Virus record (IMG/VR): IMGVR_UViG_3300042907_001080
Location: 217,659-281,658 of that record
Reading direction: 5' to 3' (one strand)
Length of the DNA stretch: 64,000 bases
Shown: positions 1 through 64,000 of the stretch, one piece after another
How positions within the stretch are numbered: the first letter of the stretch is position 1
Layout of the letters: each line of letters starts with the position of its first letter
Made by a program: the position numbers and the translations under genes
Notes under the pieces: generated by a model
Database searches by the model: none
Seen by the model: only the letters and a program-made list of their open reading frames with translations
Told to the model about the DNA's origin: nothing

Positions 1-200
1 CCAGCTTCGTTGAAATCGTCATCACCTTCGCCCTTGTTGTAGCGATCAACATAGGCTTTGTATAATGTTCCGTAGTGATAATCTATGGTTTCTTTGGATT
101 TCACGGGATCGAGATCTTCGCGATCGTATGGCAGTGTCAACTGTATGAGTTTGTCTTTTTTGCCTTCAACAATGAACTTTTGAATGAAATTGTATGCCAT
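1..200 (-). CDS. sod: Fe/Mn superoxide dismutase, N-terminal part (runs off window start)
   Basis: Not in ORF track. Manual translation MAYNFIQKFIVEGKKDKLIQLTLPYDREDLDPVKSKETIDYHYGTLYKAYVDRYNKGEG matches the SOD N-terminal LPY..L.P..S.ET...H....Y pattern. TAAATA lies 5 nt before the ATG. Confidence 0.8.
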   Translation of the reverse strand, partial: MAYNFIQKFIVEGKKDKLIQLTLPYDREDLDPVKSKETIDYHYGTLYKAYVDRYNKGEGDDDFNEA

Positions 201-242
201 ACATGTATTTACCGCATAAATAACCGACAAGGAGATTTTAAT

Positions 243-482
243 ATGCTAGGATTAATCAAGAAACTTTTTGGCAGTAAGCCAGCCGAACCTGTTGCAGTTC
301 CCTACAAGGTAGAAACTCCACCAGTCGAAGTCGCACAACCTTCAGTCGAGCCAACAGCAGCAGAAGTTTCTGCTGAAAACAAAGCAGTGGCAGTGGCAAA
401 AGCCAAACGAGCACCAGCGAAAAAAGCGCCTATTAAGAAAGTAGCAGCGCCGAAGACTCCGCGAAAGCCAAAGGCTCCGTAA
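243..482 (+). CDS. Small Lys/Ala/Pro-rich protein (histone-like tail)
   Basis: MLGLIKKLFGSK start with GGAG SD. C-terminal KRAPAKKAPIKK. The upstream extension to 75 overlaps sod and is rejected. Confidence 0.7.
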   Translation: MLGLIKKLFGSKPAEPVAVPYKVETPPVEVAQPSVEPTAAEVSAENKAVAVAKAKRAPAKKAPIKKVAAPKTPRKPKAP

Positions 483-1503
483 CTTTTTTATCCTGCTCGT
501 AAAGGGCAAATGAGGCTAAATTCTTGGCCTTGCTTTCACACATGATGTCTGCCCACGGCCTATGTGTCAACGCCCACTCATTGACCGCGGTATTCCAATA
601 AAAGCCACTGTGTGCTCTTAGTTTGGCTTTTTTGTAACCTGCTTCTAGGAGGGACGGAAGATCGGGGCGGATGTGTCTGGGATGGTCAATAAGACAGTCT
701 TCCCGTGAAACACTATAATGTATGACAGGGCGCACACCACGCCAGCTATCGATAACCCTTTTAACACGATCATCATTTGCTTCAATGTATTCTCCAGTTT
801 TAATCCAGTGATGATGAATGTCTAGCACCAAGGCACAGTCTTTGACCAATTCAATGCTAGATTCAATACCCCAGGTCATTTCGTCATTTTCAATGGTAAG
901 GCAGTTGCGAGCCTCGGGTGTCATTTTGCTAAGAGCGTCACGAATACCTTGTGGTCCCAGCTTGCCGGAGATATGCACATTGATCTTGAAGTCTTGGAAT
1001 GTTTGACCATATCCCATCCATCGAGCCATGTCCACATGATACTCGAACTCTTCTATACTGCGTTCTACTATGCCCGGGTTAATAGACGCCAACACGCAAA
1101 ACTGGCCAGGATGAAAGCTGAGCCTAACATTATTCTTCCTAGCCACATCACCCACACGGGCAAATCCTCTTTCTGCAAAGGCTCTAACATCGGGCTGCCG
1201 CCAAAACCACTTCCAACTAGGCTCAGTGTATACAGGAAGTATATCACTTGAGAGTCGTACCATTCTAAGATCTTCATCTAATGTTCCTACCCTGCTGACT
1301 AATTTATAGCAGGCTTCTATGTTTCGTTCCATTAACTCCCAAAGACGCTGTTCTGCTTCTTGAGGATGTTCACGCAACCACCTAACTGTGGTAGAGCCTG
1401 TATTTAAGTCACGATCAACAGCATTGATTTTCATGCCGTTGACTTCGGAAGGATCGTTGATCCATTTGCAGGCAAAGCCTAGACGTCTGAGTGTAGTGTT
1501 CAT
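433..1503 (-). CDS. uvsE: UV damage endonuclease UvsE/UvdE
   Basis: RLGFACK, RLSSD, RLSFHPGQF, IENDE, LDIHHHW, RAHS and DIMCESKAK motifs. Confidence 0.93.
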   Translation of the reverse strand: MNTTLRRLGFACKWINDPSEVNGMKINAVDRDLNTGSTTVRWLREHPQEAEQRLWELMERNIEACYKLVSRVGTLDEDLRMVRLSSDILPVYTEPSWKWFWRQPDVRAFAERGFARVGDVARKNNVRLSFHPGQFCVLASINPGIVERSIEEFEYHVDMARWMGYGQTFQDFKINVHISGKLGPQGIRDALSKMTPEARNCLTIENDEMTWGIESSIELVKDCALVLDIHHHWIKTGEYIEANDDRVKRVIDSWRGVRPVIHYSVSREDCLIDHPRHIRPDLPSLLEAGYKKAKLRAHSGFYWNTAVNEWALTHRPWADIMCESKAKNLASFALYEQDKKVTEPLAFAESSALLLS

Positions 1504-1509
1504 ACTATA

Positions 1510-1538
1510 AGTATAACATCATCACTGCCAGTTGTCAA
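1510..1538 (-). promoter_or_regulatory. sigma70-type promoter for uvsE (probably leaderless)
   Basis: TTGACA-N17-TATACT; the -10 box ends 6 nt before the ATG. Confidence 0.75.
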
Positions 1539-2328
1539 CTACAAATTTGTCCTGAACATCCTGTGGATTTGGTTCTCCGTGAAACACAGCTATACTACAA
1601 TCTGGAGGAGGTCGCACATCGTGTTTCACTGTTTTGAATCGCCGTCCGCCATGTGCAACAGTGAGTTCATCTCTGCTGCGTATTTCCCATTTGTAACTCA
1701 TAATCCATTCTTTGGGCCAAAATATCATTCTATCTTTGGCTATCTTCCAAATCCAATCTTGATCTCCTTGCAGCCGTTGTGCCTCCGACGGTTTCGATTT
1801 GAATTGATCGTATATATGACCTTGTGTGCCGTGTGTCCATGCCAACACCGAACTGTTGAGATAATTCCAACTGGGGAAAAATTTTCTATTGAAATCATGG
1901 ATACCTATAAAACTGGTAGGATGATATCCAGTGAGCTTATTCATGTTGGCATGTATGACTACATCTAGATCCAGATATAATATTCTTCCCCTGAGAGGTA
2001 ATGCAGAATCAAACATGTGAACCTTGTGCCACCAACCTCTAGCATAATTGGCGTTGGGTTGATATATTTTACGAACTCCGGCAATATCATGTTGATCGTC
2101 GGTGAGACAGGCAAACTCATAAGGCACTGTGAGATGTCTAGACACCATATTACGTAGACGCTCTACATATTCACGACCATATTTGTTACCGAATCTCACA
2201 CACAGCACAGTGATAGGTTCGTTGAGATCCGAAGGCACTACAAGATCGGGATATTCTCCACGTGCTGCCATTTTGGCAGCTCGCTTTTCAGCCTTGGCTT
2301 GTATGCGTTGTTCTTTTGACAATTCCAT
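1522..2328 (-). CDS. GT-A fold glycosyltransferase (GT8-like)
   Basis: GWWHK, ILYLDLDVV (DxD), NSSV, GDQDWI and VFHGEPNP motifs. Confidence 0.75.
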   Translation of the reverse strand: MELSKEQRIQAKAEKRAAKMAARGEYPDLVVPSDLNEPITVLCVRFGNKYGREYVERLRNMVSRHLTVPYEFACLTDDQHDIAGVRKIYQPNANYARGWWHKVHMFDSALPLRGRILYLDLDVVIHANMNKLTGYHPTSFIGIHDFNRKFFPSWNYLNSSVLAWTHGTQGHIYDQFKSKPSEAQRLQGDQDWIWKIAKDRMIFWPKEWIMSYKWEIRSRDELTVAHGGRRFKTVKHDVRPPPDCSIAVFHGEPNPQDVQDKFVVDNWQ

Positions 2329-3133
2329 CTATGGCTACCAAGTCTTTTAAAATATCACCCAGGTCGTCTAGTTTGATCATATTTGGACCATCGCTAGGAG
2401 CACTATCAGGATCTTCGTGACATTCCATAAAGACAGCTGCCACTGAACCTGTGGCTATAGCAGCTCTCGCCAGGTATGGGACCATGGTCCTATCTCCGCC
2501 AGATCTTTCTCCCATTCCTCCAGGCTGTTGAACAGAATGTGTGGCATCAAAGACCACTGGATAGCCAGTGCTTGCCATAATAGGTAGGCTGCGCATATCA
2601 ACCACAAGATTATTGTATCCATGAGTGTATCCTCTTTCGCATAACATAATGCGTTCGTTTCCAGTTGAAGCAATCTTTGATGCGACGTTTTTCATATCGT
2701 GGGGAGCAAGAAATTGTCCCTTCTTGACATTTATAGCACAGCCTGTAGCACCCGCGGCCAACAATAAGTCAGTTTGTCTACATAAAAATGCTGGAATCTG
2801 TAGTATGTCAATGCCAGCATCTGCACATTCCTTTGCCTGCCAGCTTTCATGAATGTCTGTCAAAACAGGCACTCCGAACGTATGTTTAATCGCATTAAGA
2901 ACATCAAGTCCTTCTTTGATTCCTACACCACGTTTGGTAGAAATACTAGAACGATTGGCTTTGTCAAAACTGCTTTTGTATATCAAAGGAATACCTAATA
3001 ATGCTGTGATAGCAATTAATCTTGCACAAGTATCTTCTGCATGATCTTGACTTTCAATTTGGCAAGGTCCAGCAATTAATACGAACGGAAGATTGTTACT
3101 AACAGAGAGAGAATTAATATTAAATGTATGCAT
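2288..3133 (-). CDS. kdsA: KDO-8-phosphate synthase
   Basis: IAGPCQIES, KSSFDKANRSS, QIPAFLCRQTDL, KKGQF, ERG, DATHSVQQPG and SDGPN. Start placed at MHTF (TAAATA-N5-ATG). Confidence 0.95.
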   Translation of the reverse strand: MHTFNINSLSVSNNLPFVLIAGPCQIESQDHAEDTCARLIAITALLGIPLIYKSSFDKANRSSISTKRGVGIKEGLDVLNAIKHTFGVPVLTDIHESWQAKECADAGIDILQIPAFLCRQTDLLLAAGATGCAINVKKGQFLAPHDMKNVASKIASTGNERIMLCERGYTHGYNNLVVDMRSLPIMASTGYPVVFDATHSVQQPGGMGERSGGDRTMVPYLARAAIATGSVAAVFMECHEDPDSAPSDGPNMIKLDDLGDILKDLVAIDGIVKRTTHTSQG

Positions 3134-3141
3134 ATAATTAT

Positions 3142-3333
3142 TTACCAATGCCTAATGGTGTTGGCAACAATAAAGCAACAGGTTATAACGTGAATGACTA
3201 CCCAAAAAGTTTTTAAGAATAAAACAATTCGAGCTTCACGTAGAGTGAGGATAGGCACATCTGGCCTATCCTCATCAGTTTGTCCCATTCTGTGCCCGGT
3301 TGCCCGAGCCCATATTTTTTCAAAACTATTCAT
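3142..3333 (-). CDS. Small hypothetical membrane protein
   Basis: 63 aa with hydrophobic C-terminus; coupled to queD by a 4-nt overlap. Confidence 0.7.
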   Translation of the reverse strand: MNSFEKIWARATGHRMGQTDEDRPDVPILTLREARIVLFLKTFWVVIHVITCCFIVANTIRHW

Positions 3334-3857
3334 CCTTCGTATATTGCAGAATTACCTGCGTGTTCGAATACTTCGGCAGATTTTAGTTTAACGCCTACGC
3401 CAACAGGATAACGTGCTTCAAAAACACGACCATCAGGATGTGTCCAGCCACGGCCTTCTTGATAAGCAGTTAGAATTTCGTTCATAGTCTTGTAAACTAG
3501 TTCGGCAAACATTTCACAGCCTACACCATCTACAATACGTAGATCGATGATGCCCATGTTTTTAAAACCACCTTGGATTTTGTTTAATTCTACAAATGTG
3601 CCACGTTCTGGATCGTCTTTGCCAATAACTAGTGTATGATCAAATTGCCATTCACTCCATTCTTTGAATGCTTTGAGTCCACCAAAGTCCATGACCCAGT
3701 TGCGATCATCTAAGGTTTCTGATTCAAAGATTAGTTTAATGCCAATGGAGTAACCATGTAGCATAGAACAATGTGAGTGCGTTGAACGCCATTGTCTAAA
3801 ACAGCATGACAGCCCTCTGTCGTTGCCGTAAGTTTTTGTTGAAAGATATTTTGCCAT
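3330..3857 (-). CDS. queD: 6-carboxy-5,6,7,8-tetrahydropterin synthase (QueD/PTPS family)
   Basis: HCSMLHGY, WVMDFGGLK, FDHT and C-terminal EVFEH..NSAIY. AAGGAG SD. Confidence 0.88.
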   Translation of the reverse strand: MAKYLSTKTYGNDRGLSCCFRQWRSTHSHCSMLHGYSIGIKLIFESETLDDRNWVMDFGGLKAFKEWSEWQFDHTLVIGKDDPERGTFVELNKIQGGFKNMGIIDLRIVDGVGCEMFAELVYKTMNEILTAYQEGRGWTHPDGRVFEARYPVGVGVKLKSAEVFEHAGNSAIYEG

Positions 3858-3889
3858 CTCTAGTCTCCTTTATATAGGTAGCAAGTTTG

Positions 3890-3936
3890 ATGACTGCAGA
3901 GTGTTTATAGAGGGATGATGCCATAGAGTCCTCTTT
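3890..3936 (-). promoter_or_regulatory. Candidate preQ1-I-like riboswitch in queD leader
   Basis: Minus strand AGAGG-ACTCTATGGCATCATC-CCTCT-ATAAACACTCTGC: a 5-bp P1 plus A-rich tail resembling the preQ1-I aptamer, between promoter and queD SD. Confidence 0.55.
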
Positions 3937-3950
3937 GTGTGTATTGTAAT

Positions 3951-3979
3951 ATTATATTACATTTCTATTTATAATGCAA
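3951..3979 (-). promoter_or_regulatory. sigma70-type promoter with embedded TATAAATA late motif
   Basis: TTGCAT-N17-TATAAT; the spacer begins TATAAATA. Confidence 0.65.
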
Positions 3980-4562
3980 TGAATTTCACATTATTTTTCT
4001 GCCATTCCGGTGGCATCTGCCAGTCTGGTCTATTATAGATCACAAATGTTGTATCGGGATAATACATGAATACTGCGGCAATTTGATAGACCCAATAGCT
4101 GGGATCTACTGCCTGTGATCCCACTCTAGCATAGTTCACGGTGCCTTTGTAGATATTATTCACACTGTGATCGATCGGATACAGATCAAATCCGATCATT
4201 ACAACTTCTTCGTGTCCTAACATCGCTGACAATAGCACAGCATAACCGCCACTGCCCCAATGTTCAGCTTGATCCTTTTTCGATTCACCTCGGGTAGGCA
4301 CCTCAGGTAGAAGATTGATGTTTTTGTTTTTTCTTATTTTTCTGAAGTAGTGATGCCAATGGTCCCGCACATAGATTTCTGTGTCTTTGGTATTGGGATT
4401 ATTTACAGCTTCGTCAGCCATTCTGCGATCGCAACAGACCAAATGATTGACATTTAGATCTCGATGTATGGCATTACATCCTATAAGAACATGATCGGTG
4501 TATGCGCTGATATCAACGCGGCGTCTACTTTCGCCATTGCCAATTACCAATGCTCGAGGCAT
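3969..4562 (-). CDS. CstII/GT42-like or DUF115-like nucleotide-binding transferase
   Basis: LVIGNGES..IGCN and SGGYAVLLSAMLGHEEVVMIGFD resemble the sialyltransferase/MptE-like fold signature. Confidence 0.55.
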   Translation of the reverse strand: MPRALVIGNGESRRRVDISAYTDHVLIGCNAIHRDLNVNHLVCCDRRMADEAVNNPNTKDTEIYVRDHWHHYFRKIRKNKNINLLPEVPTRGESKKDQAEHWGSGGYAVLLSAMLGHEEVVMIGFDLYPIDHSVNNIYKGTVNYARVGSQAVDPSYWVYQIAAVFMYYPDTTFVIYNRPDWQMPPEWQKNNVKFIAL

Positions 4563-5404
4563 TATTCGATTCTACCGAATCCGTTCCATATTCCAGGGTT
4601 GCCTGGCTGAACACATACCCAACCAATTGACTTTCCTGCTTGAGGTGAACTGTTCCATACGATATCGCCTTCGTTAAACGAACCGCTACTAGGAGGTTCA
4701 TTCCCACTAAGATGCAACTTGTCGTTGAATTTTAATGCACCATTTACGTGTAATGTACTACGAGGATCAGGATTGTTGACATTGATGCCCAGGGAACCTA
4801 TGATTGTGACCTTGGTATCGCCCACCGTCGGATTGCCTATGATAACATTACCGCCAGCTTTGATTTGGATCCTAGCTGTGTTATCGGTTCCTAGTTCTAG
4901 GTCAGTGTAATTATAAGTGCCAATTCTTGCAGTGTTGGTACCTTCTGCACCTATTACTATATCCACATTTTGATCTATGATATTAACAGCAGCTTTGGGT
5001 TGATCTGTTCCAAGCCCTAATCGATCAGATATACTGTCATAAACTAGATATTGATTTACACTTAATCCGCCATCTACTATCAATCCCTTGAGACGACCAA
5101 CTTCTCTTAAACTGCTTTTGGTTACGGTAGGACCTAATTCTTTCTCATCAATTAATTTGATGTTGTTGGTGCTTAGATATTTTCCTTTGGCAAGATCTAT
5201 ATTTTCAGATATAAAAAATCTATCTGGATCGGAATTAAAAATGAACTGTTTATTATGTCCCTGTCCATTCCACAGTATGCCTTTGCCATTGATATCGCCT
5301 TTGATGATGATGTAAGGGAATTCAGCAGAGTCAATTTCTTGACCTTCTTGAAATACTTCTTGCAATAGGGTAGTTAGGGCATTTAATTTTTCTTGGCTTG
5401 CCAT
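4562..5404 (-). CDS. Putative virion fibre/structural protein (paralog B)
   Basis: Beta-rich GLGTDQP/LHVNG motifs and C-terminal GDIVWN..P..GWVC..G.PG.W. Start set at MASQEKL. Confidence 0.65.
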   Translation of the reverse strand: MASQEKLNALTTLLQEVFQEGQEIDSAEFPYIIIKGDINGKGILWNGQGHNKQFIFNSDPDRFFISENIDLAKGKYLSTNNIKLIDEKELGPTVTKSSLREVGRLKGLIVDGGLSVNQYLVYDSISDRLGLGTDQPKAAVNIIDQNVDIVIGAEGTNTARIGTYNYTDLELGTDNTARIQIKAGGNVIIGNPTVGDTKVTIIGSLGINVNNPDPRSTLHVNGALKFNDKLHLSGNEPPSSGSFNEGDIVWNSSPQAGKSIGWVCVQPGNPGIWNGFGRIE

Positions 5405-5405
5405 G

Positions 5406-6500
5406 TTATGAATTTCCAATTTTACCGAAAGGCGACCATATCCCAGGAGATCCGGTTTGAATGCACACCCAACCCACATAAGAGTTCATTCTCGGTTGGA
5501 TGTTCCATATAATGTCACCTTCGTTATACGATCCATTTGTTGGATAAGTGCTGTCGTATTTTTGCAGTCTATTGTTGAATCTCACTGCGCCATTTACATG
5601 CAGATCAACTTCTGGATCCGGAGTCGAAACCCTTACTGAAAGTTTACCATGTACATGTATTTGGGTAGGAGCCAGTTTGGGATTACCTAATATAATATTG
5701 CCACTCGACGAGATGATTATTCTTGCAGTGTTGTCAGTGCCTAATTCTAAATTATTACTGGCGTAAGTGCCAATGAATGCTTTTACGGTGTCTTTGGTGC
5801 CGAGAACTATCTCTACTCCGTCATCTAGGATGCTGACAGCTGCGTTAGGATTTTCAGTGCCTAGTCCTAGTCTGCTAGTGTTGGCATCGAATACCATAAA
5901 CTGACCCACCGATAATCCGCCATCTACTATCAGTCCATTAAGCCGACCAACTTCTCTGAGATTGCTTTTGGTTATAGTAGGACCTAATTCTTTCTCATCA
6001 ATTACTTTGATGTTGTTGACAGTGATGCTTTTGCCTTTGGCAAGATCGATGGATTCAGATGAAAAGAATCTATCCGGACTGGAGTTAAATATAAACTGTT
6101 TGGTATATCCTTGGCCACTCCAAAGCAGTCCTTTGCCGTCGATGGTATCACCTGAAAACACAATAGGCACATCTTTCTCAAATTTGATATCTGCACGTAT
6201 CTCATCCACCTCTAGAATCTTGGTTTTTAGGGTGCCTGCGACTGTGAGATTATCGATGTTTTCTACGAACAGATTAGTGACAGTGACACCATCATTGTTC
6301 ACTGTTAATTGAGTTTTTACAGCGGTATCTGTGATACCGGTGCTGGCAAAGTTATGTATTTTGCCTCCGGAAATATGATCCCCCGATAGAGATCGAAATG
6401 GCATTTTTCTTGCGATTTCTTTGACATCTGGGGCAGCGGTTTGTGCGATCGAGTTGATCTCATCGCCTAGTGCGGCTAATAAATTATTGACATTACTCAT
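5406..6500 (-). CDS. Putative virion fibre/structural protein (paralog A)
   Basis: Colinear with the downstream gene (shared KQFIFNS.PDRFF, ELGPT.TKS.LREVGRL.GLIVDG, LELGTDNTARI). TAAATA upstream. Confidence 0.65.
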   Translation of the reverse strand: MSNVNNLLAALGDEINSIAQTAAPDVKEIARKMPFRSLSGDHISGGKIHNFASTGITDTAVKTQLTVNNDGVTVTNLFVENIDNLTVAGTLKTKILEVDEIRADIKFEKDVPIVFSGDTIDGKGLLWSGQGYTKQFIFNSSPDRFFSSESIDLAKGKSITVNNIKVIDEKELGPTITKSNLREVGRLNGLIVDGGLSVGQFMVFDANTSRLGLGTENPNAAVSILDDGVEIVLGTKDTVKAFIGTYASNNLELGTDNTARIIISSSGNIILGNPKLAPTQIHVHGKLSVRVSTPDPEVDLHVNGAVRFNNRLQKYDSTYPTNGSYNEGDIIWNIQPRMNSYVGWVCIQTGSPGIWSPFGKIGNS

Positions 6501-6522
6501 AGTAATGTATTTATCCGCCAAC

Positions 6523-6549
6523 AAAAAAGCGGACCAAAGCCCGCTTTTT
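6523..6549 (-). terminator. Intrinsic terminator (bidirectional-looking)
   Basis: AAAAAAGCGG-ACCAAAGC-CCGCTTTTT hairpin with A/T tracts on both sides. Confidence 0.75.
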
Positions 6550-6566
6550 ACTGAGAATCTACTTTG

Positions 6567-7742
6567 TTATTGCACTTTAAGTAGCACAGTATCTTCGTTG
6601 ATACGACCGTTGAGTTTGATATCTACGGCCTTGATATCGTCTAGAAACTTGCGTAACTGCACTTTACCTGCAGCCTTGAACTCTTTGAGCTGTTCTTCGG
6701 GCTTGCGCAGAGTTTTCTGCACACTTTTTATTGGATCAAATCCAATAACTGTGGTGCCTTTGACTGCAAGATCGCTGAATTCAGCAGCCATATATTTGCC
6801 CAATTTGCGTGTTTTGACATTAAAGATCCACAGTTCCTTGGCTCCGATGATGTCTTGTGGGTTGATAGACACTAATTTAAGTTTTTCATCCTGCTTGAGA
6901 TACTTCATCTTGGCCACAACTTTGGCCTTGTCAGTGGGCTTTTTAGCACGAGGCTTTTTATTAACCTTAGCCTCTTGTGCTAGCATATCACAGGCTGCAA
7001 GAATTTCGCTATAGAACAGCGTGATCTTCTTTAGATTGGCCTTGCTCAAATGACTATAACCTTCTTTCAATTGCTCGTCTTTGGTAGTGGCTGCTTCCAC
7101 TAATTCGTCATAGTTTCGACTGTATAGTGTTTTAATGATTCGAGCGTGAGCGGCCTTGGCTTGGCGTCCACGTAGAAGATTTAGAAGTTTAAATGCTTTT
7201 GGATCAAATGCATCTGGATCTGTTTGAAAAGCTTCAATAGCATCTTCAATCTCTTCAGTCATGCCTATTGCAACTTCACGCAGTCGTTCTTGGATGCTAG
7301 GAGTACACACTGCGGGTTTGACCTCCACTGCACCTTCTTCGAGTTCAACTTCGTCATGTTTACCTTCTTCGATGATCTTAGCAATGGCTTTGCTTAACCA
7401 TTCTGCGGTATTACGGCCCTCGTTGAAGTCTGCTCTTACTGCTGGCATACCTTTGAGTAAGTTGGCAGCAATGGCACCTACGGTCGTGCCGCATCGATTG
7501 TCTTTGGTATCTTTGAATGCTTTAATAACATCTTTTGGATAGTTCTGGCTGCTCATCCAATTAATAACTTTGGGTTTGAGTTCTTTGCCGCTGGTTTCCA
7601 AACGATAATAACTCATAGCCATCCGGAAATGTCGACTGAACTGGTCAGCAGTCATGATCTCGTGGTCGTCCCATTTTGGACTTAGATCACGTCCTTTGTT
7701 TTGGCGGATATCGATACTTGCTTTTTTCAGTTTGGTTACCAT
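6567..7742 (-). CDS. Hypothetical phage protein
   Basis: 391-aa ORF with GGAG SD and its own sigma70 promoter; C-terminal KTLRKPEEQL..GRINEDT. Confidence 0.8.
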   Translation of the reverse strand: MVTKLKKASIDIRQNKGRDLSPKWDDHEIMTADQFSRHFRMAMSYYRLETSGKELKPKVINWMSSQNYPKDVIKAFKDTKDNRCGTTVGAIAANLLKGMPAVRADFNEGRNTAEWLSKAIAKIIEEGKHDEVELEEGAVEVKPAVCTPSIQERLREVAIGMTEEIEDAIEAFQTDPDAFDPKAFKLLNLLRGRQAKAAHARIIKTLYSRNYDELVEAATTKDEQLKEGYSHLSKANLKKITLFYSEILAACDMLAQEAKVNKKPRAKKPTDKAKVVAKMKYLKQDEKLKLVSINPQDIIGAKELWIFNVKTRKLGKYMAAEFSDLAVKGTTVIGFDPIKSVQKTLRKPEEQLKEFKAAGKVQLRKFLDDIKAVDIKLNGRINEDTVLLKVQ

Positions 7743-7773
7743 AGAGTCACTCCTGTTGTTAAACAATACATAT

Positions 7774-7802
7774 ATTATAGCACCAAATGATGAACATGTC
7801 AA
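7774..7802 (-). promoter_or_regulatory. sigma70 consensus promoter
   Basis: TTGACA-N17-TATAAT. Confidence 0.85.
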
Positions 7803-7993
7803 CCATGATTAAATCGTTTGATTTCATGTAGGTCTCCGTTTTCATCTTCTTGGTAGACCACAGCTTCTGTAATTCCTAATCCAAGATTGGCTTCTGCTAT
7901 TTCCAATGCTTCTTTTCTACTGCTGGTGGTTTCTACCAATTCTTCGTGACCGGCCTCATCCACTGCCCAAACTTCGTAAAGTTCAAAGTTCAT
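7799..7993 (-). CDS. Hypothetical acidic protein
   Basis: 64 aa, AAGGAG SD. Confidence 0.7.
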   Translation of the reverse strand: MNFELYEVWAVDEAGHEELVETTSSRKEALEIAEANLGLGITEAVVYQEDENGDLHEIKRFNHG

Positions 7994-8011
7994 GATACTA
8001 ACACAATCTCC

Positions 8012-8593
8012 TTAAGTAAATTTTTCCCAGTCCCCACCAGGCGCCACCACCCAGCCAAGCTGTTGAAGATCATTCCGGATCTCGTCGGTTATACAGCCTT
8101 CCGGCACATATTTCTCTACTACTGCCTTCCGAGCTTCTTGTTCTTCGGTCAGCTGTTCGTTTTCTTTTGCAGGTGCATAGACGCCAATATCACGAATACC
8201 TGAACAGTACCAATCTATGTAGTCGCCTTTTTGTTGCATGTCAGCAATGATGCCACCAGCACTGCGCCAACTACAACCCCATTCCTCTTGTTTAAGGATA
8301 GGAATAACATCTAATTTAATAAACCCGTTGTTGCACATGGCCGCATATAAGTTTTGGGCGTAGTCATCTCTGGCTCGAACTTTCTCTAAAATCCAATCGG
8401 TGGTTAAGAGATCGTACTCCATATTGTTTACACGGCGTTGGGGATCGTCAAACTTATGATCGTGTTCGTTGATTATCTTTTCAAAAAGATCTAGATAATC
8501 TTCATTGACGGGTTCGCCTTGTTCAGCCTGACGCTTGACATATCCTTGCTTTTGGAAAGAATGCCGTTCAGGGCTGCTTGAAATTTTTGACAT
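8012..8593 (-). CDS. Hypothetical protein
   Basis: 193-aa ORF in tightly packed minus-strand operon. Confidence 0.75.
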   Translation of the reverse strand: MSKISSSPERHSFQKQGYVKRQAEQGEPVNEDYLDLFEKIINEHDHKFDDPQRRVNNMEYDLLTTDWILEKVRARDDYAQNLYAAMCNNGFIKLDVIPILKQEEWGCSWRSAGGIIADMQQKGDYIDWYCSGIRDIGVYAPAKENEQLTEEQEARKAVVEKYVPEGCITDEIRNDLQQLGWVVAPGGDWEKFT

Positions 8594-8921
8594 CTTGTAT
8601 TGCTTTCTTTAGTGTTTCTGCGTAGTTAACTGCCTGTTGTTCGGTCATTATGATGCTGGCTTCGTATTTGACATAGCCTTTAGTTAACAAGATCCAAATG
8701 GTCTGCCAGCGATTGAGCTTCCACCATTCTGATTTTTGTGTGGTATAGGTAGTAACCGTAACATAATGATCGTCAGCTTCAACCCAAACATTGTGATCGT
8801 GATTGGCATCTTGACATTCGCAAACAACTTGATAGGTAATAGCATCGCCCCAGTCGCTGCGTTTCAATACGCCTTCTGCTGGAGTTTGTGGTTTAAGTGT
8901 CGTTAAAGGTTCGGACATCAT
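8568..8921 (-). CDS. Hypothetical protein
   Basis: Overlapping operon gene; CEC..HDH possible metal site. Confidence 0.7.
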   Translation of the reverse strand: MMSEPLTTLKPQTPAEGVLKRSDWGDAITYQVVCECQDANHDHNVWVEADDHYVTVTTYTTQKSEWWKLNRWQTIWILLTKGYVKYEASIIMTEQQAVNYAETLKKAIQDVKNFKQP

Positions 8922-9120
8922 TTCTTCTTTCATATATGCTTTTTACCATACGTTGATAGTCTTCTTCCGGCAACACAGTTCTATACATGCTGAGAGCCTG
9001 TGTGACCATGATACCGGCTATCTCTATGTCTTTATATTCTTCCATCATCACGCTAGTAAACTGTAGATACTTGGTATATAGGTCTTCAATACTGTGTTGA
9101 TTTTTATCAGATATACTCAT
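8893..9120 (-). CDS. Hypothetical protein
   Basis: 75 aa, tightly packed. Confidence 0.7.
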   Translation of the reverse strand: MSISDKNQHSIEDLYTKYLQFTSVMMEEYKDIEIAGIMVTQALSMYRTVLPEEDYQRMVKSIYERRNDVRTFNDT

Positions 9121-9121
9121 A

Positions 9122-9958
9122 TTATGTCCATAGACTATCTCGGGCTTTGATAAGGCGGATCATCATAGCTTCATCTTCGGCCGCATATTCTTCTTCAATC
9201 TTCTGTAGCAGTTCGTGTGATCGTGTGCTGAGTTCTTCAAGTTCGGGAGTCTTCTTGCTGCCAAAAAGTCTGCCATCGTTGAGGAGTCGTGCCTTTTCAC
9301 AGTATTCAGTCCAGCCGCTGACATCATAAGGATCAGGACGATTACGATAAGTCACAGTCCACCATAGGTAAAGTTCTTTGATCTCTTTTGCACGAAGAGC
9401 CTGTCCTGTAGGTTTGCCGTAGTCTAGATGATCTGGTTCACACCAATCAGTGTTAGTAAGAGTCATAGCCCAATCTAAATGATCAATGCCTGCTTGAGGA
9501 CAGCGCCAAGTGCGCCAACGGAACCAACCTGTAGCCCAGAAAGGTGCCTTATACTTTGCCTTATCTTCTTCGCTACCCCAAGCAATATGACTCCATGCTT
9601 GTTCTATTTCAACAAAGTCTACAAGTTCGTTGAAGAGGCAAGGAAGGAACCGGTTGCCCACGTCGCACCAGTTACCGGGCTTAATATCGCGAGGGTGAGC
9701 GGTAAGACTATGAGTGCGACTAACCCAACGGTTATTAATGTAATACTTAACATCGTAAATCTTTCTAACAGGCCAGGTGACAAAATCTTGGATATAGCTT
9801 AGGCCTTCTTCAGCTAGCCAATAACGGACAGGATGATAGCGTTTGGCTTCATCTTCCCATTCGGCCCAGCCGTCCGAGGTTAGCGCACCCTTTTTAGGTG
9901 TGCCTCGAACCCAATCTGCGAACGGGGAGCATGACCAGTAGTTTGTGTGTTGTGCCAT
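9122..9958 (-). CDS. Trp-rich hypothetical phage protein
   Basis: 278 aa, directly downstream of a consensus promoter. Confidence 0.8.
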   Translation of the reverse strand: MAQHTNYWSCSPFADWVRGTPKKGALTSDGWAEWEDEAKRYHPVRYWLAEEGLSYIQDFVTWPVRKIYDVKYYINNRWVSRTHSLTAHPRDIKPGNWCDVGNRFLPCLFNELVDFVEIEQAWSHIAWGSEEDKAKYKAPFWATGWFRWRTWRCPQAGIDHLDWAMTLTNTDWCEPDHLDYGKPTGQALRAKEIKELYLWWTVTYRNRPDPYDVSGWTEYCEKARLLNDGRLFGSKKTPELEELSTRSHELLQKIEEEYAAEDEAMMIRLIKARDSLWT

Positions 9959-9967
9959 AATAAAGTA

Positions 9968-9996
9968 ATTATACAGTCTTTCTAGAAACTTGTCAA
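9968..9996 (-). promoter_or_regulatory. sigma70 consensus promoter
   Basis: TTGACA-N17-TATAAT. Confidence 0.85.
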
Positions 9997-10013
9997 TAAG
10001 AATCTTTTTTGAC

Positions 10014-10397
10014 TCAAATTTTTCTTTGGTATCCGGCTAGATTGAGCATGATACTATACTGCTCGTAGGCTTTTTGGACAGCAGTATTGGATTGACGATA
10101 CCAACTTTCCTCACGTTCCTTTTCCATAAGCATGGAAAACATGTCGGCATCGCTGTAGCCGTGGGTATGATTGCCAAAAAATCTTTGTTCCATTTCTACA
10201 AGAGCTCGAAATCTGCTTTCAGGTATTTGAACTGTGAATACTTTTTCTGTTTCAAATTTTACAAAATCTCTGTTTACAATATCTGCTCGCAGAGGATCTG
10301 TAAAATATTTGGGAGGGTGGTATCTGGCCCTACGTTTTTGATCATCTACAATTTGTATTTCGTAGTTTTTACAAAACTGATCAACTTTTTCTTTCAT
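10014..10397 (-). CDS. Hypothetical protein
   Basis: 127 aa, coupled to thyX by ATGA overlap. Confidence 0.75.
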   Translation of the reverse strand: MKEKVDQFCKNYEIQIVDDQKRRARYHPPKYFTDPLRADIVNRDFVKFETEKVFTVQIPESRFRALVEMEQRFFGNHTHGYSDADMFSMLMEKEREESWYRQSNTAVQKAYEQYSIMLNLAGYQRKI

Positions 10398-11059
10398 TGT
10401 ACTAGGCTTTCTGCTAGAGGAAATATTTCTGCAATTACTTTTGCACAGGCTTTAGCAATTTCTTGATGCTCTTTCTGGGTGCCATTGGCCGAGCGTAGTT
10501 CAATAAAATGCACCCATGACCGCAATGTTCCATTCATATACAAGCGACTTTCTATAAGACCTTCTGGTAATACAGCCCGAGCCTGTTCCTTGGCTATGCC
10601 ATTAGCGATAGCCCATTCATACTCTCGTTTGGCAGCATAGATGACTCGCTGTTGAGCACGGTACCATTCATTTTGTAACAATTGATCATCGACGTCGACG
10701 CTATTCTGTCTGTTCTTAGGGTCTTGAAGTCTAGCTTCCCTTGTAACAAAATTGAGATCTTTCGTTGGGTCAGCATAGCGTTGAGAGAACTCTTGGAAAC
10801 TGAAACTTCTGTGTCGCAAGATTTGCCGGGCAATGTCTCTTGTTGTGGTAATTTCGATACAGGCGGAGACCATTTCGAGCGGTGACCAGTGTTGGTGTTT
10901 AACCAAGTATCGGATAAGTTTATCTGATGTCTCTGTATTAAGCTGGTTGCTGGGATTGCTGACACGGGCGCAATACGCAATGAGTTCCTGTGCATCTGCA
11001 ATACCCATAAGTTTAAATTCGCCTGTGGGTTGGCTGTAGGATAAAAGTTTAACATTCAT
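10394..11059 (-). CDS. thyX: Flavin-dependent thymidylate synthase
   Basis: HWSPLE, RQILRHRSFSFQEFSQRY (RHRx7S), EQARAVLP, NGTLRSW and TQKEH. Confidence 0.96.
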   Translation of the reverse strand: MNVKLLSYSQPTGEFKLMGIADAQELIAYCARVSNPSNQLNTETSDKLIRYLVKHQHWSPLEMVSACIEITTTRDIARQILRHRSFSFQEFSQRYADPTKDLNFVTREARLQDPKNRQNSVDVDDQLLQNEWYRAQQRVIYAAKREYEWAIANGIAKEQARAVLPEGLIESRLYMNGTLRSWVHFIELRSANGTQKEHQEIAKACAKVIAEIFPLAESLVQ

Positions 11060-11613
11060 TTATAATTCCTTAGTAATTCTATAATTTCTTCTTCTGAATA
11101 AAGTTTAATCGTTTTGATAAAAGAATCAAACTCTTCAAAATCTATATTAGCATATTTTTCCGGAGGAGCAATCTGTGCTGCAGGCATTTTAACTAGAGTC
11201 AAACCAAATTCGCAGTTCATAGGATAAACTAAAAAATCTGTTTCTTTAATAAAATACATTAACAGTTTGTACGAATCCGAACAATATTTTGACTGTGACC
11301 AAAATTTTGTTGGAGGAATCATGTCATGTATTAATATCCAGTGGTTGCAATGATTTACAGAATTATTAAAGTCTTTTAATACAAAATCATAATCGTGATT
11401 TGCATCTATAAAAATTATATCAAACGACACTTCTTTGTCTAGAATTAAAAAAAAATCATCAGTCGTTGATTTTATAAGAGCGTTGTTGTTAGTGTCTACT
11501 GATAACTTTACATTGCATTTTATTTGATCAAAGTTTTTATTTTGATCAATGCCTAACTCTAGATACACAAGATCTTTAATATTTGAAATATTGTTTATTA
11601 TAGAACAAGACAT
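11056..11613 (-). CDS. Class I SAM-dependent methyltransferase (Methyltransf_24-like)
   Basis: YLELGI and FDIIFIDANHDY...ILIHD. Noticeably AT-rich compared with its neighbours. Confidence 0.7.
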   Translation of the reverse strand: MSCSIINNISNIKDLVYLELGIDQNKNFDQIKCNVKLSVDTNNNALIKSTTDDFFLILDKEVSFDIIFIDANHDYDFVLKDFNNSVNHCNHWILIHDMIPPTKFWSQSKYCSDSYKLLMYFIKETDFLVYPMNCEFGLTLVKMPAAQIAPPEKYANIDFEEFDSFIKTIKLYSEEEIIELLRNYK

Positions 11614-11617
11614 TTTG

Positions 11618-12109
11618 TTATTTCTGTTCTTGTTCTTTTTCAGGAAAACACAATGATTCCATGGTTTTGTAATGTTCGTAGGCTTTTTTAAGAGCTTCGA
11701 ATCTTTCAAGTTTTGCCGGATCAGGCACTAGTATGGACAGTCTTTGTTCCATTTTCTTCATGAACTCTTTGAGGCTCTTACCATCTATTTTAATATCAGT
11801 GCCCGCAGCCATGTCAATACCATCGCCGGTAATACTCACAGTCTGTGGAACAGCAGCGTTGGTAAATGTATATCCACTAGTTCCTGTAGCCCACTGACTG
11901 TTATTGCTAATGTTATTAATAGTTGTAATACCGCCTACTGTTGCTCCGTAATTGTAAGAATACGCAGATGATGGCAGAGTAATTGTTGAAACTCCGGAGC
12001 CAAGTGTAATTGTATCTAATGTATCAGTCATGGTGCTTGCTTGAGCAGCACCATAACTGCTTAGATCAATTTCAATATCATCAAGTGTGATACTGTCCTT
12101 GTCGTTCAT
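11618..12109 (-). CDS. Hypothetical protein with Ser/Thr-rich N-terminus
   Basis: 163 aa; C-terminal MEQRLSILVPD..FEALKKAYEHY. Confidence 0.75.
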   Translation of the reverse strand: MNDKDSITLDDIEIDLSSYGAAQASTMTDTLDTITLGSGVSTITLPSSAYSYNYGATVGGITTINNISNNSQWATGTSGYTFTNAAVPQTVSITGDGIDMAAGTDIKIDGKSLKEFMKKMEQRLSILVPDPAKLERFEALKKAYEHYKTMESLCFPEKEQEQK

Positions 12110-12111
12110 GA

Positions 12112-12303
12112 TTAGGCCTTGGCTTCTTTGCGGGCGTTTTTTTCTTCTGTGATTTCATTGCGACGAGCTTTAACTGCTTTGCCTACTTCTTGTAATGCTT
12201 TGCGAGCACGGGTGCCTGCGGCATTGTTACCTGCTGCAAATTTTGCGTCTTCTGCCAAGAATGCTTCCATTGCTGCTTTTAATTGTTCTACTGTGTTTGA
12301 CAT
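12112..12303 (-). CDS. Histone H1-like Hc1-family DNA-binding protein
   Basis: KFAAGNNAAGTRARKAL..K..R signature; AAGGA SD. Confidence 0.75.
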   Translation of the reverse strand: MSNTVEQLKAAMEAFLAEDAKFAAGNNAAGTRARKALQEVGKAVKARRNEITEEKNARKEAKA

Positions 12304-12345
12304 AATGTTTTCCTTAAGTTATGTTCTACTACTTATAATAGTAAT

Positions 12346-12454
12346 TGGTGTGGTCGGTAGGATTCGAACCTACAAAGCGATGTCTAAGACGTTGCCCTTG
12401 CCCAAATGCGTTTCACAACGGACCGGAGGTATACCAAGTTCCACTCACGACCAC
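12346..12454 (-). ncRNA. tRNA-like RNA with non-canonical anticodon arm
   Basis: Acceptor GTGGTCG/CGACCAC+ACCA, Leu-type D loop, T arm GTAGG-TTCGAAT-CCTAC. 109 nt with an expanded centre and no 7-nt anticodon loop. Confidence 0.7.
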
Positions 12455-12460
12455 ACATAC

Positions 12461-12489
12461 AGTATATAACCGCAAACGCAAAAGGTCAA
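12461..12489 (-). promoter_or_regulatory. sigma70-type promoter for the tRNA-like RNA
   Basis: TTGACC-N17-TATACT, 6 nt upstream of the RNA 5' end. Confidence 0.7.
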
Positions 12490-12517
12490 GACTTTTGTAG
12501 TTAAATACTGTCAGATT

Positions 12518-13498
12518 ATGACACAAGACTTCACAAAGATACCATTCCATAACATAACAAGATTTGGTCAACGCACCATGTTGCATCGCCCGTTATTTTC
12601 TACCAGTTGGATTTTGGGCCGTTTCTGTAATTATAACTGTTCTTACTGTTGGCCCTATGCTAGATCGGACAAGGTAGATCACCAGCCTTTAGAAGTATAT
12701 ACTAATACTGTAGATGAAATCAAACGACAGGCTCGACTAAATGGCTTCAATGAATTCCATTGGAGTTTCAGTGGCGGTGAACCTACTGCTTACCGACAGC
12801 TACATGATTTGATTAAACACCTTGACGAAACAGAAAGCACATACCAAAGTATACACATGACAACCAATTTAAGTCCTGGAAGTAAATGGTGGAATACCTG
12901 GTGTGCCAACACAGCATTACTACAACGCAGAAGTATCACAGCATCATTTCATGATGAGTTTGCTCGAGAGCAGGAATTCGGTGACAAGTGTCTACAGTTA
13001 TTGCATGAGCGTGTGCATGTCACAGTCAATCAAGTAATGGTCCCGGAAAAGTTTTATGAGCTTTATGAACGCATGTCTCGGCTACATGCTCGTGGAATCA
13101 ATGTTACGCTCAAACCGCAAAGTGATCCTACAGCGAGTCGTGTAGTCGATGGCTACACAACAGAAATGATTGATCTATTACAGACTGGATTTCCTCAAAC
13201 ATCACAAGGCGAAGACGTTTATCAAATAGCATTGTATGATACAGACAACAAAGAATATTTGTTCGATCAAGCAGAAAGATTTAATGCTTTTGGTTTTAAC
13301 AAATTCCAAGGTTGGAGTTGCAATAGTGGGTATCAAAGTGTTATAATAAGAGGTAATGAAGTGAAACGATCATATAGCTGTCACGACCGACTATTAGGAA
13401 CACTAGAGAGCTTTGAGCTTTTTAAAAAACCAACAGTTTGTATAACACCTAGTTGTGTCAGCAGTGCTGATTCAAAGATACCAAAATGTATAAACTAG
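12518..13498 (+). CDS. Radical SAM protein
   Basis: CNYNCSYC, SGGEPT; C-terminal Cys-rich SPASM/twitch-like region. Confidence 0.9.
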   Translation: MTQDFTKIPFHNITRFGQRTMLHRPLFSTSWILGRFCNYNCSYCWPYARSDKVDHQPLEVYTNTVDEIKRQARLNGFNEFHWSFSGGEPTAYRQLHDLIKHLDETESTYQSIHMTTNLSPGSKWWNTWCANTALLQRRSITASFHDEFAREQEFGDKCLQLLHERVHVTVNQVMVPEKFYELYERMSRLHARGINVTLKPQSDPTASRVVDGYTTEMIDLLQTGFPQTSQGEDVYQIALYDTDNKEYLFDQAERFNAFGFNKFQGWSCNSGYQSVIIRGNEVKRSYSCHDRLLGTLESFELFKKPTVCITPSCVSSADSKIPKCIN

Positions 13499-14463
13499 AA
13501 AACATAAAAGACATACATCTAGAATTAACAAGTAAGTGTCAAGCACGATGCCCAATGTGTCCTCGCCGAGTTAACGGAGGGATACTAAATCCTATTATGT
13601 CGTTAAATGAGATAACACTAGAACAATTTAAAGAATGGTTCTCAGATGAATTTATAAATCAACTGGATAGTCTGTTTATGTGCGGCAATTTAGGTGATCC
13701 TATTATTGCTGAAGATTGTTTAGAGATATTTCAATACTTAAAAGAAACTAATCCTAACATACGATTGAGCATGCATACAAATGGTAGTGCTAGAAATATA
13801 CACTGGTGGAAAAAATTAGCAAAGTATAAAGTTAAAGTTACATTTGGAATAGACGGTTTAGAAGATACACACAAGTTATATCGAATAAGCACTAATTGGA
13901 ACACCATTATAAAAAATGCCGAGTCATTTATAAAAGCTGGCGGCGAAGCAGAATGGCACATGTTAGTGTTTAAGCATAACGAACATCAAATTGAAGAATG
14001 CCGTGCGCTAAGTCACAAACTTGAATTTAAAAAATTCACAACCAAGCATACTAGTCGTTTTAAAGATAACAAATTTCATGTATTGGACGAAACCGGCAAG
14101 ACTGTTAATATTCTTTATCCTACTAAACTTAGCACTTCACATACAGTAAATGTGTTGTCAGTATTACCAGCAGAGATACAATGCAAGGCAAAGAAATATA
14201 GTCAACTATACATAAGTGCAGACGGAGGAGTTAGTCCGTGTTGCTGGTTGGATTTTTCCTGGCAGTTGCCTAACCAGGACAATAGAATAAATTATATGGA
14301 TAAAATTGGAGTTTATCCTAACCTAAATAAACAGTCGTTAATAGATATATTTAATTCTGGTTTCTTTAGTAAGATTGAAAGTACCTGGTCAGCCGTTCCT
14401 TTAATGGAATGCGGCAAACAATGTGGACATTTTGATAAGCTAGGAGAGCAATTTGTTAGTTGA
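13486..14463 (+). CDS. Radical SAM/SPASM protein
   Basis: CQARCPMC, GNLGDP, HTNG, DG.VSPCC. Confidence 0.9.
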   Translation: MYKLENIKDIHLELTSKCQARCPMCPRRVNGGILNPIMSLNEITLEQFKEWFSDEFINQLDSLFMCGNLGDPIIAEDCLEIFQYLKETNPNIRLSMHTNGSARNIHWWKKLAKYKVKVTFGIDGLEDTHKLYRISTNWNTIIKNAESFIKAGGEAEWHMLVFKHNEHQIEECRALSHKLEFKKFTTKHTSRFKDNKFHVLDETGKTVNILYPTKLSTSHTVNVLSVLPAEIQCKAKKYSQLYISADGGVSPCCWLDFSWQLPNQDNRINYMDKIGVYPNLNKQSLIDIFNSGFFSKIESTWSAVPLMECGKQCGHFDKLGEQFVS

Positions 14464-15046
14464 TACAGAACACTTACATCACTGGATGCAAGCCATAAGA
14501 CAAAGCCCAGATCCTATGAGGACCATGGATGCATTCTGGTCTGGACAACTTAAAAGCAAAGAATGGTTGATCTCAAATTTAAGAAAACACATTAATAAAT
14601 TTGTAGGTATTGATATACATGGTGGCTGGGTTGGTGTACTAGCCAGTATGTTGTTCCAAAGTGATATCCCTATTATTAATATTCGTAGTGTTGATATTGA
14701 CCCTACCTGCGAATCTATTGCAGTTAACATGAACAAGATTGAAGAAATGGTTGGCAAGTTTCGTGCTGTCACAGCAGACATGTGTGCTCTTCGCAGTGAT
14801 GCAGATGTCATTATCAACACCAGTTGTGAACACATAACACAAGACCAATATGACATATGGTTAAGCGGAATGCCACATAGCAGCCTACTAGCATTGCAAA
14901 GCAATAATTATAATATAGATGAACATGTTAGGATTGCTAACAGTTTAGAAGAGTTTAAAAAACAATGCCATCTGGACAATATTTTGTATGCCGGGGAACT
15001 TGATTTGCCGTTGTACAAACGATTTATGATTATAGGAAAACAATGA
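14453..15046 (+). CDS. SAM-dependent methyltransferase-like protein
   Basis: IHGGWVG, SVDIDP, INTSCEH; TTG start. Confidence 0.6.
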   Translation: MLVDTEHLHHWMQAIRQSPDPMRTMDAFWSGQLKSKEWLISNLRKHINKFVGIDIHGGWVGVLASMLFQSDIPIINIRSVDIDPTCESIAVNMNKIEEMVGKFRAVTADMCALRSDADVIINTSCEHITQDQYDIWLSGMPHSSLLALQSNNYNIDEHVRIANSLEEFKKQCHLDNILYAGELDLPLYKRFMIIGKQ

Positions 15047-15777
15047 TAGAATTAGGGTTAGTTAAATGGTATAATGACGCAAAGAGATACGGGTTTATTA
15101 AAGCAGACTCGGATGGAGAATCTATTTTGGCACAGAGTCATTCTATTGTGGAAGAACCAAAGACTTTGAGAGAATTTCAACGTGTAACTTTTGAAAGATA
15201 TGTAACTGATAATGGCCTAGAAGCACGTACTATAAATATCGCCATGAACCCAGATTTATCGATTTACGAACACGAAGTTATATCATTGAAAAAACAACGA
15301 CTTCATCTTTCTTCATTTGTAGGACATGTCTTATTAGTGGTTAATACTGCCAGCCGATGCGGACTTACACCTCAGTACGAAGGATTAGAAAAATTATTTC
15401 AAAAATATAAAGATAAAAAATTTACAATCCTGGCATTTCCGACAAACAATTTCGCAGGACAGGAGCCTAATACAAATGCCGAAATTTTAGATTTTTGTGA
15501 GACAAATTATAATGTAAGTTTTTATGTTATGGAAAAATCAAATATTGTAGAACAGGATAGTTCAAGCCCTGCACAATTCGCCGAAACTGCACCTAGAGAA
15601 ATAAATTCTTTTTATAAAGACCTTGCCACCAGAACAAATGTTTTACCGCAGTGGAATTTCCACAAGTATCTAATTAATCGTACGGGTTCTATTATTAAAA
15701 GTTTTGATCATTTGACTCAACCAGACAATGATGTATTAATTAACGCAATCGAAGAATTTTTGGATAGTAACGTATGA
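15043..15777 (+). CDS. Cold-shock domain fused to Cys glutathione peroxidase
   Basis: N-terminal GLVKWYNDAKRYGFI (CSD RNP1). C-terminal VVNTASRCGLTPQY, LAFPTNNF.GQEP and WNFHKYLI (GPx). Confidence 0.88.
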   Translation: MIELGLVKWYNDAKRYGFIKADSDGESILAQSHSIVEEPKTLREFQRVTFERYVTDNGLEARTINIAMNPDLSIYEHEVISLKKQRLHLSSFVGHVLLVVNTASRCGLTPQYEGLEKLFQKYKDKKFTILAFPTNNFAGQEPNTNAEILDFCETNYNVSFYVMEKSNIVEQDSSSPAQFAETAPREINSFYKDLATRTNVLPQWNFHKYLINRTGSIIKSFDHLTQPDNDVLINAIEEFLDSNV

Positions 15778-16700
15778 AAATATTAATGACTGGATCATCG
15801 GGATTTATCGGATCTCACTTAGCACCACTTTTAGAAAAAGACCACACAGTTCATCATCTCAAAAGCGATCTAACAGATCACAAGAGTGTTCAGCTAGAAG
15901 TAGCTTCTGTACAACCAGATATCATTGTGCACCTAGCTGCACGTACAGAAGTAGAACAAAGCTTCTATGAACAAATTACCTTTAGTGAAATAAACTATAT
16001 AGGAACAGTTAATTTAATTGAAGCAGCCGCCTCTGTTAAAAATTTAAAGAACTTTGTGTTTGCTAGTACTATGGAAGTTTATGGTTGGCAACCTATTAGT
16101 GATACTGTAAAAAATGGCGCCATACCTAAAGTATTTGAAACATTTGATGAGAACACTCAGCCTAACCCCAATGCTCCTTATTCTGTAGCCAAATATGGAT
16201 GTGAGAAATATTTAGAATACGCTTACAGATGTTATGGATTGCCATTTACTGCTATACGTCAAACAAACAGCTATGGTCGTAAAGATAACAAGTTTTTTGT
16301 TACAGAACAAATTATTAGTCAGATGCTAGAAAATTCCAAAGAAGTAAATCTTGGATATGCTGAACCATATAGAAATTTTATTTTTATTGACGACCTATTA
16401 GATGCTTGGATTACAGTTATTACAAATCCTGATAAAGTAAACAGTGGACTAATACTTACTATTGGTCCTGATGCTCCTATAAAGATTAGGGATTATGCAC
16501 AAAAAATTGCCAAAAAATTAAACTGGCAAGGAACGATTAATTGGGATACTAAATTGTTCAGGCCTGGGGAGATTTACTGGCTTAATAGCAATCACAATCT
16601 AATAACTAAATTAACTGGATGGTATCCTAAAGTCAGTTTAGACGAGGGGCTAGATCAAACTATTAAAATCTGGAAAGAAAAATATGATAGTAGAACATAA
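15774..16700 (+). CDS. NDP-sugar epimerase/dehydratase (extended SDR)
   Basis: TGSSGFIG, HLAA, ST.EVYG, YSVAK (YxxxK), RNFIFIDD. Confidence 0.9.
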   Translation: MKILMTGSSGFIGSHLAPLLEKDHTVHHLKSDLTDHKSVQLEVASVQPDIIVHLAARTEVEQSFYEQITFSEINYIGTVNLIEAAASVKNLKNFVFASTMEVYGWQPISDTVKNGAIPKVFETFDENTQPNPNAPYSVAKYGCEKYLEYAYRCYGLPFTAIRQTNSYGRKDNKFFVTEQIISQMLENSKEVNLGYAEPYRNFIFIDDLLDAWITVITNPDKVNSGLILTIGPDAPIKIRDYAQKIAKKLNWQGTINWDTKLFRPGEIYWLNSNHNLITKLTGWYPKVSLDEGLDQTIKIWKEKYDSRT

Positions 16701-17316
16701 GTTAAACGATGTACCGAGAATATCTGTTTTTGATAATGTACTATCTGCTGAATTTTGTAGAGGTATGATAGAAAAACATTCCAATGCTGGAATGAATTCT
16801 AATTCTGGTTATCAAAGTCGTGTTGAGTCGTATGCCCAAGTTACAGAAGAAGTTGAAAATAGAGGAATTAGTCTAGGTGTTGATCCCTATGATTATGATA
16901 TAATAGCAACAGCTATTGTTAATGTTGCTAAAATTCCATATTCTCACATAGAGGCTATTGATATTTACAACTATCACGAAGGACAGTATCTAGCTTATCA
17001 TCACGATTACTGTTATGACCCTAGACAAATCAACTATTATAAAAACGGTGGCGACAGAGTTGGAACCGGTATTTTTTATTTTAATGATGATTTTGTAGGC
17101 GGAGAAACTTATTTTCCTAAATTTGATGTATCTATTACTCCTAAGACTGGTTCCTTTTTGTATTTTGAACAATGCTATGACGAAGCAACTAATTGGGACA
17201 CAATACACGAAAGCAAACTAATTACCAAAGGAACTAAGTGGATCGCTAGTTGCTTTTTTAGTGATAGGCCTAGAGTAGGATGGTCTAGTAGAGATCATTT
17301 GTATGCTAACGGATAA
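16684..17316 (+). CDS. Prolyl-4-hydroxylase-like 2OG-Fe(II) oxygenase
   Basis: YHHD, GGDRVGT, GGETYFP, IHES..I.KG.KW. Confidence 0.85.
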   Translation: MIVEHKLNDVPRISVFDNVLSAEFCRGMIEKHSNAGMNSNSGYQSRVESYAQVTEEVENRGISLGVDPYDYDIIATAIVNVAKIPYSHIEAIDIYNYHEGQYLAYHHDYCYDPRQINYYKNGGDRVGTGIFYFNDDFVGGETYFPKFDVSITPKTGSFLYFEQCYDEATNWDTIHESKLITKGTKWIASCFFSDRPRVGWSSRDHLYANG

Positions 17317-18007
17317 TTGGATTCCTTTTTACAAATATAATGATCAAGGTGTGCCTGGATGCATGTCTCAGCAAACCTATGAACCGTTAATAAATCCGGA
17401 AGGAACTGTATACTGTGCCAACTACGATCATAATAATCTGTATCAACGTAAATGGCAACCAGACCGTGTGGGTTACACTCAAGACATTGTTGAATATTTT
17501 TTTAACAAAGAAGTTGGATATGCACACAAATTTAGCAACAAGCTATGGGCGCCGGAAATTATAGATATAGATTATGTTAGCAAACGTATTTTTTATAAAT
17601 GGTATGGGCCCACTTGCAACGAATTAATATATACAGGCAGAACTTTACCATCTGATTGGAAATTACAACTTCGAAATATCATGATGGATTGTTATAATGA
17701 AGGAGTTTACAAACTTACAATGTATCCACATTGTCATTACTATGATAACAGCGGAATTATGCACACGCTAGATATGTATGGGTGCGTTGAAGTAGATGAT
17801 CCGTTTATTGAAGCAAAGTATATGGATGGGATAATTCACGAAACCGCTAAATTTAGACTAGACGAGACCGGACCTAAAAACAATAATAGATATGATTTAG
17901 AAAAAATGTTCTTCAATAGTTTATGCACCCACGTAAAATGGGGAGAATGCGATTTAAATTTTGTCTATCAAAATATAATTGGAGATAGCGATGAAATATA
18001 TAGGTAA
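17303..18007 (+). CDS. Kinase-like fold protein (degenerate motifs)
   Basis: KEV....APEIIDID..Y and GVYKLTMYP; paralog of 28592-29287. Confidence 0.45.
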   Translation: MLTDNWIPFYKYNDQGVPGCMSQQTYEPLINPEGTVYCANYDHNNLYQRKWQPDRVGYTQDIVEYFFNKEVGYAHKFSNKLWAPEIIDIDYVSKRIFYKWYGPTCNELIYTGRTLPSDWKLQLRNIMMDCYNEGVYKLTMYPHCHYYDNSGIMHTLDMYGCVEVDDPFIEAKYMDGIIHETAKFRLDETGPKNNNRYDLEKMFFNSLCTHVKWGECDLNFVYQNIIGDSDEIYR

Positions 18008-18623
18008 CTGCGCAGATAAAATAGATTGGAATGAAGTAATTAAATTATGCCAAGAGAGCGTAACAGGAGATAGAAACACTGTGGTCTCTGTGGTTGAAAG
18101 ATCCGAAGTTAATTTACAGAATCGAGAACCTATGCAGGCCAAGGTTTTATTGTCGGTAGCAGAACAAATAGCCAACGAACAATTGCTTCAAGAGTATAGA
18201 AAAGTGATAGGAGATTGGCGTGATGCTGGATGTGACCTGGATAAAATTTATTGGTATGATTACTATCCAGGGGATCATTATCCAGAAAGTATATCAGATA
18301 CATTTGCTGCCATACTAGGAATTCGCCCATTAAGAGTTTTTGTAAGTGAAGTATATCCGGGTATTACAGTTCCCTATCACTGGGATGTAGAAGATAAGGG
18401 ACCAGAATGGTTAAAAAAATACGGAATGCTTTATAGATATACCTGCTGTATAGATGTGCCGAGGGTCGGAAGTGTATTAATCGTTGACGATCATTGTTTA
18501 TATGATTTTAAGCAAGGAGACATTTTTGAATGGGATAGTTATAGAAACTATCATTCAGCTGCCAACGGCGGCGAACACATACAGTATTATTTTCACATGT
18601 TAGGATATAAAATAAAATGTTAG
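17991..18623 (+). CDS. Cupin/AspH-like Fe(II) oxygenase
   Basis: PYHWD...YHSAAN (HxD..H). Confidence 0.7.
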   Translation: MKYIGNCADKIDWNEVIKLCQESVTGDRNTVVSVVERSEVNLQNREPMQAKVLLSVAEQIANEQLLQEYRKVIGDWRDAGCDLDKIYWYDYYPGDHYPESISDTFAAILGIRPLRVFVSEVYPGITVPYHWDVEDKGPEWLKKYGMLYRYTCCIDVPRVGSVLIVDDHCLYDFKQGDIFEWDSYRNYHSAANGGEHIQYYFHMLGYKIKC

Positions 18624-19162
18624 AAAGAGTTGGTAACTGTTCAAAAATTATAGATTGGAACGAAGTTATAAAAGAGATTGCTGAACAACGACCGGCCTAT
18701 ATCGGACCTAGCCACAAGGAAGATGATCCAATTCCGGGCCTTAAAGAAGTAACAGATTTGTGGAAGCGTTCGGGATTCAAAACTGTTGCTGATGGTGGAA
18801 CAGTGGAATGGGACATGTTTTTGCCTCATACAAATTTTAATATTTCTATCGCTGAAAAATTTTGTGAGTTTGTTGGATTGAAAACGTATACAAGCTGCTG
18901 GATTAGTAGAATAAATCCTGCACGTTGCTCACCTTGGCATTGGGATGTCCATGACGATGAAGTAAATTTATCTCAAAGAACAGACATAGTTCGATATCAT
19001 TGTCATATAGGACAACCGACACACGGTCATGTTTTAATAGTAGATAATTTTTGTTTATATAAACAGCCTCAGGGAGAAATATATAAATGGCCATCTAGAA
19101 CAACTTGGCATTGCGGATTAAACAGTGGGCTAACTCCGAAGTATCTTTTTAATATATGGTGA
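18617..19162 (+). CDS. Cupin/AspH-like Fe(II) oxygenase
   Basis: PWHWD...WHCGLN; paralog of the preceding gene (shared GNC..IDWNEVI). Confidence 0.7.
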   Translation: MLERVGNCSKIIDWNEVIKEIAEQRPAYIGPSHKEDDPIPGLKEVTDLWKRSGFKTVADGGTVEWDMFLPHTNFNISIAEKFCEFVGLKTYTSCWISRINPARCSPWHWDVHDDEVNLSQRTDIVRYHCHIGQPTHGHVLIVDNFCLYKQPQGEIYKWPSRTTWHCGLNSGLTPKYLFNIW

Positions 19163-19166
19163 TGAT

Positions 19167-19367
19167 ATGATCAATGAAAAATACAGTAATGAAGATGTTC
19201 CTATTCAAGATACATTTTATATGCAAAAGTTTATGGAGATTCAACGTCAAAATGTTGTATTATCAAATAAACTACGAGACTTATATGAAATTCTTGAGAT
19301 CCGTGATGTTGTAGAAATGCATTTTGGGGATAAGTTTTTTAATATCTTAAATGATACACCTGCATGA
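19167..19367 (+). CDS. Small hypothetical protein
   Basis: 66 aa; ATGA overlap with downstream rSAM gene. Confidence 0.6.
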   Translation: MINEKYSNEDVPIQDTFYMQKFMEIQRQNVVLSNKLRDLYEILEIRDVVEMHFGDKFFNILNDTPA

Positions 19368-20764
19368 ATAAAATTAAACACTGGCAAGAGAAAATTGAAT
19401 CAGTATCAGGAAGCAAAACTTTTTGCATATTGCCCTGGATACATTTTGCCACACGTCCCAACGGCGACATGCGACTATGTTGTAATGCTAACAGTAGTGG
19501 AGCAGGAACGGATCACGAAATTGGTCTAGTAAAAAACGAAACAGGTCGTCCTGCTAATTTTGGACGGGAAACTCCTATGAGCGCATGGAACAACAAATAC
19601 ATGCGAGATGTACGTTTAACTATGCTAGAAGGAAAGATTCCTTCTAGCTGTAGTAAATGTATTGCTGAAGAGTCTAAAGGTGTTGCTAGCAAACGTATTT
19701 GGGAAACAGGTACTTGGATAGAAGAAGGTCTTGATGTTGAAGAGCTTGTTAAACAAACAGAAGAAAATGGAACAATTCCTGAACGTCTTGTTTATCTAGA
19801 TTTAAGATTAGGACATACTTGTAATCTTAAGTGTGTTATGTGTAGTCCTCATGATAGTAGCATGTGGGTTTCTGATCATAAAAAGATATATCCTCTATTT
19901 CAGACTAAAGAACTTAAAGATCAAATGGCATGGGATCAATCAGAGTTTAACAATAAATGGCACGAAAATCCAGACTTCTGGAAAGAAATGTATACTCAGA
20001 TTCCTAATCTAAAACAAGTATACTTTGCAGGCGGCGAACCTTTGCTTATTAAGGAGCATAAACTGTTCCTTGAAGAAATTGTTAGACAAGGATACGCGGA
20101 CAAGATCCTTGTACGATACAACACAAATGGATTATTAGTAAATGACGAAATTATTGAACTCTGGAAAAAATTCAAAAAAGTTAAAGTAGGGTTTAGCATC
20201 GATGCTGTCGGCGACCGTAATTACTATATACGCTATCCTAGTGATTGGGTTACTATCGAACGTAATCTTCACAAGTTAGATAACACTCCTGGCAACATAC
20301 AAGTTAGCATTGCCACTGCTATACAAATACTAAACATCAAACACTTGCCTGAACTTGCCAAGTGGAAGATACAACAGAATTTTAAGAAAGTAAACTTTGA
20401 AAATATAACTGGTGGAATTGAAGCCGGCGGCGGAATTGTTAACATGCACTTGTTGTATATACCCACGTTCTTAAGTATTAGATGTTTGCCTGAATATGAT
20501 AAAGAACAAGTGCGTAAGAGCTTTGCTGATCTTGCTACATGGTTGTATACTAACTACAGACAAGATGAAGACTTTTGGAAAAACAATCCTTACGGATGGA
20601 AACGCTGGCAGGCAGTATTAGACTTTATGGATGCCGAAGATCACACTGCTCAGTTACCTGCATTTGTTGAATATATTGAAAAGATAGAAGCTATACGTGA
20701 TACAGATTTTGTTAAGACTTTTCCTGAGCTAGCACATTTGCTACAGTCCCCAATCTTATCTTAG
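19364..20764 (+). CDS. Radical SAM protein with N-terminal twitch/SPASM-like domain
   Basis: FCILPW..GDMRLCC, CSKC, CNLKCVMC, AGGEP, YNTNG. Confidence 0.9.
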   Translation: MNKIKHWQEKIESVSGSKTFCILPWIHFATRPNGDMRLCCNANSSGAGTDHEIGLVKNETGRPANFGRETPMSAWNNKYMRDVRLTMLEGKIPSSCSKCIAEESKGVASKRIWETGTWIEEGLDVEELVKQTEENGTIPERLVYLDLRLGHTCNLKCVMCSPHDSSMWVSDHKKIYPLFQTKELKDQMAWDQSEFNNKWHENPDFWKEMYTQIPNLKQVYFAGGEPLLIKEHKLFLEEIVRQGYADKILVRYNTNGLLVNDEIIELWKKFKKVKVGFSIDAVGDRNYYIRYPSDWVTIERNLHKLDNTPGNIQVSIATAIQILNIKHLPELAKWKIQQNFKKVNFENITGGIEAGGGIVNMHLLYIPTFLSIRCLPEYDKEQVRKSFADLATWLYTNYRQDEDFWKNNPYGWKRWQAVLDFMDAEDHTAQLPAFVEYIEKIEAIRDTDFVKTFPELAHLLQSPILS

Positions 20765-21806
20765 GATTTTTAAAAATAGGATCAGCAAGCATTTTCTGAA
20801 ACTCTGCGTATTCAGGATGAGTTGTCTTCCAAATGGTGCGCTGTTCATACGTGGTCTTATCCCAAGTATTCCAATCAATAACCAATTGAAAATCTACACT
20901 ATAGAAATTTGGAAATCTGTCCAGGACTAATTGTGCGTAATCTTTCATTTCTTTGTAGTTTAGATCTTGAACCACATATTGTGTTAGGACATAGATATTA
21001 GGATTATTAGATATCTCATTGTTTATATAATCACAATTGTCTAACAATGTTGGCCAGTGTCCTCCACGGCGAACAACATCATATGTTTCTTCACGAGCTG
21101 CATCAAAGCTGATGCGTATAGCTCTAATTTTACTGTGCCATTTAGATATTCTGCGCCAATACGCAGGTGTAAGCATTACGCCGTTTGTCTGTAAGTCTAA
21201 TATTAAATTGGGCCAAGGTGTTGGATCAAAGTTAACTAAAAAGTCTCGGAATATCTTAGAACCAAACGGATCACCACTGCCAGTGATATCTAGTGTAATA
21301 TGTTTGTCATGCGGTTTGTCAAATACAGCATTAATAATTTTGTAGTGTAATTCTAGTTTACGTTCGTAATCAACACCTTCGTAATCGTATATCTTTTCAG
21401 TGCGACAACTAGGACAAGTTAAATTACAACTAGCATCGTTCTCAAACATAATATGTGTTGGAAATTCTGCTGGCTTAGGTGTATCTTCTATGTTGGGTAA
21501 TCGATTGTCAGATATGTCGCCGCACACTGTATGATTACAATACCTAAAACTTCCATCTAGTATAGACTCACGAATTATAGTTGCTACTTCCCCGTGCCAT
21601 ATTTCTTCAAACGATTGTTCATTTAAATTACCAATACTATAAGGCAACCAGCTTGTGCAGCACATCCAACAACTACCATCGTCCCTAATAGACAACGTTT
21701 CAAAAGGTTTATTACAAAATTTGCCTTGTAAATTTTTTTGTTTAACTTTAAGATTAGCTAAATCATGCCCGCTATCTATTTTAAGCATTATAGTTTTATT
21801 TTTCAT
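20712..21806 (-). CDS. Radical SAM protein with N-terminal SPASM-like domain
   Basis: FCNKPF..CWMCC, CNLTCPSC, GSGDPF, QTNG. Confidence 0.9.
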   Translation of the reverse strand: MKNKTIMLKIDSGHDLANLKVKQKNLQGKFCNKPFETLSIRDDGSCWMCCTSWLPYSIGNLNEQSFEEIWHGEVATIIRESILDGSFRYCNHTVCGDISDNRLPNIEDTPKPAEFPTHIMFENDASCNLTCPSCRTEKIYDYEGVDYERKLELHYKIINAVFDKPHDKHITLDITGSGDPFGSKIFRDFLVNFDPTPWPNLILDLQTNGVMLTPAYWRRISKWHSKIRAIRISFDAAREETYDVVRRGGHWPTLLDNCDYINNEISNNPNIYVLTQYVVQDLNYKEMKDYAQLVLDRFPNFYSVDFQLVIDWNTWDKTTYEQRTIWKTTHPEYAEFQKMLADPIFKNPKIRLGTVANVLAQEKS

Positions 21807-22902
21807 ATATAGGAATTATAGTTGTTGCTTTCCACAGGTCTTCAAAGTCTGTGAACTCTTTGGCTTTAGGCACACACATACCACATCCGCATCTTTGGTT
21901 AGGGCAAATAATTGGCGTTACCGGTTTAGATAACATATCTTTAACTTGCGAGATAATAGTTTCAGTATCTCGCAAATTTCCAATAGGACCCCGGCCTGTG
22001 TGTGTTGCCTGACATGTTTGATGATGGAACACATTGCCTGTATGCTGCTCAACATGCATAAAAAACCAGTTAACTGTGCAATACCAGTCTTTAAACCAGT
22101 TGTTCACTAATTTGATATCTTGCCATTCATCTTCAACTTTACCCTGTGTGCATCTGCTACCACAACATGCACGACCTACGTTTGTACCCTCGGCAGATGT
22201 AGATGCACTACGAGGTTGCCCCATCCATTCAAAGAACCAGTTCTGTTGTTCTTCTGTGTATTCGTGGCTTGTTCTACGTTGATTGCCGTCGGCATCTTGA
22301 AACCATCCCTTTCGAACAATATTTCCATCTCCGATTGGCACAGGATTCAGTCGTGAAATTCCTTTAGATTTGAGTAGATTACATACTTCAACCGCCTCGT
22401 CAAAATAGTCGCAATGTAGCATTACATTTGCCTGAACACTCATCCCGGCATCATGCAGGCCTATAATATTTTTAATGCTTCTATCTTTTAATTTCTGATC
22501 AGCTTCACTATGCCAACTAACAGTAACGTGAACAAAATTATCTAAAATTCTTTTAGTAAATTGAGGCCCCCAAGAGCCGTTAGTAGTCAACCCTAACGCA
22601 AAATTTCCTTGTGTTTTTATATATTCTATCAATGGCCAAAAATTAGGATTGGCGGTAGGTTCGCCACCGGTAAAATCTATGCTGGTTATATCACCATATA
22701 GTCTTTTTGAATTGTACAGATCTGCATAGCTCTTGATAAAATCAAAAGTAGTTTTTAATTCTTCAAAGCTAGGATACGGACTATAGTTGTTATGACGTGT
22801 ACTTTCACAGTAAGAACAGTCGTAATTACATCTGCGTAACATTTCCCAGGTTACAATAAATGGTGTGGGATTTTTTAATTTAATTGCTGTTGTTTTTATC
22901 AT
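21796..22902 (-). CDS. Radical SAM protein
   Basis: CNYDCSYC, TGGEPT, TTNG; C-terminal CPNQRCGCGMC. Confidence 0.9.
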   Translation of the reverse strand: MIKTTAIKLKNPTPFIVTWEMLRRCNYDCSYCESTRHNNYSPYPSFEELKTTFDFIKSYADLYNSKRLYGDITSIDFTGGEPTANPNFWPLIEYIKTQGNFALGLTTNGSWGPQFTKRILDNFVHVTVSWHSEADQKLKDRSIKNIIGLHDAGMSVQANVMLHCDYFDEAVEVCNLLKSKGISRLNPVPIGDGNIVRKGWFQDADGNQRRTSHEYTEEQQNWFFEWMGQPRSASTSAEGTNVGRACCGSRCTQGKVEDEWQDIKLVNNWFKDWYCTVNWFFMHVEQHTGNVFHHQTCQATHTGRGPIGNLRDTETIISQVKDMLSKPVTPIICPNQRCGCGMCVPKAKEFTDFEDLWKATTIIPIYEK

Positions 22903-23792
22903 TGTTTTATCTTTGTTAACGGAATGTCTGCTGCGCAGGTGCAGTAATTCCTATCGCATATAATAGGGTTTATAGGTATTGAAAATGTACCTGCATATAT
23001 GTTACCAAGACTACCACCGACTCTACAAGTCGCTCGGTGCACATCGCCGTCCCAATTTATCATTAGGCTTTCTATGCCTGCGTTGCAAGTCCAGCCCTTG
23101 AATTTGTTTAGATGCAATTTTATTACGTCGTTGGCATGCATAATTTCTACATCGTCTATTCTACAGTTAGCCTTTGCCGTGGCATTCTGTGAGAGAATCC
23201 ATTCTAAGTCGTTACCATCATACCGCATATCGTCAAACACATTATGATCGCCCTCAGTCCAGCGTATTCTACGCACAGCAAATCTAATCCCTTTTTCTCG
23301 GAACTCTTTGACTACTTTGCGAACACTGTCCATATGATCGTAGTGAGCCATTATGTTAACAAAAAAGTCTGTTTGAGTTTTGTCATAGAACTCGTTAATT
23401 GTTCTCATCACACGCTGCCAGTCATATTCAAAATGCAGACTAAACACTAGGTGATTAAAATACATTTCGTTTTGCAAATACCAGTTAGCAGATCGAGTTC
23501 CGTTGGTTGTTAAGTTGACCCAGAATATATCCTTGCGTTTAAAGTAGTCTAGTAGATCTTCTATATCGGGATGCACACAAGGTTCGCCACCTGTTAAACT
23601 AATACGTAACGGTTTTCCAATTTCGCATAGTTTATCAACAGTTGTTTCTAGGATGTTAATATCTGTATGCGAACTAAAATTATCATGTATGCTTGAAGGG
23701 CAATATGTACAGTCGTAGTTGCAACGTTTGCCTAAATTCCATTCAACTTTTATTTGATCTTGATGCGGCCAAGAACTGGTTATTTTATACAT
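22899..23792 (-). CDS. Radical SAM/SPASM protein
   Basis: CNYDCTYC, TGGEP, WTCNAG..CDRNYCTC. Confidence 0.9.
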   Translation of the reverse strand: MYKITSSWPHQDQIKVEWNLGKRCNYDCTYCPSSIHDNFSSHTDINILETTVDKLCEIGKPLRISLTGGEPCVHPDIEDLLDYFKRKDIFWVNLTTNGTRSANWYLQNEMYFNHLVFSLHFEYDWQRVMRTINEFYDKTQTDFFVNIMAHYDHMDSVRKVVKEFREKGIRFAVRRIRWTEGDHNVFDDMRYDGNDLEWILSQNATAKANCRIDDVEIMHANDVIKLHLNKFKGWTCNAGIESLMINWDGDVHRATCRVGGSLGNIYAGTFSIPINPIICDRNYCTCAADIPLTKIKQ

Positions 23793-25032
23793 ACTGTTTA
23801 AATTCTGGTATAACTGCTAACAAATCTTGATTGCGAGTAGAGTCTAATGCAAAATTAAAATCTAAAAAGTCTTGCCACAAATTATTTTGATCCTTTGCTT
23901 GTAGATAGTTAATGTTATCTTGTATTTGTTGATGCGTAACTGTGCCTAACAGCGGGTTCTTTTTAACTGCGCTCCATGTATCTACTTGTGACTTAACTGC
24001 TAGAAGTTTTGTAATTGCTAGTGCTTTTAATTCTTGTGGTAACACTTGTGCTGACAGACAGTTGGGATAACTAACACGGTGGCTATAAAATATAATGTCC
24101 ATGGTGTTAATAAAATAATCAATACATTCTGCGGCTTGTAGTATGTTGCCAGCTTGTGCTGTAAATGCCCCAACTACACGACTCACGTTAGGAATTTTTT
24201 TTATTTCTTTAATGTTTGCTTCAACTTGATTAAAGTCGCTGTTACCGCGAATGTAATTGTAAACATCGTGAATGCCATCAAGGCTGACATTAACGGCAAT
24301 GCTTCTAAAATATGGCCAGTAGTCATGTATAGTCCTTCCTTTGCTAATTCCTAGCGTTGTGCCATTTGTGGCGTATTTTAATTCAATGTTAGCACCATAA
24401 GGCTTTAACATGTCTAAAATTTTATAATGTTGAGGATCCATTAGAGGCTCTCCACCTGCAAACTCTACTCGTCTAAAATGAGGTAGAAGTTTTTCAAAAC
24501 TGGTCCACCAGTTGTCGCTATCGTCAAACTCTCCGATATACTTTCCGGGATTATCTACAAGCTCTGTAATAGTGTGTACTAGGAAATTATTTTCTTTCTT
24601 ATAGAACGGAGTTACTTTGTCCCAGTCTTTCCAGTTAGTGCTATCTAACGGATTACACATGCGACACTTCAAGTTACACAAGTTGTTAAGTTTAATCTCC
24701 ATTGTAGGAAATTCAAACGGCATAATTTCTTGTAGCGGTGTATCGGGATATAAGTTAATACGTGCTTCTGGAATAACTCCGTTAATATGACGTTGGCGCA
24801 AACTTTCTACACCCTGGTCTTCTAAGTCAAAGCAAGGTTTACAAACCTCAGGCCGTTCTCCGCATAAGACTTGTTTGCGAACAAGTTGCATGGTTTCATT
24901 ATTCCATATTTCTTCTAGTGTATTATTTTGTATGAACCCAACCGGCGCACTACGACAACAGACTTTGACGGCTCCGTCTTCGCGTGTTGCTAACCCTGTA
25001 AAAGGGTGCATACAAAATGTTTTACTTTGCAT
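23785..25032 (-). CDS. Radical SAM protein with N-terminal twitch domain
   Basis: FCMHPF..VKVCC, CKPC, CNLKCRMC, AGGEP. Confidence 0.9.
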   Translation of the reverse strand: MQSKTFCMHPFTGLATREDGAVKVCCRSAPVGFIQNNTLEEIWNNETMQLVRKQVLCGERPEVCKPCFDLEDQGVESLRQRHINGVIPEARINLYPDTPLQEIMPFEFPTMEIKLNNLCNLKCRMCNPLDSTNWKDWDKVTPFYKKENNFLVHTITELVDNPGKYIGEFDDSDNWWTSFEKLLPHFRRVEFAGGEPLMDPQHYKILDMLKPYGANIELKYATNGTTLGISKGRTIHDYWPYFRSIAVNVSLDGIHDVYNYIRGNSDFNQVEANIKEIKKIPNVSRVVGAFTAQAGNILQAAECIDYFINTMDIIFYSHRVSYPNCLSAQVLPQELKALAITKLLAVKSQVDTWSAVKKNPLLGTVTHQQIQDNINYLQAKDQNNLWQDFLDFNFALDSTRNQDLLAVIPEFKQYV

Positions 25033-25630
25033 TGATAATATTGTAAAGTTTTTTGGCCGCAATGCTATGTGCTATTGGGCCGGGATGGTTATTGTCGGAC
25101 GCTAAATCTTCTGTATTCAAAATGTTATCACGTAACGCATTATTGATAAATTTGGGAATACTACCAAAGTATTCGCCAATGGTGACATCAATTACTCGAT
25201 CTATCAACATCTCCGGTTTCGGTGGAGCCCAAAAAGGATAATAACGGAGTCCTAAACTATTAATATATAATTCTGCATGATTAATATAGATACCTGACCT
25301 AACATTGTTGTCGTAATTAGAATGAACCTCAGACCATTTCTTAAACAATTCGTCGTCCTGCCACGGTCCTATTTTTTTGTTCTTTTCTACTATATTAAAA
25401 ATTACATCTCTATGAGAATAGGTCCAACCCACTACAACCAAGTCATCTTTCTTAAACCTAAACGACAAGATACGGGATAGTATCTCTAGATTACTACTAC
25501 CCGGATCTCCGTTATTAATAGTTGTTCTGCCAGTTAATTTTCCTAACACTGCCGGCCATGATTGACTAGACGGATCATCTAATGCTAATCCAAGGGTAAA
25601 TGAACAACCGAATGTTATAAGTCTTGACAT
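25022..25630 (-). CDS. SGNH/GDSL hydrolase-like protein
   Basis: TFGCSFT, N.G.PGSSN, DNNHPG..H. Confidence 0.65.
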   Translation of the reverse strand: MSRLITFGCSFTLGLALDDPSSQSWPAVLGKLTGRTTINNGDPGSSNLEILSRILSFRFKKDDLVVVGWTYSHRDVIFNIVEKNKKIGPWQDDELFKKWSEVHSNYDNNVRSGIYINHAELYINSLGLRYYPFWAPPKPEMLIDRVIDVTIGEYFGSIPKFINNALRDNILNTEDLASDNNHPGPIAHSIAAKKLYNIINAK

Positions 25631-26328
25631 GATATTGCCCATTGTCTTTCTTTACACCAAAAGCATTCGTTACAAACTGGAACGTATTGACCCGGTATAT
25701 AGTTTTTATAATCAATGCCTACTATCTCGCCTTCACAACTGCGGGTAATTTCAAACAGATCCGTGAGGCCAAGCTCACTATACATTTTAACAATTTCTGA
25801 CTTGTCTGTGAAGCGGAATGGATGATAAACCATAAAGCCCATGTGTTCCATTTCTGCCAAATGCTTGTTGTCCTCTGTAGGGTCAATGTCACGTTCACTC
25901 ATACCATTGAATTGTGCTAATCTTGGGTTACGGGTTACTCCGTTGTAAAACGCATCTATGTTATATTTCTTACAAATATACTCTGCGTAAGCTCTTGCTT
26001 GAATGTTGTCACCGCTCACTTGCTTACCATACTCGTCGGTTAAGTTTGGTCCTACATTGCCGTACTCTAAATCGGGCGCAATAAAGTTAATATGCCGTTT
26101 AAATGTTGTATGATAGAAATTTTGAAATAACCATTTACACACAGTATCTGCATTGTCTTGTTGCCAAGGTTTGGTTTTCCAGCAACGTATATGATTAATG
26201 ATATGTATAGTTATATTATGTTCTTTGGCTTTTTGGCAAACCATATAGGCAAGTAATGCGCTATCGGCACCGCCACTAACGGCAATGGCAATGTTTTTCC
26301 ATTTTGGATTGAAGGGTACCTTGAACAT
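25615..26328 (-). CDS. PP-loop ATPase, QueC-like
   Basis: IAVSGGADS, P....K, TRSCE and CNECFWCKER zinc motif. Confidence 0.7.
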   Translation of the reverse strand: MFKVPFNPKWKNIAIAVSGGADSALLAYMVCQKAKEHNITIHIINHIRCWKTKPWQQDNADTVCKWLFQNFYHTTFKRHINFIAPDLEYGNVGPNLTDEYGKQVSGDNIQARAYAEYICKKYNIDAFYNGVTRNPRLAQFNGMSERDIDPTEDNKHLAEMEHMGFMVYHPFRFTDKSEIVKMYSELGLTDLFEITRSCEGEIVGIDYKNYIPGQYVPVCNECFWCKERQWAISCQDL

Positions 26329-26368
26329 GGATATATTTACACGAGTTATACTAGCACATAAATATTTC

Positions 26369-27037
26369 ATGATTAACATAACCATGTGGCAATGCCCAAA
26401 AGGACTAATAGAACAAGCATTATCAGAGTGCCCAATTGAAGGTAGTCGCACTGCCTTGAATACTCCAACCGGTGACTTCTTCTATGACAGTTGGCAAATC
26501 AAAGATGAGTTTAAAGGTACAGCGTGGGAAGAACTACTATCTACTTTACCTTACACAATTGGAGAAGCTCGTGTTATTACACTTGATCCCAATCAAAGTT
26601 ACATGTCCCACGCTGACATTGATAATCGTTGGCATTTAAACTTGTCGGGCGAGCAGTCATATTTGATAGATTTAGATAATCAAAAAATGTATAAACAACG
26701 TGTAGACAATCATTGGTGTTATATGTTTGCTAATAAAATACATACTGCTAGTAATTACGGTAGTGTACCACGTAAACAACTTGTAGTTCGCGAACCGTTA
26801 AAACGTAGCCACCACAAAAATTTAATCAACGTTGAAATTACTCCAGCATACGAACAGTTTGACTATCGTTATCAGTTTGACAATATTATTAGCCCGTGGC
26901 TGAATCGTAAGAATCAAGAAGGCGTTCTTGACAACTTTGTTTACAAAGATACGGTTGTATCCTTTAGTATAGCAGAAGATGTCCAAGGACAACTTGACGC
27001 AATTATTTCTAATAAGTTTAAAGTTATCTATGTTTAA
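26369..27037 (+). CDS. AspH-like cupin oxygenase
   Basis: SHADID...IHTASNYG..R. Start reset to the ATG 4 nt after TAAATA. Confidence 0.65.
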   Translation: MINITMWQCPKGLIEQALSECPIEGSRTALNTPTGDFFYDSWQIKDEFKGTAWEELLSTLPYTIGEARVITLDPNQSYMSHADIDNRWHLNLSGEQSYLIDLDNQKMYKQRVDNHWCYMFANKIHTASNYGSVPRKQLVVREPLKRSHHKNLINVEITPAYEQFDYRYQFDNIISPWLNRKNQEGVLDNFVYKDTVVSFSIAEDVQGQLDAIISNKFKVIYV

Positions 27038-27476
27038 AGTTGGAATTACTGGAACTACTCGCGGCCTCGGCCAAGCACTACATGACCACTTTGTCAATAA
27101 GGGCTATCATGTAACGGCCTTTAATAGAGGATCAGACATGAGTGCCGCGGTTGGATGTGATTTGTTTATCAACAATGCCTACGGCATACAAATGGATATA
27201 CTTAACCAACTTTATGCGAGTGTTGGCAAGATGATTGTCATGGGCAGTATAGTTACAGATTTTCCCGATGTAGAAATGCCAGACTACACCGCACAAAAAA
27301 CAAAATTAGAAGAACGTGTGTTAGAGCTTAACCTTCCTAACATATTGTTATTAAAGCTATCTAGCACTGCTTACAACGATTCGCAAGTTGTAATTGACGC
27401 TATTGAGTATTGGCTAGCAAACCCGTTGGTTAATATTATATCTTTTAGAGCAATAGGCGGTCCAAATCGTGGATAA
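27030..27476 (+). CDS. Short SDR-like oxidoreductase
   Basis: ITGTTRGLG, FINNA, MGS, YTAQK. Confidence 0.75.
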   Translation: MFKVGITGTTRGLGQALHDHFVNKGYHVTAFNRGSDMSAAVGCDLFINNAYGIQMDILNQLYASVGKMIVMGSIVTDFPDVEMPDYTAQKTKLEERVLELNLPNILLLKLSSTAYNDSQVVIDAIEYWLANPLVNIISFRAIGGPNRG

Positions 27477-28068
27477 AAAAATTATTGTAACCGGTCACAC
27501 AAGCGGTGTTGGTAAAGCAATTTACGACAAGTTTAAAGAAATAAGTTGTAGAGAAATTGTGGGAATGAGCCGTAGCAATGGATATGATATAGATAAAGAC
27601 TTTGATAAGATTGTAGAAGAATCTACAGGCTGTGAACTGTTTATTAATAATGCTTACAGAGACAGTCAGCAATTAAAATTAGTTGAAGCACTTAAAGACA
27701 AAGTAGACATGATGGTTGTTATGGGCAGTGTTAGTAGATTCTATCCAGAACTTATTCCTACACAGTATGTACACGATAAACAAGCACTAGCGGAAGCCTG
27801 TAGACTTATTAGTTTAAATCCCAACGGTATTCCACTGCTACATTTAGATTTAGGATTTATAGAAGGTACAACAGTAGAAGAAAACGACCCAACAGCCTTT
27901 GTTAGTGACTACACTACGTCCAAGGCCGACATTGTTGATACAATTATCTTCTGGGCACAAAAGCCCTCTATTAGACAGATCGAGTTTAGATGGAAACTAA
28001 CTCCGCAGGTCATGTCTGAATTAAAAAGAATTAATCCCGATTTAGATCCATCTAGGATAACGTTCTAG
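27469..28068 (+). CDS. Short SDR-like oxidoreductase
   Basis: VTGHTSGVG, FINNA, MGS, YVHDK; GTG start. Confidence 0.75.
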   Translation: MDKKIIVTGHTSGVGKAIYDKFKEISCREIVGMSRSNGYDIDKDFDKIVEESTGCELFINNAYRDSQQLKLVEALKDKVDMMVVMGSVSRFYPELIPTQYVHDKQALAEACRLISLNPNGIPLLHLDLGFIEGTTVEENDPTAFVSDYTTSKADIVDTIIFWAQKPSIRQIEFRWKLTPQVMSELKRINPDLDPSRITF

Positions 28069-28599
28069 ATTCTCTAAAAATCTATCTCCGTATATTTTCC
28101 ACACAGTTTGATCTGTGTACCTGTAATGAACTTCTTTAACACGTTCCACTATGCCTATCTTTTCTAATGTGGGAAAATAATATCTGTGTACTAGCCTTTG
28201 ACTCGCTACCTTGCTGTCATTAGATGTGGCATATATGTTTTCTTCTCCGACCCATGCTATACAGGCAGGTAATAAAAATTGGTCAGTTAGATTTTGATGT
28301 TCTGCAATTAGACGTTGGGGAGTTATTAATCCACCGTGTGGTCTTGCCGCACCAAACGTGCAGGTACGTGCTAACACCCTATAACTATCAGGCCCCATGA
28401 CATCATCAAATGAGTGAGCTACTACACTACCGATGGCTTTATTGTCCTGATACAGTATCCATGCTTTCCAGGATTTTTCATTGTGAAAACAATCTATCAT
28501 GGATTTTTGACTGGAATTGTTTTCGAACCCTTTTTCTTTTGCTTCTTTATAAAACTCGGAAAGATCTAGATCAGAAGACCAATCTACAATATTATACAT
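28042..28599 (-). CDS. Hypothetical protein, possibly GNAT-like
   Basis: 185 aa; beta-strand pattern AWILY...IGSVVAH. Confidence 0.5.
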   Translation of the reverse strand: MYNIVDWSSDLDLSEFYKEAKEKGFENNSSQKSMIDCFHNEKSWKAWILYQDNKAIGSVVAHSFDDVMGPDSYRVLARTCTFGAARPHGGLITPQRLIAEHQNLTDQFLLPACIAWVGEENIYATSNDSKVASQRLVHRYYFPTLEKIGIVERVKEVHYRYTDQTVWKIYGDRFLENLERYPRWI

Positions 28600-29287
28600 A
28601 AAGTTTTTTACACTCGTCCATAAAATCAGAAGGGAAGTTTGTTTTAAAACTTTCAAATGCTAACAGTTGTATGTCTTTAAAGGGAGTCGGCTTATCCACG
28701 TCTATTCCCATAGCAGACATTTTAGGAAATAGATCTGCTTGCCTATCTTCACTGATATGGCTCATTACGCTACGTAAACTAATAGCAGGATCGTGATCAC
28801 GATAACAGAAAAAATAATTGATACTTTTAAGTTGACCGTTGACAACAAAATAACTACTGGGATGTAGACTGTATTTGTAGATACCTAATGCTTTGTGTGC
28901 TTTAAATATTTCTAACATCTGTTCTCGCCAATTGGGCAGTACACTATCGTAGTCTTGTTTAATAGGATCAGATTGTTGCCAAAAGTCATCACCATCTATT
29001 TCAAGATAGAGTTTTCTTTTTTCTAAATCTATATTAATAATGTTGGGAACTAGGTGCGGAAATATATTACGCATTTGAGTAATAAAATTTACTTCGCGCA
29101 ACCATTTTTCATTCATTAGACTAGGGTCTACTACTTGATTCTGACCTTTATGATAATCAGTATCGTTGTGGTACCATTGACAAAATGTTTTTTTATCTTT
29201 GCTAATTAAGCTGGTATAAATTAGGTTATTTCGGCAAAGGCCTTTTCCTGGAACATCGTTATAATAGTATTCATATTCTGCAGTCAT
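28592..29287 (-). CDS. Kinase-like fold protein (degenerate motifs)
   Basis: REVNF..VPNIINID and HKALGIYKYSLHPSSY; paralog of 17303-18007. Confidence 0.45.
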   Translation of the reverse strand: MTAEYEYYYNDVPGKGLCRNNLIYTSLISKDKKTFCQWYHNDTDYHKGQNQVVDPSLMNEKWLREVNFITQMRNIFPHLVPNIINIDLEKRKLYLEIDGDDFWQQSDPIKQDYDSVLPNWREQMLEIFKAHKALGIYKYSLHPSSYFVVNGQLKSINYFFCYRDHDPAISLRSVMSHISEDRQADLFPKMSAMGIDVDKPTPFKDIQLLAFESFKTNFPSDFMDECKKLYV

Positions 29288-29314
29288 ACAAATACTTATC
29301 AGCTAAGTATTAAC

Positions 29315-30130
29315 ATGATTAGAGGAATTGGCGGCAAGCCTTACATTAATTTAGATCCATTTTTGGATGTAAAAGGGTTTACAGAGTTACATCCAGAAAT
29401 CTGTAAAGGTTTTGCTTTAGCAAGGGATTATGCCAAAGAAGGCACATGGATGGCTCCAGGCTTTGATCAAAGTCGAGGCAGTTATCAGTGGAACTGGAAA
29501 CCGATATACAAAGCACATGAAGAATATCTTGCCTTGTCGAATGATCATCCCATTAAAATTCAAGGTCAAGAAATATATCCTACAGATTTTAAAGACTACA
29601 AACAACGCAATTTATTCACACGTTATCTTAAAAGTGTATTAGGTGCTAACGATCCTTATACCTATTATTTTCTATGGAACGAAGGCGACTGGAATGAACG
29701 CAATGCTGAAAGACAAAAGACTGAGGAAAGCAACTTCTTTCCCGGTGTTGTTCAGTGGGTAGAAAATCTACAAGAACAAGGTATAATAGATCGCATAGGG
29801 CGTGTTATATTTTTTCTTTGCGATCATAACGGCAAAGCATTTGAACATCGAGACCTAGATGCTAAAAACGGTGTGTTTGAAAATGATTACTATACTCCGC
29901 ATAATAACGAATTCATACATATAAGATATCGCACCAAGCGAGGTTTCTATATATGGGATCCCGACACACAAGACAAACACTATATTAATAGCCATGCTGC
30001 TATGTGGAACGATCAAGACTGGCACGGTGGGGAATCTAGCCTAGAACAAGAATACGGACTTAGAATTGACTGTAAGTTTACACAAGAATTCCGTAAACAA
30101 ATTGGAATAGATCATTTAGAGAATTATTAA
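29315..30130 (+). CDS. Cupin-like putative Fe(II) oxygenase
   Basis: EHRD...DWHGG..LRID. Confidence 0.55.
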   Translation: MIRGIGGKPYINLDPFLDVKGFTELHPEICKGFALARDYAKEGTWMAPGFDQSRGSYQWNWKPIYKAHEEYLALSNDHPIKIQGQEIYPTDFKDYKQRNLFTRYLKSVLGANDPYTYYFLWNEGDWNERNAERQKTEESNFFPGVVQWVENLQEQGIIDRIGRVIFFLCDHNGKAFEHRDLDAKNGVFENDYYTPHNNEFIHIRYRTKRGFYIWDPDTQDKHYINSHAAMWNDQDWHGGESSLEQEYGLRIDCKFTQEFRKQIGIDHLENY

Positions 30131-31284
30131 TGTCTAATACATATTGCCCACTAGCCTGGATTGGCAGAAACATTTTACCTACTAGCATTCAACCTTGTTG
30201 TGAATGGTACGGTATTGGAGACCCGGTTGACAGTGCAGAAAATATCGGACATAGTCCTGTATTTTTAAATGCTCGAGAAAAAATGAGTAAAGGAGAAAAA
30301 GTAGCCGGTTGTAAACAATGTTACTTAGCAGAAGAATCTGGTATTAAATCTAGACGGCTACAGGCATTGGAACAATATGGGGTTGTAGATACTGTTGAAA
30401 GTAGAGTATTAGATGTTAGTTTTGACAATATATGTAACTTAAAATGTAGAGGATGTGCTTCGTCGAGCAGTCATCTTTGGTTTTCAGATGAAAAAGAAAT
30501 ATACAGTCACACTATTTTTGGTTCAAAATATGTTGAAAATAATACTAATATAGATATTTCAGGATTGGAGTATGTCGGAGTTAGTGGAGGCGAACCGTTT
30601 TTAAGTAAAAAGTTTAACTCGTTTGCGGAAAAACTATTATCGACACAAACGGCAAAAAATATATGTTTAACAATTAATACTAATGCAACTGTTAAACCTT
30701 CTCCTGCGGTATATGATCTAATTTTAACATGTAAAAATTTAAGTTTACAATTTAGCATAGACGGTATTGGGCACTTAAATTCTTATTTTAGAAGTGGCGC
30801 AACGTTTGAAGAATGTGAGAAAAATTTAAATTTCTTTAGAAATCTAAAGACTCTAAGACAAGAAAAATCTACAAGTTTGGTCATACATACTACTGTTAGT
30901 TTATACAATGTAAATCTTCTTAAAGATATGGAAGACTACTTTCAAACAAATTATCCCGAATATGCGCTTACACATAGAAACTTATATTGGCCACCTCAAC
31001 TATCAATTAGAAATCTTCCCCAACCGTATAAAGAAATTTTAATTCCGATTGTTGAAAATTTTGGGGATAACTATAAAGATGTTTTATACGAATTAATATT
31101 AAATGAGCAGGATTATTTTAACCATTTTTTAAATTTTCATGTCAAGTTAGATTTATTAAGAAAAGAAAGTTTAAAAGATAGTAATCCATTGTTATCTGAA
31201 TTTATAAAAAACTATCCTAGAGAATTAATAGATAGTAAAATCTTTTTTATTGAGCAAATGGATAAACTAAAATGCGGCACATAG
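30130..31284 (+). CDS. Radical SAM protein with twitch domain
   Basis: YCPLAW..QPCC, CKQC, CNLKCRGC, SGGEP. Confidence 0.9.
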   Translation: MSNTYCPLAWIGRNILPTSIQPCCEWYGIGDPVDSAENIGHSPVFLNAREKMSKGEKVAGCKQCYLAEESGIKSRRLQALEQYGVVDTVESRVLDVSFDNICNLKCRGCASSSSHLWFSDEKEIYSHTIFGSKYVENNTNIDISGLEYVGVSGGEPFLSKKFNSFAEKLLSTQTAKNICLTINTNATVKPSPAVYDLILTCKNLSLQFSIDGIGHLNSYFRSGATFEECEKNLNFFRNLKTLRQEKSTSLVIHTTVSLYNVNLLKDMEDYFQTNYPEYALTHRNLYWPPQLSIRNLPQPYKEILIPIVENFGDNYKDVLYELILNEQDYFNHFLNFHVKLDLLRKESLKDSNPLLSEFIKNYPRELIDSKIFFIEQMDKLKCGT

Positions 31285-31769
31285 GTAATTACAAACATTG
31301 GGTAAATCCGCTATGGGAACACTTGGTGTTAACTAGGACAGGACAGGCAAGGCCCCGCGACTGGCCGGCATCAACTGCGGTTGAAGCAACTGAATACAAA
31401 ACATATAAAGAAGCAGGCTATGATTTAAATGCAGTTAATTGGTGGGTCTATGAAGAACGCGATTTAAATATAGATATCTCTCCTCCTTGGACAACCGGTC
31501 AATTACACTGGTGGATCACTAAACTATTACCAGGGCAATACATGCCCATGCACACCGATCCTCATACACATGATACTAATTGTTCTCGTTATTGGATCCC
31601 GTTGCAGGATTATCATCCCGGACACATATTTGTATACAAGGATGAAATGATTACTAATTACAAAAAAGGTGATGTATATGCTTACACTAGTTCTACAGAT
31701 TTACATGGCGCAGCAAATATAGGTCATATACCTCGACTTGTTTTACAAATTACAGAATATGATATCTAA
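31272..31769 (+). CDS. AspH-like cupin oxygenase
   Basis: PMHTD...LHGAANIG..PR. Confidence 0.7.
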   Translation: MRHIGNYKHWVNPLWEHLVLTRTGQARPRDWPASTAVEATEYKTYKEAGYDLNAVNWWVYEERDLNIDISPPWTTGQLHWWITKLLPGQYMPMHTDPHTHDTNCSRYWIPLQDYHPGHIFVYKDEMITNYKKGDVYAYTSSTDLHGAANIGHIPRLVLQITEYDI

Positions 31770-32913
31770 AACATACTGTGTGTATCCTTTTATAAGTTCT
31801 AGTCTGCAAGCAGATAACACAGTTCTGCCCTGCGGACAGTTTATGAAATCTACCTTGTTTCAAAATATTATTCCAATTAATGACGTAAGACAAGGTTCTG
31901 TAATGCAAGAAATGCGTAGAAAAATGTTAAACGGCGAACGAGTAGAAGGGTGCCAATGCTACGCCGAAGAAGAAATAGGCATTTCGTCAATGCGGCAAAG
32001 CGGCCTTAACAAATATGAATTTACTACTGACACCACAATAAAAAAATTAGAATTAGTTATGGATAACATCTGTAACATAAAATGCAGAAGTTGTGGATCA
32101 CCTAATAGTCATACCTGGCACGAGGATGAAATAAAAATTTATGGGGAATCTTTTTCTAAGAAAAAATACATTAAAAATACTCTATATAAAGATCTCGAGT
32201 TAGATAGCTTAGTTGAAATAGAAGTTCTTGGTGGCGAACCAATGTACAGTCCTGGAACTAAAGATTTTTTTAAACTATTAAAGAATAAAGGAATTTTAGA
32301 AAATCTTTCTATACAGCTAAGTACAAACGGAACTGTAGAACCAACTGACGCTGTATTAGACAGTTTATTAAGTTGTAAAGAGTTAAGTTTAAATATTAGT
32401 ATAGATGGGTTTGGACATTATAACAATTACATTAGAAGCGGTTCTAACTGGGATACAATAGAACAGAATTTAAAGTTTTACGATAATCTAATTGATTTAA
32501 GAAAAGATAAAAAAACATCAATGAATGTGCATACAGCAGTAAGCATTTATAATGTAAACCAGCTTGATTTATTAGATAATTACATTAAAGAATATTTTCC
32601 TAGATTTTCTAAAACATTTCAACTAGTACAATATCCAGTGTTTTTATCTATTAAAAATACTCCATTAGAATATAAAAAACTAGTCTCTAAATATATCAAT
32701 AACAATAGTATTACTGAGTATCTTAATTCAGAGGGCAATGACTATTTTCAACATTTTATAAACTATTCCCAACAACTTGATGAAATTAGATCTGAAGACA
32801 TGGCAGATTTTAATCCGCTGTTAAAACAATATATTGAAAAGTATACTTCTAAGGTAACTAGAGCAGAAAGTAAAGTTTTTTTAATAAAAGAATTCAAAAA
32901 ACTACAAAATTAA
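31759..32913 (+). CDS. Radical SAM protein with twitch domain
   Basis: YCVYPF, CNIKCRSC, LGGEP; paralog of 30130-31284. Confidence 0.9.
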   Translation: MISKTYCVYPFISSSLQADNTVLPCGQFMKSTLFQNIIPINDVRQGSVMQEMRRKMLNGERVEGCQCYAEEEIGISSMRQSGLNKYEFTTDTTIKKLELVMDNICNIKCRSCGSPNSHTWHEDEIKIYGESFSKKKYIKNTLYKDLELDSLVEIEVLGGEPMYSPGTKDFFKLLKNKGILENLSIQLSTNGTVEPTDAVLDSLLSCKELSLNISIDGFGHYNNYIRSGSNWDTIEQNLKFYDNLIDLRKDKKTSMNVHTAVSIYNVNQLDLLDNYIKEYFPRFSKTFQLVQYPVFLSIKNTPLEYKKLVSKYINNNSITEYLNSEGNDYFQHFINYSQQLDEIRSEDMADFNPLLKQYIEKYTSKVTRAESKVFLIKEFKKLQN

Positions 32914-34136
32914 ACCCAGTCTAAGTTATAATGCCAGGACGGTTTCTTTAAAGTTCCTATATCAGTAATTTCAAAATCTTTACTAATGCCTGATGTTTTT
33001 AAATTTTCTATAAATCCACCTGCGGCTCTAATATTAAAATTAATTGTACATTCTGGAACTTTTTCTTTTAGCGCATTAATGATTTCATTTTCCTTGTATA
33101 CTCTGTAATACAGCGGCGACAAACATGCGGTGCCTTCATAGCAAAAAATATTCGATAAATTGATTAATGTAGTTGAATTATGTTCTACATCAATATAGTT
33201 TATAAGATTATTTTCTAAAAGTAAATCAGCTTTTACAAATTCATAAGTAATATTACTTTTACGTTGAATATTATTTTTCCAATAATTTAAAGCATTATCA
33301 TTATAATCATAAATGATAATTCTGCCTTCGTCGATTAAGTCAGTATAGAGTGATCCACTAGCAGGAATAATTAATTGTGTAAATTTTTTATCAATATTAC
33401 TGTTGTTAGCTTCAGTATTTTCTTTGTGAATAAATTCGGCGGATGCATACTTTTCACGAAAATAAATCCAATTAAGATTTTGTAAAAAGTCTTTTTTAGA
33501 TTCTGGATAAAGATGTTTTTTATTATACCTAATATTGTTATCAAATACTTTAACAGGCAAATTATGATAGAATGCCAAACTTAATATATTCCATCCGTGG
33601 CATTTATGATCATATACTTTGACTTGATGACCAGATCTAACCCAAGTGGGAGTATAGTTATCGTGTATATTATTTAAACTTCTTACTGGAATTGTCTGTG
33701 CATGTGAAGCACCTAATTCCATCTGACCTATTAATGGGCAGTTTAATTTACGATACATTTCTAAATTTATTAGATAACACTGATGATGAAGTTCGTAATA
33801 CGCGGTGCCTCTATCTAAAACGTGTCCGTAGATAAAAAAATCGTCTTTAACTAAGTTTTCTAAAGAGTTAAAAAATTCACGCCCATTAATAAATTCTGAT
33901 CCTGTGCTAAAAACAAGGGCATGCGTATAATCTAAATTTGCAACATGTTGTAATACAATATCTTCGTTCAGCGATTGATATACATCATATTTTTTTGTTA
34001 GCACATTTGATAATGTATAGTCAGACTGATTTTTTATAATTTCTTTGCAAAAATTATCTTGTATACAATTAGTATTATCAATAAAACAAAATGCGATTTT
34101 ATTGGAAAGATTATAGTTATATTCAACTACATTCAT
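32910..34136 (-). CDS. Hypothetical protein (tailoring island)
   Basis: 408-aa AT-rich ORF; YELHHQC and NLSNIF.Y motifs. Confidence 0.7.
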   Translation of the reverse strand: MNVVEYNYNLSNKIAFCFIDNTNCIQDNFCKEIIKNQSDYTLSNVLTKKYDVYQSLNEDIVLQHVANLDYTHALVFSTGSEFINGREFFNSLENLVKDDFFIYGHVLDRGTAYYELHHQCYLINLEMYRKLNCPLIGQMELGASHAQTIPVRSLNNIHDNYTPTWVRSGHQVKVYDHKCHGWNILSLAFYHNLPVKVFDNNIRYNKKHLYPESKKDFLQNLNWIYFREKYASAEFIHKENTEANNSNIDKKFTQLIIPASGSLYTDLIDEGRIIIYDYNDNALNYWKNNIQRKSNITYEFVKADLLLENNLINYIDVEHNSTTLINLSNIFCYEGTACLSPLYYRVYKENEIINALKEKVPECTINFNIRAAGGFIENLKTSGISKDFEITDIGTLKKPSWHYNLDWV

Positions 34137-35143
34137 TTTTTATAAATTTTTATAGGTAAAACAGTTTCTTCTTTTAAAAAAATCTCATTTGAATTCGACG
34201 GACACATAGAACATTCAGTAATTGGTTTATATTTAGACACAGAAAAATTTTCTATATCTTCATCTGTGCATTTTGTTAAATCTAAATTTTTATAAGATAA
34301 AAATTTGGCCCAGTCCGGATCATCTAGAGATTGATGTTTGTTGAGAAACTGGGTCAATGTTCCTAGAGCTGCGCATTTATAAAGTTTTTTATCTAACATA
34401 AAGGTGCAATAACAACTTGGACAATTTCCGAAATATGACTTATTGATATCTACAGAATTGAATGGTTTGGGTTTAGTTTCTCTGTAGTAATAATGTTGCA
34501 AATGAGAAGTCTGATCATGTAAAAAAATTCCGTATTTCTCATTCCACCACAGAGTATTATCTGTCGAAGACAATACTTTATTGTCTTTAGCAGAGTAATT
34601 TACATCTTTGTAATTTTTAACTTCTTCCCAGTAATTTTTCCAGCCATCGTCGTTGGGTCGTTGATGCATAATTTCTGTCCAAAACACGTTGTTATCTATG
34701 ATGTTTAAGTTAACATTTTGAGCCAGTATATTAATTGACTTTTTTATTTCTAAGGATCTTTTTTGGTTTTCGAATAATTTAAAATGATCGCTTACCATCA
34801 ATAATATTTTGTAGTTGGACAGGATTTCGGATAAAAAGTCTATATTTTTTCCAATTAGTTCACCGTTGGTTGGCAAGAATATTAAAGTTTCTTTATCTAT
34901 ACTTCTTATAAATTCTAAGATATCTTTAATTTTGTCTTTATAAAGAAGTGGTTCTCCTCCTAGCAAACTAAAAATTTCTATGTCAAAATTATTTTTTGCT
35001 AATAGTATACCTTCTTTGATCGATTCAACAGTGGGATCAAATTCACCTTTTCTTATAGTATCACTTCTTGTATCGCACTGAGCACACGCCAATTGACATC
35101 GGCCGCCGTAAAAGATATCAAGAATTTTTATTTTGGGTTTCAT
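34133..35143 (-). CDS. Radical SAM protein
   Basis: CQLACAQC, LGGEPLL, PTNG, LYKC, CSMCP. Confidence 0.88.
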   Translation of the reverse strand: MKPKIKILDIFYGGRCQLACAQCDTRSDTIRKGEFDPTVESIKEGILLAKNNFDIEIFSLLGGEPLLYKDKIKDILEFIRSIDKETLIFLPTNGELIGKNIDFLSEILSNYKILLMVSDHFKLFENQKRSLEIKKSINILAQNVNLNIIDNNVFWTEIMHQRPNDDGWKNYWEEVKNYKDVNYSAKDNKVLSSTDNTLWWNEKYGIFLHDQTSHLQHYYYRETKPKPFNSVDINKSYFGNCPSCYCTFMLDKKLYKCAALGTLTQFLNKHQSLDDPDWAKFLSYKNLDLTKCTDEDIENFSVSKYKPITECSMCPSNSNEIFLKEETVLPIKIYKK

Positions 35144-35876
35144 AAGATTTTTTATAACTCTTTGCAATTAATTTAACAAAATCATTTATCCGGGTCCCGG
35201 GTATTCCGTGAGCTATTAAATGTATTCTTGAAATGTTGTTAAAATTTATAACACTGTGATAATTTCTAATATTAATGATAAAAACTTTACCTTCTTCCCA
35301 TGGAATACACCCGTATTCTTTAAGAGTCATATGACAATCGAGAGGATGTAATATAGCAACATTGATAGGGACTCCGAACTCTAATGCATCGAAATTTTCT
35401 TCGCCCGGGAGTTTTCCGGGCATATCACTATGCGGTGTAATAGCACTATTTGACTCTAATTCCATAAAACGAATTCGTCTATATGATTCATACGGAAAAT
35501 TTTCCCAAAAAGATTTTATTGTTGGTGTATCCTGCGATAGTGTGGTCCAATGATATGGAACGTCGATTTCTTTTGTATATCCGTATTTTGTCCAAGCACC
35601 AGTTTTTTCAATATCAATCCCGTGTATGCAACAGCTATTCCAACCTGTGTTATTTTCTTCTCTGTGTGGAACTAGATATTTTAAAGATTGAGAAGCTTCT
35701 CGTTTCCATGAATCTAGATTTATCTCAATATCCAATTCTAACCAACCGAAGTCACTTTCGTTTAATAACCAATTTGAAATTTCAAAATCAGTTACAACGT
35801 TATCAGGCAGACTGGGCAAAACGCTGGTATAGTTTTTATTTTCATTATAGAAATTGAGAGAATCAGAGTTTATCAT
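35118..35876 (-). CDS. Aspartyl/asparaginyl beta-hydroxylase-like oxygenase
   Basis: RIRFM..ITPHSD...YHSVIN...RIHLI. Confidence 0.75.
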   Translation of the reverse strand: MINSDSLNFYNENKNYTSVLPSLPDNVVTDFEISNWLLNESDFGWLELDIEINLDSWKREASQSLKYLVPHREENNTGWNSCCIHGIDIEKTGAWTKYGYTKEIDVPYHWTTLSQDTPTIKSFWENFPYESYRRIRFMELESNSAITPHSDMPGKLPGEENFDALEFGVPINVAILHPLDCHMTLKEYGCIPWEEGKVFIINIRNYHSVINFNNISRIHLIAHGIPGTRINDFVKLIAKSYKKSYETQNKNS

Positions 35877-35915
35877 ATTAATAATTATCATAAAAAAATT
35901 CAGTTAAATACAGAT

Positions 35916-36737
35916 ATGGCAAAATTAGCAATACCTCACATCGAATGGCACATTTCTCACTCTTGTAATTTTACCTGCGAATCCTGTGCCCATTTTTCTA
36001 ATCATGGGCATTCTGGAGTGGTATCTAAAAATACCTTAGTTGAATGGTATTCAAATTGGAATCAACGGTTACTTCCAAGAGAAATAGATCTATTAGGAGG
36101 AGAACCGTTACTTAATAAAGAAATACTAGACATTGTCTTAACAACTAGACAGATGTGGCCAGACAGTCAAATACGGTTAGTAACCAATGGTGTATTATTA
36201 TCAAAGTTCCCAAATCTTCCAAAAGTATTAAAAGAAACAAACACAGCACTAGTAATATCAATGCACAGTGACCAAGAAGATTATTTAAGTAAAATGTCTA
36301 AAGTTTTTGATCTTGTCGATGATTGGAAGAGAGAATTTAATATAGATGTAAAGACTGTTGATTCTTACACCAACTGGTCAAAATTATACAAAGGATACGG
36401 AAATAATATCGAACCTTATACTGACAACGATCCCAATCAGAGTTGGAACAATTGTATAACAGGGCAGGATTGTTTTCAATTATATCAAGGCAACATTTAT
36501 AAATGCTCACCGTTGGCATATTTAAAACTACAAAAACAAAAATACAAATTATCTAATAAATGGGATCCATATTTAAATTACGAACCGTTGCGACCCACAG
36601 CTTCTAACGAAGAAGTAGAAGAATTTTTCAACAGAAAATCTGAACAATATTGCGGAATGTGTCCCAGTCGTCCCGTAAGTTTTTTAAAAAATAATCCTCT
36701 GCTGCCTAGGAAATTTTACAGGATAACACCACAATGA
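35916..36737 (+). CDS. Radical SAM protein
   Basis: CNFTCESC, LGGEPLL, VTNG, IYKC, CGMCP. Confidence 0.9.
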   Translation: MAKLAIPHIEWHISHSCNFTCESCAHFSNHGHSGVVSKNTLVEWYSNWNQRLLPREIDLLGGEPLLNKEILDIVLTTRQMWPDSQIRLVTNGVLLSKFPNLPKVLKETNTALVISMHSDQEDYLSKMSKVFDLVDDWKREFNIDVKTVDSYTNWSKLYKGYGNNIEPYTDNDPNQSWNNCITGQDCFQLYQGNIYKCSPLAYLKLQKQKYKLSNKWDPYLNYEPLRPTASNEEVEEFFNRKSEQYCGMCPSRPVSFLKNNPLLPRKFYRITPQ

Positions 36738-37594
36738 TCGATCTACCTTATAAAAACGCAGGACCTATTAATGATCCTGAAGTGATTGATTTTCTAAAAA
36801 AATGTCTGACAGACGGAGTTTCTTCTTTATATGATGATCAGGTACATAATAATTTTTTATCTAATTATGTGAATTGGATTAAATCGACAAAAAATAATCA
36901 AATCACAGGTATCGATTCTTTCACTAAATTTTGTTTTTCCAATGGAACATCGGAATCTTTTGACAAGTTTTATATGAGAAATAAAAATAAAAGATTTAGA
37001 TGTTTCAAAGCAGAATATATCTATCATAGATTGGCCTGGAGAAATAGTTGGCCTGACTGGCAATACATCGAAGATTCACCGTTATCAGAAAACGATGCTG
37101 TGATAATAAGCCTGCCTTTTTCAGATACCGGTGACGAACATTATGGTATGAAAAATATTTTGAATCAATGTGATAAACTAGGAATTCCTGTCCTAATTGA
37201 TTGTGCATATTTTGGTGTCTGTAACAATATAATATTTGATTTCAATCACGACTGTATCACTGATGTGGTTTTCAGCCTATCAAAAACTTTTCCTGTTGCT
37301 CATCTTAGAATAGGGATGAGACTAACAAGAACAGATGACGACGATACTTTATTTGTACATAACAAGATAGGATATGTTTCAAGATTATCGTCTTTTATAG
37401 GTAATCAATTAGTTACAAAATTTACTCCTGATCATATCTATAACAAATATCAAAACAAACAGTTTGATCTTTGTAATGATCTTGCTATAACACCTAGCAA
37501 GTGTGTATTGTTTGGCATTGGGGACGATTCTTGGAATCAATATAATAGAGGCGGCCCAACAAATAGAGTGTGTCTAAATTCACACCTTACTTAA
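36734..37594 (+). CDS. PLP-dependent aminotransferase-like enzyme (fold type I)
   Basis: LIDCAY and FSLSKTF...LRIG. Confidence 0.75.
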   Translation: MIDLPYKNAGPINDPEVIDFLKKCLTDGVSSLYDDQVHNNFLSNYVNWIKSTKNNQITGIDSFTKFCFSNGTSESFDKFYMRNKNKRFRCFKAEYIYHRLAWRNSWPDWQYIEDSPLSENDAVIISLPFSDTGDEHYGMKNILNQCDKLGIPVLIDCAYFGVCNNIIFDFNHDCITDVVFSLSKTFPVAHLRIGMRLTRTDDDDTLFVHNKIGYVSRLSSFIGNQLVTKFTPDHIYNKYQNKQFDLCNDLAITPSKCVLFGIGDDSWNQYNRGGPTNRVCLNSHLT

Positions 37595-37606
37595 GATACG
37601 TATATT

Positions 37607-38773
37607 ATGAAAAAAGGCAAGATTATAAATTTTGAGTTGTTATGGGATATACAAGATGATCCCTGGCCGATCAAACTAAAAATAATATCTAAAGAAATGG
37701 AGGAAGCCGCCAGTAGAGGTTTTAATTTAATTATTGGAATAATGTTAGTGGAAGGCATAAGACCAATAGATACCCCAGAATTTCTTTCGTTTATGCATTC
37801 TCTCGAATCTCGAAGAAAAGAAATAGGCATCGATGAAATTATACTAGTAACCGGTTCTTCGGAAAATTTTAAAAATATTACTGTGCCCTACAAATTATAT
37901 CACTGCAATGTAAACTCTATCATTGCATATAATAGTTACAAAAATCTTTTAACACATCTTCCCACTTACCAACAACACAATAAAAAATTCTTATTTCTAA
38001 CTGGAATAGCAACCCGACCAAATAGAATAGGTCTATTGAGTAAATTTTATGATAACAAATTATTAGATAATGCTGTTTGGTCATTTTTTTACCCAGCCAC
38101 ACCGGGTGATAGACAATGGTGTCGAGATTATCTCGATCACTATGATGATTCGGAATTTGAAAAATTTATTACCGATTGCCAGCGATCAGTTGACAATAGA
38201 TATACTGAATACAACAAATTTCAAAGAGATGATTTCCAAAATCAAACAGACATAAATTGGCTAGACATAAGACACACAGAATTTTGTAAAAATGAAACCT
38301 TTATGGATTCTAAAATATTTCAAGACACAGCTTTTAGTATAATAAGTGAAAGCACAAACTATTGGGATAGAAATTTTGATTTTGTTACAGAAAAAACCTG
38401 GAGAACAGTCTTACATAGCCATCCTTTTATATTTGCAGGTGACCCAGATCAATTTGTATATTTGAAAAACTTAGGACTTAGAACTTTTGAAAATTATATG
38501 AAAATTAAAAATTATGCATATATCGAAGATGAAAATCTAAGATTAGATGCCATAGTAGAAAATACTAAAGATTTTTTAATTAACCATTCGAAATATTCTG
38601 AAAATATACAAAAAGACGTTCAGTATAATTTTTCCTTATTTTTAAATACAGTCGATGACGAATTAAAAAAACTTAAAAATTTAATGGCAGCGTATGGCGT
38701 TGATACGCTGGATGTCGATTATTACTTTGACCGTACAGGATTTGATCATTTGATAAGGATTCCAAATGGATAA
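37607..38773 (+). CDS. Glycosyltransferase-like protein (GT-B, GT10-like TEK motif)
   Basis: FSIISES..FVTEKTWR..HPFI..LGLRTF. Confidence 0.5.
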   Translation: MKKGKIINFELLWDIQDDPWPIKLKIISKEMEEAASRGFNLIIGIMLVEGIRPIDTPEFLSFMHSLESRRKEIGIDEIILVTGSSENFKNITVPYKLYHCNVNSIIAYNSYKNLLTHLPTYQQHNKKFLFLTGIATRPNRIGLLSKFYDNKLLDNAVWSFFYPATPGDRQWCRDYLDHYDDSEFEKFITDCQRSVDNRYTEYNKFQRDDFQNQTDINWLDIRHTEFCKNETFMDSKIFQDTAFSIISESTNYWDRNFDFVTEKTWRTVLHSHPFIFAGDPDQFVYLKNLGLRTFENYMKIKNYAYIEDENLRLDAIVENTKDFLINHSKYSENIQKDVQYNFSLFLNTVDDELKKLKNLMAAYGVDTLDVDYYFDRTGFDHLIRIPNG

Positions 38774-39947
38774 AGGTGCAATAATCAATTTTGAATGGTT
38801 GCGAGACTGCAATTACTATGCGGAAGATGAATTCAAAAATCTAAAATTACAACTGATAGAAAAAGAAATTCAAAAAGCAAGTAAAGATGGATGCAATGTA
38901 ATTGTCGGAATTTATCTCATGGATGGGTTCTTGCCCTATAGTAAAGAACAATTTTCATTGGAAATGAGAGAAATACAAGATATTTTAGAAAAATATAATA
39001 TTAAAAAGATATTAATTATATCCGGGCACGGTGAAACAATAGGGGATATAGGATTGCCTTATTGTTATTTTGATTACACTTTAAGAATGACTTATAACGG
39101 ATATAGAGACATTTTTTCCGAGATACCGAAATATGAAAGTAAAAAAAATAAAAATTTTTTATTGTTAGGAGGAAATTCTGCCAGACCTAACCGAATTGGT
39201 TTATTCAGTAAATTTTACGAAGAAAAAATGTTTAACAGAGGTGTATGGACTTTTTTCCCTCCAGATACAGAGAGTGACAAAAAATATTGTAGAAATTATC
39301 TTTCTCATTGGAGTGATAATCAATATCAAGAATTTTTAGATTTCTGTCACCGATCTCTAGATGACAAATATTCAAATGCATCGTGTTATTTGGGAGATCA
39401 AAATAATCAAAAAGAAGATAAAATTTTTTACGATTTAGTCAATGAGGAATGGACTAAAAATATGGTTTATTTAGATCCGTTGATTTTTTCTGAAACAAGT
39501 TTTAGTGTGATTACAGAAGGTCCAAATCATTGGAGAGATAACCATTATTTTGTTACAGAAAAAACCTGGAGAACGATTCTTCATCAACATCCTTTTATCT
39601 TGGTAGGACACTCGGAACAACTTTTATATTTAGAAAAATTGGGATTTAAAACTTTTTTAAATTACATGAAAGTACCCGACTACGCCTGGATACAATCAGA
39701 CGAGGAAAAATTTCAAGCGGTTGTAGAAAATACCAAACATTTTTTAGACATTCAAGATGAATTTAATGATCAAATAAAGAGGGACGTCATACATAATTAT
39801 AATCTCCTTTTAGAAAAAATCAAAGATCAAGAAATATTTTTTAATTTTTTAAAAACTGAATATTATGTTTCGACAGAAGATATAGAGTATTATCTTGATC
39901 GAAAAGGTTATGATCAACTTATAAGGAATCCTGCCAATGGAATCTAA
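38766..39947 (+). CDS. Glycosyltransferase-like protein, tandem paralog
   Basis: Colinear with preceding gene (RPNRIGL.SKFY, FVTEKTWRT). Confidence 0.5.
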   Translation: MDKGAIINFEWLRDCNYYAEDEFKNLKLQLIEKEIQKASKDGCNVIVGIYLMDGFLPYSKEQFSLEMREIQDILEKYNIKKILIISGHGETIGDIGLPYCYFDYTLRMTYNGYRDIFSEIPKYESKKNKNFLLLGGNSARPNRIGLFSKFYEEKMFNRGVWTFFPPDTESDKKYCRNYLSHWSDNQYQEFLDFCHRSLDDKYSNASCYLGDQNNQKEDKIFYDLVNEEWTKNMVYLDPLIFSETSFSVITEGPNHWRDNHYFVTEKTWRTILHQHPFILVGHSEQLLYLEKLGFKTFLNYMKVPDYAWIQSDEEKFQAVVENTKHFLDIQDEFNDQIKRDVIHNYNLLLEKIKDQEIFFNFLKTEYYVSTEDIEYYLDRKGYDQLIRNPANGI

Positions 39948-40863
39948 ATGTGCAGCTTTCTGGCACCATACCAATATTCGCAGCGATGACAGGATTTTTC
40001 CTTGTTGTAGATTTAAAAATCCTATTGCTAAATTTGATGGGAATATTTCACAGGTATTATTTTTAAAAGAATATGATGAACTAAGAAAACAAAGTATTGA
40101 TAACATACCCATCAAAGGTTGTGAAAAATGTTATCACGAAGAGAAGATAGGAAAAAAAAGCCTTAGACAAGAGTTCAATGAGATTTACGATTTTGAAACA
40201 ATTTCTATGGAATATTTAGAAATAGGCTTCGACAATATCTGTAATTTAACCTGTGATGGGTGTTATGAAGAATTCAGCTCTGCTTGGGGTAAATTAAAAT
40301 ATCCCAGAGCGGAAAAAACGATACACATTAAATCTACTCAAGAAATCATCGAACTTCCCAATTCGTTAAAGAAAGTTTTGTTTTTGGGAGGTGAACCATT
40401 GATGACTAATCGACATCAAAAATTTCTAAATATTGTAAAAGATAAATCTAACGTAGAAATTGTATATAACACTAATGGTACTTTTTTACTAGATAAAAAT
40501 ACAATAGATCTTCTCGAACAATTTAAAACAGTTTTGTTTATTGTCAGTATAGATGGTTTTAAAGATTTAAATGAACAGGTTCGAGGCGGAAGTAAATGGG
40601 GACAAATTGTTGAATTTATTCGGCAGATTAAAACAACAAAATTTAATCTTTCCGTAAATACAGTTGTACATACTAATAATTGGTTTGGATTGAAAGAATT
40701 AGAACAATACATAGAAGAAATAAATGTGCCTTGGACAATAAATTTTGTAACATATCCTACGCATTTAGACCTTATCAATGTTAAAGAAAAACACGATCTT
40801 ATTAACTTATTGAAATCAATAAAGACTGTAAATCTTGAATATATTATAAATCATGTTAATTGA
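39937..40863 (+). CDS. Radical SAM protein with twitch domain
   Basis: KCAAFW..FPCC, CEKC, CNLTCDGC, LGGEP. Confidence 0.9.
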   Translation: MESKCAAFWHHTNIRSDDRIFPCCRFKNPIAKFDGNISQVLFLKEYDELRKQSIDNIPIKGCEKCYHEEKIGKKSLRQEFNEIYDFETISMEYLEIGFDNICNLTCDGCYEEFSSAWGKLKYPRAEKTIHIKSTQEIIELPNSLKKVLFLGGEPLMTNRHQKFLNIVKDKSNVEIVYNTNGTFLLDKNTIDLLEQFKTVLFIVSIDGFKDLNEQVRGGSKWGQIVEFIRQIKTTKFNLSVNTVVHTNNWFGLKELEQYIEEINVPWTINFVTYPTHLDLINVKEKHDLINLLKSIKTVNLEYIINHVN

Positions 40864-40966
40864 AATAGAACGATACACCGATTTTAGAAATCTTGAAGAT
40901 TTGCACAAAACTGCACAAACCCTTATATCTAATACCAATTATGAGAATTGATAAGGATTTTATTAA

Positions 40967-41560
40967 ATGAAAAAAGCAATATCGCAAGATTGTTATACTG
41001 CACCACAGATGATTACGGAATGCGTAAAAATTTTTAAGGATGAGATGAAAAATTTTCAGAACATCAGTGAGCATTTAATAAATGTTTTAGATTTTGATGA
41101 TTCTCCCGACCTTACTGAAATCCTACCAAGAGATAGAACTAATATCTCAATATATGTTATTTTTTTATACGATCACTCACATATTACTACAGATGAAATA
41201 CAAAGAAAATTTCCCAAAACTAGAGAATATGTTCAAACCATGCCCGGAGTTAGTACGTTAAAATGTATAGCTATAGGCCCGAATTCTATAGTTCCGTTGC
41301 ATCTAGATGATATGAGTCGAGCACCTTACGATTTAAACAACTGGTATAGTGTATTCACCGGAGTAACTGTTCCTAGTGAGAGTGCAGATTTAATTGGTGT
41401 CAAGGTAGATAATGATATATACAATCATGCCGAAGCGGAATCTATTGTTTTTGATACACAGATTCCACACTGCGCCTGGAATAACACTGATCAATGGTGG
41501 ATCAGTTTAAGATTTAGCACAAATAAAGAAAATTTTCAAAATGTTAATATCGTCAAATAA
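40967..41560 (+). CDS. AspH-like cupin oxygenase
   Basis: PLHLD...FDTQIPHCAWN. Confidence 0.72.
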   Translation: MKKAISQDCYTAPQMITECVKIFKDEMKNFQNISEHLINVLDFDDSPDLTEILPRDRTNISIYVIFLYDHSHITTDEIQRKFPKTREYVQTMPGVSTLKCIAIGPNSIVPLHLDDMSRAPYDLNNWYSVFTGVTVPSESADLIGVKVDNDIYNHAEAESIVFDTQIPHCAWNNTDQWWISLRFSTNKENFQNVNIVK

Positions 41561-42602
41561 TCATTGGGACCAATTAGAAGAAATAGTTGTTGGGATAGCA
41601 ACCAACGCTAGAGTTCCGACTGTAGATGTAAGTACCATGAATATGTGTTATAGTAATTATTCTGTGGATCAAATAAAAAATCTAGAGGGACAATATCCTC
41701 AATGGTTAATAGATGAAGCCAATGAAGATATGCAAGTATTATCGGATACACTTTCTTCTCTTGGAATCAAAGTTCATCGGCCAAAAATAATTGATCATAG
41801 TAAAAAATTCAGCACTCCGGAATGGCAAACCACAGGATGGTATACTTGGTGTCCAAGAGACTTGTTGTTACCTCTCAATAATTTAATGATAGAAACCCCA
41901 AGTCCTTGTAGGGCCAGATATTTTGAAACTCGTGCGTATCACGATATCATGATAGAAGCAGTAAATGATGGAGTCGAATGGATCGCTGCTCCAAAGCCTA
42001 TATTGTCAGATGACAGCTATCAGTTTATAGATATAAAAGAAAAACCAAGTCTTCTTAATTTAGAACCAGTTTTTGATGCTCCTAATTGTATACGATTAGG
42101 CAAAGACATTCTTTTTCAAATTAGCAATACTGGAAATCATCTAGGAATGAAATGGTTAAAAAATGTATTAGAAAGAAGAGGATACAGAGTTCACGCAGCG
42201 GAGCATATATACAGCTTCGCTCACATGGACAGCACCATAATTCCGTTAAGACCTGGATTGGTTTTATTGAATAGCACTAGAGTTACTCCAGAAAACTGTC
42301 CTAAATTATTCGATAAGTGGGATAAAATTTATTTCCAAGATGTAGCCCAGACCGCTGTCCCAACGAGCGGCCCTGGCTCAGTGAGTCCCTGCAGCCCTTA
42401 TATAGGAATGAACATATTAAGTGTAAATCCCAATACTGTGATAGTAGGAAAAGACCAAATATCTCTAATAAAAGTTTTAGAATCAAAAGGGTTTACTGTA
42501 ATTCCAATGCCTATGAGACACGCTCGAACACTCAGTGGAGGATTTCATTGTGCCACATTAGACCTTAGAAGAAAAGGTTCCTTAGAGGATTACTTTCAAT
42601 GA
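41541..42602 (+). CDS. Amidinotransferase (glycine/inosamine-phosphate type)
   Basis: NHWDQLEEIVVG, CPRD, FDA, HMDST, GGFHCATLD; catalytic Cys/His/Asp present. Confidence 0.9.
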   Translation: MLISSNNHWDQLEEIVVGIATNARVPTVDVSTMNMCYSNYSVDQIKNLEGQYPQWLIDEANEDMQVLSDTLSSLGIKVHRPKIIDHSKKFSTPEWQTTGWYTWCPRDLLLPLNNLMIETPSPCRARYFETRAYHDIMIEAVNDGVEWIAAPKPILSDDSYQFIDIKEKPSLLNLEPVFDAPNCIRLGKDILFQISNTGNHLGMKWLKNVLERRGYRVHAAEHIYSFAHMDSTIIPLRPGLVLLNSTRVTPENCPKLFDKWDKIYFQDVAQTAVPTSGPGSVSPCSPYIGMNILSVNPNTVIVGKDQISLIKVLESKGFTVIPMPMRHARTLSGGFHCATLDLRRKGSLEDYFQ

Positions 42603-43081
42603 AAGGATATCATGGACAAATAGAAGATTTTTGGTCTGACTATTTACAAAATTTTGTTTATAAGCAACAAATACCTTACTCAGGAATGAGAGAATCTTGG
42701 CACGAAAATTTTGGTAATGGGCATCTCTTGCAGAGTTTTGATGATCAGTTACCACCAATATGGAAAAACTTTCAGTCTTCTCTAAGTGTATCTAACGGTA
42801 CTGTGGGTTGGATCAACATTCGACCTAACCAAATCATTGCACCACATTTTGATCATTTTTATACTTTAAAACAAAAATTAGGAACCACTATCGAACATTG
42901 TGTAAGATATTTAATATTTTTAGAAGATTGGAAATTTGGTCAGTATATAGAATTTGAAGATCTTTCTATTAGAAAATGGAAAAAAGGTGACGTTTGGTAT
43001 TTCGATCATACTGAAGAGCATTGGGCCGTCAATGCAAGTAACTTTGATTTTCACACTTGTCAGGTCAACACAATAAAATGA
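42599..43081 (+). CDS. AspH-like cupin oxygenase
   Basis: APHFD...EHWAVN. Confidence 0.7.
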   Translation: MKGYHGQIEDFWSDYLQNFVYKQQIPYSGMRESWHENFGNGHLLQSFDDQLPPIWKNFQSSLSVSNGTVGWINIRPNQIIAPHFDHFYTLKQKLGTTIEHCVRYLIFLEDWKFGQYIEFEDLSIRKWKKGDVWYFDHTEEHWAVNASNFDFHTCQVNTIK

Positions 43082-44886
43082 AATCCATATACTTTTTTCA
43101 ATGTAATTATTCCGCTAAATTTGGCGAAAAAACGCAGTACTGGCTTCCGTATTCAGTTGGGTGTCTTTGGGCGTATGCTCAACAGTTTGATGATATAAAA
43201 TTAAATTGGGAAGTAAAAGGAAAAATTTATAGAAGAGACCCTATTGATTCTGTATTGAAAAAAATAGAAAATCCTACGGTGTGTGTTTTTAGTTGTTACT
43301 GCTGGAATGAACAGTATAATTTAAACATCGCAAAAAAAATTAAAGAATTGTGGCCTGATACTTGGATTGTGTTTGGAGGTCCCCAATCAGGAAGTAACCA
43401 CTTGAAATACAACTTTATCGATTCTATTGTGTTTGGAGAGGGAGAAGAAAGTTTCTTAGAAATTCTTAGAACTATAGATGCAGATAAAATACCTCAAGAG
43501 TTATATACGAAAAAAAGATTAGACAATTTAGAAATTCCTAGCCCTTATCTTATTGGATTTTTTGATGACATTATTGCTGAATCCCCCGGAGATTATTTCC
43601 AGGGCGTATTAGAAACTAACCGGGGATGTCCGTATTCCTGTACATTTTGCGACTGGGGTAGTACGACATATGGAAAGGTAAAACGTTTTAATTTAGAACG
43701 GGTGCAAGATGAAATAAAATGGGTGGTAGAAAATCCTATCACTACTTTGTTTATCACTGATGCAAATTTTGGAGCATTTAAAGAAAGAGATTTAGAAATC
43801 GCTACTATGTTAGAAAAATACAGTAGAGATTCTTGTTTAGAGTATGTAAATGTTACCTATGCAAAAAACAGCAACGAGCATATATTTAAAGTTGCCAAGG
43901 CTTTGGGTTCTCTAGGGAGAGGAGTTACATTGAGTGTGCAAAGTATGAATACAAAAACTCTAAAAACAATAAAAAGAGATAATATGGCCAGTAACGATTT
44001 AAAAAATATGTATGCGTTAAGTCACCAATACGGAGTTACAACATATACTGAAGTAATACTGGGATTGCCTGAAGAAACACTAGAAACTTTTATAGATGGA
44101 ATATCTGAACTTTTAGAGCTCGGACAACATACTCAATGTGAAATGTATCTTGCTAATGTTATGGAAAATACTGAATTAAATCAAACTCAAAAATTTCAGT
44201 ACGGAATAAAAACAATTAGATGCGAAAACTATCAACCATTCTCTTTCAATGACTTGAGCAGCATTCCAGAATATACCGATCTAGTATGTGAAACCAATAC
44301 AATGAGTAAAAATGATCTAACTGACGCTTATATGTTTCACTGGGTTGTGCAAAATTTTCATTATCAAGGGTGGAGTCAAATAATTTCTAAATATTGTAGA
44401 CACGTATTAGGCATACCCTACAAAGAATTCTATATCAAATTTTTAAATTTTTTGAAACAAGATACTGGTATCTTGGGAGATGAATACAGAGAAGTAGAAA
44501 AAAATATTAAGCACCTATTCAATACAGGATCGTTACTGGTTGATATTCCTGTGCATCATTTCAACGGTAAAAGTCATGCGTTGATCTATGACAATTTTGA
44601 AACAGTTTTGCTTTTTATAATTGATTTTTCTAAATCATTTGGTCATATAGATTCTACAATAATTGAAATTCAAAAAAGATTCGTTGCGAATCTTAAATAT
44701 TTGCCTCTTGAATATATTGAATCGAATTATAATTTAGAAAACTGGGAAAAAACAAAGATGGCCTATAAAATAGAATGCCAAGTAAAGGATTTTATTCCTA
44801 CATACACAAACATTTGGATTTTAAGAAGATCAGGCAAGTTAAAAAATAAAATTACAGAACTTGCTGCAGAGACACTTACAAAATAA
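43078..44886 (+). CDS. Cobalamin-dependent radical SAM protein
   Basis: B12-binding N-terminus (WLPYS, FSCYCWN, VFGGP, GEGE), ETNRGCPYSCTFCDW, DANFG, ILGLPEET. Confidence 0.9.
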   Translation: MKSIYFFQCNYSAKFGEKTQYWLPYSVGCLWAYAQQFDDIKLNWEVKGKIYRRDPIDSVLKKIENPTVCVFSCYCWNEQYNLNIAKKIKELWPDTWIVFGGPQSGSNHLKYNFIDSIVFGEGEESFLEILRTIDADKIPQELYTKKRLDNLEIPSPYLIGFFDDIIAESPGDYFQGVLETNRGCPYSCTFCDWGSTTYGKVKRFNLERVQDEIKWVVENPITTLFITDANFGAFKERDLEIATMLEKYSRDSCLEYVNVTYAKNSNEHIFKVAKALGSLGRGVTLSVQSMNTKTLKTIKRDNMASNDLKNMYALSHQYGVTTYTEVILGLPEETLETFIDGISELLELGQHTQCEMYLANVMENTELNQTQKFQYGIKTIRCENYQPFSFNDLSSIPEYTDLVCETNTMSKNDLTDAYMFHWVVQNFHYQGWSQIISKYCRHVLGIPYKEFYIKFLNFLKQDTGILGDEYREVEKNIKHLFNTGSLLVDIPVHHFNGKSHALIYDNFETVLLFIIDFSKSFGHIDSTIIEIQKRFVANLKYLPLEYIESNYNLENWEKTKMAYKIECQVKDFIPTYTNIWILRRSGKLKNKITELAAETLTK

Positions 44887-44908
44887 AAGCCCTCAGGGGC
44901 TTTTATTT
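44881..44908. terminator. Bidirectional intrinsic terminator
   Basis: Perfect inverted repeat AAATAAAAGCCC-TCAG-GGGCTTTTATTT between convergent genes. Confidence 0.85.
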
Positions 44909-46380
44909 TAAGGATTCAATCCGTAATATGGAACAGCATAATTTGTTCCGCCGATATTCATTTTAAGATAACCAACTACTCCGCCGCCAAGATTAACCTG
45001 TCCTGACGCACCACCAGCAACTACACTGTTATTCGCTACGTGAAGTAATTGTGTATGGTCTACTTTAAACGCTGATACTAAAGTTCCGGCATTATTAAGT
45101 GTTGATATCTCATAAGCTCCCGGAACAGCTCCGCCTGAAGTAACAGTTCCACTAGCTTTTGCTGTAACGATTACCGCAGGGATATGTGTGGTACCGTTAT
45201 GTCCCAGATAATAATCTGCAGCAATTGTGTCACCGGATAGCACTATAGTTCGGCTATCTATAGTTCCTCTAGACCTAAGTTGTAATTTAGGAGACCCGTC
45301 GACTTCATTGTTAGCTAGATCAATGAGGAATAGATTATAAGAATCATTTATATCACCTTCTGATTGTATTACAAACTCGCCTAGATCTTTGTTTATAGTA
45401 ATAGAATTCGTTTGTATAGGCCCTACGATTTTTCCGGTCCCAGTTCCATCTACAAGCATTGTAGAATCTTGTCCAAATACAGAACCTCTTATATCCCCCT
45501 CGACATTACCTGTGACGTTACCAATTAATGATGATCCGGCTGTACCAGTAACAATGCCGTTAACGTTGCCTGTAACGTTACCTGTGACGTTACCAGTTAA
45601 TGATGATCCAGCTGTACCAGTAACAATGCCGTTAACGTTGCCTGTGACGTTACCTATGACGTTACCAGTTAATGATGATCCAGCTGTACCAGTAACAATG
45701 CCGTTAACGTTGCCTGTGACGTTACCTACAAATCCGCCCTGTGCAGTTACAACTTCTGTGGTGGTATTTACAATAATCGTGCTGTCGTCAGCCACGATAT
45801 TAACATTTAAATCACCGCCGGGTATTCCGATCGCTGATCCACCAATGGTAGATCCTGCTGGTAGATTTACCGCTGTACCGGTAGCTGTAATGGTTGCGGC
45901 ACCTAGTTTAATACTTGATCCGCTGAGATATAAATCTCTAAATCTAAATGTTGGACTACCTAGATCGTATACAACATCTGCGTCTGGTATAATGTCGGTA
46001 CTAACACTGCCAGATAAATTAAATTTTCCTGTGTTTCCGTCTATCAAAAGACTACTGTCGTTGGCAACCACAGACCCGTTGAATGCTGCTGCTTTGATCA
46101 CGCCCTGGTAATCTGATAAATCTACAGTGGCATTTACTTTATTCAAAGCATCGTCGTAGGCAAATGTTATTGAATTATGTGTGCCAGTAACAAACATGGC
46201 TGCTGATGCATCTCTGGCGTTTTCGTCAGTGTATTCTGTGACAGCAACACCTCCAAGGGTAGTGCCATTACCTATCCATAATCTATTGGTGTTTGTGACA
46301 AATATAAGCTCGCCCGCGGCCAAGGGCTGGGTCATGGCTGTTCTTTCAGCGTCAGTGCCTCTGCGAATCTGTAACGGCAT
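44908..46380 (-). CDS. Tail fibre/structural protein with Mtd-like N-terminus
   Basis: MPLQIRRGT..LAAGELIF.T...LWIGNG N-terminus; GNVT repeats; GGAG SD and TAAATA upstream. Confidence 0.75.
   Translation of the reverse strand: MPLQIRRGTDAERTAMTQPLAAGELIFVTNTNRLWIGNGTTLGGVAVTEYTDENARDASAAMFVTGTHNSITFAYDDALNKVNATVDLSDYQGVIKAAAFNGSVVANDSSLLIDGNTGKFNLSGSVSTDIIPDADVVYDLGSPTFRFRDLYLSGSSIKLGAATITATGTAVNLPAGSTIGGSAIGIPGGDLNVNIVADDSTIIVNTTTEVVTAQGGFVGNVTGNVNGIVTGTAGSSLTGNVIGNVTGNVNGIVTGTAGSSLTGNVTGNVTGNVNGIVTGTAGSSLIGNVTGNVEGDIRGSVFGQDSTMLVDGTGTGKIVGPIQTNSITINKDLGEFVIQSEGDINDSYNLFLIDLANNEVDGSPKLQLRSRGTIDSRTIVLSGDTIAADYYLGHNGTTHIPAVIVTAKASGTVTSGGAVPGAYEISTLNNAGTLVSAFKVDHTQLLHVANNSVVAGGASGQVNLGGGVVGYLKMNIGGTNYAVPYYGLNP
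45503..45726 (-). repeat. ~3 copies of a 72-nt (24-aa) coding tandem repeat
   Basis: GNVTGNVNGIVTGTAGSSL(T/I)GNV(T/I) repeated with near-identical DNA. Confidence 0.9.
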
Positions 46381-46427
46381 ATTTTTCTACTCCTGGAATT
46401 TATCTACCATATATATTTATGCCAGCC

Positions 46428-46456
46428 AAAAAAATAGGGCTCCGAAGAGCCCTATT
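46428..46456 (-). terminator. Intrinsic terminator with cUUCGg loop
   Basis: AATAGGGCTC-TTCG-GAGCCCTATT-TTTT. Confidence 0.9.
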
Positions 46457-46471
46457 AAACTGCGTAGTTTA

Positions 46472-47077
46472 TTACATTGTGGGTCCGTTTCCGTTCTTAA
46501 ACCCTATGCTACCGCCTTCTGCTTCGATGTTCTTTATAACATCTTCAAACAAGATAGGAGCAAAGTCCGGAGTCTGCTCTACACAGACGCAATGATAACG
46601 CACATCGTTCTCATCGCTGTATAATACTTCTCCAGTCCTTGCATCTACACCACGAGCCTTACGCACACGATTTGCATGAGTGTGTCCGTGGATGTTAACA
46701 CCAAACCGGCCCAAGCTGTCGCTGTGTACAGGAATATGGCTTAAGATCATTCCGTTCATAACATGGTAGGCACGTAATTCACGAAAGTATTCACGATACT
46801 CGTCATCACGGAAAATATCGTGATTGCCACGGATAAGCACCTTGTCTCCATTCAAACGAGATAAGGTTTTTAGCGCCTTGCGGTTTATAACCACATCGCC
46901 AAGATGATATACCTTGTCAGTGGGTTTTACCCGTTCGTTCCACGCCTTGACCATTGCTTCGTCCATTTCCTCAGGCGAGTCCCATGGGCGAAGTTTTGTA
47001 ACACCATCGTTACGTGTGAAGCGGCATACACCAGTGTGTCCAAAGTGCGTGTCGCTTACTAAGAATACACTTGGCAT
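46472..47077 (-). CDS. Calcineurin-like metallophosphoesterase
   Basis: SDTHFGH, HLGD, RGNHD, SHIP, HGHTH. Confidence 0.9.
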   Translation of the reverse strand: MPSVFLVSDTHFGHTGVCRFTRNDGVTKLRPWDSPEEMDEAMVKAWNERVKPTDKVYHLGDVVINRKALKTLSRLNGDKVLIRGNHDIFRDDEYREYFRELRAYHVMNGMILSHIPVHSDSLGRFGVNIHGHTHANRVRKARGVDARTGEVLYSDENDVRYHCVCVEQTPDFAPILFEDVIKNIEAEGGSIGFKNGNGPTM

Positions 47078-47088
47078 ACTGCCTCCTT

Positions 47089-47259
47089 TTAGTAAGTTTC
47101 TTTTATAATTTTAAATTCCGTTGTCGGATACTTTGCTTTAAATTCATCAGTTTTAACAAACGCATTAAATTCGGTTGCATTGAAAAACATGCGATGAAAA
47201 ACTGATTTGTGGTCCAATGTAGTTACTGTGAGGTAAATCGATTTCGCTTTGCCGGCCAT
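47089..47259 (-). CDS. Small hypothetical protein (56 aa)
   Basis: Not in track: MAGKAKSIYLTVTTLDHKSVFHRMFFNA...KETY, with SD and consensus promoter. Confidence 0.7.
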   Translation of the reverse strand: MAGKAKSIYLTVTTLDHKSVFHRMFFNATEFNAFVKTDEFKAKYPTTEFKIIKETY

Positions 47260-47286
47260 GTGATCCCTTTCACTGTTTAAGTATAT

Positions 47287-47315
47287 ATTATACTATCAAC
47301 ACAGAGATTTGTCAA
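47287..47315 (-). promoter_or_regulatory. sigma70 consensus promoter
   Basis: TTGACA-N17-TATAAT. Confidence 0.85.
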
Positions 47316-47339
47316 TCGGAATTTACCAGGTCTCCACAT

Positions 47340-47567
47340 CTAGATCATCATGTCTATTTGATTTGGTTGATTGTGTTTAGTTACAACTGCTCGACTGTCA
47401 TAGACTTCGATAATGTGGTGATAAATGTTGGTGACTTTAGAACCATTAGGGTAAGTAGTCTGTTGCCAGATTTCTTGTTTGATAAAACCACGACCCACAG
47501 TACCAGCGGGTAATACTCCTGTGAAGCTGGTATCGACTAGAGTTACTGGTCTAATAGAATTAGTCAT
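47340..47567 (-). CDS. Hypothetical protein
   Basis: 75 aa, immediately after infA. Confidence 0.6.
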   Translation of the reverse strand: MTNSIRPVTLVDTSFTGVLPAGTVGRGFIKQEIWQQTTYPNGSKVTNIYHHIIEVYDSRAVVTKHNQPNQIDMMI

Positions 47568-47570
47568 TCG

Positions 47571-47789
47571 TTACAATCTATAAGTTACACGACCTTTGGT
47601 AAGATCATATGGGCTGACTTCAATTTTAACACGATCGCCTAAGATAATTTTTATCTTGTGCTGTTTCAATTTGCCGCTGGTATAGCATACAAGTATGTTG
47701 GGCAGATTATCCACCTTGACTCTGAACATGTTGCCAGGCAACACTTCTTCAATAGCACCAGTTAATTCGATTAGATCACTTTTTGACAT
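47571..47789 (-). CDS. infA: Translation initiation factor IF-1
   Basis: [21 protein letters not shown]....[22 protein letters not shown]. Confidence 0.95.
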
Positions 47790-48237
47790 TTTTCTTTGAT
47801 TTTAGTTGAGCGTCTGCCTTGTCTATGATTTGAAAAACCTTGTTGGCTAACACTCGTTCTTTACTAAAGGCTTCCACTTCCCAAGGCAGATCATAATAGT
47901 GTCCCTTGAATTTTTTCCCCATCCACAGTCTGCTGTTGAGATTCTTTCCGTGTTTGATCTGCCCTCGAGCATACTGTTTGACATGCACCATTTCGTGTGC
48001 CAGAGCAATGATCAACCTTTCGATATCGAGAGCGGTATCTATGCTCATGCCTATCACAGTCGGCCCCAATTTAAACACACTGCCTCGCACCCCTTCTTTG
48101 ACACTCATTCCTCTATCAGGAATCACTATCAGTGAGTATCGACTATTCTGTAATTTCAGTTCATTTCGAAATACTTGTAGACAGGTTTCAACCAACATTT
48201 TGCTGGCGCTTTTCCTCGCTAACACTTGAATTTCCAT
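47776..48237 (-). CDS. HExxH zinc metallopeptidase-like protein
   Basis: [10 protein letters not shown]...PWEVEA. Confidence 0.75.
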
Positions 48238-48258
48238 AAGAGCTCCTTGTATATATCA

Positions 48259-48287
48259 ATTATACAATCTTATTTGAATGTTGTCAA
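48259..48287 (-). promoter_or_regulatory. sigma70 consensus promoter
   Basis: TTGACA-N17-TATAAT. Confidence 0.85.
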
Positions 48288-48288
48288 G

Positions 48289-48362
48289 TGGTGCTCCAAC
48301 CAAGAATCGAACTTGAAATACATCCTTACCAAGGATGCGTTATGCCATTTAACTATAGGAGC
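48289..48362 (-). tRNA. tRNA-Thr(GGT)
   Basis: Cloverleaf; anticodon arm CATCC-TTGGTAA-GGATG; CCA encoded. Confidence 0.9.
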
Positions 48363-48927
48363 ATTCTATGTCTGCTGCCAATACAAATCGATATTGGTTG
48401 CTCTGTACAATGCCCGGACGGTGCCATGTGTCACTGGGATATATGATCCAGTGGCCTTGAGTGGGAGTGATGAAATACTTGCCATCTTGTTCTGCACCGT
48501 TGGGTGCTATTTCTGTGCCGCAATAGTCTCGATCCTTGACATCGCTGGGAATGTGCAGATAGTATATTCCGCTGAACATTTTATTATTGGGATTTTTTGG
48601 ATGCCAATGATTGTGCCATAGTTTTTCTCGATTTTCGGCACTCTGAAGATTGGTCATAAAACTCCAAGCCATCATCTCTGATACTTTGACTTCACGACCT
48701 AGATACATGAACACAGAGAACATAAAACTCATTCTGTATTTCAGCCATACGGGTTCTGGTCTGGAAAAAATATTTTCTTTGGTTTGAAACTTGGGACTGT
48801 TTGTAAAATAATTGCCGTCGGCAATAATGTTCTTGATAATTTTGCAGGCCATAGCGTCATCTTCAGCAGTGATTACACTGCTAAAATTAAATTTGCGAAC
48901 AAGCTCTGTTTGATCTACTACCTGCAT
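48349..48927 (-). CDS. Putative 2OG-Fe(II) oxygenase
   Basis: WHNH..FSGIYYL..GTE..IYPS..WH..RFVLA. Confidence 0.7.
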   Translation of the reverse strand: MQVVDQTELVRKFNFSSVITAEDDAMACKIIKNIIADGNYFTNSPKFQTKENIFSRPEPVWLKYRMSFMFSVFMYLGREVKVSEMMAWSFMTNLQSAENREKLWHNHWHPKNPNNKMFSGIYYLHIPSDVKDRDYCGTEIAPNGAEQDGKYFITPTQGHWIIYPSDTWHRPGIVQSNQYRFVLAADIECSYS

Positions 48928-48935
48928 GGTATCCT

Positions 48936-49009
48936 TGGAGCGGGATGAGAGAATCGAACTCTCGACCGAAGATTGGAAATCTGCTGTTTTGCCATTAAAC
49001 TAATCCCGC
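48936..49009 (-). tRNA. tRNA-Gly(TCC)
   Basis: GCGGGAT acceptor; loop TTTCCAA; TCCA end. Confidence 0.9.
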
Positions 49010-49034
49010 ATTGTCTTTACTTATCAACTAACTT

Positions 49035-49111
49035 TGGTCGGAGTACAAGGATTCGAACCTTGGACCCCCTGGTCCCAAACCAGGTGCGCTACCAGACTGC
49101 GCCACACTCCG
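49035..49111 (-). tRNA. tRNA-Pro(TGG)
   Basis: CGGAGTG acceptor; loop TTTGGGA; ACCA. Confidence 0.95.
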
Positions 49112-49114
49112 AAT

Positions 49115-49342
49115 TTATTCTACTTTTTTAAGATATTCTCGACCTATCTTGCCTTCTTGGACATCTAATAGAGCACTCACCGGAGAGTTGATTTGAGTAG
49201 TCAGCCCTGCTGTTTTGTGTCTACGAGACAATTCTCTGGCTCTTACTGTAGCGATTAGCACAAGATCAAATCTGTTGCCTCCCGCTTGTTCTACACATTG
49301 TTGTGTATCTACGGTAGGTCCACGACTATCAGATAATTTCAT
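49115..49342 (-). CDS. rpoZ: RNA polymerase omega subunit-like protein
   Basis: GNRFDLVLIATVRAREL...PVSALLDVQEGKI. Confidence 0.8.
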   Translation of the reverse strand: MKLSDSRGPTVDTQQCVEQAGGNRFDLVLIATVRARELSRRHKTAGLTTQINSPVSALLDVQEGKIGREYLKKVE

Positions 49343-49362
49343 TTTTTGCCTTTGTAAAAAAA

Positions 49363-49436
49363 TGGTTGCGGGACCTGGAATCGAACCAGGATCTAGAGCT
49401 TATGAGACTCTTGAGTTACCGTTTCTCTATCCCGCG
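49363..49436 (-). tRNA. tRNA-Met(CAT), initiator-like
   Basis: CGCGGG 5' end with C1:A72 mismatch; loop CTCATAA; AACCA end. Confidence 0.88.
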
Positions 49437-49440
49437 ATAA

Positions 49441-49577
49441 ACTTTATAGAGGCTCTCTGTTGGAATCGAACCAAACTGTTTAACTCCGTATCTTCCTGGC
49501 ACTTTCGGTGGTTAGTCGACTTAGCACCTAACTCGTGTGATCCAGTGTAGTTAAACTTCAAAGAGCTTTTATAAAGT
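49441..49577 (-). ncRNA. Structured RNA with T-arm but no CCA (tRNA-mimic-like)
   Basis: Closing stem TTTATAAAAGCTCTTTG/CAGAGAGCCTCTATAAA, T arm TTGG-TTCGATT-CCAA, inner stem GTTTAACT/AGTTAAAC. Confidence 0.55.
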
Positions 49578-49781
49578 GTCTAGCTACCTACACCACATAG
49601 GCCCTAGACTGAGCTGTTACTCTGTCCACTAATTTTTTCATCTGGACGGGTTTCGTTCCCGCCCCTAGGTAGTTTTCAGTATCCCCCAACAGGGGCTGTA
49701 AGGTCAGGTCCTAGTGTACCCCCTGGTCTATCGTTACAGGGACGGATTGTTTACTAACGGAAACAATCAAACCGGGGTCTG
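49578..49781 (-). ncRNA. Multi-hairpin structured non-coding segment
   Basis: GATTGTTT/AAACAATC, CTAGG/CCTAG, CCCC/GGGG, GCGGG/CCCGT and GTCTAG/CTAGAC stems; no ORF. Confidence 0.5.
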
Positions 49782-50357
49782 TTAGATCAAGCCTTCTGCC
49801 TGTAGTGTTGCTACTACATCGTCTGCCAGAGGAATCTCTGTGCGGATGTTCAACTCAAGCACTTCATCGTTGAGCTGTTGTTTTTGCTTCTTTAGGTTAA
49901 GCACTTCTGCTTTGGCCTGTGCAATTTGTTCTTTGCTGAGAACGCTGGTGCTCACAGTATCACTATAGCCGTAAAGACTGCGACGAGTGTTTTCGCCCTT
50001 GTCGTTCTTGATCTTTTCCAGCTTGCCTTTAATCACTTCCAAAGAAGTAATCTCTGTGGCTTTAGCCAGTTCTTCTAGCTGACCGATGCGCTTGTCAATG
50101 AACGCTGCCTTGGCTAATGCTGTGTTAATACCACTGGCTGCGTTGGCTGTTCCAATCAATGCACGGATGTTGTACATAGCCATGGTTAACTTTTGTCTGC
50201 GACCATCGTTGGTAACCAATTCAGAATTGGCCTTGGTGATAGCAGCTTCTACGTCTTGAAACTCATTGAGTTCAATAGTGAAATCTACTTTGATACTTTT
50301 GATGGTATCATTGATGCTGTTCTGCACAGCATTTGCTTTTCTCAGTGTGATATTCAT
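49782..50357 (-). CDS. Coiled-coil hypothetical protein
   Basis: MNITLRKAN..; heptad-rich; AAGGA SD. Confidence 0.8.
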   Translation of the reverse strand: MNITLRKANAVQNSINDTIKSIKVDFTIELNEFQDVEAAITKANSELVTNDGRRQKLTMAMYNIRALIGTANAASGINTALAKAAFIDKRIGQLEELAKATEITSLEVIKGKLEKIKNDKGENTRRSLYGYSDTVSTSVLSKEQIAQAKAEVLNLKKQKQQLNDEVLELNIRTEIPLADDVVATLQAEGLI

Positions 50358-50648
50358 TTTTCTTCCTTTTTCAAACAACAATGACGGGTCCATGAAAGGT
50401 CAAGTAATAGACCGGACAATAGACAATGAAGATTTGTATTCTTCGTTGACAATGTGCAATATACAATACACAGAGGTCTATATATTTCCGATTAACAAAT
50501 GACATTCTATTAGGAATCGGATCACATAAACACGTTCCAATTTCAAGTTGGATTGTAAGTTTGGAGTAAGCATGAAGCTCACGCCTTTGTGTCTATTCTC
50601 GTCTACCCTTCACTTCACCGGTTGAAACATTTCTGTTCCAACAAAACT

Positions 50649-50677
50649 ATTATAACATTCTTTTAAGTGTGTGTCAA
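50649..50677 (-). promoter_or_regulatory. sigma70 consensus promoter followed by ~280-nt leader
   Basis: TTGACA-N17-TATAAT. Confidence 0.85.
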
Positions 50678-50684
50678 CATGTTT

Positions 50685-50758
50685 TGGTGCCCCTTGACAG
50701 AATCGAACTGCCAATTGATGATTACAAATCAACTGTTATACCATTTAACTAAAAGGGC
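50685..50758 (-). tRNA. tRNA-Thr(TGT)
   Basis: Loop TTTGTAA; ACCA. Confidence 0.9.
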
Positions 50759-50774
50759 CTACTACTACTTATCT

Positions 50775-50849
50775 TGGTGGAGGATGGGAGGATCGAACTC
50801 CCGACTGAAGCTTGCAAAGCTACCGTGTTCCCAGCTATACCAATCCCCC
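50775..50849 (-). tRNA. tRNA-Ala(TGC)
   Basis: G3:U70 pair; loop TTTGCAA; ACCA. Confidence 0.9.
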
Positions 50850-50851
50850 GA

Positions 50852-51067
50852 TTAATCCCTAGTTGATGCTGTGCCAGTGGGATTCTTAGTGTATCCACCT
50901 GGACCAGCAGGTCTCTTTTCTCTCTTGGGCTGAACAGCTGCACATAGCTCAGCATCGATCATTGCACGTTTCCATGCACCTCGCTTGTGCGGATCTAAAA
51001 CTCCACTCAGTGCTAGACTTGCTTTAGTCATTGAACTCATTCTATAATTTGGACCTGGTTTCATCAT
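50852..51067 (-). CDS. Small basic hypothetical protein
   Basis: 71 aa, AAAGGA SD, lies between RNA genes. Confidence 0.65.
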   Translation of the reverse strand: MMKPGPNYRMSSMTKASLALSGVLDPHKRGAWKRAMIDAELCAAVQPKREKRPAGPGGYTKNPTGTASTRD

Positions 51068-51085
51068 TTTTCCTTTTTTAAAATC

Positions 51086-51285
51086 TGGTTGCTCTGCATC
51101 CCCCGGCGGTAATTATATCGCATCAGGCACCGGGAACCCCCAATACCATCACACACGACCTCCACCCGCTCCCCGACAGGGACCGTTCTCGCATTGCTAG
51201 CGGCCTTTCGGTTCGAAGACTACCACCCGTAGCTGTCACGCTACTTCTCATCGTGTGGGTCACACTATCCGGAGACACCCGGAAC
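51086..51285 (-). ncRNA. ~200-nt GC-rich structured RNA ending in ACCA
   Basis: 5' GTGTCTCCGG pairs with 3' CCGGGGGATGC; internal CACACGAT/GTCGTGTG, GTAGC/GCTAC and TCCC/GGGA stems; 3' end AACCA. Confidence 0.6.
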
Positions 51286-51289
51286 GTTC

Positions 51290-51377
51290 TGGCGGAGCAT
51301 GTAGGAATCGAACCTACTCACCCATTGCTGAATGACAGATTAGCAATCTGTTGCCTTAACCGGTCGGCCAATGCTCC
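51290..51377 (-). tRNA. tRNA-Ser(GCT)
   Basis: Long variable arm; loop TTGCTAA; GCCA. Confidence 0.92.
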
Positions 51378-51385
51378 GTATTACT

Positions 51386-51461
51386 TGGTGGGTCGTGACA
51401 GTCTCGAACTGCCGACATTCTGCGTGTAAGGCAGACGCTCTACCAACTGAGCTAACGACCC
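51386..51461 (-). tRNA. tRNA-Val(TAC)
   Basis: Loop CTTACAC; ACCA. Confidence 0.95.
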
Positions 51462-51465
51462 TGAC

Positions 51466-51630
51466 CATTAAAAAATAACATTACACCTTATAGGATGAGA
51501 CAAATTTCTGAGTGGAGTTCGATTCTCCTCATAAGCCATTGTCCACGGTTATGTCAGAGGAGTAAGATGGCCCTATTCCTCATGAGATTGTGCGTCCACA
51601 AACGATACCCGCTAATGCTATTTTTTAATG
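51466..51630. ncRNA. Structured element closed by an 18-bp AU-rich inverted repeat
   Basis: CATTAAAAAATAACATTA ... TAATGCTATTTTTTAATG; internal GGAG-TTCGATT-CTCC T-loop hairpin on + strand. Confidence 0.5.
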
Positions 51631-51711
51631 GTGCCCTAGGACGGACTCGAACCGTCACGCTTGCGCACTGGCTTCTAAGACCAGCGTGTCTACCAATTCC
51701 ACCACCAGGGC
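51629..51711 (-). tRNA. tRNA-Leu(TAG)
   Basis: Loop CTTAGAA; variable arm; ACCA. Confidence 0.93.
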
Positions 51712-51766
51712 AAAAAATTTACATTTAATTTTTAATGAACGTTTAACTAATTTCTCAGTATGTTAT

Positions 51767-51795
51767 ATTGTAACATCGTTGTTGCATACTGTCAA
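51767..51795 (-). promoter_or_regulatory. Internal sigma70 promoter in tRNA array
   Basis: TTGACA-N17-TACAAT. Confidence 0.75.
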
Positions 51796-51803
51796 CCTTT
51801 ATC

Positions 51804-51878
51804 TGGCACCGCCTACAGGAATCGAACCCATATTCAAGAGGTAGAAGCTCTTTGTATTATCCATTATACTAAAGCGGT
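51804..51878 (-). tRNA. tRNA-Arg(TCT)
   Basis: AAGAG-CTTCTAC-CTCTT; GCCA. Confidence 0.88.
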
Positions 51879-51879
51879 A

Positions 51880-51963
51880 TGGTGCGAGAAACGGGACTCG
51901 AACCCGTATGCCTTGCGGCGGCAGATTTTAAGTCTGCTGTGTATACCATTCCACCACTCTCGC
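51880..51963 (-). tRNA. tRNA-Leu(TAA)
   Basis: GCAGA-CTTAAAA-TCTGC; variable arm; ACCA. Confidence 0.93.
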
Positions 51964-51971
51964 ATTTATAT

Positions 51972-52047
51972 TGGTGCTACCTCTAGGAATCGAACCTAGT
52001 TCAACGGTTCTTCAGACCGCCGCTATGACCACATCAGCTAAAGTAGC
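51972..52047 (-). tRNA. tRNA-Phe(GAA)
   Basis: GCGGT-CTGAAGA-ACCGT; ACCA. Confidence 0.88.
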
Positions 52048-52049
52048 AT

Positions 52050-52141
52050 TGGTGCCTCCGCCGGGAGTCGAACCCAGATGAACCAATTATCTGTTGCTTA
52101 CGGGATATAAATCCGCCGTTTTACCATTAAACTACAGAGGC
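52050..52141 (-). tRNA. tRNA-Ile(TAT) with abnormally long variable region
   Basis: GCGGA-TTTATAT-CCCGT arm followed by a ~22-nt extra segment; normal acceptor, D and T arms; 92 nt. Confidence 0.7.
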
Positions 52142-52191
52142 AAAAGAAAAACTTTACAGCATCAACTATGTTAAACGAGTAAAGCCATGTT

Positions 52192-52265
52192 TGGGGTGAA
52201 AGCGGGAATCGAACCCTGCCTTACTGTTTCACAGACAGCCGTGCAGCCATTACACTACTAACACC
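52192..52265 (-). tRNA. tRNA-His(GTG)
   Basis: G-1:C73; GCTGT-CTGTGAA-ACAGT. Confidence 0.88.
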
Positions 52266-52271
52266 ATTGTT

Positions 52272-52346
52272 TGGCCGGTCCGGAGAGATTCGAACTCCCG
52301 ACAGCTGGTTTCGAAGACCAGAACTCTTCCACTGAGCTACGGACCG
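52272..52346 (-). tRNA. tRNA-Arg(TCG)
   Basis: CTGGT-CTTCGAA-ACCAG; GCCA. Confidence 0.9.
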
Positions 52347-52352
52347 ATTGAT

Positions 52353-52426
52353 TGGCAGAGGGTAAAGGAATCGAACCTTTAATGACGGAATCAAAATCCG
52401 TAGTTATACCATTTAACTAACCCCCA
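52353..52426 (-). tRNA. tRNA-Gln(TTG)
   Basis: ACGGA-TTTTGAT-TCCGT; GCCA. Confidence 0.9.
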
Positions 52427-52432
52427 ACAATT

Positions 52433-52508
52433 TGGTGGTAATAGTTGGACTCGAACCAACGATAGGCTGCGTATGAAGCAACTGCATTAGCCACTATGCT
52501 ATATTACC
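52433..52508 (-). tRNA. tRNA-Met(CAT) elongator (Ile2 not excluded)
   Basis: GTTGC-TTCATAC-GCAGC; ACCA. Confidence 0.85.
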
Positions 52509-52600
52509 ATATAGAAACACACTTGGAACTTTCTCATTGAACGGATGGTGTTCTGTCCTTACTATCTAGACTACGTCTAGAATCAAGTATGTTTTTATAT
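52509..52600. ncRNA. Structured element closed by a 17-bp AU-rich stem
   Basis: ATATAGAAACACACTTG ... CAAGTATGTTTTTATAT; internal TCTAGAC/GTCTAGA and GGATGG/CTGTCC hairpins. Confidence 0.5.
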
Positions 52601-52673
52601 GGTAGGGGCACAGAGAATCGAACTCTGATTTACTGGTTAAAAGCCAGTTACTTTACCATTAAGTTATACCCCC
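52600..52673 (-). tRNA. tRNA-Lys(TTT)
   Basis: ACTGG-CTTTTAA-CCAGT; ACCA. Confidence 0.92.
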
Positions 52674-52800
52674 AACTGTTTATGACATTTGTCACTGTCC
52701 ATAACAGGATCTCCTATTTTAAATTTTTGTCGATAAAATATATCAATACTACCAGCATGAGTAAAACTGCAACCGCCCCATTTTGTTTTCTCCTTATAAG

Positions 52801-52874
52801 TGGTGCCCAGAACAAGAATCGAACTTGTAATAATCGCTTATCAAGCGACCGTTATACCATTTAACTATCCGGGC
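52801..52874 (-). tRNA. tRNA-Ile(GAT)
   Basis: GTCGC-TTGATAA-GCGAT; ACCA. Confidence 0.9.
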
Positions 52875-52878
52875 AATT

Positions 52879-52968
52879 TGGCGGAAGTAGTAGGATTCGA
52901 ACCCACGGCCCCTTTCGGAACTTCAGTTTTCAAGACTGCTGCCTTAAACCATGCTCAGCCATACTTCC
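52879..52968 (-). tRNA. tRNA-Ser(TGA)
   Basis: Loop CTTGAAA; long variable arm; GCCA. Confidence 0.92.
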
Positions 52969-52973
52969 ATAAT

Positions 52974-53054
52974 TGGTACCCCGGGCGGGAGTTGAACCCG
53001 CATTTAAATTTCTCTTTTTGAGAGAGACGACTTTGCCAATTTGTCTACCGGGGC
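52974..53054 (-). tRNA. tRNA-Leu(CAA), reduced variable arm
   Basis: TCTCT-CTCAAAA-AGAGA; variable region AATTTAAAT; ACCA. Confidence 0.8.
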
Positions 53055-53060
53055 GTTGTT

Positions 53061-53137
53061 TGGAATAGCGGGTGGGATTCGAACCCACGAACAACAGTTT
53101 TGCAGACTGCGCCATTAGGCCTCTCTGGCACCGCTAT
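53061..53137 (-). tRNA. tRNA-Cys(GCA)
   Basis: GCAGT-CTGCAAA-ACTGT; U73; CCA. Confidence 0.9.
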
Positions 53138-53153
53138 ATAGAATAAATATCGA

Positions 53154-54098
53154 ATGCTTATAAAATTACAATTTTCTCACGACAGTTGCTTGACTATCAA
53201 ATTGTTTGATAATTCTGCAGCTCGCAAGTGGTTTTCTTTTTATTCACTTAAAAATAACAATAAATCAGTTCCAATAAATTTCAATGATAATTATAATCAC
53301 ATAAACTATTTTAAGAAACGTAAAAATCGATATGAAAACCAGATTGCTGAAGAATGGGAAAAAATACATCGGAGTCTTAACAATCTCAAAGATCTGGGAT
53401 ACATTTCAAATATAGAATTGCCAGCGATGTTTGATTATCAACAAAGTCGACTTAATCTACTGCACAGATTTTTTACCACAAATGCTATATGGGATCATAA
53501 ATTCAATGATAAACGTATTCATAAGCCAAATCCCATTGACAGTAATTTTTACACTACGGTAGAAAATCGTCAACATTTTAAAAACTGCATTGAACAGATC
53601 AATGCATCAGTGCATTTTCTCGAAAGTTTTACAGACCCGGAGAACAGAAAAATATTAGATACTCTGCCGTTGAATTCTATAATTATTATATCACAGAATA
53701 ATATAGCTAATCACGACACCTGGTGCCAATTTTCTCATGATGAACAACAAGAAAATTACAAATATCTGCAATATCTTGAATGCAATCAACCATTGGTATT
53801 ATTAGATAACTCTATCACTGGTAAAAGCTATCTACAAAATTTTCTAGAGAACGATGATCCTACCAACGAAGACTGCACAGGACGAGAAGGTTCGCACGGT
53901 AATCTCATTATTGATACCAACGATAATAGACAAAAAATATATTCCAGCGACAAGTTCCAAGCCTGGGCAGATCACTACGGGTTAAAAAACATACCATATG
54001 AATTTGCTATCGGTTCTGTTATAGACTGTGACTACAGTGAAATGCACAAATTTCAGAACTGTTCTCAAACTAGACTAACATATCATTCAACACTCTAA
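53154..54098 (+). CDS. AT-rich hypothetical protein inserted antisense in tRNA array
   Basis: 314 aa; TAAATA-N4-ATG; LNLLHRFF..INASVH.LE motifs. Confidence 0.8.
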   Translation: MLIKLQFSHDSCLTIKLFDNSAARKWFSFYSLKNNNKSVPINFNDNYNHINYFKKRKNRYENQIAEEWEKIHRSLNNLKDLGYISNIELPAMFDYQQSRLNLLHRFFTTNAIWDHKFNDKRIHKPNPIDSNFYTTVENRQHFKNCIEQINASVHFLESFTDPENRKILDTLPLNSIIIISQNNIANHDTWCQFSHDEQQENYKYLQYLECNQPLVLLDNSITGKSYLQNFLENDDPTNEDCTGREGSHGNLIIDTNDNRQKIYSSDKFQAWADHYGLKNIPYEFAIGSVIDCDYSEMHKFQNCSQTRLTYHSTL

Positions 54099-54101
54099 TA
54101 C

Positions 54102-54175
54102 TGGAGCGGGATAGGAGAATCGAACTCCTAACTAAACCTTGGCAAGGTTTCGTTTGACCATTAAACTAATCCCGC
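54102..54175 (-). tRNA. tRNA-Gly(GCC)
   Basis: AAACC-TTGCCAA-GGTTT; TCCA. Confidence 0.92.
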
Positions 54176-54180
54176 ATATA

Positions 54181-54255
54181 TGGAAGACCGTAGGGGAGTC
54201 GAACCCCTCTTACCAGGATGAAAACCTAGTGTCCTAACCGATAGACGAACGGTCC
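54181..54255 (-). tRNA. tRNA-Glu(TTC)
   Basis: CTAGG-TTTTCAT-CCTGG; CCA. Confidence 0.88.
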
Positions 54256-54263
54256 ATAAAACT

Positions 54264-54337
54264 TGGCGTACCTCCAGGGACTCGAACCCCGACGAACAGT
54301 TTTGGAGACTGTGATGCTGCCATTACATTAGAGATAC
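54264..54337 (-). tRNA. tRNA-Trp(CCA)
   Basis: ACAGT-CTCCAAA-ACTGT; GCCA. Confidence 0.92.
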
Positions 54338-54342
54338 ATTAT

Positions 54343-54421
54343 TGGCTCCGAGTAAGAGGATCGAACTCTTCTAACCAGTGATTAACAGTCACGCCCATGC
54401 ACCTTGCTCGGGTTTCTCGGA
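54343..54421 (-). tRNA. tRNA-Asn(GTT)
   Basis: TCCGAG acceptor; loop CTGTTAA; GCCA; atypical D arm. Confidence 0.85.
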
Positions 54422-54428
54422 ATAAAAT

Positions 54429-54503
54429 TGGCGGTCTGTGGGGGAATCGAACCCCCGTAAGCGGATAGACAATCCGCAGTAATAACCTCTATACGAACAG
54501 ACC
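54429..54503 (-). tRNA. tRNA-Asp(GTC)
   Basis: GCGGA-TTGTCTA-TCCGC; GCCA. Confidence 0.9.
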
Positions 54504-54508
54504 AAATT

Positions 54509-54592
54509 TGGTGGAGACGGCTGGAGTCGAACCAACAGTGCCGAAGCGGCGGATTTACAGTCCACTGGGGATACCAATTTTCCTACATCTCC
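54509..54592 (-). tRNA. tRNA-Tyr(GTA)
   Basis: GTGGA-CTGTAAA-TCCGC; variable arm; ACCA. Confidence 0.92.
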
Positions 54593-54785
54593 AAAACACA
54601 CTCTTGCGAATGTGTGTATTAAAGAGCACAGTCTGCGACATCTCAGTCCAGGCCAGTTCTATGCTCTTTAATACGAACTAATTTTTCCTCCCACACAAGG
54701 GATTCCATCCTAGTCGCCGCCCGTTCGTCCATGTTTAAAGTGCAGACTGGGACCTCGTTTCCCTTAACACTTTTGCTATTAGTTT
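54593..54785 (-). ncRNA. Structured non-coding segment before first tRNA
   Basis: 16-bp stem GTATTAAAGAGCATAG/CTGTGCTCTTTAATAC; AAAGTG/CACTTT, GGGA/TCCC and AACTAAT/ATTAGTT stems. Confidence 0.45.
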
Positions 54786-54952
54786 ACACTATACATTGGC
54801 GCTTGAGCCAATGCTTCGCGATAAATCCTAGCTCTTTCAAACTTATCTTGAATAAGTTTCTGAAGCTGCTCTTGAGTCATTTCTCCAAAAGCAGTTTCAT
54901 AAGCCTGTTCAACGATTCGTTCGTTTAATTTTTCGTAATCTATCTGTTCCAT
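54779..54952 (-). CDS. Small hypothetical protein (57 aa), first gene after attenuator
   Basis: Not in track: MEQIDYEKLNERIVEQAYETAFGEMTQEQLQKLIQDKFERARIYREALAQAPMYSVN; AAAGGA SD. Confidence 0.7.
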   Translation of the reverse strand: MEQIDYEKLNERIVEQAYETAFGEMTQEQLQKLIQDKFERARIYREALAQAPMYSVN

Positions 54953-54964
54953 TTTTTCCTTTAT

Positions 54965-55000
54965 AAAAACAAAAACCCCAGGGTGTTTAATCCTGGGGTC
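54965..55000 (-). terminator. Intrinsic terminator of the tRNA-operon attenuator
   Basis: GACCCCAGG-ATTAAACAC-CCTGGGGTT followed by TTTGTTTTT. Confidence 0.9.
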
Positions 55001-55053
55001 CTTTGAAGTTTAAGTGTATTTTATGTTTACACTAACATCTCCACGGACCCCGG
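54992..55053 (-). promoter_or_regulatory. Antiterminator hairpin overlapping leader ORF end and terminator 5' arm
   Basis: GGGGTCC/GGACCCC, GGAG/CTTC and TAGTGTA/TACACTT pairings around an AACATAAAA loop. Confidence 0.75.
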
Positions 55054-55170
55054 CTCTAGCTCTGGTGTGCGATCATATGATAGACTATTAATCGATAACC
55101 AGCAAGAGGCCATTACGCCTACCTGTTTGGGTATTGAATTAAAATGACTAAAAGATGATCTGAGTTTCAT
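55027..55170 (-). CDS. Leader peptide containing all 20 amino acids
   Basis: Not in track: MKLRSSFSHFNSIPKQVGVMASCWLSINSLSYDRTPELEPGSVEMLV*, between promoter and terminator. Confidence 0.7.
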   Translation of the reverse strand: MKLRSSFSHFNSIPKQVGVMASCWLSINSLSYDRTPELEPGSVEMLV

Positions 55171-55226
55171 GTTCTTTCTCTTTGTTCCTTGATTTACACG
55201 ACAGCATTTCTGCTGTCTATGTATTA

Positions 55227-55255
55227 ATTATACAGTTATTTAGTCTTGCTGTCAA
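55227..55255 (-). promoter_or_regulatory. Perfect sigma70 promoter of tRNA operon (proximal)
   Basis: TTGACA-N17-TATAAT, TAAATA in spacer. Confidence 0.9.
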
Positions 55256-55312
55256 CCTCTATTTGCACATTTGGCAAAATAAATTTTGACGCCTTCCTAA
55301 CCAACTGTATGT

Positions 55313-55341
55313 ATTGTAATGTCTTTTTATTTATATGTCAA
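55313..55341 (-). promoter_or_regulatory. Tandem upstream promoter (distal)
   Basis: TTGACA-N17-TACAAT, TATAAATA in spacer. Confidence 0.75.
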
Positions 55342-55380
55342 TAGAAATATAGCCACTTTATGTGGCTTTTTTGCCACAGT

Positions 55381-55647
55381 TTATTCTGTGTCAGAGATGC
55401 CAGTCTCACTTGAGATCAACAGGTGCTTGCCAATCTCAAACAGGCCTATACTGCCAGGTAGGTCCAAGGCACACACATGTATCTGTGTGATACCATCTTC
55501 GTCTATGCTGGCTGCTACAAACTCTGCAATCTCTCCACTCTGAACCATCAACCGCATGGCGTCGATGACATCAAGGAGGTCCTGTTTGCGTTTGGCCTCA
55601 GCTTCTAGTTTTCCACCCAATACAACTACTTTGGAATCTGTTTTCAT
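55381..55647 (-). CDS. Hypothetical protein
   Basis: 88 aa, AAGGA SD. Confidence 0.7.
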   Translation of the reverse strand: MKTDSKVVVLGGKLEAEAKRKQDLLDVIDAMRLMVQSGEIAEFVAASIDEDGITQIHVCALDLPGSIGLFEIGKHLLISSETGISDTE

Positions 55648-55654
55648 ATCGTCC

Positions 55655-56230
55655 TTATTCTAAAATATGATCAGCTATGCCTAGGTCCAACACTTCCTGT
55701 GCTGTGAGATAGACATCTGATGGTGGCAGTAATTTTTTCTTGATCACCGATGGAGCAAGCCCAGTGGCTTCTTTAAGAATATTGATCATCTTATCATTGC
55801 AGATATCATTTTCCTTCATGGTGGCTTTCAGATCATGATATTTGTTTTCCATGTTTTCGGAAAATTGGTGACACATGAAACTGGTGTTTTTGGCAGCATA
55901 TCTTTGTCCTTGATCTGCGGCAGCAAAAATTAAAAAAGCAGCACTCATCACTGAGCCTATGCCAACACAACGTACAATATGAGGGCTGGCTCTCATGATA
56001 TCTATCAGCCCAAAGGCCTGGTAGAGATCACCGCCTGTAGAGTTGATATACAAAGTAAGGATTTTCTCTTTGCTGACATCGAGATTTTCGCAGATCAGCC
56101 ACTTTACTGCAGGACCAATACTGTCTTCATCAATTTCGCCGTTGAGGAAATATGTGTTGTTTTCCAACAGTTTGAGATCAATCCGATCCTCGGCATTAAA
56201 ATCTTCCAGTTTTCTCACTTTTTGCTCCAT
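55655..56230 (-). CDS. clpP: ClpP-like serine protease
   Basis: LYINSTGG, SVMSAA (Ser), FMCHQ (His), DVYLTAQE..LGI.D (Asp). Confidence 0.88.
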   Translation of the reverse strand: MEQKVRKLEDFNAEDRIDLKLLENNTYFLNGEIDEDSIGPAVKWLICENLDVSKEKILTLYINSTGGDLYQAFGLIDIMRASPHIVRCVGIGSVMSAAFLIFAAADQGQRYAAKNTSFMCHQFSENMENKYHDLKATMKENDICNDKMINILKEATGLAPSVIKKKLLPPSDVYLTAQEVLDLGIADHILE

Positions 56231-56275
56231 GATATACTCTTACTTATGCTTTATAATATTATACTTTAATTACAA

Positions 56276-56659
56276 TCACAAACCAAAGAATATCCACCAA
56301 ATCAGCATGATATAGGTGAGTTGGTGTGCCAATTGATCAGCACCAAACCATACCCAAAAAGCACGATCTTGTGGTGTCAGCTTGGCGTGAGCATTGATCT
56401 TGGTTTTGGCCCAATCTATGTGATAGTGCAGTAGAAAATCAAAAAATGCAGCTACCAGCCCGATGATTGGGTGCAACCATACAAATGCCAATAGTGTACC
56501 AGCACTGTGCCAAAGACTGTGATATATGCCATGCCTGGCACCGTAGATGCCTTTTTCATGAATCATGCGGGGAGTCTGCAAGACAAAGTCTGCTAGAAAA
56601 TGTTTGATCTGCAGAACTACAAATACCAGCAGTAGTGTGTCTAGGTCTGAGAGTGCCAT
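56276..56659 (-). CDS. DUF3307-like membrane protein
   Basis: KHFLADFVLQ, HSLWH, HYHIDW.K, DQLAH. Confidence 0.8.
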   Translation of the reverse strand: MALSDLDTLLLVFVVLQIKHFLADFVLQTPRMIHEKGIYGARHGIYHSLWHSAGTLLAFVWLHPIIGLVAAFFDFLLHYHIDWAKTKINAHAKLTPQDRAFWVWFGADQLAHQLTYIMLIWWIFFGL

Positions 56660-56910
56660 TTACCTTCGCTCCAGTGTCTTGAATCGTAGATGTTAAAATC
56701 CACATTGATTCCAAGCAGTCCTAGACACAGTCGCATACCGCTATGGCTTTGTCTTGTGGTAATATCAACGGCAATATCAACAACGTCTGCACTGAAGTAT
56801 ACCTGCAGTTCCCAGAACTTGAAAGGCATTGGCAATGATCCGACCCAACATCGAATATTACGAAATCGATTTACTCCAGGTAATCGGATATTGAAATTAA
56901 AATTAATCAT
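56641..56910 (-). CDS. Hypothetical protein
   Basis: 89 aa in coupled operon. Confidence 0.65.
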   Translation of the reverse strand: MINFNFNIRLPGVNRFRNIRCWVGSLPMPFKFWELQVYFSADVVDIAVDITTRQSHSGMRLCLGLLGINVDFNIYDSRHWSEGKWHSQT

Positions 56911-57092
56911 TCCGGCAATGATCTAAATCTGCTCAAAAAACTTTCCTCGTAACAACTGTATTCACGATTGTTATCTTCGGGTGCATTTTCTTTGATATAA
57001 TGAACCCAAGTGTGATCTTCAATTTCGATTACATGAATCACTCGAAATATATGATCCCCGTTACTCACCCATTTAGATCCTTGTTTAATCAT
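56907..57092 (-). CDS. Hypothetical protein
   Basis: 61 aa; YSCYEESFLSRF. Confidence 0.65.
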   Translation of the reverse strand: MIKQGSKWVSNGDHIFRVIHVIEIEDHTWVHYIKENAPEDNNREYSCYEESFLSRFRSLPE

Positions 57093-57100
57093 ACGCTCTC

Positions 57101-57508
57101 CTATTGTTTAAAAACCTCTACGGCTTCATTATCGACATTCTCTACCATATGTAGCATAAATCTGTAGGCATCCCAGGCAGACTTGACTGAATGATTTTCA
57201 CTGAGCTCTGTAGGAAACATGTCTACCCACACTGAGTTTTCAGGTTGGCGATGACGATGCAGTCCTTGTCTACGAGGCTGTAGTATTTTATTTGTGCTCC
57301 ACAGTTCTAGAGCCACTGCTTGACACTTGCTCTCGTCAAGACCGTAAAGATAATCGTCATTGCGATGCATGTATTGTTCGATGACGTTGGCCAACTGCGG
57401 TTCATCATGTATAGAAGTGGCAGCAATGATAAATGCCACATCGTCGATGTCAACCGATCCCTTAACAATATCACGGACGCAACGTCCTAGGCTAAATCCC
57501 ATTTTCAT
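57101..57508 (-). CDS. Hypothetical protein
   Basis: 135 aa in coupled operon. Confidence 0.7.
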   Translation of the reverse strand: MKMGFSLGRCVRDIVKGSVDIDDVAFIIAATSIHDEPQLANVIEQYMHRNDDYLYGLDESKCQAVALELWSTNKILQPRRQGLHRHRQPENSVWVDMFPTELSENHSVKSAWDAYRFMLHMVENVDNEAVEVFKQ

Positions 57509-57759
57509 TTTATTTCGTCCGATGTTTCAATAAAGTCGTTGATGATTAGATTGAGAGCTTCAATCCTGCGTATATTACCTGTGACATCTTCTGGATGCAA
57601 CCAATAACCATCTGGATTATCTTCTGTCTTGGGATTCTTCTTCCATTCAGCTAATTCTTTTTTCAAATAAGCACGATAGTCTTTGAGATTAAGACTGGTA
57701 ATTCGATCGGCAGTTTCGCCATCAATCCATTGATACTCTTTGTGTTTTTTTTTGCTCAT
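57505..57759 (-). CDS. Hypothetical protein
   Basis: 84 aa, ATGA overlaps. Confidence 0.7.
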   Translation of the reverse strand: MSKKKHKEYQWIDGETADRITSLNLKDYRAYLKKELAEWKKNPKTEDNPDGYWLHPEDVTGNIRRIEALNLIINDFIETSDEIK

Positions 57760-57980
57760 ACAACTTTACCTAATCCCATCCAGATAAGTTGATCTAATTC
57801 CGTTTGATAATCTTGTCCCAATCTACGCTTTTCATAGATTACCCGCAGAATTTCTTTGCCATCACCGAACTCAGATTCGACTCCCGCACCACGGCTTTCT
57901 AGTTCTTCAACAAGATCTTCAGTGTCAAATTCTGAGAGATCAACATCGACTTCAACACTGGTATAAATTGTTTTATACAT
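57756..57980 (-). CDS. Hypothetical acidic protein
   Basis: 74 aa. Confidence 0.7.
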   Translation of the reverse strand: MYKTIYTSVEVDVDLSEFDTEDLVEELESRGAGVESEFGDGKEILRVIYEKRRLGQDYQTELDQLIWMGLGKVV

Positions 57981-58398
57981 GTTCTTCCTTATTGCTATCT
58001 AGGTGTTCGGGTTTGGTGTGTGCATCACAGGCAGTATAAATCCAGCCGCTCCCTCGGCGCTCGCCAGGATTACCACATTCTTCACAAGTGACACCGCTCA
58101 TGCTTTCGGCCATACGCACCATGCCACGGATGTGTTCGTCGCCGCCTGTATAGTAGAATCGCAATGTGCCAAACTTTTCTTTAACTTGATCTAAGGTTAC
58201 TTGCGGAACATCTTCACCCTTTGTCTTTCGCCAATCGATGTGATGCTGAATATTGCCCATAAGTTGATTAAGAATATTATACCAACCGTCACCGCATTCA
58301 AAGCCCCAACACATACAAGTCTCAGTCACTGCTCCGTGGCGGTTGACCATTATCTTTGAATACTTCTCGCACAACAGTGCGTCTAGTTCTTGTCTCAT
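57973..58398 (-). CDS. Hypothetical protein with C-terminal zinc ribbon
   Basis: QVKEKFGTLRFY and CEECG..C..H. Confidence 0.75.
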   Translation of the reverse strand: MRQELDALLCEKYSKIMVNRHGAVTETCMCWGFECGDGWYNILNQLMGNIQHHIDWRKTKGEDVPQVTLDQVKEKFGTLRFYYTGGDEHIRGMVRMAESMSGVTCEECGNPGERRGSGWIYTACDAHTKPEHLDSNKEEHV

Positions 58399-58427
58399 CT
58401 CAGTGGCTCCTAGGTTTTACATAACAT

Positions 58428-58456
58428 AGTATAACATCATTTAGCGTAGATGTCAA
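58428..58456 (-). promoter_or_regulatory. sigma70 promoter
   Basis: TTGACA-N17-TATACT. Confidence 0.8.
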
Positions 58457-58710
58457 GCCCACTTCATGGCAAACATAGTGGCATCTTGTTCGTTTTGAAA
58501 ATACCATGCTCGCCCATTTGGATCGCTGAGATCACGAAACTTGCTTTGACAGTTTTCAAGACACCATGTAAGTTTCTCTGAAAAGTCATCGTCTTTGAGT
58601 ACGATAGCATGATAGGTGTCCAATAACTGCATCAATCTTTGATCAACCTTGAGATGCTCTTCTGCTCTCTGAGCTCTTAGAATGGTAGGAGTTGGATTTG
58701 GGTCTATCAC
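58453..58710 (-). CDS. Small paralog-family protein
   Basis: WCLENC..WYFQNEQDATMFAMKW. Confidence 0.7.
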   Translation of the reverse strand: MIDPNPTPTILRAQRAEEHLKVDQRLMQLLDTYHAIVLKDDDFSEKLTWCLENCQSKFRDLSDPNGRAWYFQNEQDATMFAMKWA

Positions 58711-59063
58711 TTGCCGTGCCTCAACATGTATTCGGTGAGTCTAGCACCTGACAGTTTGGCTCGCACCTCGAATCGATAGCCATACTGCATTTGATCTGGA
58801 ATTCTATACCAACAGGGAGTTTCTACTGCGTGAGTCATGATCCATTGGCCTTCTTCACTTTGTTGCCATTGCCAAAGTGGTTCTGCAGCATATAGATCGG
58901 GATCGTCTACATCCCCCATGGTAAACTCATGTACCACTACCTCTCGAACTTCTTCTACTCGATCGTTGATCGTCATATATCTATATGCGTGTCCTTTGGG
59001 GCTAGGACCCATGTAACCGCGAGCAGGTTCAAATTGATAACCTTTGATTTTTGTTACTGCCAT
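58707..59063 (-). CDS. Hypothetical protein
   Basis: 118 aa; DVDDPDLYAAEPLWQW. Confidence 0.7.
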   Translation of the reverse strand: MAVTKIKGYQFEPARGYMGPSPKGHAYRYMTINDRVEEVREVVVHEFTMGDVDDPDLYAAEPLWQWQQSEEGQWIMTHAVETPCWYRIPDQMQYGYRFEVRAKLSGARLTEYMLRHGK

Positions 59064-59314
59064 CTTAGAGTAAAATTCACAGCATCTACCTCAGATTCAA
59101 AGATAAAGTCTGCGCCGTTGCGTTCAAAGGGATTTTTACAATTTGCTTCTAACCAATATGTGATATCGACGGCATGATTGTTGTCTGTTAATCTATCTAA
59201 CATGACTCTGCGCCATCCCATGCCTACAAGCATACCCCAGAGTATTTCTCGATCTATTTCACTTTGCATCTTCGTGCCAAGTTCATCTAAGATTTCCTGT
59301 TCTAGATTTTTCAT
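59054..59314 (-). CDS. Small paralog-family protein
   Basis: WLEANC..FIFESEVDAVNFTLRW. Confidence 0.7.
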   Translation of the reverse strand: MKNLEQEILDELGTKMQSEIDREILWGMLVGMGWRRVMLDRLTDNNHAVDITYWLEANCKNPFERNGADFIFESEVDAVNFTLRWQ

Positions 59315-59553
59315 ACGTTACCCCTACCACCAAATTTCAACATAAACATCATGGCATCGTAGTCATCTGTGAACTGAAAATACAATGCATGATAATGTTC
59401 TTCACGCCATAGGTCTTTGCAGTTGTTGATACACCATGTGGCCATTTCTTCAATTTGATTACGTGTGATATTATCAAAGTTCACACGATAGGGATAAACT
59501 GTTCTAACTCGGGTAGTTAGAATCTCACCGAGTGTGACTACAGGTTTGCTCAT
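59311..59553 (-). CDS. Small paralog-family protein
   Basis: WCINNC..FQFTDDYDAMMFMLKF. Confidence 0.7.
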   Translation of the reverse strand: MSKPVVTLGEILTTRVRTVYPYRVNFDNITRNQIEEMATWCINNCKDLWREEHYHALYFQFTDDYDAMMFMLKFGGRGNV

Positions 59554-59879
59554 TTCCAAGTACGGTGATCTTCAGCCACCCATTCTACTCCGTCATACTC
59601 ACCAATGTGCCACAACACATCGCCGGGTATTTCTACTATCTTGAGTTTGGCATGTCCGCCGCTAGCAGCAGAACCGAGTTCTTTGACTACCTTGACCAGA
59701 TAGGGATCGTCTCTAGCCACATCACGATCATACCAACCTGGATCTGTAATACCGGCCAACTGCTTGTATTGTTCACGAGCAAGATCACTAAGGCCGAATC
59801 CGCCATAGCAGTCGTTGATTACAACATGTCGAACACCAGTCTTTAGATCTTGCATGAACTTCTGCGACTCTGTAGTCAT
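59550..59879 (-). CDS. Hypothetical phage protein
   Basis: VVINDCYGGFGLS..RDDPYLV.VV..EYDG.EWV.E.H. Confidence 0.75.
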   Translation of the reverse strand: MTTESQKFMQDLKTGVRHVVINDCYGGFGLSDLAREQYKQLAGITDPGWYDRDVARDDPYLVKVVKELGSAASGGHAKLKIVEIPGDVLWHIGEYDGVEWVAEDHRTWK

Positions 59880-60445
59880 TATCTATCTTTCTTTTTCTTC
59901 TTCTTTTTCTTTTCTACGGAAAACGGAATATCGTTCAACATACGGTGTTGATCAATTGCTTCCTGTAGTGCGATCTCTACAAGCTCGTTGAATGTGATAT
60001 CACGATCGTGTGCAATCTTCATATACTCCAACAATTCTGCATCATCGAAGTTCACTTCAATTTGCACACGAGTGTCGTAGTCTTCACCTTCTCGAATCGC
60101 TAGCCCTTTCTGGAAGAAATCATCGTCTACATCCAAATCGACGTAGTTAACATCGTCCCAAGCCTGATTTTCTAACACACCCCGATCTTTTGATTCGCGA
60201 TCGTGGGCAGATTTAAATTCCGGATTGATCAAACGATATGCACGATTGTGAACATAGTCGTGTGCCTGCACTTCGTAGACAGTCTGTGTCTTGGTGTCAA
60301 AGACAATGCTGAAACTATGACCTTCATGGTCACCATTCCACGAGTCTAGTGTGTAGGCATTGTCACCATAACACTTCCAGCAGTAGTTACTGCCTTCAGT
60401 GATGCGATAGTCTACCAGTTCCATCCATTCTTTAAGCGTGATCAT
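59879..60445 (-). CDS. Hypothetical protein, possible C-terminal ribbon-helix-helix
   Basis: 188 aa; AHDRDITFNELVEIAL; poly-Lys tail. Confidence 0.7.
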   Translation of the reverse strand: MITLKEWMELVDYRITEGSNYCWKCYGDNAYTLDSWNGDHEGHSFSIVFDTKTQTVYEVQAHDYVHNRAYRLINPEFKSAHDRESKDRGVLENQAWDDVNYVDLDVDDDFFQKGLAIREGEDYDTRVQIEVNFDDAELLEYMKIAHDRDITFNELVEIALQEAIDQHRMLNDIPFSVEKKKKKKKKDR

Positions 60446-60470
60446 AATAATCCTTTCATTAAGATGCTAT

Positions 60471-60499
60471 AGTATAGCACACATCCGTTTAATTGTCAA
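60471..60499 (-). promoter_or_regulatory. sigma70 promoter
   Basis: TTGACA-N17-TATACT. Confidence 0.8.
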
Positions 60500-60953
60500 G
60501 ATCTTGTTTGGTTAATTTGCACATCAACATAAAATGATCGTAGGCTTTACGAACACTTTCATGCTTCATTAATTTGTCAGCTTCTGCTTGCATGGCCTTT
60601 ACTCCAGCTTCTGCAGCATCTCTAGCACTACCATGAGTAAACATAAAGCGCATGTCATCGGGTAGAACTTTGATAACTTCCTGCCAACGTTTTTGAGTTT
60701 GTTCGTCTATTTCACGATTCATAGGACGTAGATCTGTAGCTTCTCTTATTTTATTAGAGATAGCATCTTCTGCCACACGACCTGCCGCAATCATAGCCGC
60801 ATATGCAGGGTCAATGTTAAATCTACGTGAGGTGCCGCCGGGATAACTCATAACCAAATGATTGCCTTTGGGAAAACTGTCTAGCAGATCGTTGTCGTAT
60901 TCTGCCACAGGCACATACCTGCGCCCACGTTTTTCGTAATAGATTTTTTTCAT
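60489..60953 (-). CDS. Hypothetical protein
   Basis: 154 aa, ATGA overlap. Confidence 0.75.
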   Translation of the reverse strand: MKKIYYEKRGRRYVPVAEYDNDLLDSFPKGNHLVMSYPGGTSRRFNIDPAYAAMIAAGRVAEDAISNKIREATDLRPMNREIDEQTQKRWQEVIKVLPDDMRFMFTHGSARDAAEAGVKAMQAEADKLMKHESVRKAYDHFMLMCKLTKQDLDN

Positions 60954-61744
60954 ACTTCAACAACTTTCGTCGGATCCCATCCAGTATCTTCGTAGTTATC
61001 ATATCCACGGGGGTTACAGATAACACGGCATTCGCCTATGACATAATCAAATGGATGATGAGTATGTCCGTGCGTCCACAATTTGATCTGCGGATTGTCT
61101 AACATTATATTTGTTAGATCGCTGTGATACGCACCGTTCATGATATATTCTGACTTGTATTGTTCGTGAACACTTTGAAAGCTGGGACTATGATGTCCAA
61201 CAACCACACACTTCTTATCTTTGTGTTCTGCAACAATCTGTTTGATATAGTCAACGGTTTGTCTATGCCGTTCTACAGTGTCAGCAGGTTTCAATTTACG
61301 ATACCCTGCCTGATCATTTACAGTTGCTCGATAGTCCATCATCATATCTCTAACAGCATGTAGCGTTAGAGGATCAAACTTATTCATGTCAGTCCAAAGT
61401 GTGCCACCTACAAAAACTACGTCGTCAATAATTTTGGTATCACGCTCTAAGAAATACACGTTATCAAACTGCGCACAAGCTGTCCGAAGTTCATCGATGC
61501 CTTGAAAGAATTTACCGTCAATGTAGAATTCGTGATTACCTGCAATATAAATCACATGAGGAAACTGGAAACTGCATCGTTGTAGAAAGTCACGGAACCG
61601 AATGCCGTATTCGCTTTCCAGCTTATTGACTTTTGACGCTACCATGATATCACCAGAAAGAATCAACACATCGGCGTTGTTTTCATTCTTGATCAAAATG
61701 TCTGCAAATTCGAGATGTAGATCGGATACAATCTGTATACGCAT
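60950..61744 (-). CDS. Calcineurin-like metallophosphoesterase
   Basis: SDLHLE, SGDI, AGNHEFY, HHSP, HGHTH, NPRGY. Confidence 0.9.
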   Translation of the reverse strand: MRIQIVSDLHLEFADILIKNENNADVLILSGDIMVASKVNKLESEYGIRFRDFLQRCSFQFPHVIYIAGNHEFYIDGKFFQGIDELRTACAQFDNVYFLERDTKIIDDVVFVGGTLWTDMNKFDPLTLHAVRDMMMDYRATVNDQAGYRKLKPADTVERHRQTVDYIKQIVAEHKDKKCVVVGHHSPSFQSVHEQYKSEYIMNGAYHSDLTNIMLDNPQIKLWTHGHTHHPFDYVIGECRVICNPRGYDNYEDTGWDPTKVVEV

Positions 61745-61771
61745 TTTTGCCTTTATTAGAAATATACACAT

Positions 61772-61800
61772 ATTATAGCATCACTTTAAAAATCTGTCAA
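61772..61800 (-). promoter_or_regulatory. sigma70 consensus promoter
   Basis: TTGACA-N17-TATAAT. Confidence 0.85.
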
Positions 61801-61840
61801 TTGGTTAAATACTCATATTACACAACCCGGGAGCGAAACA

Positions 61841-62122
61841 ATGGGCGATATTTTCAAGATTATAGGCGATCTGGGCATGCCAGTAGCCGCAGCACTAGCA
61901 GGTGGGTATTTTGTATACTTAACCATTAAACTATTGCTACAGGGCGTATTAGGCTCTATCAAAGGTATGGCGGGCATTATCACAGCCCTAGACAATCGTG
62001 TAAAAACCATGAATCACGATGTTGTCCGTATCGACACCATTGTTTCAAACGCACTAGGACTACGTCCTGACGTAGACCGTATTGCACGAGCAGACGGCAA
62101 AAACGATGCGAGACGTGATTAA
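61841..62122 (+). CDS. Small membrane protein (paralog of 62621-63001)
   Basis: N-terminal TM then ALDNRVKTMNHDVVRID; GGAG SD; TAAATA upstream. Confidence 0.75.
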   Translation: MGDIFKIIGDLGMPVAAALAGGYFVYLTIKLLLQGVLGSIKGMAGIITALDNRVKTMNHDVVRIDTIVSNALGLRPDVDRIARADGKNDARRD

Positions 62123-62316
62123 TGCAATACATTGACTACACGTGGGACTTAGAGCCTAATAGGATTAAGTTTGACCCTGAGTTGAATATAGACAAACTAG
62201 GATGGCGACACGGCGACTGTTTTAAAATAGTCAATGTTGACGGACAAGCTATGTTAGTTAAATTAGATCCAGTAGAACAGTTTGTAAGAGGGTATAAGGT
62301 GAATAGTGATGAGTAA
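62122..62316 (+). CDS. Hypothetical protein
   Basis: 64 aa, coupled to the previous gene. Confidence 0.65.
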   Translation: MQYIDYTWDLEPNRIKFDPELNIDKLGWRHGDCFKIVNVDGQAMLVKLDPVEQFVRGYKVNSDE

Positions 62317-62455
62317 ATTCCAAACATGGTATGACAGTTTACCTGAGCATACTAAAACTTATTTAAAAAGCCAACCAGTATGGCACGATAGGGACATGTG
62401 GAAAGCAGGACTGCTTGGGCTTAGTATAGGATTAATTTTAGGTTTAGCGTTTTAA
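62309..62455 (+). CDS. Small membrane protein (48 aa)
   Basis: Not in track: MSKFQTWYDSLPEH...GLLGLSIGLILGLAF. Confidence 0.55.
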   Translation: MSKFQTWYDSLPEHTKTYLKSQPVWHDRDMWKAGLLGLSIGLILGLAF

Positions 62456-62482
62456 GTATCAATCAACAAATAGGAGCGAACT

Positions 62483-62617
62483 ATGTTGTTTGAAGCATTT
62501 CTAGTATTTTGGATGCTAGAGGTTTTAGTATTAGTATCTGTAGCAGTTTGGTATTATCATAAACCTAAAGTTCAAGAAAAGAAAATACACGATCCCTGGG
62601 GATTCTGGAAGGAGTAA
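62483..62617 (+). CDS. Small membrane protein (44 aa)
   Basis: Not in track: MLFEAFLVFWMLEVLVLVSVAVWYY...DPWGFWKE; AGGAG SD. Confidence 0.6.
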   Translation: MLFEAFLVFWMLEVLVLVSVAVWYYHKPKVQEKKIHDPWGFWKE

Positions 62618-62620
62618 TAT

Positions 62621-63001
62621 ATGGATGTAGTAGAGTTAGTCAACAAATATGGTTTTCCCATTGTCATGGCAGTTGGCATGGGGTTCATTATCAAATATGT
62701 TTGGGAATGGGCCACCAAAGAAGTTAAACCTGTTATCTCAGACGCTAATACTGTTCTTATTGCCCTTATTGATCGTATCCGTATGTTGGACAACGATTTA
62801 ATCAGACTCAATCAAAAGGTCAATACAGTTTTACATCTACGTGGCAAGATGATTGAAAGCGATCGCGTTATGGAAACAGCACTGGTAGAAGCACAGGCCA
62901 ACAAGAAGTTTCACGATGCAATGGATGAGGCAGATAAGATCAATGCTAAGCCAAAAATTGATCCATCAGATAAAAAAGAGGCGGCAGGAGGCAGCTCTTA
63001 A
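62621..63001 (+). CDS. Small membrane protein
   Basis: YGFPIVMAVGMGF TM; ALIDRIRMLDNDLIRL. Confidence 0.75.
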   Translation: MDVVELVNKYGFPIVMAVGMGFIIKYVWEWATKEVKPVISDANTVLIALIDRIRMLDNDLIRLNQKVNTVLHLRGKMIESDRVMETALVEAQANKKFHDAMDEADKINAKPKIDPSDKKEAAGGSS

Positions 63002-63025
63002 AGTATTTTAGTAGGAGGAGCGATT

Positions 63026-63184
63026 ATGATAAATGCAGTTGCCTCGTTATTACTAGCAGGCATGTTATCAAACGAGCCTCGGTGTGTTAAATGGACATGG
63101 TCAGGCGATGTTTATAATCGTCGAGTTGTATGCGTAGAATGGTCTAAGCCTCCACCTAAAGATAAGGCGCCTAAGAAAGCATGA
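63026..63184 (+). CDS. Small secreted-like protein (52 aa)
   Basis: Not in track: MINAVASLLLAGML..RCVKWTW...VCVEW; GGAGG SD. Confidence 0.55.
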   Translation: MINAVASLLLAGMLSNEPRCVKWTWSGDVYNRRVVCVEWSKPPPKDKAPKKA

Positions 63185-63663
63185 TTGATCCCATCACACT
63201 TGGTATTGCTTTTACAGCCGCACAGCAGTCAGTGGGCTATATCAAAAAAGCCATTGCTCTAGGCAAAGATGTCAACAGCCTCTACGGACAGTTTGCCAAG
63301 TTCTTTGAAAACAGTGACACAATTCATGGTGCTAATGTGGCAGCACAAAACAGCAAAAGTATTCTCACTGACGGTCAGATTAGATCAATGTCTATACAGA
63401 TTGCCATGCAAAGCAAAGCCCTGCGTGATGCTGAGAAACAACTGAAAGAATTATTGATATACTCTGGGAACAGTGATGTGTGGGATCAGATGATGGCCGA
63501 ACGTGTGCGTATGTATAAAGAACGTGCTAAGTTACAAGCAGACTTGACAAACGCTAGGATAAAAGCCAAAGCAGATTTAATAGATAGGGCCTTAATTTTT
63601 ATAAGTTTTTCAGCACTAGCAATACCAGCATTTGCCTTTAGTTTTGCTATACTTGTTCGTTAA
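63181..63663 (+). CDS. Hypothetical protein with C-terminal TM
   Basis: MIDPIT..; coiled coil; hydrophobic C-terminus. Confidence 0.75.
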   Translation: MIDPITLGIAFTAAQQSVGYIKKAIALGKDVNSLYGQFAKFFENSDTIHGANVAAQNSKSILTDGQIRSMSIQIAMQSKALRDAEKQLKELLIYSGNSDVWDQMMAERVRMYKERAKLQADLTNARIKAKADLIDRALIFISFSALAIPAFAFSFAILVR

Positions 63664-64000
63664 TTAATTGTAGAAATAAATTCCGCTTCTGGAATACGGG
63701 TATGCGTGTTTTTACTACCCAAAACTACAACAATCTTTCTTCCAACGTCAGTGTCCATCATCAAAACTATGCAACCGCCCGATGCATTAATAAACCCAGT
63801 TTTACTGACTACAAAATCGTGACGCTTGCCTATGATAGGATTGGTGTTTCGAAACACCAGCCATTTCTTTTTAATTTTTATTTTAATATTACTAGTGCGT
63901 GAAGCCAGTATTATTTCTGGATATTTTGCAGCTTCGATAACAATCTTAACTAATTCTTCAGCAGTACTAACATTCATTACACTAAGTCCGCTAGCTTCGA
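63660..64000 (-). CDS. D-alanyl-D-alanine peptidase (peptidase S11, PBP7/DacA-like), C-terminal part
   Basis: Frame open to window end: EASGLS..NVSTAEEL, FRNTN, SKTGFINASGGC (KTG motif). Confidence 0.8.
   Translation of the reverse strand, partial: EASGLSVMNVSTAEELVKIVIEAAKYPEIILASRTSNIKIKIKKKWLVFRNTNPIIGKRHDFVVSKTGFINASGGCIVLMMDTDVGRKIVVVLGSKNTHTRIPEAEFISTIN

Follow-up and report, generated by a model that had tools for sequence, protein, structure and literature searches.

A conserved pseudoknot RNA in the leader of a phage queD-like gene, a candidate ON-type translational riboswitch

The leader of a queD-like gene in an uncultured phage carries a small predicted pseudoknot RNA, found in hundreds of uncultured lake and ocean phages, which resembles the preQ1-I riboswitch in shape but appears to be wired to turn translation on rather than off. 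We analyzed a 64,000-nucleotide stretch of DNA (the window), which is the last 64 kb of the 281,658-bp IMG/VR phage record IMGVR_UViG_3300042907_001080 (positions 217,659 to 281,658). The element lies on the minus strand, on which the genes around it also run, in the 111-nt gap between a 197-aa ORF (4562..3969, a PHROG of unknown function) and a 175-aa ORF (3857..3330). The 175-aa protein matches Pfam PTPS at 6.6e-13 and PHROG 2389, a QueD-like 6-pyruvoyl-tetrahydropterin synthase family, at 2.5e-32, whereas its match to NCBIfam QueD (36 bits) is below the cut-off of that model. Aligned to E. coli QueD (PDB 4ntm), it keeps the catalytic Cys; however, both this protein and the two other motif-linked subfamilies carry C-x3-HGY where canonical QueD has C-x3-HGH, one of the zinc-binding histidines. 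A first-pass annotation made from the sequence alone had pointed to a promoter followed by AGAGG and CCUCU in this leader, and had read them as a variant preQ1-I-like riboswitch sensing a 7-deazaguanine or pterin-pathway metabolite. The observation holds, since the sequence is present exactly as described, with AGAGG at 3934..3930, a 16-nt loop at 3929..3914, CCUCU at 3913..3909 and the tail AUAAACACUCUGC at 3908..3896, together spanning 3934..3896, followed by the Shine–Dalgarno (SD) sequence AAGGAG at 3870..3865 and the AUG at 3857..3855. The interpretation is supported only in part, as described below.

Taken alone, the leader of the window does not fold unusually well compared with shuffled sequences (z = -0.76), so the evidence is comparative and not thermodynamic. 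We therefore compared the leaders of homologous genes. A protein-seeded scan of viral contigs returned 80 loci whose QueD-like genes are 74–100% identical to that of the window, and their upstream regions carry the same element with compensatory changes in the stem. In an alignment of 46 distinct sequences made with MAFFT (A1), P1 is 100% paired with two pairs changing on both sides, and a loop–tail helix, P2, is 82–85% paired with every one of its seven pairs changing on both sides. None of 500 shuffles reaches the observed score, and sliding the partner strand drops pairing to 28–51%. A covariance model built from A1 finds the element once in the whole 281,658-bp genome, at this site, with 49.5 bits, although the sequence of the window was itself in the training alignment; no second copy was found before folE or elsewhere in the genome. 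The same model finds the element immediately upstream of the gene in 72 of 80 and in about 72 of 80 loci that were not used to build it, which were seeded with two other QueD-like subfamilies, a 168-aa freshwater type and a 149-aa marine type (alignments A2 and A3). P1 was not part of the search model, so its pairing in A2 and A3 (98–99%, with four covarying pairs) is independent of the model. On the other hand, the model contains P2, which biases the P2 counts in A2 and A3, although A1 gives the same answer. Across the three alignments P1 is 98–100% paired and P2 79–89% paired, the structure is 85–90% paired, and changes on both sides occur in 9–12 pairs. A chance hairpin, or the terminator of the upstream gene, is refuted by these hundreds of conserved copies with compensatory changes; in addition, no U-run follows the stem and a consensus scan found no terminator in the leader, the one terminator-like site (3821..3808) lying inside the coding region and within chance expectation.

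In total, about 200–260 distinct copies were collected, depending on the filter, nearly all directly upstream of QueD-like genes of three diverged subfamilies, on IMG/VR phage contigs and in a few MAG bins. A 19-base degenerate pattern of the motif hits the window once, with 0.00 expected, and hits viral contigs at least 120 times. Of these 120 hits, 115 have a perfect P1 and 112 sit directly before a QueD-like ORF. The exceptions are either miscalls in our ORF assignment or operons in which a cupin or a methyltransferase gene precedes the PTPS gene, and one is a 306-aa PTPS-domain protein. The element is abundant, since three protein-seeded scans each returned at least roughly 600 rows. The same pattern in 185,579 species genomes gave 30 hits, about the number we estimated from pattern degeneracy and database size, of which only seven are real. 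All seven lie on short MAG contigs before QueD-like genes, four in Bacteroidota bins (loci L089, L096, L103 and L112), two in the Rickettsiales MAG MED657 (L094 and L104) and one in a Nitrospira bin (L107). They are probably binned phage DNA, and the binning may hint at hosts or may be contamination; thus, we found no evidence of a bacterial chromosomal version in these genomes. Among cultured phages, blastn with two leaders found only chance matches, and the covariance model with filters off found nothing in the ten cultured phages with the closest QueD-like genes.

The predicted fold is a 45-nt H-type pseudoknot. First, P1 consists of 5 bp, A-G-N-G-G with C-C-N-C-U, formed in the window by 3934..3930 and 3913..3909, and the compensatory forms AGAGG/CCUCU, AGUGG/CCACU, AGCGG/CCGCU, UGCGG/CCGCA, AGUCG/CGACU and ACCGG/CCGGU are seen. 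L1 is ACUCU (3929..3925) in the window and N-C-U plus 1–6 variable bases in the family, with the C and U at positions 2 and 3 nearly invariant; L1 and the P2 5′ strand together measure 8–14 nt. P2 pairs AUGGC (3924..3920), which copies the start-codon region, with GUCAU (3894..3890), and it is extended by two invariant pairs, CA (3917..3916) with UG (3898..3897), giving 5–7 bp plus the 2-bp extension (7–10 bp in the comparison with preQ1-I). The extension was revealed by three distinct relatives in which its A:U pair becomes G:C. The two parts of P2 are separated by a U–C mismatch, and the window has one extra A–A mismatch because one base is missing on each strand, leaving A3919 and U3918 unpaired on the 5′ strand and C3896 and A3895 on the 3′ strand. 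L2 consists of the variable base U3915 and C3914 immediately 5′ of the P1 3′ strand; this C is invariant in A1 and in the model-aligned A2 and A3, and the base before it is U, C or A. Finally, L3 is the A-rich sequence AUAAACACUC (3908..3899), ten bases with A invariant at positions 3, 5 and 7, ending in an invariant UC. Several of the invariant tallies in the wider family set, including part of those for L3, were imposed by our own search pattern. The P2 proposed in the first-pass annotation, GCA with UGC, is paired in only 15.6% of alignment cells and was rejected.

To place the element among known RNAs, we compared it with the preQ1 riboswitches, a search that the first-pass annotation had itself set as a test. 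Rfam at gathering thresholds on the whole window returned only 27 tRNAs, and at E<=10 there was no relevant hit, including preQ1-I, -II and -III (RF00522, RF01054 and RF02680), on window positions 3700–4100 or on 15 loci with diverse variants. In the whole genome the only RF00522 hits score 9.7–11.9 bits, all elsewhere, against a gathering cut-off of 39 bits. As described in PMC11625349, preQ1-I riboswitches (RF00522, types I–III) are H-type pseudoknots in which a cytosine just before the P1 3′ strand, preceded by U or A, pairs with the ligand, a uridine of L1 and an adenine of L3 read its other edges, and an A-rich L3 lies in the P1 minor groove. The present element shares the topology with P2 between the hairpin loop and the 3′ tail, a 5-bp P1 whose top pairs are G–C, the cytosine at the position of the specificity base, an A-rich L3 directly after P1 and a place before a 7-deazaguanine pathway gene. 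However, L1 is not the 2–3 U-rich bases of preQ1-I, P2 is 7–10 bp rather than 3–4 bp, L2 is 2 nt, and L3 ends in UC followed by UGC where preQ1-I uses an adenine to read the ligand, so the analogy of the pockets may fail; in addition, the present element is found only in uncultured phage contigs. All preQ1 classes repress (PMC11625349), whereas here the P2 3′ strand is the anti-RBS rather than the SD itself. Thus, an ordinary preQ1-I riboswitch, or a mild variant that binds preQ1 or preQ0 and represses queD, is very unlikely despite the shared layout and the link to a queuosine-type gene, and we describe the element as a preQ1-I-like fold with an inverted platform rather than as a preQ1-I member.

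A further difference from preQ1-I is the expression platform (3885..3853). In the minimum-free-energy (MFE) fold of the leader of the window, GUCAUC (3894..3889), the anti-start strand, pairs with GAUGGC (3858..3853), which contains the AUG, and CCU (3878..3876) pairs with AGG of the SD. The same hairpin is predicted in every one of the 46 first variants, and in 230 of 234 distinct copies the P2 3′ strand pairs with the region from the SD to AUG+8, against 98 of 234 when the eight bases of the strand are shuffled. Four different platform designs keep the rule that the P2 3′ strand is the 5′ arm of the sequestering helix: GUCAUC with GAUGGC, GCCAUUGUU with AACAAUGGC, AAGUCAUC with GAUGACUU in the marine type, and CCUAUG with CAUAGG, which covers the SD. 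Where the second codon differs (GCA versus ACU), the anti-start strand and the P2 5′ strand both change with it, showing that the P2 5′ strand is a decoy copy of the start region. P2 and the hairpin cannot coexist, and both are under selection. Rough energies of the two states are similar, about -5.9 kcal/mol for the P2 duplex and -8.4 kcal/mol for the hairpin, so extra stabilization of the pseudoknot would be needed to open the ribosome-binding site. The computed advantage of the hairpin, about 2.5 kcal/mol, together with the position of the element at the very 5′ end in many copies, would also fit a ligand-free switch, in which the pseudoknot forms first during transcription and gives a short window of translation before the mRNA relaxes into the closed hairpin, or which responds to temperature or Mg2+ or simply protects the 5′ end. 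We consider this unlikely, because it does not explain why about 15 unpaired positions are invariant over three protein subfamilies only 35–60% identical to each other, nor why the element occurs only with this one enzyme family.

The best reading of these data is that the pseudoknot is the aptamer of an undescribed ON-type translational riboswitch candidate for a phage 7-deazaguanine pathway gene. In this view, the hairpin buries the SD and the AUG and keeps translation off, the pseudoknot frees the ribosome-binding site and turns translation on, and the conserved unpaired bases at the P1/P2 junction would form the pocket. We are highly confident that the element is a conserved pseudoknot/hairpin translational switch, and consider it more likely than not that a small molecule drives it. 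The comparative data establish the structure, its conservation, the mutually exclusive platform and the exclusive link to QueD-like genes, whereas the binding of a small molecule that shifts the balance, and its identity, are inferred. The element has the conserved aptamer-like fold with covarying helices and invariant junction bases in a 5′ leader, the platform sharing a strand with it and the consistent association with genes of one pathway that are expected of a riboswitch. Because of the invariant C, the ligand most likely has a guanine-like Watson–Crick face, which points to a 7-deazaguanine or pterin intermediate of the FolE–QueD–QueE pathway, possibly on the substrate side (dihydroneopterin triphosphate). 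ON logic is unexpected for a biosynthetic gene if the ligand were the end product and fits a substrate-side or pool signal better, so the guess at the ligand is weak. In ON-type translational riboswitches such as the Vibrio vulnificus add adenine riboswitch, ligand-stabilized folding of the aptamer likewise withdraws a strand that would otherwise pair with the SD/AUG region; however, that aptamer is a three-way junction, and here it is a pseudoknot with a decoy strand that mimics the start-codon region itself.

A protein-bound operator is a possible but less likely alternative, in which a phage protein or the QueD-like enzyme itself binds the pseudoknot or the hairpin. Phages use such operators (PMC10690425), as in the T4 gene 32 leader, where a pseudoknot upstream of the ribosome-binding site nucleates cooperative binding of the encoded ssDNA-binding protein, gp32, and represses translation. 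The element travels strictly with the QueD-like gene across different phage backbones, as an autoregulatory site would. However, the encoded protein here is a small-molecule enzyme and the RNA has an explicit two-state platform, covarying helices with invariant small junction loops are the usual signature of a metabolite aptamer, and T-fold enzymes are not known to bind RNA. Moreover, when another gene is inserted between the motif and the PTPS gene, the motif stays at the start of the operon.

A more far-reaching and tentative reading, possible but short of even odds, is that this is a new riboswitch class confined to uncultured aquatic phages, an offshoot of or convergence on the preQ1-I fold, which senses a 7-deazaguanine or pterin pathway metabolite, perhaps the QueD substrate or CDG, with an altered pocket, and switches on translation of the first committed enzyme of phage DNA 7-deazaguanine modification. 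Few riboswitch classes are known from phages, and none of the known preQ1 classes activates expression (PMC11625349). Literature searches found no prior description of the element, although it could be an unnamed entry in a 2023 catalogue of more than 10,000 phage RNA candidates, the tables of which we could not compare (PMC10690425). The element is small and has a clean two-state design; it would give a direct handle on how phages time or meter synthesis of the 7-deazaguanine bases that protect their DNA from restriction, and it offers a natural comparison for how the preQ1-I scaffold can be rewired in logic and possibly in ligand, as well as a compact ON-switch part for engineering.

Upstream of P1, the window has a promoter-like site (3979..3951) with a perfect -10, TATAAT (3956..3951), 17 nt after TTGCAT (3979..3974). 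The -35 is weak and the consensus scan did not list the site; the inferred transcript start is near 3944, about 10 nt before P1. Among relatives, 74 of 262 copies have a sigma70-like site, often TTGAC-N17-TATAAT, against 9% of shuffles, and its -10 mostly ends 6–10 nt before P1, so the aptamer would sit at the very 5′ end of the mRNA. A perfect palindrome, GTAATAT-A-ATATTAC (3946..3960, minus strand), overlaps the -10 hexamer and could be an operator; it is seen only in the window-type leaders (for example loci L004–L007, L035, L037–L041 and L046). In addition, TATAAATA (3966..3973, minus strand), identical to the T4 late-promoter consensus, overlaps the stop codon of the upstream ORF about 32 nt before P1. 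Contigs from four lake RNA libraries cover 3834..3991 and parts of the gene, reaching 3984–3991 and thus beyond the inferred start, and none covers 4005..4473 in the upstream ORF. These are contigs of close relatives in which DNA carry-over cannot be excluded, so they are only weak support for transcription and do not settle the 5′ end.

Regarding the pathway, the genome encodes FolE, a radical-SAM protein whose best NCBIfam hits are QueE families, all below cut-off, and a xanthine/hypoxanthine-type phosphoribosyltransferase, all within about 5 kb (record positions 157650–162975; locus L285 3651..8975). There is a weak QueC-like match and no TGT/DpdA match in the record, which is estimated to be 80% complete. 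Around the 120 motif loci, tblastn finds FolE in 38, QueE in 33, the phosphoribosyltransferase in 20, QueC in 1 and DpdA in none. The set of QueE, phosphoribosyltransferase, QueD and FolE is also annotated in Synechococcus phage BUCT-ZZ01. This gene set, with no DpdA found in the genome, hints that the deazapurine base is turned into a nucleotide rather than exchanged into DNA. In cultured Pseudomonas, Acinetobacter and Rhizobium phages, by comparison, the homologous QueD-like gene lies inside QueE–QueC–QueD–FolE–DpdA clusters, in several cases without a leader, which ties the protein family to 7-deazaguanine DNA modification (PMC10516641).

Directly downstream of queD (1522..3333, minus strand) lie a 63-aa ORF (PHROG 1679), a DAHP-synthase-I/KdsA-family gene (Pfam 1e-68) and a glycosyltransferase (PHROG 1962). 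The order of PTPS and then DAHP-synthase-like genes recurs in another motif-bearing contig (L370, 4291–6406), and relatives of the 63-aa ORF and of the glycosyltransferase lie near the motif in 26 and 25 of 120 loci, respectively. On the upstream side (4562..6524, minus strand), two adjacent ORFs of 305 and 372 aa share tail-fibre or virion-protein C-terminal matches (PHROGs 21471, 6002 and 2617) and are probably paralogous fibre genes. The genome also has nineteen matches to the Radical_SAM Pfam family, at record positions 230269–261755 (about 12600..44100 of the window) and 145138–158288; fourteen lie inside the window within about 32 kb, an unusually dense and unexplained run of such enzymes. 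Lastly, the 27 tRNA genes (Rfam tRNA, 39–72 bits) form a cluster of about 6 kb at 48292..54592 on the minus strand, a very large tRNA set for a phage.

What the first reader, a model, noticed from the sequence alone, without database searches (positions are those of the whole stretch)
51086..51285. ~200-nt GC-rich RNA with a CCA end inside the tRNA operon
Seen: it begins right after tRNA-Ser, has paired 5'/3' ends, multiple internal helices and a terminal ACCA like its tRNA neighbours, but no T-loop or anticodon arm and no tmRNA, RNase P or SRP signature that I can recognise. Inference: a novel ncRNA processed by the tRNA maturation machinery.
Basis: partly seen in the sequence, partly recalled or inferred. 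Interest (0 to 1): 0.62.

Follow-up and report, generated by a model that had tools for sequence, protein, structure and literature searches.

The report
New folded RNA in phage tRNA arrays
The ~200-base GC-rich stretch after tRNA-Ser is a real, intricately folded non-coding RNA from a family found in the tRNA gene clusters of many freshwater, often jumbo, phages; it matches no catalogued RNA family, and its "CCA end" is a local accident rather than a family feature.

Summary
The feature is real. It lies on the minus strand at window 51090-51289, directly after tRNA-Ser(GCU). The window is the end of a 281.7-kb IMG/VR phage record. Two pattern scans of viral contigs found at least 115 distinct full-length copies, many on 200-525 kb contigs. 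All copies are co-oriented with neighbouring tRNAs. About 60% start 0-4 nt after a tRNA's CCA, and 44% are followed within 2-10 nt by another tRNA. Covariation is strong: 99.1% of cells are paired and 28 of 43 pairs show compensatory changes. It supports six hairpins, two long-range helices, a kissing loop and a loop-strand pseudoknot. No Rfam 15 family matches, even at E<=10. A model built from the family finds no copy in T4, PA5oct or Ochrobactrum phage OC. Contigs from lake metatranscriptomes pile up on the conserved core. The terminal ACCA occurs in only 5 of 116 contexts. In most relatives that carry the neighbouring small ORF the element is absent from this site, so here it is a lineage-specific gain. 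Best reading: a stable structured RNA co-transcribed with the tRNAs and cut out by tRNA-processing nucleases. Its nearest analogues by position are T4 RNA C/D and GOLLD/ROOL. Its biochemical role is unknown; a ribozyme role is not excluded.

The parts
51090..51289 (-). The structured RNA element (200 nt; RNA position p = 51290 minus window coordinate). The conserved core runs from C4 to A200; nt 1-3 (GAA) are a poorly conserved spacer.
   Evidence: nhmmer and CM boundaries (220.6 bits, E 5.7e-69); alignments A2 and A3; covariation.
51268..51283 (-). P2 hairpin (RNA 7-22). Its loop G14-U15-C16 kisses the P4 loop.
   Evidence: All 5 pairs show compensatory changes. Loop-loop covariation GUC/GAC, AUC/GAU and AACG/CGUU.
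51253..51265 (-). P3 hairpin (RNA 25-37) with the near-invariant loop GACCC.
   Evidence: 3 of 5 pairs are compensatory (CG:54 / GC:40 and others). The loop change to GGUCCC co-occurs with GGGUGGU changing to GGGCGGU.
51244..51252 (-). J3/4, conserved unpaired GAUGAGAAG.
   Evidence: Largely invariant columns in A2 and A3.
51230..51243 (-). P4 hairpin (RNA 47-60). Its loop G53-A54-C55 is the kissing partner of the P2 loop.
   Evidence: 3 of 4 pairs are compensatory; kissing-loop covariation.
51221..51229 (-). J4/5, CGGGUGGUA. It is the strand partner of the ACC motif in the P5 loop (pseudoknot) and possibly of the ACCC in the P3 loop.
   Evidence: U65 to C co-occurs with A78 to G (AACC to AGCC) in the 2 of 3 such sequences whose P5 loop was recovered, and with the P3-loop change in all 3. 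The register is ambiguous.
51203..51220 (-). P5 hairpin (RNA 70-87) with a conserved AACC in its loop. Some relatives carry a 30-45 nt insertion just before it.
   Evidence: 4 of 5 pairs are compensatory; insertions seen in L059, L111, L146 and others.
51190..51202 (-). P6, a 3-bp stem with a 7-nt loop URGCAAU (RNA 88-100). U97 covaries with A104.
   Evidence: C90-G98 is CG:80 / UA:18. U97/A104 is UA:90 / CG:8.
51178..51183 (-). P7 5' strand, GUCCCU (RNA 107-112).
   Evidence: Pairs with RNA 187-192. 5 of 6 pairs are compensatory. The whole helix is replaced by CCUCUCUG/CAGAGAGG in L146 and by CCUUUUUG/CAGAAAGG in L144.
51098..51109 (-). 3' strands of P8 (RNA 181-184), of the 2-bp C115-G116 / C185-G186 step, and of P7 (RNA 187-192).
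   Evidence: In P8, C122-G183 becomes U-A in L144 and L146.
51166..51169 (-). P8 5' strand, GCGG (RNA 121-124).
51117..51159 (-). P9, a variable-length hairpin (RNA 131-173). The stem base covaries; the distal part differs in sequence and length between lineages.
   Evidence: 5 of 6 pairs are compensatory; family lengths run 172-279 nt.
51090..51097 (-). Unpaired 3' tail GCAGAGCA, invariant in 96 of 98 aligned copies; the two most divergent copies end AAGCA.
51086..51089 (-). It lies outside the conserved element and is specific to this lineage.
   Evidence: 5 of 116 contexts continue ACCAGA; alignment.
51290..51377 (-). tRNA-Ser(gct), with encoded CCA directly abutting the element.
   Evidence: ARAGORN; Rfam tRNA, 56.6 bits.
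51767..51795 (-). Sigma-70-like promoter (TTGACA-17-TACAAT, preceded by TG). It could drive tRNA-Leu(tag), tRNA-Val, tRNA-Ser, the element, the small ORF, tRNA-Ala and tRNA-Thr.
   Evidence: Consensus scan, 11 of 12 matches. No promoter-like or terminator-like site on the minus strand between it and 50685. This is a consensus match only.
50852..51067 (-). Small ORF P0001 (71 aa), 22 nt downstream of the element. It is a neighbour and not part of the family unit.
   Evidence: 35 related loci. In most of them the ORF follows tRNA-Ser(gct) directly, without the element.

Best explanation
The window carries one copy of an uncatalogued family of ~200-nt, compactly folded non-coding RNAs that live in the tRNA gene arrays of freshwater phages, many of them jumbo. 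It is transcribed as part of the polycistronic tRNA precursor. It is freed by the same host nucleases that mature the tRNAs: a cut in the short spacer after the preceding tRNA's CCA and, in relatives, the RNase P cut at the 5' end of the next tRNA followed by 3' trimming. It then accumulates as a stable RNA. Its fold has six hairpins, two long-range helices, a kissing loop and a pseudoknot, with roughly 75 invariant and mostly unpaired nucleotides. This marks it as an RNA that works through its three-dimensional shape in trans, most likely by binding a conserved host or phage component of tRNA or translation metabolism. That is also what is presumed for T4 RNA C/D, GOLLD and ROOL. It is not a tRNA-like acceptor. 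Shown here: the family, the fold, the genomic niche, the absence from Rfam, and presence in RNA libraries. Inferred: co-transcription, the processing route, stability, and trans action. Unknown: the molecular target.
For: Together these give 168 full-length copies, 115 of them unique, 172-279 nt long. 98 representatives score 93-242 bits with model R1. Fold: 28 of 43 pairs are compensatory, 99.1% of cells are paired against 35-50% for slid partners, and 0 of 500 shuffles reach the observed values. The MAFFT-based RNAalifold result agrees, with 21 of 43 pairs compensatory. Tertiary pairs are supported. Niche: 373 of 373 tRNAs within 400 nt are on the same strand; 68 of 114 contexts have a tRNA ending -1 to +4 nt upstream; 49 of 111 have a tRNA starting 2-10 nt downstream. 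Transcription unit in the window. Not a known family. RNA presence: 23 freshwater or lake runs on record as RNA, among 24 runs from 16 studies, each hold 9-14% of the sampled words of a 2-kb stretch, about the size of the element. Contig depth over 51140-51275 is 4538 and 2132 in X4, against 140 or less in the adjacent bins and 265 or less elsewhere in that run. Precedents in the same niche: T4 rnaD lies 1 nt after tRNA-Arg and rnaC 6 nt after rnaD, and both are of unknown function (PMC9697503). GOLLD and ROOL are often near phage tRNA islands (PMC12286853). A GOLLD lies ~650 nt from the element in L086.
Against: No ends, strand or discrete size of the RNA were observed, because only assembled contigs could be laid. 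The depth over the core sums contigs from many related phages, and DNA carry-over cannot be excluded. One of the four runs laid showed no coverage of the element. About 40% of copies are not directly preceded by a tRNA, and no promoter was found upstream of one such copy, so transcription and processing may differ between contexts. In the window the 3' side is an mRNA (P0001) rather than a tRNA, so RNase P cannot define the 3' end here. No partner or activity is known. 'Binds a translation or tRNA component' rests only on analogy and location.
Confidence: 0.62

Rival explanations
1. It is a self-cleaving ribozyme, or otherwise a tRNA-processing ribozyme. It would cut at or near its own 5' end and so release the mature 3' end of the preceding tRNA without host nucleases. 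This would be functionally like the HDV-like theta ribozymes of gut phages, but a different and much larger fold.
For: 46 of 114 contexts start exactly at the base after an encoded CCA, and 68 of 114 within -1 to +4 nt. Theta ribozymes set a precedent for ribozymes next to phage tRNAs (PMC10879173). The RNA has many invariant unpaired nucleotides and a complex tertiary fold. UGGU and UGGA motifs are complementary to NCCA (direct reading of the sequence; inference only).
Against: The first three nucleotides, next to the would-be cleavage site, are poorly conserved (GAA, AAA, UUA, AGC, CCC and others). About 40% of copies do not follow a tRNA yet are equally conserved. No known self-cleaving class matches. 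Only 4.5% of theta-associated tRNAs encode CCA, whereas these tRNAs do; cleavage would leave CCA with a 2',3'-cyclic phosphate that needs repair (established ribozyme chemistry). At 200 nt it is larger than all but glmS and VS.
Confidence: 0.13
2. It is a cis-acting 5' leader (riboswitch or translational operator) of the small ORF P0001, which starts 22 nt downstream.
For: In the window and in two related lineages the element lies directly upstream of the ORF's Shine-Dalgarno sequence.
Against: Most P0001 homologues (22 of the 35 loci) have no element. The ORF then follows tRNA-Ser(gct) after about 20 nt in most of them. Only 5 of 116 contexts of the element have this downstream sequence, and 49 of 111 are followed by a tRNA.
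Confidence: 0.02
3. The conservation acts on DNA rather than RNA, for example a mobile insertion, a recombination site, or a promoter (the invariant TATAAT).
For: Presence or absence is polymorphic at the same site among relatives. The element occurs after 11 different tRNA species. A TAYAAT hexamer is conserved.
Against: The compensatory changes preserve G-U as well as Watson-Crick pairs on one strand only (for example UG:74, UG:62 and GU:97). This is a signature of selection on RNA. There are no terminal repeats, no target duplication in general and no associated transposase or endonuclease. No -35 element lies at the right spacing (direct reading of the sequence).
Confidence: 0.03
4. It is a highly diverged member of a known RNA family that covariance models miss: tmRNA, RNase P RNA, a group I intron, a Y RNA, or a GOLLD/ROOL domain.
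For: The size and location would fit tmRNA or RNase P. One weak hit to permuted tmRNA overlaps a copy (22.7 bits, E 0.49).
Against: No consistent sub-threshold hit appears across 9 copies searched at E<=5-10. The 5' and 3' ends do not pair, and there is no T arm. A bona fide tmRNA and a GOLLD co-occur with the element in the same arrays.
Confidence: 0.03
5. It is protein-coding (the 51-codon GTG ORF at 51123-51278, minus strand).
For: An ORF is listed there. The GC-rich sequence has few stop codons.
Against: Unique family lengths fall in all three classes modulo 3 (55, 38 and 22), with indels in hairpin loops. Substitutions are pairwise compensatory. There is no ribosome-binding site and no Pfam-type signal.
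Confidence: 0.01

Closest known systems
Bacteriophage T4 small stable RNAs: rnaD (species 2, 119 nt) and rnaC (species 1, 139 nt)
   Same: They lie in the phage tRNA cluster on the tRNA strand. rnaD starts 1 nt after tRNA-Arg, and rnaC starts 6 nt after rnaD. Their function is still unknown (PMC9697503). The position and the presumed biogenesis from a tRNA precursor are the same as proposed here.
   Different: No sequence or structure homology: model R1 finds nothing in the T4 record. rnaC has a tRNA-type T arm and rnaD ends in CACCA. The present family has neither, is longer, and has long-range helices and a kissing loop.
GOLLD and ROOL RNAs (large ornate phage and prophage RNAs)
   Same: They are phage-encoded, often next to tRNA islands, have complex folds with pseudoknots, are abundant and are of unknown function (PMC12286853). 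A GOLLD lies in the same array as one family member (L086).
   Different: They are 2-4 times larger and have unrelated sequences and structures; there is no Rfam hit on the element. Whether the present RNA forms multimers has not been tested.
Theta (minimal HDV-like) ribozymes next to phage tRNAs
   Same: Structured RNAs placed right after phage tRNA genes and proposed to act in tRNA 3'-end formation (PMC10879173).
   Different: Theta ribozymes are small HDV-like double pseudoknots from gut phages, and only 4.5% of their tRNAs encode CCA. Here the RNA is 200 nt, is not HDV-like by Rfam, comes from freshwater phages, follows tRNAs that encode CCA, and in about 40% of copies does not follow a tRNA.
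tmRNA and RNase P RNA (other non-tRNA genes found in or near tRNA arrays)
   Same: Size class and genomic neighbourhood; some huge phages carry tmRNA (L104).
   Different: There is no acceptor-type pairing of the 5' and 3' ends, no T arm, no tag reading frame, no conserved P4-type signature, and no covariance-model match.

Membership tests
Any Rfam 15 family (4227 models) | Covariance-model score at or above the family's gathering threshold | tested here: not met
   Window scan at gathering score found only 27 tRNAs. Window 50600-51700 at E<=10 gave nothing on the element apart from an 11.8-bit chance hit. Eight loci with diverse copies at E<=5 gave no consistent hit.
tRNA or tRNA-like acceptor RNA | Paired 5'/3' acceptor stem, T arm with a GTTCRANYC-type loop, and a conserved 3' NCCA | tested here: not met
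   ARAGORN and the Rfam tRNA model do not call it. The ends do not pair. ACCA follows the element in only 5 of 116 contexts.
tmRNA (standard or permuted) | tRNA-like domain plus a tag-peptide reading frame; match to the ARAGORN or Rfam tmRNA models | tested here: not met
   ARAGORN finds no tmRNA. The only hit is a 22.7-bit, E 0.49 partial match in one copy. A true tmRNA scores 98.5 bits elsewhere in L104.
RNase P RNA | P1 pairing of the ends, the P4 pseudoknot with conserved CR-I and CR-V sequences, and a match to an Rfam RNase P model | tested here: not met
   No RNase P model hit at E<=10. The helix topology from covariation differs. The comparison with CR-I and CR-V was made from memory only.
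T4 rnaC / rnaD | Sequence and structure homology to the T4 species 1 and 2 RNAs | tested here: not met
   R1 search of the T4 locus with filters off gave a best score of 4.4 bits, and not on rnaC or rnaD. The whole T4 record gave no match. The position next to a tRNA is shared.
HDV-like / theta self-cleaving ribozymes | Nested double-pseudoknot fold (P1, P1.1, P2, P3, P4) and self-cleavage at the 5' end | tested here: inconclusive
   Fold: no Rfam HDV-type hit, and the covariation-supported helices do not form that topology. Cleavage activity cannot be tested with these tools.
GOLLD RNA | Match to RF02032 | tested here: not met
   The element is not hit. A GOLLD at 201.8 bits lies ~650 nt away in L086 and is seen partially in L110.
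Structured ncRNA in general (the claim actually made) | Homologues whose substitutions preserve base pairs more than controls do | tested here: met
   covariation score 0.455 against 0.156 for shuffles and 0.02-0.08 for slid partners; 571 cells with changes on both sides against 138. The independent MAFFT alignment agrees.

The most novel reading that the evidence does not exclude
The family is a new class of natural ribozyme carried by jumbo phages. It could be a cis-acting 3'-tRNase that recognises the CCA of the upstream tRNA through its UGG motifs and cuts at the junction. Or it could be a trans-acting catalyst working on tRNAs or the translation apparatus. Its size, tertiary contacts and roughly 75 invariant, mostly unpaired nucleotides are in the range of known large ribozymes.
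Probability: 0.13. Interest if true: 0.92.

Novelty: new variant of a known kind. Interest (0 to 1): 0.62.

Why it matters
Phage tRNA arrays are known to shelter a few enigmatic structured RNAs: T4 RNA C/D since the 1970s, then GOLLD and ROOL. None has an established function. This family is a further, mid-sized class in that niche. Its structure is exceptionally well supported by covariation, including tertiary contacts. It is found in phage contigs from dozens of freshwater metagenomes, many of them 200-525 kb, and it shows a strong signal in lake metatranscriptome assemblies. At 200 nt it is small enough for in vitro cleavage assays, chemical probing, crystallography or cryo-EM, and pull-downs. 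That makes the open question of what non-tRNA RNAs in phage tRNA clusters do more tractable. It is also missing from Rfam, so current annotation pipelines leave it blank.

Tried and rejected
- blastn ('distant' mode) of the 551-nt region against 50,697 GenBank phage records found no match.
- Model R1 run on the whole records of T4, PA5oct and Ochrobactrum phage OC found nothing. PA5oct and OC share a 32-34% identical protein with the window.
- An exact 18-mer scan of 185,579 prokaryote genomes gave 8 hits in MAGs. R1 scores them at 12 bits or less and Rfam shows no shared RNA. I estimate about 17 such matches by chance in 596 Gb, so I treat them as chance.
- Single-sequence thermodynamic folding is not informative on either strand (z = -0.59 and -0.02).
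- One viral scan was partly wasted. My gap range N{20,50} excluded the usual 19-nt spacing, so it returned only the insertion-bearing variants.
- Supplementary tables of the 10,006-candidate viral RNA catalogue (PMC10690425) are not held. I therefore could not check whether this motif is among its unnamed candidates.
- Literature searches for a described RNA of this kind found none.
- I considered a target-site duplication (CCA ... element ... ACCA) as a sign of transposition. I rejected it as a family feature, because other contexts show no duplication.
- I considered a hammerhead-like core (GAUGAG). I rejected it because there is no GAAA or stem III equivalent and no Rfam hit.
- No promoter was found upstream of a copy that does not follow a tRNA.
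- The reads tool allowed one call and returned only contigs, so RNA ends, strand and abundance could not be established.

Full report
**Where and what**

The window is the last 64 kb of a 281,658-bp IMG/VR virus record. ARAGORN and Rfam find 27 tRNA genes, all on the minus strand, between 48.3 and 54.6 kb. tRNA-Ser(gct) occupies 51290-51377 and ends in an encoded CCA.

The next base on the minus strand, 51289, starts a 200-nt stretch (GAACGUUCCGGG ... GGGGGAUGCAGAGCA, ending at 51090). Its GC content is 0.60, in a region that is otherwise mostly 0.35-0.47. After it come ACCA, an AU-rich spacer with a Shine-Dalgarno sequence, and a 71-codon ORF (P0001, 50852-51067). tRNA-Ala and tRNA-Thr follow.

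A protein in the window is 33% identical to proteins of PA5oct-like jumbo phages and 32% identical to one of Ochrobactrum phage OC. Weaker matches come from other phages of Proteobacteria. The carrier is therefore a distant relative of those myoviruses.

**Is it more than chance?**

From this one sequence, no. The minimum-free-energy fold is no better than that of dinucleotide shuffles (z = -0.59). Homologues settle the question.

- An internal 18-mer occurs in 96 IMG/VR stretches.
- An HMM and a covariance model (R1) recover 168 full-length copies. 115 of them are unique, 172-279 nt long.
- 98 representatives score 93-242 bits. The window's copy scores 220.6 bits.
- Many carriers are contigs of 200-525 kb, drawn from dozens of metagenome data sets.

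On the model-guided alignment, 99.1% of cells are standard pairs, against 35-50% when the 3' partners are slid by 1-3 columns. 28 of 43 pairs show changes on both sides, and no shuffle out of 500 reaches any observed measure. The independent MAFFT/RNAalifold analysis of 60 sequences gives the same helices, with 21 of 43 pairs compensatory.

**The fold (RNA numbering; window coordinate = 51290 minus position)**

- *Hairpins:* P2 (7-22), P3 (25-37, loop GACCC), P4 (47-60), P5 (70-87), P6 (88-100, loop URGCAAU) and the variable P9 (131-173).
- *Long-range helices:* P7 (107-112 with 187-192) and P8 (121-124 with 181-184). In the two most divergent members the whole P7 helix is swapped for CCUCUCUG/CAGAGAGG or CCUUUUUG/CAGAAAGG. 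In the same two members the P8 pair C122-G183 becomes U-A.
- *Kissing loop:* the P2 and P4 loops co-vary as GUC/GAC, AUC/GAU and AACG/CGUU.
- *Pseudoknot:* the ACC of the P5 loop, and possibly the ACCC of the P3 loop, pairs with the GGGUGGU strand between P4 and P5. The change U65 to C comes with GACCC to GGUCCC in three sequences. In the two of them whose P5 loop was recovered, it also comes with AACC to AGCC. The register is ambiguous.
- *Tertiary pair:* U97 co-varies with A104 (UA:90, CG:8).
- *Weak helix:* a short helix C4-U6 with A104-G106 is only weakly supported and fails in some lineages.
- *Invariant, apparently unpaired segments:* about 75 columns are invariant among 60 distinct sequences, although that set was selected with the exact 18-mer. 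These include GAUGAGAAG, CGGGUGGU, GAGAAC, GUGGA, UAYAAUUA and the 3' tail GCAGAGCA.

The 5' and 3' ends do not pair with each other.

The terminal ACCA lies outside the conserved element. Only 5 of 116 distinct contexts continue with ACCAGA; the others continue with UAUUGA, UUUUAU and similar. The resemblance to a tRNA 3' end is a peculiarity of this lineage.

The first three nucleotides (GAA here) are also poorly conserved. They look like an ordinary inter-gene spacer.

**Genomic niche**

All 373 tRNA genes within 400 nt of family members are on the element's strand. In 68 of 114 contexts a tRNA ends -1 to +4 nt upstream, exactly 0 nt in 46 of them. The upstream tRNA is Tyr in 23, Ser-gct in 14 and Asn in 10, with eight other species making up the rest. 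In 49 of 111 contexts a tRNA starts 2-10 nt downstream. The element therefore behaves like one more gene unit of the array.

It is also gained and lost. Of 35 loci holding a homologue of the small ORF P0001, only three lineages (13 loci) have the element. In most of the others the ORF follows tRNA-Ser(gct) after about 20 nt.

In the window, a near-consensus sigma-70-type promoter at 51795-51767 precedes tRNA-Leu(tag). No promoter-like or terminator-like site on the minus strand separates it from tRNA-Val, tRNA-Ser, the element, P0001, tRNA-Ala and tRNA-Thr. This is a consensus scan only, but it fits co-transcription.

**Expression**

24 runs from 16 studies, 23 of them on record as freshwater or lake metatranscriptome (RNA) runs, each hold 9-14% of the sampled 31-mers of a 2,031-nt stretch. 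That share is about the size of the element.

Four runs were laid on the stretch. Contigs pile on 51140-51275, the conserved core. Summed depth there is 4538 and 2132 in X4, 168-209 in X7 and 20-50 in X1, and there is none in X6. Neighbouring coding sequence in X4 is at 140 or less. The loose ends of these contigs carry the variable hairpins of other family members, so the signal belongs to the family rather than to this phage.

Because these are assembled contigs, they show presence in RNA libraries but not ends, strand or level. Pooling over many phages and DNA carry-over both remain caveats.

**Comparison with what is known**

- Rfam 15 gives nothing on the window copy at E<=10, and nothing consistent on eight loci with diverse copies at E<=5.
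- GenBank phages give no blastn match.
- R1 finds no copy in T4, PA5oct or phage OC.
- The eight exact 18-mer hits in prokaryote MAGs are not homologues and are about what chance predicts.
- The closest analogues by position are T4 rnaD and rnaC. rnaD starts 1 nt after tRNA-Arg and rnaC 6 nt after rnaD. Both are still of unknown function, and they differ in sequence and fold from this family.
- GOLLD and ROOL share the niche. A GOLLD at 201.8 bits lies ~650 nt from the element in L086, and a tmRNA lies 3.5 kb from it in L104. The element is therefore neither of these.
- Theta ribozymes are a precedent for catalytic RNAs placed right after phage tRNAs. They are small HDV-like folds, and only 4.5% of their tRNAs encode CCA.

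**What it most likely does**

I commit to the following, with confidence about 0.6. It is a stable, trans-acting, shape-dependent RNA. It is made from the tRNA polycistron and excised by the host's tRNA-processing nucleases. It acts on some conserved component of tRNA or translation metabolism during infection. The family, the fold, the niche and the RNA presence are shown; the biogenesis and the mode of action are inferred.

The main rival, at about 0.13, is a ribozyme that forms the upstream tRNA's 3' end or acts on tRNAs. In its favour are the zero-nucleotide spacing to CCA in 40% of contexts, the many invariant unpaired nucleotides, and the UGG motifs complementary to CCA. Against it are the poor conservation of the nucleotides at the junction and the 40% of copies with no upstream tRNA.

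The remaining readings are each contradicted by tests above. These are a leader of P0001, a DNA-level element, a diverged known family, and a coding region.

**Novelty and verdict**

The interpretation "novel ncRNA in the tRNA operon" holds. "CCA end / tRNA-like maturation of the 3' end" does not hold as a family trait.

I found no description of this family in Rfam or in the searchable literature. It may sit unnamed in a 10,006-candidate catalogue whose tables I could not read.

It is a new class within a known kind: enigmatic structured RNAs of phage tRNA arrays. Interest is 0.62.

Noticed in passing
window 50394-50684 (minus strand): A perfect sigma-70-type promoter (TTGACA-17-TATAAT, preceded by TG, at 50677-50649) sits right after tRNA-Thr(tgt). 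A ~250-nt untranslated stretch follows before ORF 49782-50393. A 500-nt contig from RNA-library run X1 covers 50251-50658 at depth 424. This may be a long leader or a separate small RNA.
   Followed up: no
window 52050-52141 (minus strand): The tRNA with anticodon UAU (called Ile) is 92 nt long and has a ~24-nt extra arm containing a 5-bp hairpin. That class-II-like shape is unusual for tRNA-Ile. It is conserved in related contigs (L008, L015, L024, L026, L034).
   Followed up: partly
L086:314-778 (minus strand) and L110:930-1050: A GOLLD RNA (RF02032, 201.8 bits), with a tRNA embedded in it, lies ~650 nt downstream of that contig's copy of the element. The same tRNA arrays therefore host two unrelated ornate RNAs.
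   Followed up: partly
L104:10047-10346: A phage-encoded tmRNA (permuted / beta-type models, 98.5 and 89.1 bits) lies 3.5 kb upstream of that contig's copy of the element, on a 197-kb viral contig.
   Followed up: no
window 50852-51067 (minus strand): P0001 is a 71-aa basic ORF embedded in the tRNA array. It is conserved in 35 IMG/VR loci, mostly between tRNA-Ser(gct) and tRNA-Ala(tgc). It has no Pfam or PHROG match.
   Followed up: partly
window 51480-51550 (plus strand): A T-arm-like GGAGTTCGATTCTCC followed by ...CATAAGCCA lies on the strand opposite to all the tRNA genes, in the 167-nt gap between tRNA-Leu(tag) and tRNA-Val. ARAGORN and Rfam do not call it. It may be a tRNA remnant.
   Followed up: no
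window 49115-49342 (minus strand): A 75-aa ORF inside the tRNA region gives a borderline match to RNA polymerase Rpb6/omega (PF01192, 26.3 bits against a cut-off of 26).
   Followed up: no
L132:5467-5650 (minus strand): In several relatives a ~60-aa ORF on the opposite strand fills the 199 nt between tRNA-Ser(gct) and the element. The complement of the element's P2 hairpin plus a T-run looks like that ORF's terminator.
   Followed up: no

Follow-up and report, generated by a model that had tools for sequence, protein, structure and literature searches.

The window analysed here is a stretch of 64,000 nucleotides (positions 217,659 to 281,658) of the IMG/VR record IMGVR_UViG_3300042907_001080, a contig of a jumbo phage from lake water. 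On its minus strand, two sigma70-type promoters in tandem precede a short ORF, here referred to as the leader ORF, which is followed by an intrinsic terminator, a 57-aa ORF, a structured non-coding stretch and an array of tRNA genes (Table 1). The tandem promoters, with a perfect proximal copy, and the 47-codon ORF named in an original prediction made from this sequence were both recovered, the ORF with an identical translation. Transcription from the proximal promoter is predicted to start near position 55220 (minus strand), and the transcript would begin with a small hairpin. Purine-rich stretches were also observed before the ATG codon in relatives of the leader, and of 77 non-redundant relatives, 76 contained a promoter matching at least 11 of 12 consensus positions in the 200 nt that precede the leader. 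The promoters and the terminator of the leader are of the consensus Escherichia coli-like type. It was noted that a simple terminator scan accepts loops of 3 to 8 nt only and missed this terminator, the loop of which is 9 nt long.

The original prediction placed the tRNA array behind a strong terminator, and regarded the leader as controlling a complete tRNA operon. The strong terminator is present, but the 57-aa ORF and a conserved structured stretch of 186 nt come between it and the array. A homolog of the 57-aa ORF was located behind the terminator in 30 of the 77 relatives, and neither a Pfam family above the cut-off nor a PHROG was obtained for it; the structured stretch gave no match in Rfam. 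The array contains 27 tRNA genes for 19 amino acids, with none for Asn, and is split by an ORF on the plus strand. No promoter-like site was found between the terminator and the first tRNA cluster, whereas strong internal promoters are located in the array at positions 51795, 50677, and 48287, and a promoter lies between the putative attenuator and the tRNA-Tyr gene in 2 relatives (L007 and L010). The claim of a complete operon was thus overstated, and the attenuator is not the sole control of the array. A tRNA gene on the same strand was identified within 1.5 kb downstream of the leader in 69 of the 77 relatives, and 7 of the 8 exceptions were truncated contigs. Several relatives contained genes of the tRNA-repair type beside the array.

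Table 1. Features of the leader region and of the tRNA array, listed in the direction of transcription from the minus strand
Feature	Position	Strand	Description	Evidence
Distal promoter	55341-55313	minus	sigma70-type, TTGACA-17-TACAAT, 11/12	conserved in alignment of 8 sequences
Proximal promoter	55255-55227	minus	sigma70-type, TTGACA-17-TATAAT, 12/12	motif scan
5' hairpin	55217-55200	minus	5' end of predicted transcript	minimum-energy and centroid folds of leader
Shine-Dalgarno-like region	55190-55171	minus	purine-rich, before leader ATG	sequence
Leader ORF	55170-55027	minus	47 codons and TAA	sequence and translation
ORF-internal hairpin	55102-55062	minus	CUGGU...ACCAG, CGAUUA...UGAUCG; candidate pause hairpin	folds
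Antiterminator	55051-54995	minus	three-tier hairpin P1-P2-P3, about 57 nt	fold and relatives
Antiterminator P1	55051-55045 with 55001-54995	minus		
Antiterminator P2	55043-55039 with 55008-55004	minus		
Antiterminator P3	55033-55028 with 55018-55013	minus		
Intrinsic terminator	54999-54965	minus	stem ACCCCAGG/CCTGGGGT; in parts, ACCCCAGG, 9-nt loop, CCUGGGGU and U tract	-18.2 kcal/mol
57-aa ORF	54952-54779	minus	first gene after terminator	ORF list
Structured non-coding stretch	54778-54593	minus	conserved, 186 nt, then long hairpin, just upstream of tRNA-Tyr	
First tRNA cluster	54592-54102	minus	Tyr, Asp, Trp, Glu, Gly	
Plus-strand ORF	53154-54098	plus	splits first cluster from rest of array	
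Rest of tRNA array	53137-48289	minus	22 genes	

The leader ORF was found to belong to a family with 18 distinct homologs in related IMG/VR loci. Matches to the leader protein numbered 452 at 90% clustering and formed 154 clusters at 50% identity, and the family is present on more than 100 phage contigs; hundreds of uncultured relatives share it with this jumbo phage. The ORF ranges from 35 to 54 codons in length, its indels keep the reading frame in the alignments of the relatives, and a dN/dS ratio of 0.45 was estimated from 17 independent close pairs. At the protein level, W24 and D33-R34 are invariant or nearly so, and the motif AKQxGxMPxYW...NDRTPE persists. The peptide alignment contained no stretch of 7 to 10 conserved columns, and relatives were also collected by a DNA scan for the terminator motif in place of a peptide-profile search. 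These comparisons firmly indicate that the leader ORF exists and is conserved, and it is probably translated. Searches of the leader peptide against Pfam and PHROG gave no family, and an AlphaFold2 model from an alignment of 108 sequences (pLDDT 62.9, pTM 0.13) contained no secondary structure, although the model is weak for a peptide of 47 residues, which may still have a function. A helix-turn-helix or other fold was considered for the peptide and rejected, since neither the domain searches nor AlphaFold2 supported it.

Conservation was also observed at the RNA level inside the leader ORF, where the block GAUCG was invariant in 79 of 79 sequences. This block and an invariant UGG are included in an ORF-internal hairpin, for which 90% of the cells were paired among the 79 sequences, but in which covariation did not exceed that in shuffles of the same set. 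The hairpin was for this reason rejected as a proven pause element and is listed as a candidate. The conserved peptide motif and nucleotide block would be superfluous in a leader that only counts codons, and they point to an added constraint, such as RNA structure, an effect of the nascent chain or a peptide that acts in trans.

All 20 amino acids are encoded in the leader ORF of the window and the set is complete at codon 37, with 32 distinct sense codons used, just as originally counted. The ORF contains no codon runs, and 8 of the 20 amino acids occur as a single copy. When all stop-free windows of 37 codons in the whole genome of 281,658 bp were examined, only 0.16% contained the full set, which is thus rare; it was present in 2.5% of the ORFs of similar size. 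Among the 361 ATG-initiated ORFs of 40 to 60 amino acids in the genome, the leader ORF was the only one to complete the set within its first 37 codons. Since about 0.6 such ORFs are expected per genome by chance, the feature is not significant from this genome alone, and its significance derives from the comparative data.

All 20 amino acids were present in each of the 18 leaders from the related IMG/VR loci, in 102 of the 144 representatives at 50% identity (71%, with 19 amino acids in another 37) and in 86 of the 92 leaders that were found through the terminator motif alone. The corresponding null expectations were 19.6% for shuffled columns (maximum 29.9% in 2000 shuffles), 11.1% for sequences emitted from the HMM, and 4.0% for the pooled composition. 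The anticipated short ORF with a complete amino acid set upstream of tRNA arrays was thereby recovered, despite sequence drift to less than 35% identity. Furthermore, 130 of 142 single-copy residues that had been lost in one member of 97 independent close pairs reappeared elsewhere in the leader, as compared to 58.8 +/- 5.5 expected by simulation and a maximum of 85 in 20,000 simulations. The full set was also present in 8 of 14 ORFs that are beyond the reach of the family HMM yet precede the same RNA switch, one of which contained just 35 codons. The set was completed upstream of the antiterminator arm in 64 of 71 leaders, versus 17.4 +/- 3.5 for a random order of residues, although this test is partly trivial, since RNA constraints determine the tail of the ORF. 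Glu (GAG) was the most frequent residue to complete the set, only 9 to 11 nt before the arm, and a ribosome stalled at this codon may already touch the arm. Taken as a comparison of sequences, these results clearly indicate that selection keeps all 20 amino acids in the leader ORF.

The composition of the leader was also compared to that of the arrays. Among the 41 leaders associated with arrays of at least 20 tRNA genes, in 7 of 8 cases an amino acid absent from the leader had no tRNA gene in the array either, whereas the tRNA was absent for only 78 of 812 residues that were present in the leader (Fisher p = 7.5e-7); here, as for the counts above, the compared leaders are related and p-values overstate their independence. 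With arrays of at least 15 tRNA genes the agreement was 11 of 12, a result that rests on few lineages, L212 to L214 representing a single one, while the contigs of L205 and L209 were too short for their arrays to be judged. As an example, a leader without F, H, and K precedes an array without genes for tRNA-Phe, tRNA-His, and tRNA-Lys. The leader in the window contains Asn while its array has no tRNA-Asn gene. The original prediction drew attention to the codons AGA, ATA, CTA, and TTA, which do have cognate phage tRNAs, but this is not a special property, as the phage tRNAs can decode 81% of the codons in the leader and 81% genome-wide, and a special match of the leader codons to these tRNAs was rejected. 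The comparisons clearly point to a link between the element and tRNA arrays, and to co-variation of leader composition with the tRNA repertoire.

The last 7 to 8 codons of the leader ORF constitute the 5' strand of the antiterminator hairpin, with P3 containing the stop codon (positions 55029-55027) in its 5' strand and loop. The proposed pairing between the end of the ORF and the 5' arm of the terminator corresponds to the minimum-energy fold of the naked RNA (-25.1 kcal/mol, z = -5.1), and the terminator likewise folds as proposed. The 5' arm of P1 is GGGGUCC, and its 3' arm, GGACCCC, shares ACCCC with the 5' arm of the terminator. The 2 structures are accordingly predicted with confidence to be mutually exclusive alternatives. 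No anti-antiterminator (1:2) hairpin was found, as the antiterminator is retained when the leader is folded at full length, in the minimum-energy and the centroid structure alike, and the upstream ORF-internal hairpin leaves the P1 arm uninvolved.

P1 forms in all of the 77 non-redundant relatives, in which the median energy was -24.0 kcal/mol for the antiterminator (median z = -5.2) versus -14.2 kcal/mol for the terminator. The closing pair of P1 was G-C in 55 cases, A-U in 43, G-U in 4, and an A-C mismatch in 1, and the 5' arm was conserved as RNA in 2 reading frames (47 and 43 cases). A total of 34 different stems were observed for P3 and 24 for P2, and 1 relative (L028) contained a double compensatory change in the antiterminator, so that the antiterminator covaries, as had been predicted, independently of the reading frame. 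MAFFT was found to misplace the arms; RNAalifold on the whole-leader MAFFT alignment recovered only part of the terminator and the P1 pair counts on it were muddled, and anchor-based and per-sequence analyses were used instead. In the relatives, the arm begins at a distance of 21 to 25 nt ahead of the stop codon, and in 63 of the 77 this codon falls within P3, in either its 5' stem or its loop. By folding, the untranslated RNA is consistently predicted to prefer the antiterminator, and termination should thus need a ribosome at the end of the ORF.

An exact 32-mer of the terminator was common to 13 IMG/VR stretches, and the terminator motif recurred in over 120 stretches of viral contigs. Among the public phage genomes in INPHARED, near and distant DNA searches gave no match, and neither did the 57-aa ORF at the protein level; only remote matches were obtained for a ClpP-like protease and for a 609-aa ORF, and no cultured relative of this phage was found in this set. 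The element was absent from the bacterial genomes of 185,579 species, save for 1 phage-like contig in a MAG. A bacterial origin, or copies in prophages, was rejected, and 20 of the 21 bacterial motif matches were unrelated terminators. A permissive Rfam search of positions 47000-57000 recovered tRNAs and 2 chance matches only. In lake metatranscriptomes, the contig depth, summed over relatives and taken at the contig level, was 36 to 122 over the leader and 0 to 6 just past the terminator, with contigs ending at positions 54960 and 54974.

As in an attenuator, a short ORF is located in the 5' leader between a promoter and an intrinsic terminator, the antiterminator and the terminator are mutually exclusive, and the ORF overlaps the switch, the last of these in its geometry. 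We consider it probable that the element is a ribosome-mediated transcription attenuator with a leader peptide built to sample every amino acid. Transcription would start at one of the 2 strong promoters, and the leader ORF would be translated while the RNA polymerase advances. If the 5' strand is free, the antiterminator hairpin would form first and block the terminator, and the polymerase would read on through the 57-aa ORF, the structured RNA and the first tRNA cluster. A ribosome that translates smoothly to the stop codon would instead unwind or cover P3, P2, and part of P1, leaving GGACCCC free to pair with CCUGGGG, and transcription would end at the U tract. Stalling at any hungry codon among the first 37 or so would leave the antiterminator intact and raise the expression of the tRNA genes. 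The position of the ribosome would thereby decide on termination, and the conditions that produce hungry codons may include amino acid starvation, loss of host tRNAs during infection and defences that cleave tRNAs. The original interpretation of the leader as an attenuator is supported by these comparisons, with a response to stalling that is predicted from the folds and the geometry.

Several other explanations were weighed against an attenuator. The ORF could be spurious, with 20 amino acids by chance, between the promoter and terminator of an untranslated leader or a small RNA. The expectation of 0.6 such ORFs among the 361 short ORFs of this genome would allow for this, but the conservation of the ORF, the in-frame indels, the retention of the full amino acid set, the compensation test, and the co-variation with the tRNA repertoire already refute it, and we regard it as extremely improbable. 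Attenuators of a coupling type also exist (pyrBI), in which a ribosome close behind the polymerase suppresses the terminator; with such a reversed polarity, good translation would turn the tRNA genes on and poor translation would turn them off. The leader ORF does end close to the terminator. However, 27 nt separate its stop codon from the terminator stem downstream, so that a terminating ribosome would be too distant to block the terminator directly and would instead cover the 5' strand of the antiterminator. The naked RNA corresponds to the antiterminator in 77 of 77 relatives, so that loss of translation predicts read-through and not termination, and coupling of this type would leave the complete amino acid set without a role; it is accordingly very unlikely.

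We also considered a stand-alone gene for a small protein that acts in trans, for example in tRNA metabolism or host defence, with a 3' hairpin for mRNA stability or translation termination. Many small phage genes carry their own promoter and terminator, and the conserved residues and motif, a dN/dS ratio below 1 and a leader RNA that is abundant as a discrete species in the metatranscriptomes would all be expected for such a gene. There is, however, no reason at the protein level to retain one copy of each amino acid irrespective of position, the complete set outlasts sequence similarity, the composition tracks the tRNA repertoire, and neither the structure model nor the family searches gave any sign of a fold. 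The tail of the ORF is conserved as RNA in 2 reading frames, and a conserved, covarying helix that competes with a terminator is the signature of a switch. A small-protein gene is therefore improbable, if somewhat less so than pyrBI-like coupling. More room is left for a dual function, in which the attenuator would also produce a terminated leader RNA of about 250 nt, a peptide, or both, that act in trans. For the trp attenuator of Sinorhizobium, such roles in trans are described for its products, the sRNA rnTrpL and the peptide peTrpL (PMC7968998). The peptide motif and the nucleotide blocks UGG, GAUCG, and ACACCAGAG exceed what codon sensing needs, and the terminated RNA appears to be abundant in the metatranscriptomes; yet this extra conservation may reflect the ORF-internal hairpin or effects of the nascent chain, and no target is known or predicted. 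We judge a dual function to be unlikely, though the least unlikely of these alternatives.

Returning to the attenuator that responds to stalling, we lean towards the broader view that freshwater jumbo phages operate a closed loop of tRNA supply and demand. A test track of 35 to 50 codons, in which selection keeps one codon or more for every amino acid with a phage-encoded tRNA, would report any shortage of aminoacyl-tRNA through a translation-dependent terminator and raise the transcription of the array. Such a sensor would co-evolve with the array, the loss of a tRNA gene being matched by the loss of a residue in the leader.

Arrays of viral tRNA genes are usually treated as constitutive cargo, and the leader would be the first example described in which translation feeds back on their expression. 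Among leader peptides, it would likewise be the first for which evolution indicates selection on the completeness of its composition, and not on a run of a single amino acid, and it suggests that selection at the level of composition is detectable even in very short ORFs of the kind ignored by gene callers and annotation pipelines. The element may provide a handle on how large phages keep translating while the host tRNAs are degraded or hit by anticodon nucleases. A reporter of 35 to 50 codons for any shortage of aminoacyl-tRNA would furthermore be a compact natural sensor for cell-free systems and synthetic biology.

Large clusters of viral tRNA genes like the one downstream of the leader are found in T4, T5, KVP40, and the vibriophages, where they are thought to sustain translation when the host tRNAs are degraded or attacked. 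A search of the full-text literature identified no case of leader-peptide control of phage tRNA arrays. The T-box riboswitch recognizes a single type of uncharged tRNA by direct binding, with no need for translation, and its targets are genes for synthetases or for biosynthesis. The phage element would have in common with it the sensing of tRNA charging, the choice between terminator and antiterminator and a feedback on the supply chain of translation, but it has no match to RF00230, or to any Rfam family other than tRNAs, in positions 47000-57000. In classical attenuators (trpL, hisL, pheL, leuL, thrL, ilvL), one or two cognate codons are repeated in runs, and the genes under control are biosynthetic. 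The phage leader resembles them in its short ORF, its intrinsic terminator, its mutually exclusive antiterminator, and the position of the ribosome as the proposed signal, but it has all 20 amino acids in place of a cognate-codon run, and it is followed by the 57-aa ORF, a structured RNA and tRNA genes and not by genes for biosynthesis. Furthermore, a 1:2 hairpin makes classical attenuators of the trp and his type terminate when the leader is untranslated, whereas no anti-antiterminator was found in the phage leader, and the absence of translation should give read-through.

The closest known system is the uORF-mediated attenuator of whiB7/wblC, found in actinobacteria, mycobacteria among them (PMC10274678; Lee, Lee & Roe 2022 as cited in PMC10287673). 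For phages, the original prediction was aware of no described system like this, and our literature search identified none, but a mechanistic precedent exists outside phages in this uORF, where efficient translation leads to termination and stalling to read-through (PMC10274678). The residues in the uORF set which starvations are sensed, the removal of the Trp or His codons removing that response, and whiB7 is induced by knock-downs of tRNA, tRNA-synthetase or biosynthesis genes for 18 of the 20 amino acids (PMC10274678), as well as by a tRNA-cleaving toxin (PMC10287673). In both systems translation of the ORF would favour the terminator and its absence the antiterminator, as indicated here by folding and geometry. 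The 2 elements have no homology in sequence or RNA, and the phage element, from a virus and not an actinobacterium, would work alike without being a member of the same family. The output of whiB7 is a transcription factor, while that of the phage element is the tRNA array, which would make for a direct loop of supply and demand. Finally, the whiB7 uORFs vary, often lacking several amino acids and with a bias for Ala, whereas the phage leader is held at 19 to 20 amino acids by compensatory turnover within just 35 to 50 codons, and its gaps match those in the tRNA repertoire.

A single contig of 281,658 bp, with a G+C content of 40%, contains the window as its final 64 kb. The sequencing runs that matched the contig came from lake-water metagenomes, and we therefore consider the phage to be an uncultured jumbo phage; no close relative was found in the public phage collection. 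The promoters, the leader ORF with all 20 amino acids by codon 37, the terminator, and the tRNA array of the original prediction were all located on the minus strand where they had been predicted.

Features of the leader-tRNA locus and other ORFs in the window
Feature	Position	Strand	Remark
Distal sigma70-type promoter	55341-55313	minus	11/12
Proximal sigma70-type promoter	55255-55227	minus	12/12
Leader ORF	55170-55027	minus	47 codons
Terminator (hairpin and U tract)	54999-54965	minus
57-aa ORF	54952-54779	minus	3' of terminator
Conserved structured non-coding stretch	54593-54778	minus	186 nt, between 57-aa ORF and tRNA-Tyr
tRNA array	54592-48289	minus	27 genes, 19 amino acids, without Asn
sigma70 promoters within tRNA array	51767-51795, 50649-50677, 48259-48287	minus	consensus or near-consensus
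tRNA-Ile gene (anticodon TAT)	52050-52141	minus	92 nt
314-aa ORF	53154-54098	plus	interrupts tRNA array; no Pfam or PHROG family
188-aa ORF	59879-60445	minus	C-terminal run of eight lysines encoded by long A tract

The tRNA arrays of relatives contained gaps similar in size to that of the 314-aa ORF. The tRNA-Ile gene was of the same or a similarly odd length in related phages (84-95 nt), suggestive of an insertion or an intron-like extra arm. The A tract in the 188-aa ORF is a possible slippery sequence.

The antiterminator is a hairpin with 3 tiers of pairing, here called P1 to P3. In P1, GGGGUCC in codons 40-42 (55051-55045) pairs with GGACCCC (55001-54995), and inside it are P2 (UGGAG with CUUCA) and P3 (AGUGUA with UACACU), the latter of which includes the stop codon. 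Both conformations could be folded, as anticipated, with -25.1 kcal/mol (z = -5.1) for the antiterminator and -18.2 kcal/mol for the terminator, which have ACCCC in common, and the antiterminator was present in the MFE and centroid folds of the full-length leader. P1 was formed in all 77 non-redundant relatives, with median values of -24.0 kcal/mol (z = -5.2) for the antiterminator versus -14.2 kcal/mol for the terminator. The predicted covariation was also observed: the closing pair of P1 was G-C in 55 sequences, A-U in 43, G-U in 4, and mismatched in 1, the relatives contained 34 distinct complementary stems for P3 and 24 for P2, and one related locus (L028) had 2 compensatory changes in the switch pairing. 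The 5' arm of P1 was read in 2 different frames (47 and 43 cases, giving Pro-Gly-Ser or Arg-Val-Arg) and is therefore conserved as RNA rather than as protein. A hairpin internal to the ORF could be a pause element; it showed no covariation among the leader sequences.

The arm begins 21-25 nt ahead of the stop codon, and the terminator stem starts 27 nt downstream of it. With this geometry, a ribosome at the stop codon would cover the 5' strands of P3 and P2 and part of P1, with the terminator out of its reach, and would free GGACCCC for the terminator, while a ribosome stalled earlier, or none at all, would leave the antiterminator in place. In 4 lake metatranscriptomes, the summed contig depth was 36-122 over the leader versus 0-6 just past the terminator; contig ends were located at 54960 and 54974, with weaker contigs spanning the terminator. 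At the contig level, this agrees with abundant terminated leader RNA and some read-through.

The adjoining gene for a ClpP-like protease was used to retrieve 57 related IMG/VR loci (identities from 100% down to 45%), and the exact 32-mer of the terminator identified 13 further stretches, some of which were on contigs already among these loci. The leader region could be aligned in about 20 related loci, with the frame of the ORF kept and indels in-frame. A profile built from 18 distinct peptides matched 452 of 5.8 billion proteins and, among the 50%-identity representatives, 154 clusters; nearly all matches had 41-54 residues. The peptide belonged to no Pfam or PHROG family, and an AlphaFold2 model from 108 sequences showed no secondary structure (pLDDT 62.9, pTM 0.13). 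The dN/dS ratio for codons 2-36 was 0.45 in 17 independent close pairs. Since W24, D33-R34, and a further motif were kept across the family, and GAUCG was invariant in 79/79 leader sequences, the constraint on the leader exceeds its codon content. It was also noted that the leader module of a related contig (L036:7134-7544) was 90% identical in DNA sequence to 54960-55380 in the window, while its ClpP-like protease, located 2.5 kb farther from the leader, was only 65% identical in protein sequence, which suggests that the leader-tRNA module has been exchanged among phages.

In the window, the peptide uses 32 different codons and reaches its 20th amino acid at codon 37. Complete sets were rare, as predicted, occurring in 0.16% of all stop-free 37-codon windows of the genome; however, about 0.6 such ORFs are expected by chance among its 361 short ORFs, and the single genome could therefore not decide the significance. 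In the family, the short ORF and its complete set were conserved, with frequencies far beyond the 4.0% to 19.6% obtained under the nulls.

Occurrence of all 20 amino acids in leaders and in null sets
Set	All 20	Remark
Distinct leaders of related loci	18/18	complete by codon 34-39
50%-identity representatives	102/144	37 with 19, 4 with 18, 1 with 17
Leaders found via terminator motif alone	86/92
Column-shuffle null	19.6% +/- 3.0	maximum 29.9%
Sequences emitted from family HMM	11.1%
Random draws, pooled family composition	4.0%
ATG ORFs of 40-60 aa, window phage genome	2.5%

In most incomplete representatives, the absent residue was Cys, Val, or Phe. Residues present as a single copy (C, H, F, Y, and K, for example) occupied many and varied positions, and copy numbers were strongly under-dispersed. 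In a compensation test that respects relatedness (97 independent ungapped close pairs, median identity 84%), in 142 instances a single-copy residue was replaced at its site in the partner, which contained that amino acid elsewhere in 130 of these, compared to an expectation of 58.8 +/- 5.5 and a maximum of 85 in 20,000 simulations. Eight of the 14 ORFs that were beyond recognition by the family HMM and preceded the same RNA switch also contained all 20 amino acids. One of these (L007:4860-5060, L010:4860-5050, and L155) has only 35 codons and is apparently leaderless, because only about 7 nt separate the end of the -10 hexamer from the ATG; here, P1 contained G-U wobbles, and an additional strong promoter was located immediately upstream of tRNA-Tyr. 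The set was complete upstream of the arm in 64/71 leaders versus 17.4 +/- 3.5 under random order; given that the RNA fixes the tail, this result is in part trivial. Taken together, these sequence comparisons show that selection maintains all 20 amino acids in the leader.

A promoter of at least 11/12 preceded the leader in 76/77 relatives, and a same-strand tRNA gene was located 216-966 nt downstream in 69/77, with truncated contigs accounting for 7 of the 8 exceptions; in 3 loci the element was situated inside a tRNA array. In bacterial genomes from 185,579 species, the motif corresponded to chance terminators, save for a sole copy of the element on a 6.2-kb contig with 42% G+C (L201, JBBAKF010000113.1) binned with a Polynucleobacter MAG. 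This contig probably belongs to a phage and was mis-binned; its binning provides a weak hint as to the host.

We regard the comparison of leader composition with tRNA repertoire as the most telling test, for which the contigs of leaders lacking some amino acid were looked up. Of the 5 Cys-free leaders that preceded arrays of 25-28 tRNAs, 4 had no tRNA-Cys in the array; a leader without F, H, and K preceded a 20-tRNA array without Phe, His, and Lys, and 2 leaders without F and K had arrays without both tRNAs. For 41 leaders with arrays of at least 20 tRNAs, an amino acid was represented in both in 734 cases, in the leader only in 78, in the array only in 1, and in neither in 7 (Fisher p 7.5e-7); for 63 leaders with arrays of at least 15 tRNAs, the numbers were 1040, 208, 1, and 11 (Fisher p 3.6e-8). 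Because lineages are non-independent and coverage of some arrays may be incomplete, the evidence is at most as strong as these p-values indicate. Even so, a 46-residue peptide devoid of Lys, Phe, and His is not explicable by proteome composition. Beside some arrays of relatives (L211:17392-20201, L207:14963-18983, L212:16638-18403, L214:18265-20150) were tRNA-repair-type genes, including RNA ligases (T4 Rnl1-like among them), an AAA_33 kinase, and HD and metallophosphatase domains, which fits a conflict with tRNA-damaging host enzymes; small Rpb6/omega-like genes were located within or just past these arrays.

Codon usage in the leaders was biased, with NNU at two-fold NNY codons in 97% for Tyr and 91% each for His, Asp, and Phe versus 62-72% genome-wide, and a preference of GAG to GAA for Glu in 90% versus 17% genome-wide. 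The NNU codons are read by wobble, which fits a sensitive sensor, although other causes are possible and the GAG/NNU bias is in part due to RNA constraints (CCAGAG, GGAG). Codons readable by the phage tRNAs were not enriched in the leaders. Besides the extra constraint on the peptide, the lack of covariation in the ORF-internal hairpin, and the internal promoters of the array, the Glu codon that completes the set, only 9-11 nt from the arm, is not a clean fit to the model.

The original prediction placed a complete tRNA operon under this control. The attenuator does precede the array, but the array lacks Asn, and its internal promoters divide it into several transcription units, such that direct control by the attenuator in the window probably covers just the first 5 tRNAs together with the 57-aa ORF and the structured RNA. 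In the structured RNA, the first ~115 nt were 73-90% identical in about 60/183 related loci, with invariant blocks GGAAACGAGG, AACGGGCGG, and GGAUGGA and several covarying helices followed by a long perfect hairpin; with no match to an Rfam family, it is a candidate new RNA that would be co-transcribed with the tRNAs upon read-through. With the scope thus corrected, the interpretation of the leader as a pan-tRNA sensor finds support in every available sequence-level test.

Full-text searching of the literature turned up no account of phage tRNA genes controlled by a leader peptide. The phage element lacks the codon runs, the anti-antiterminator, and the biosynthetic output that define trp-type attenuators, and contains no T-box. 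The closest known system is the uORF attenuator of whiB7 in actinobacteria, in which efficient translation of the uORF leads to termination and stalling to read-through (PMC10274678), and which is also induced by a tRNA-cleaving toxin (PMC10287673). The 2 are predicted to work alike, but the phage element is not a member of that system: they share no homology, and differ in host and output. We consider it a so far undescribed variant of known attenuation control, which by these comparisons goes beyond whiB7 in the evolutionary maintenance of the complete set within 35-50 codons and in its co-variation with the tRNA repertoire.
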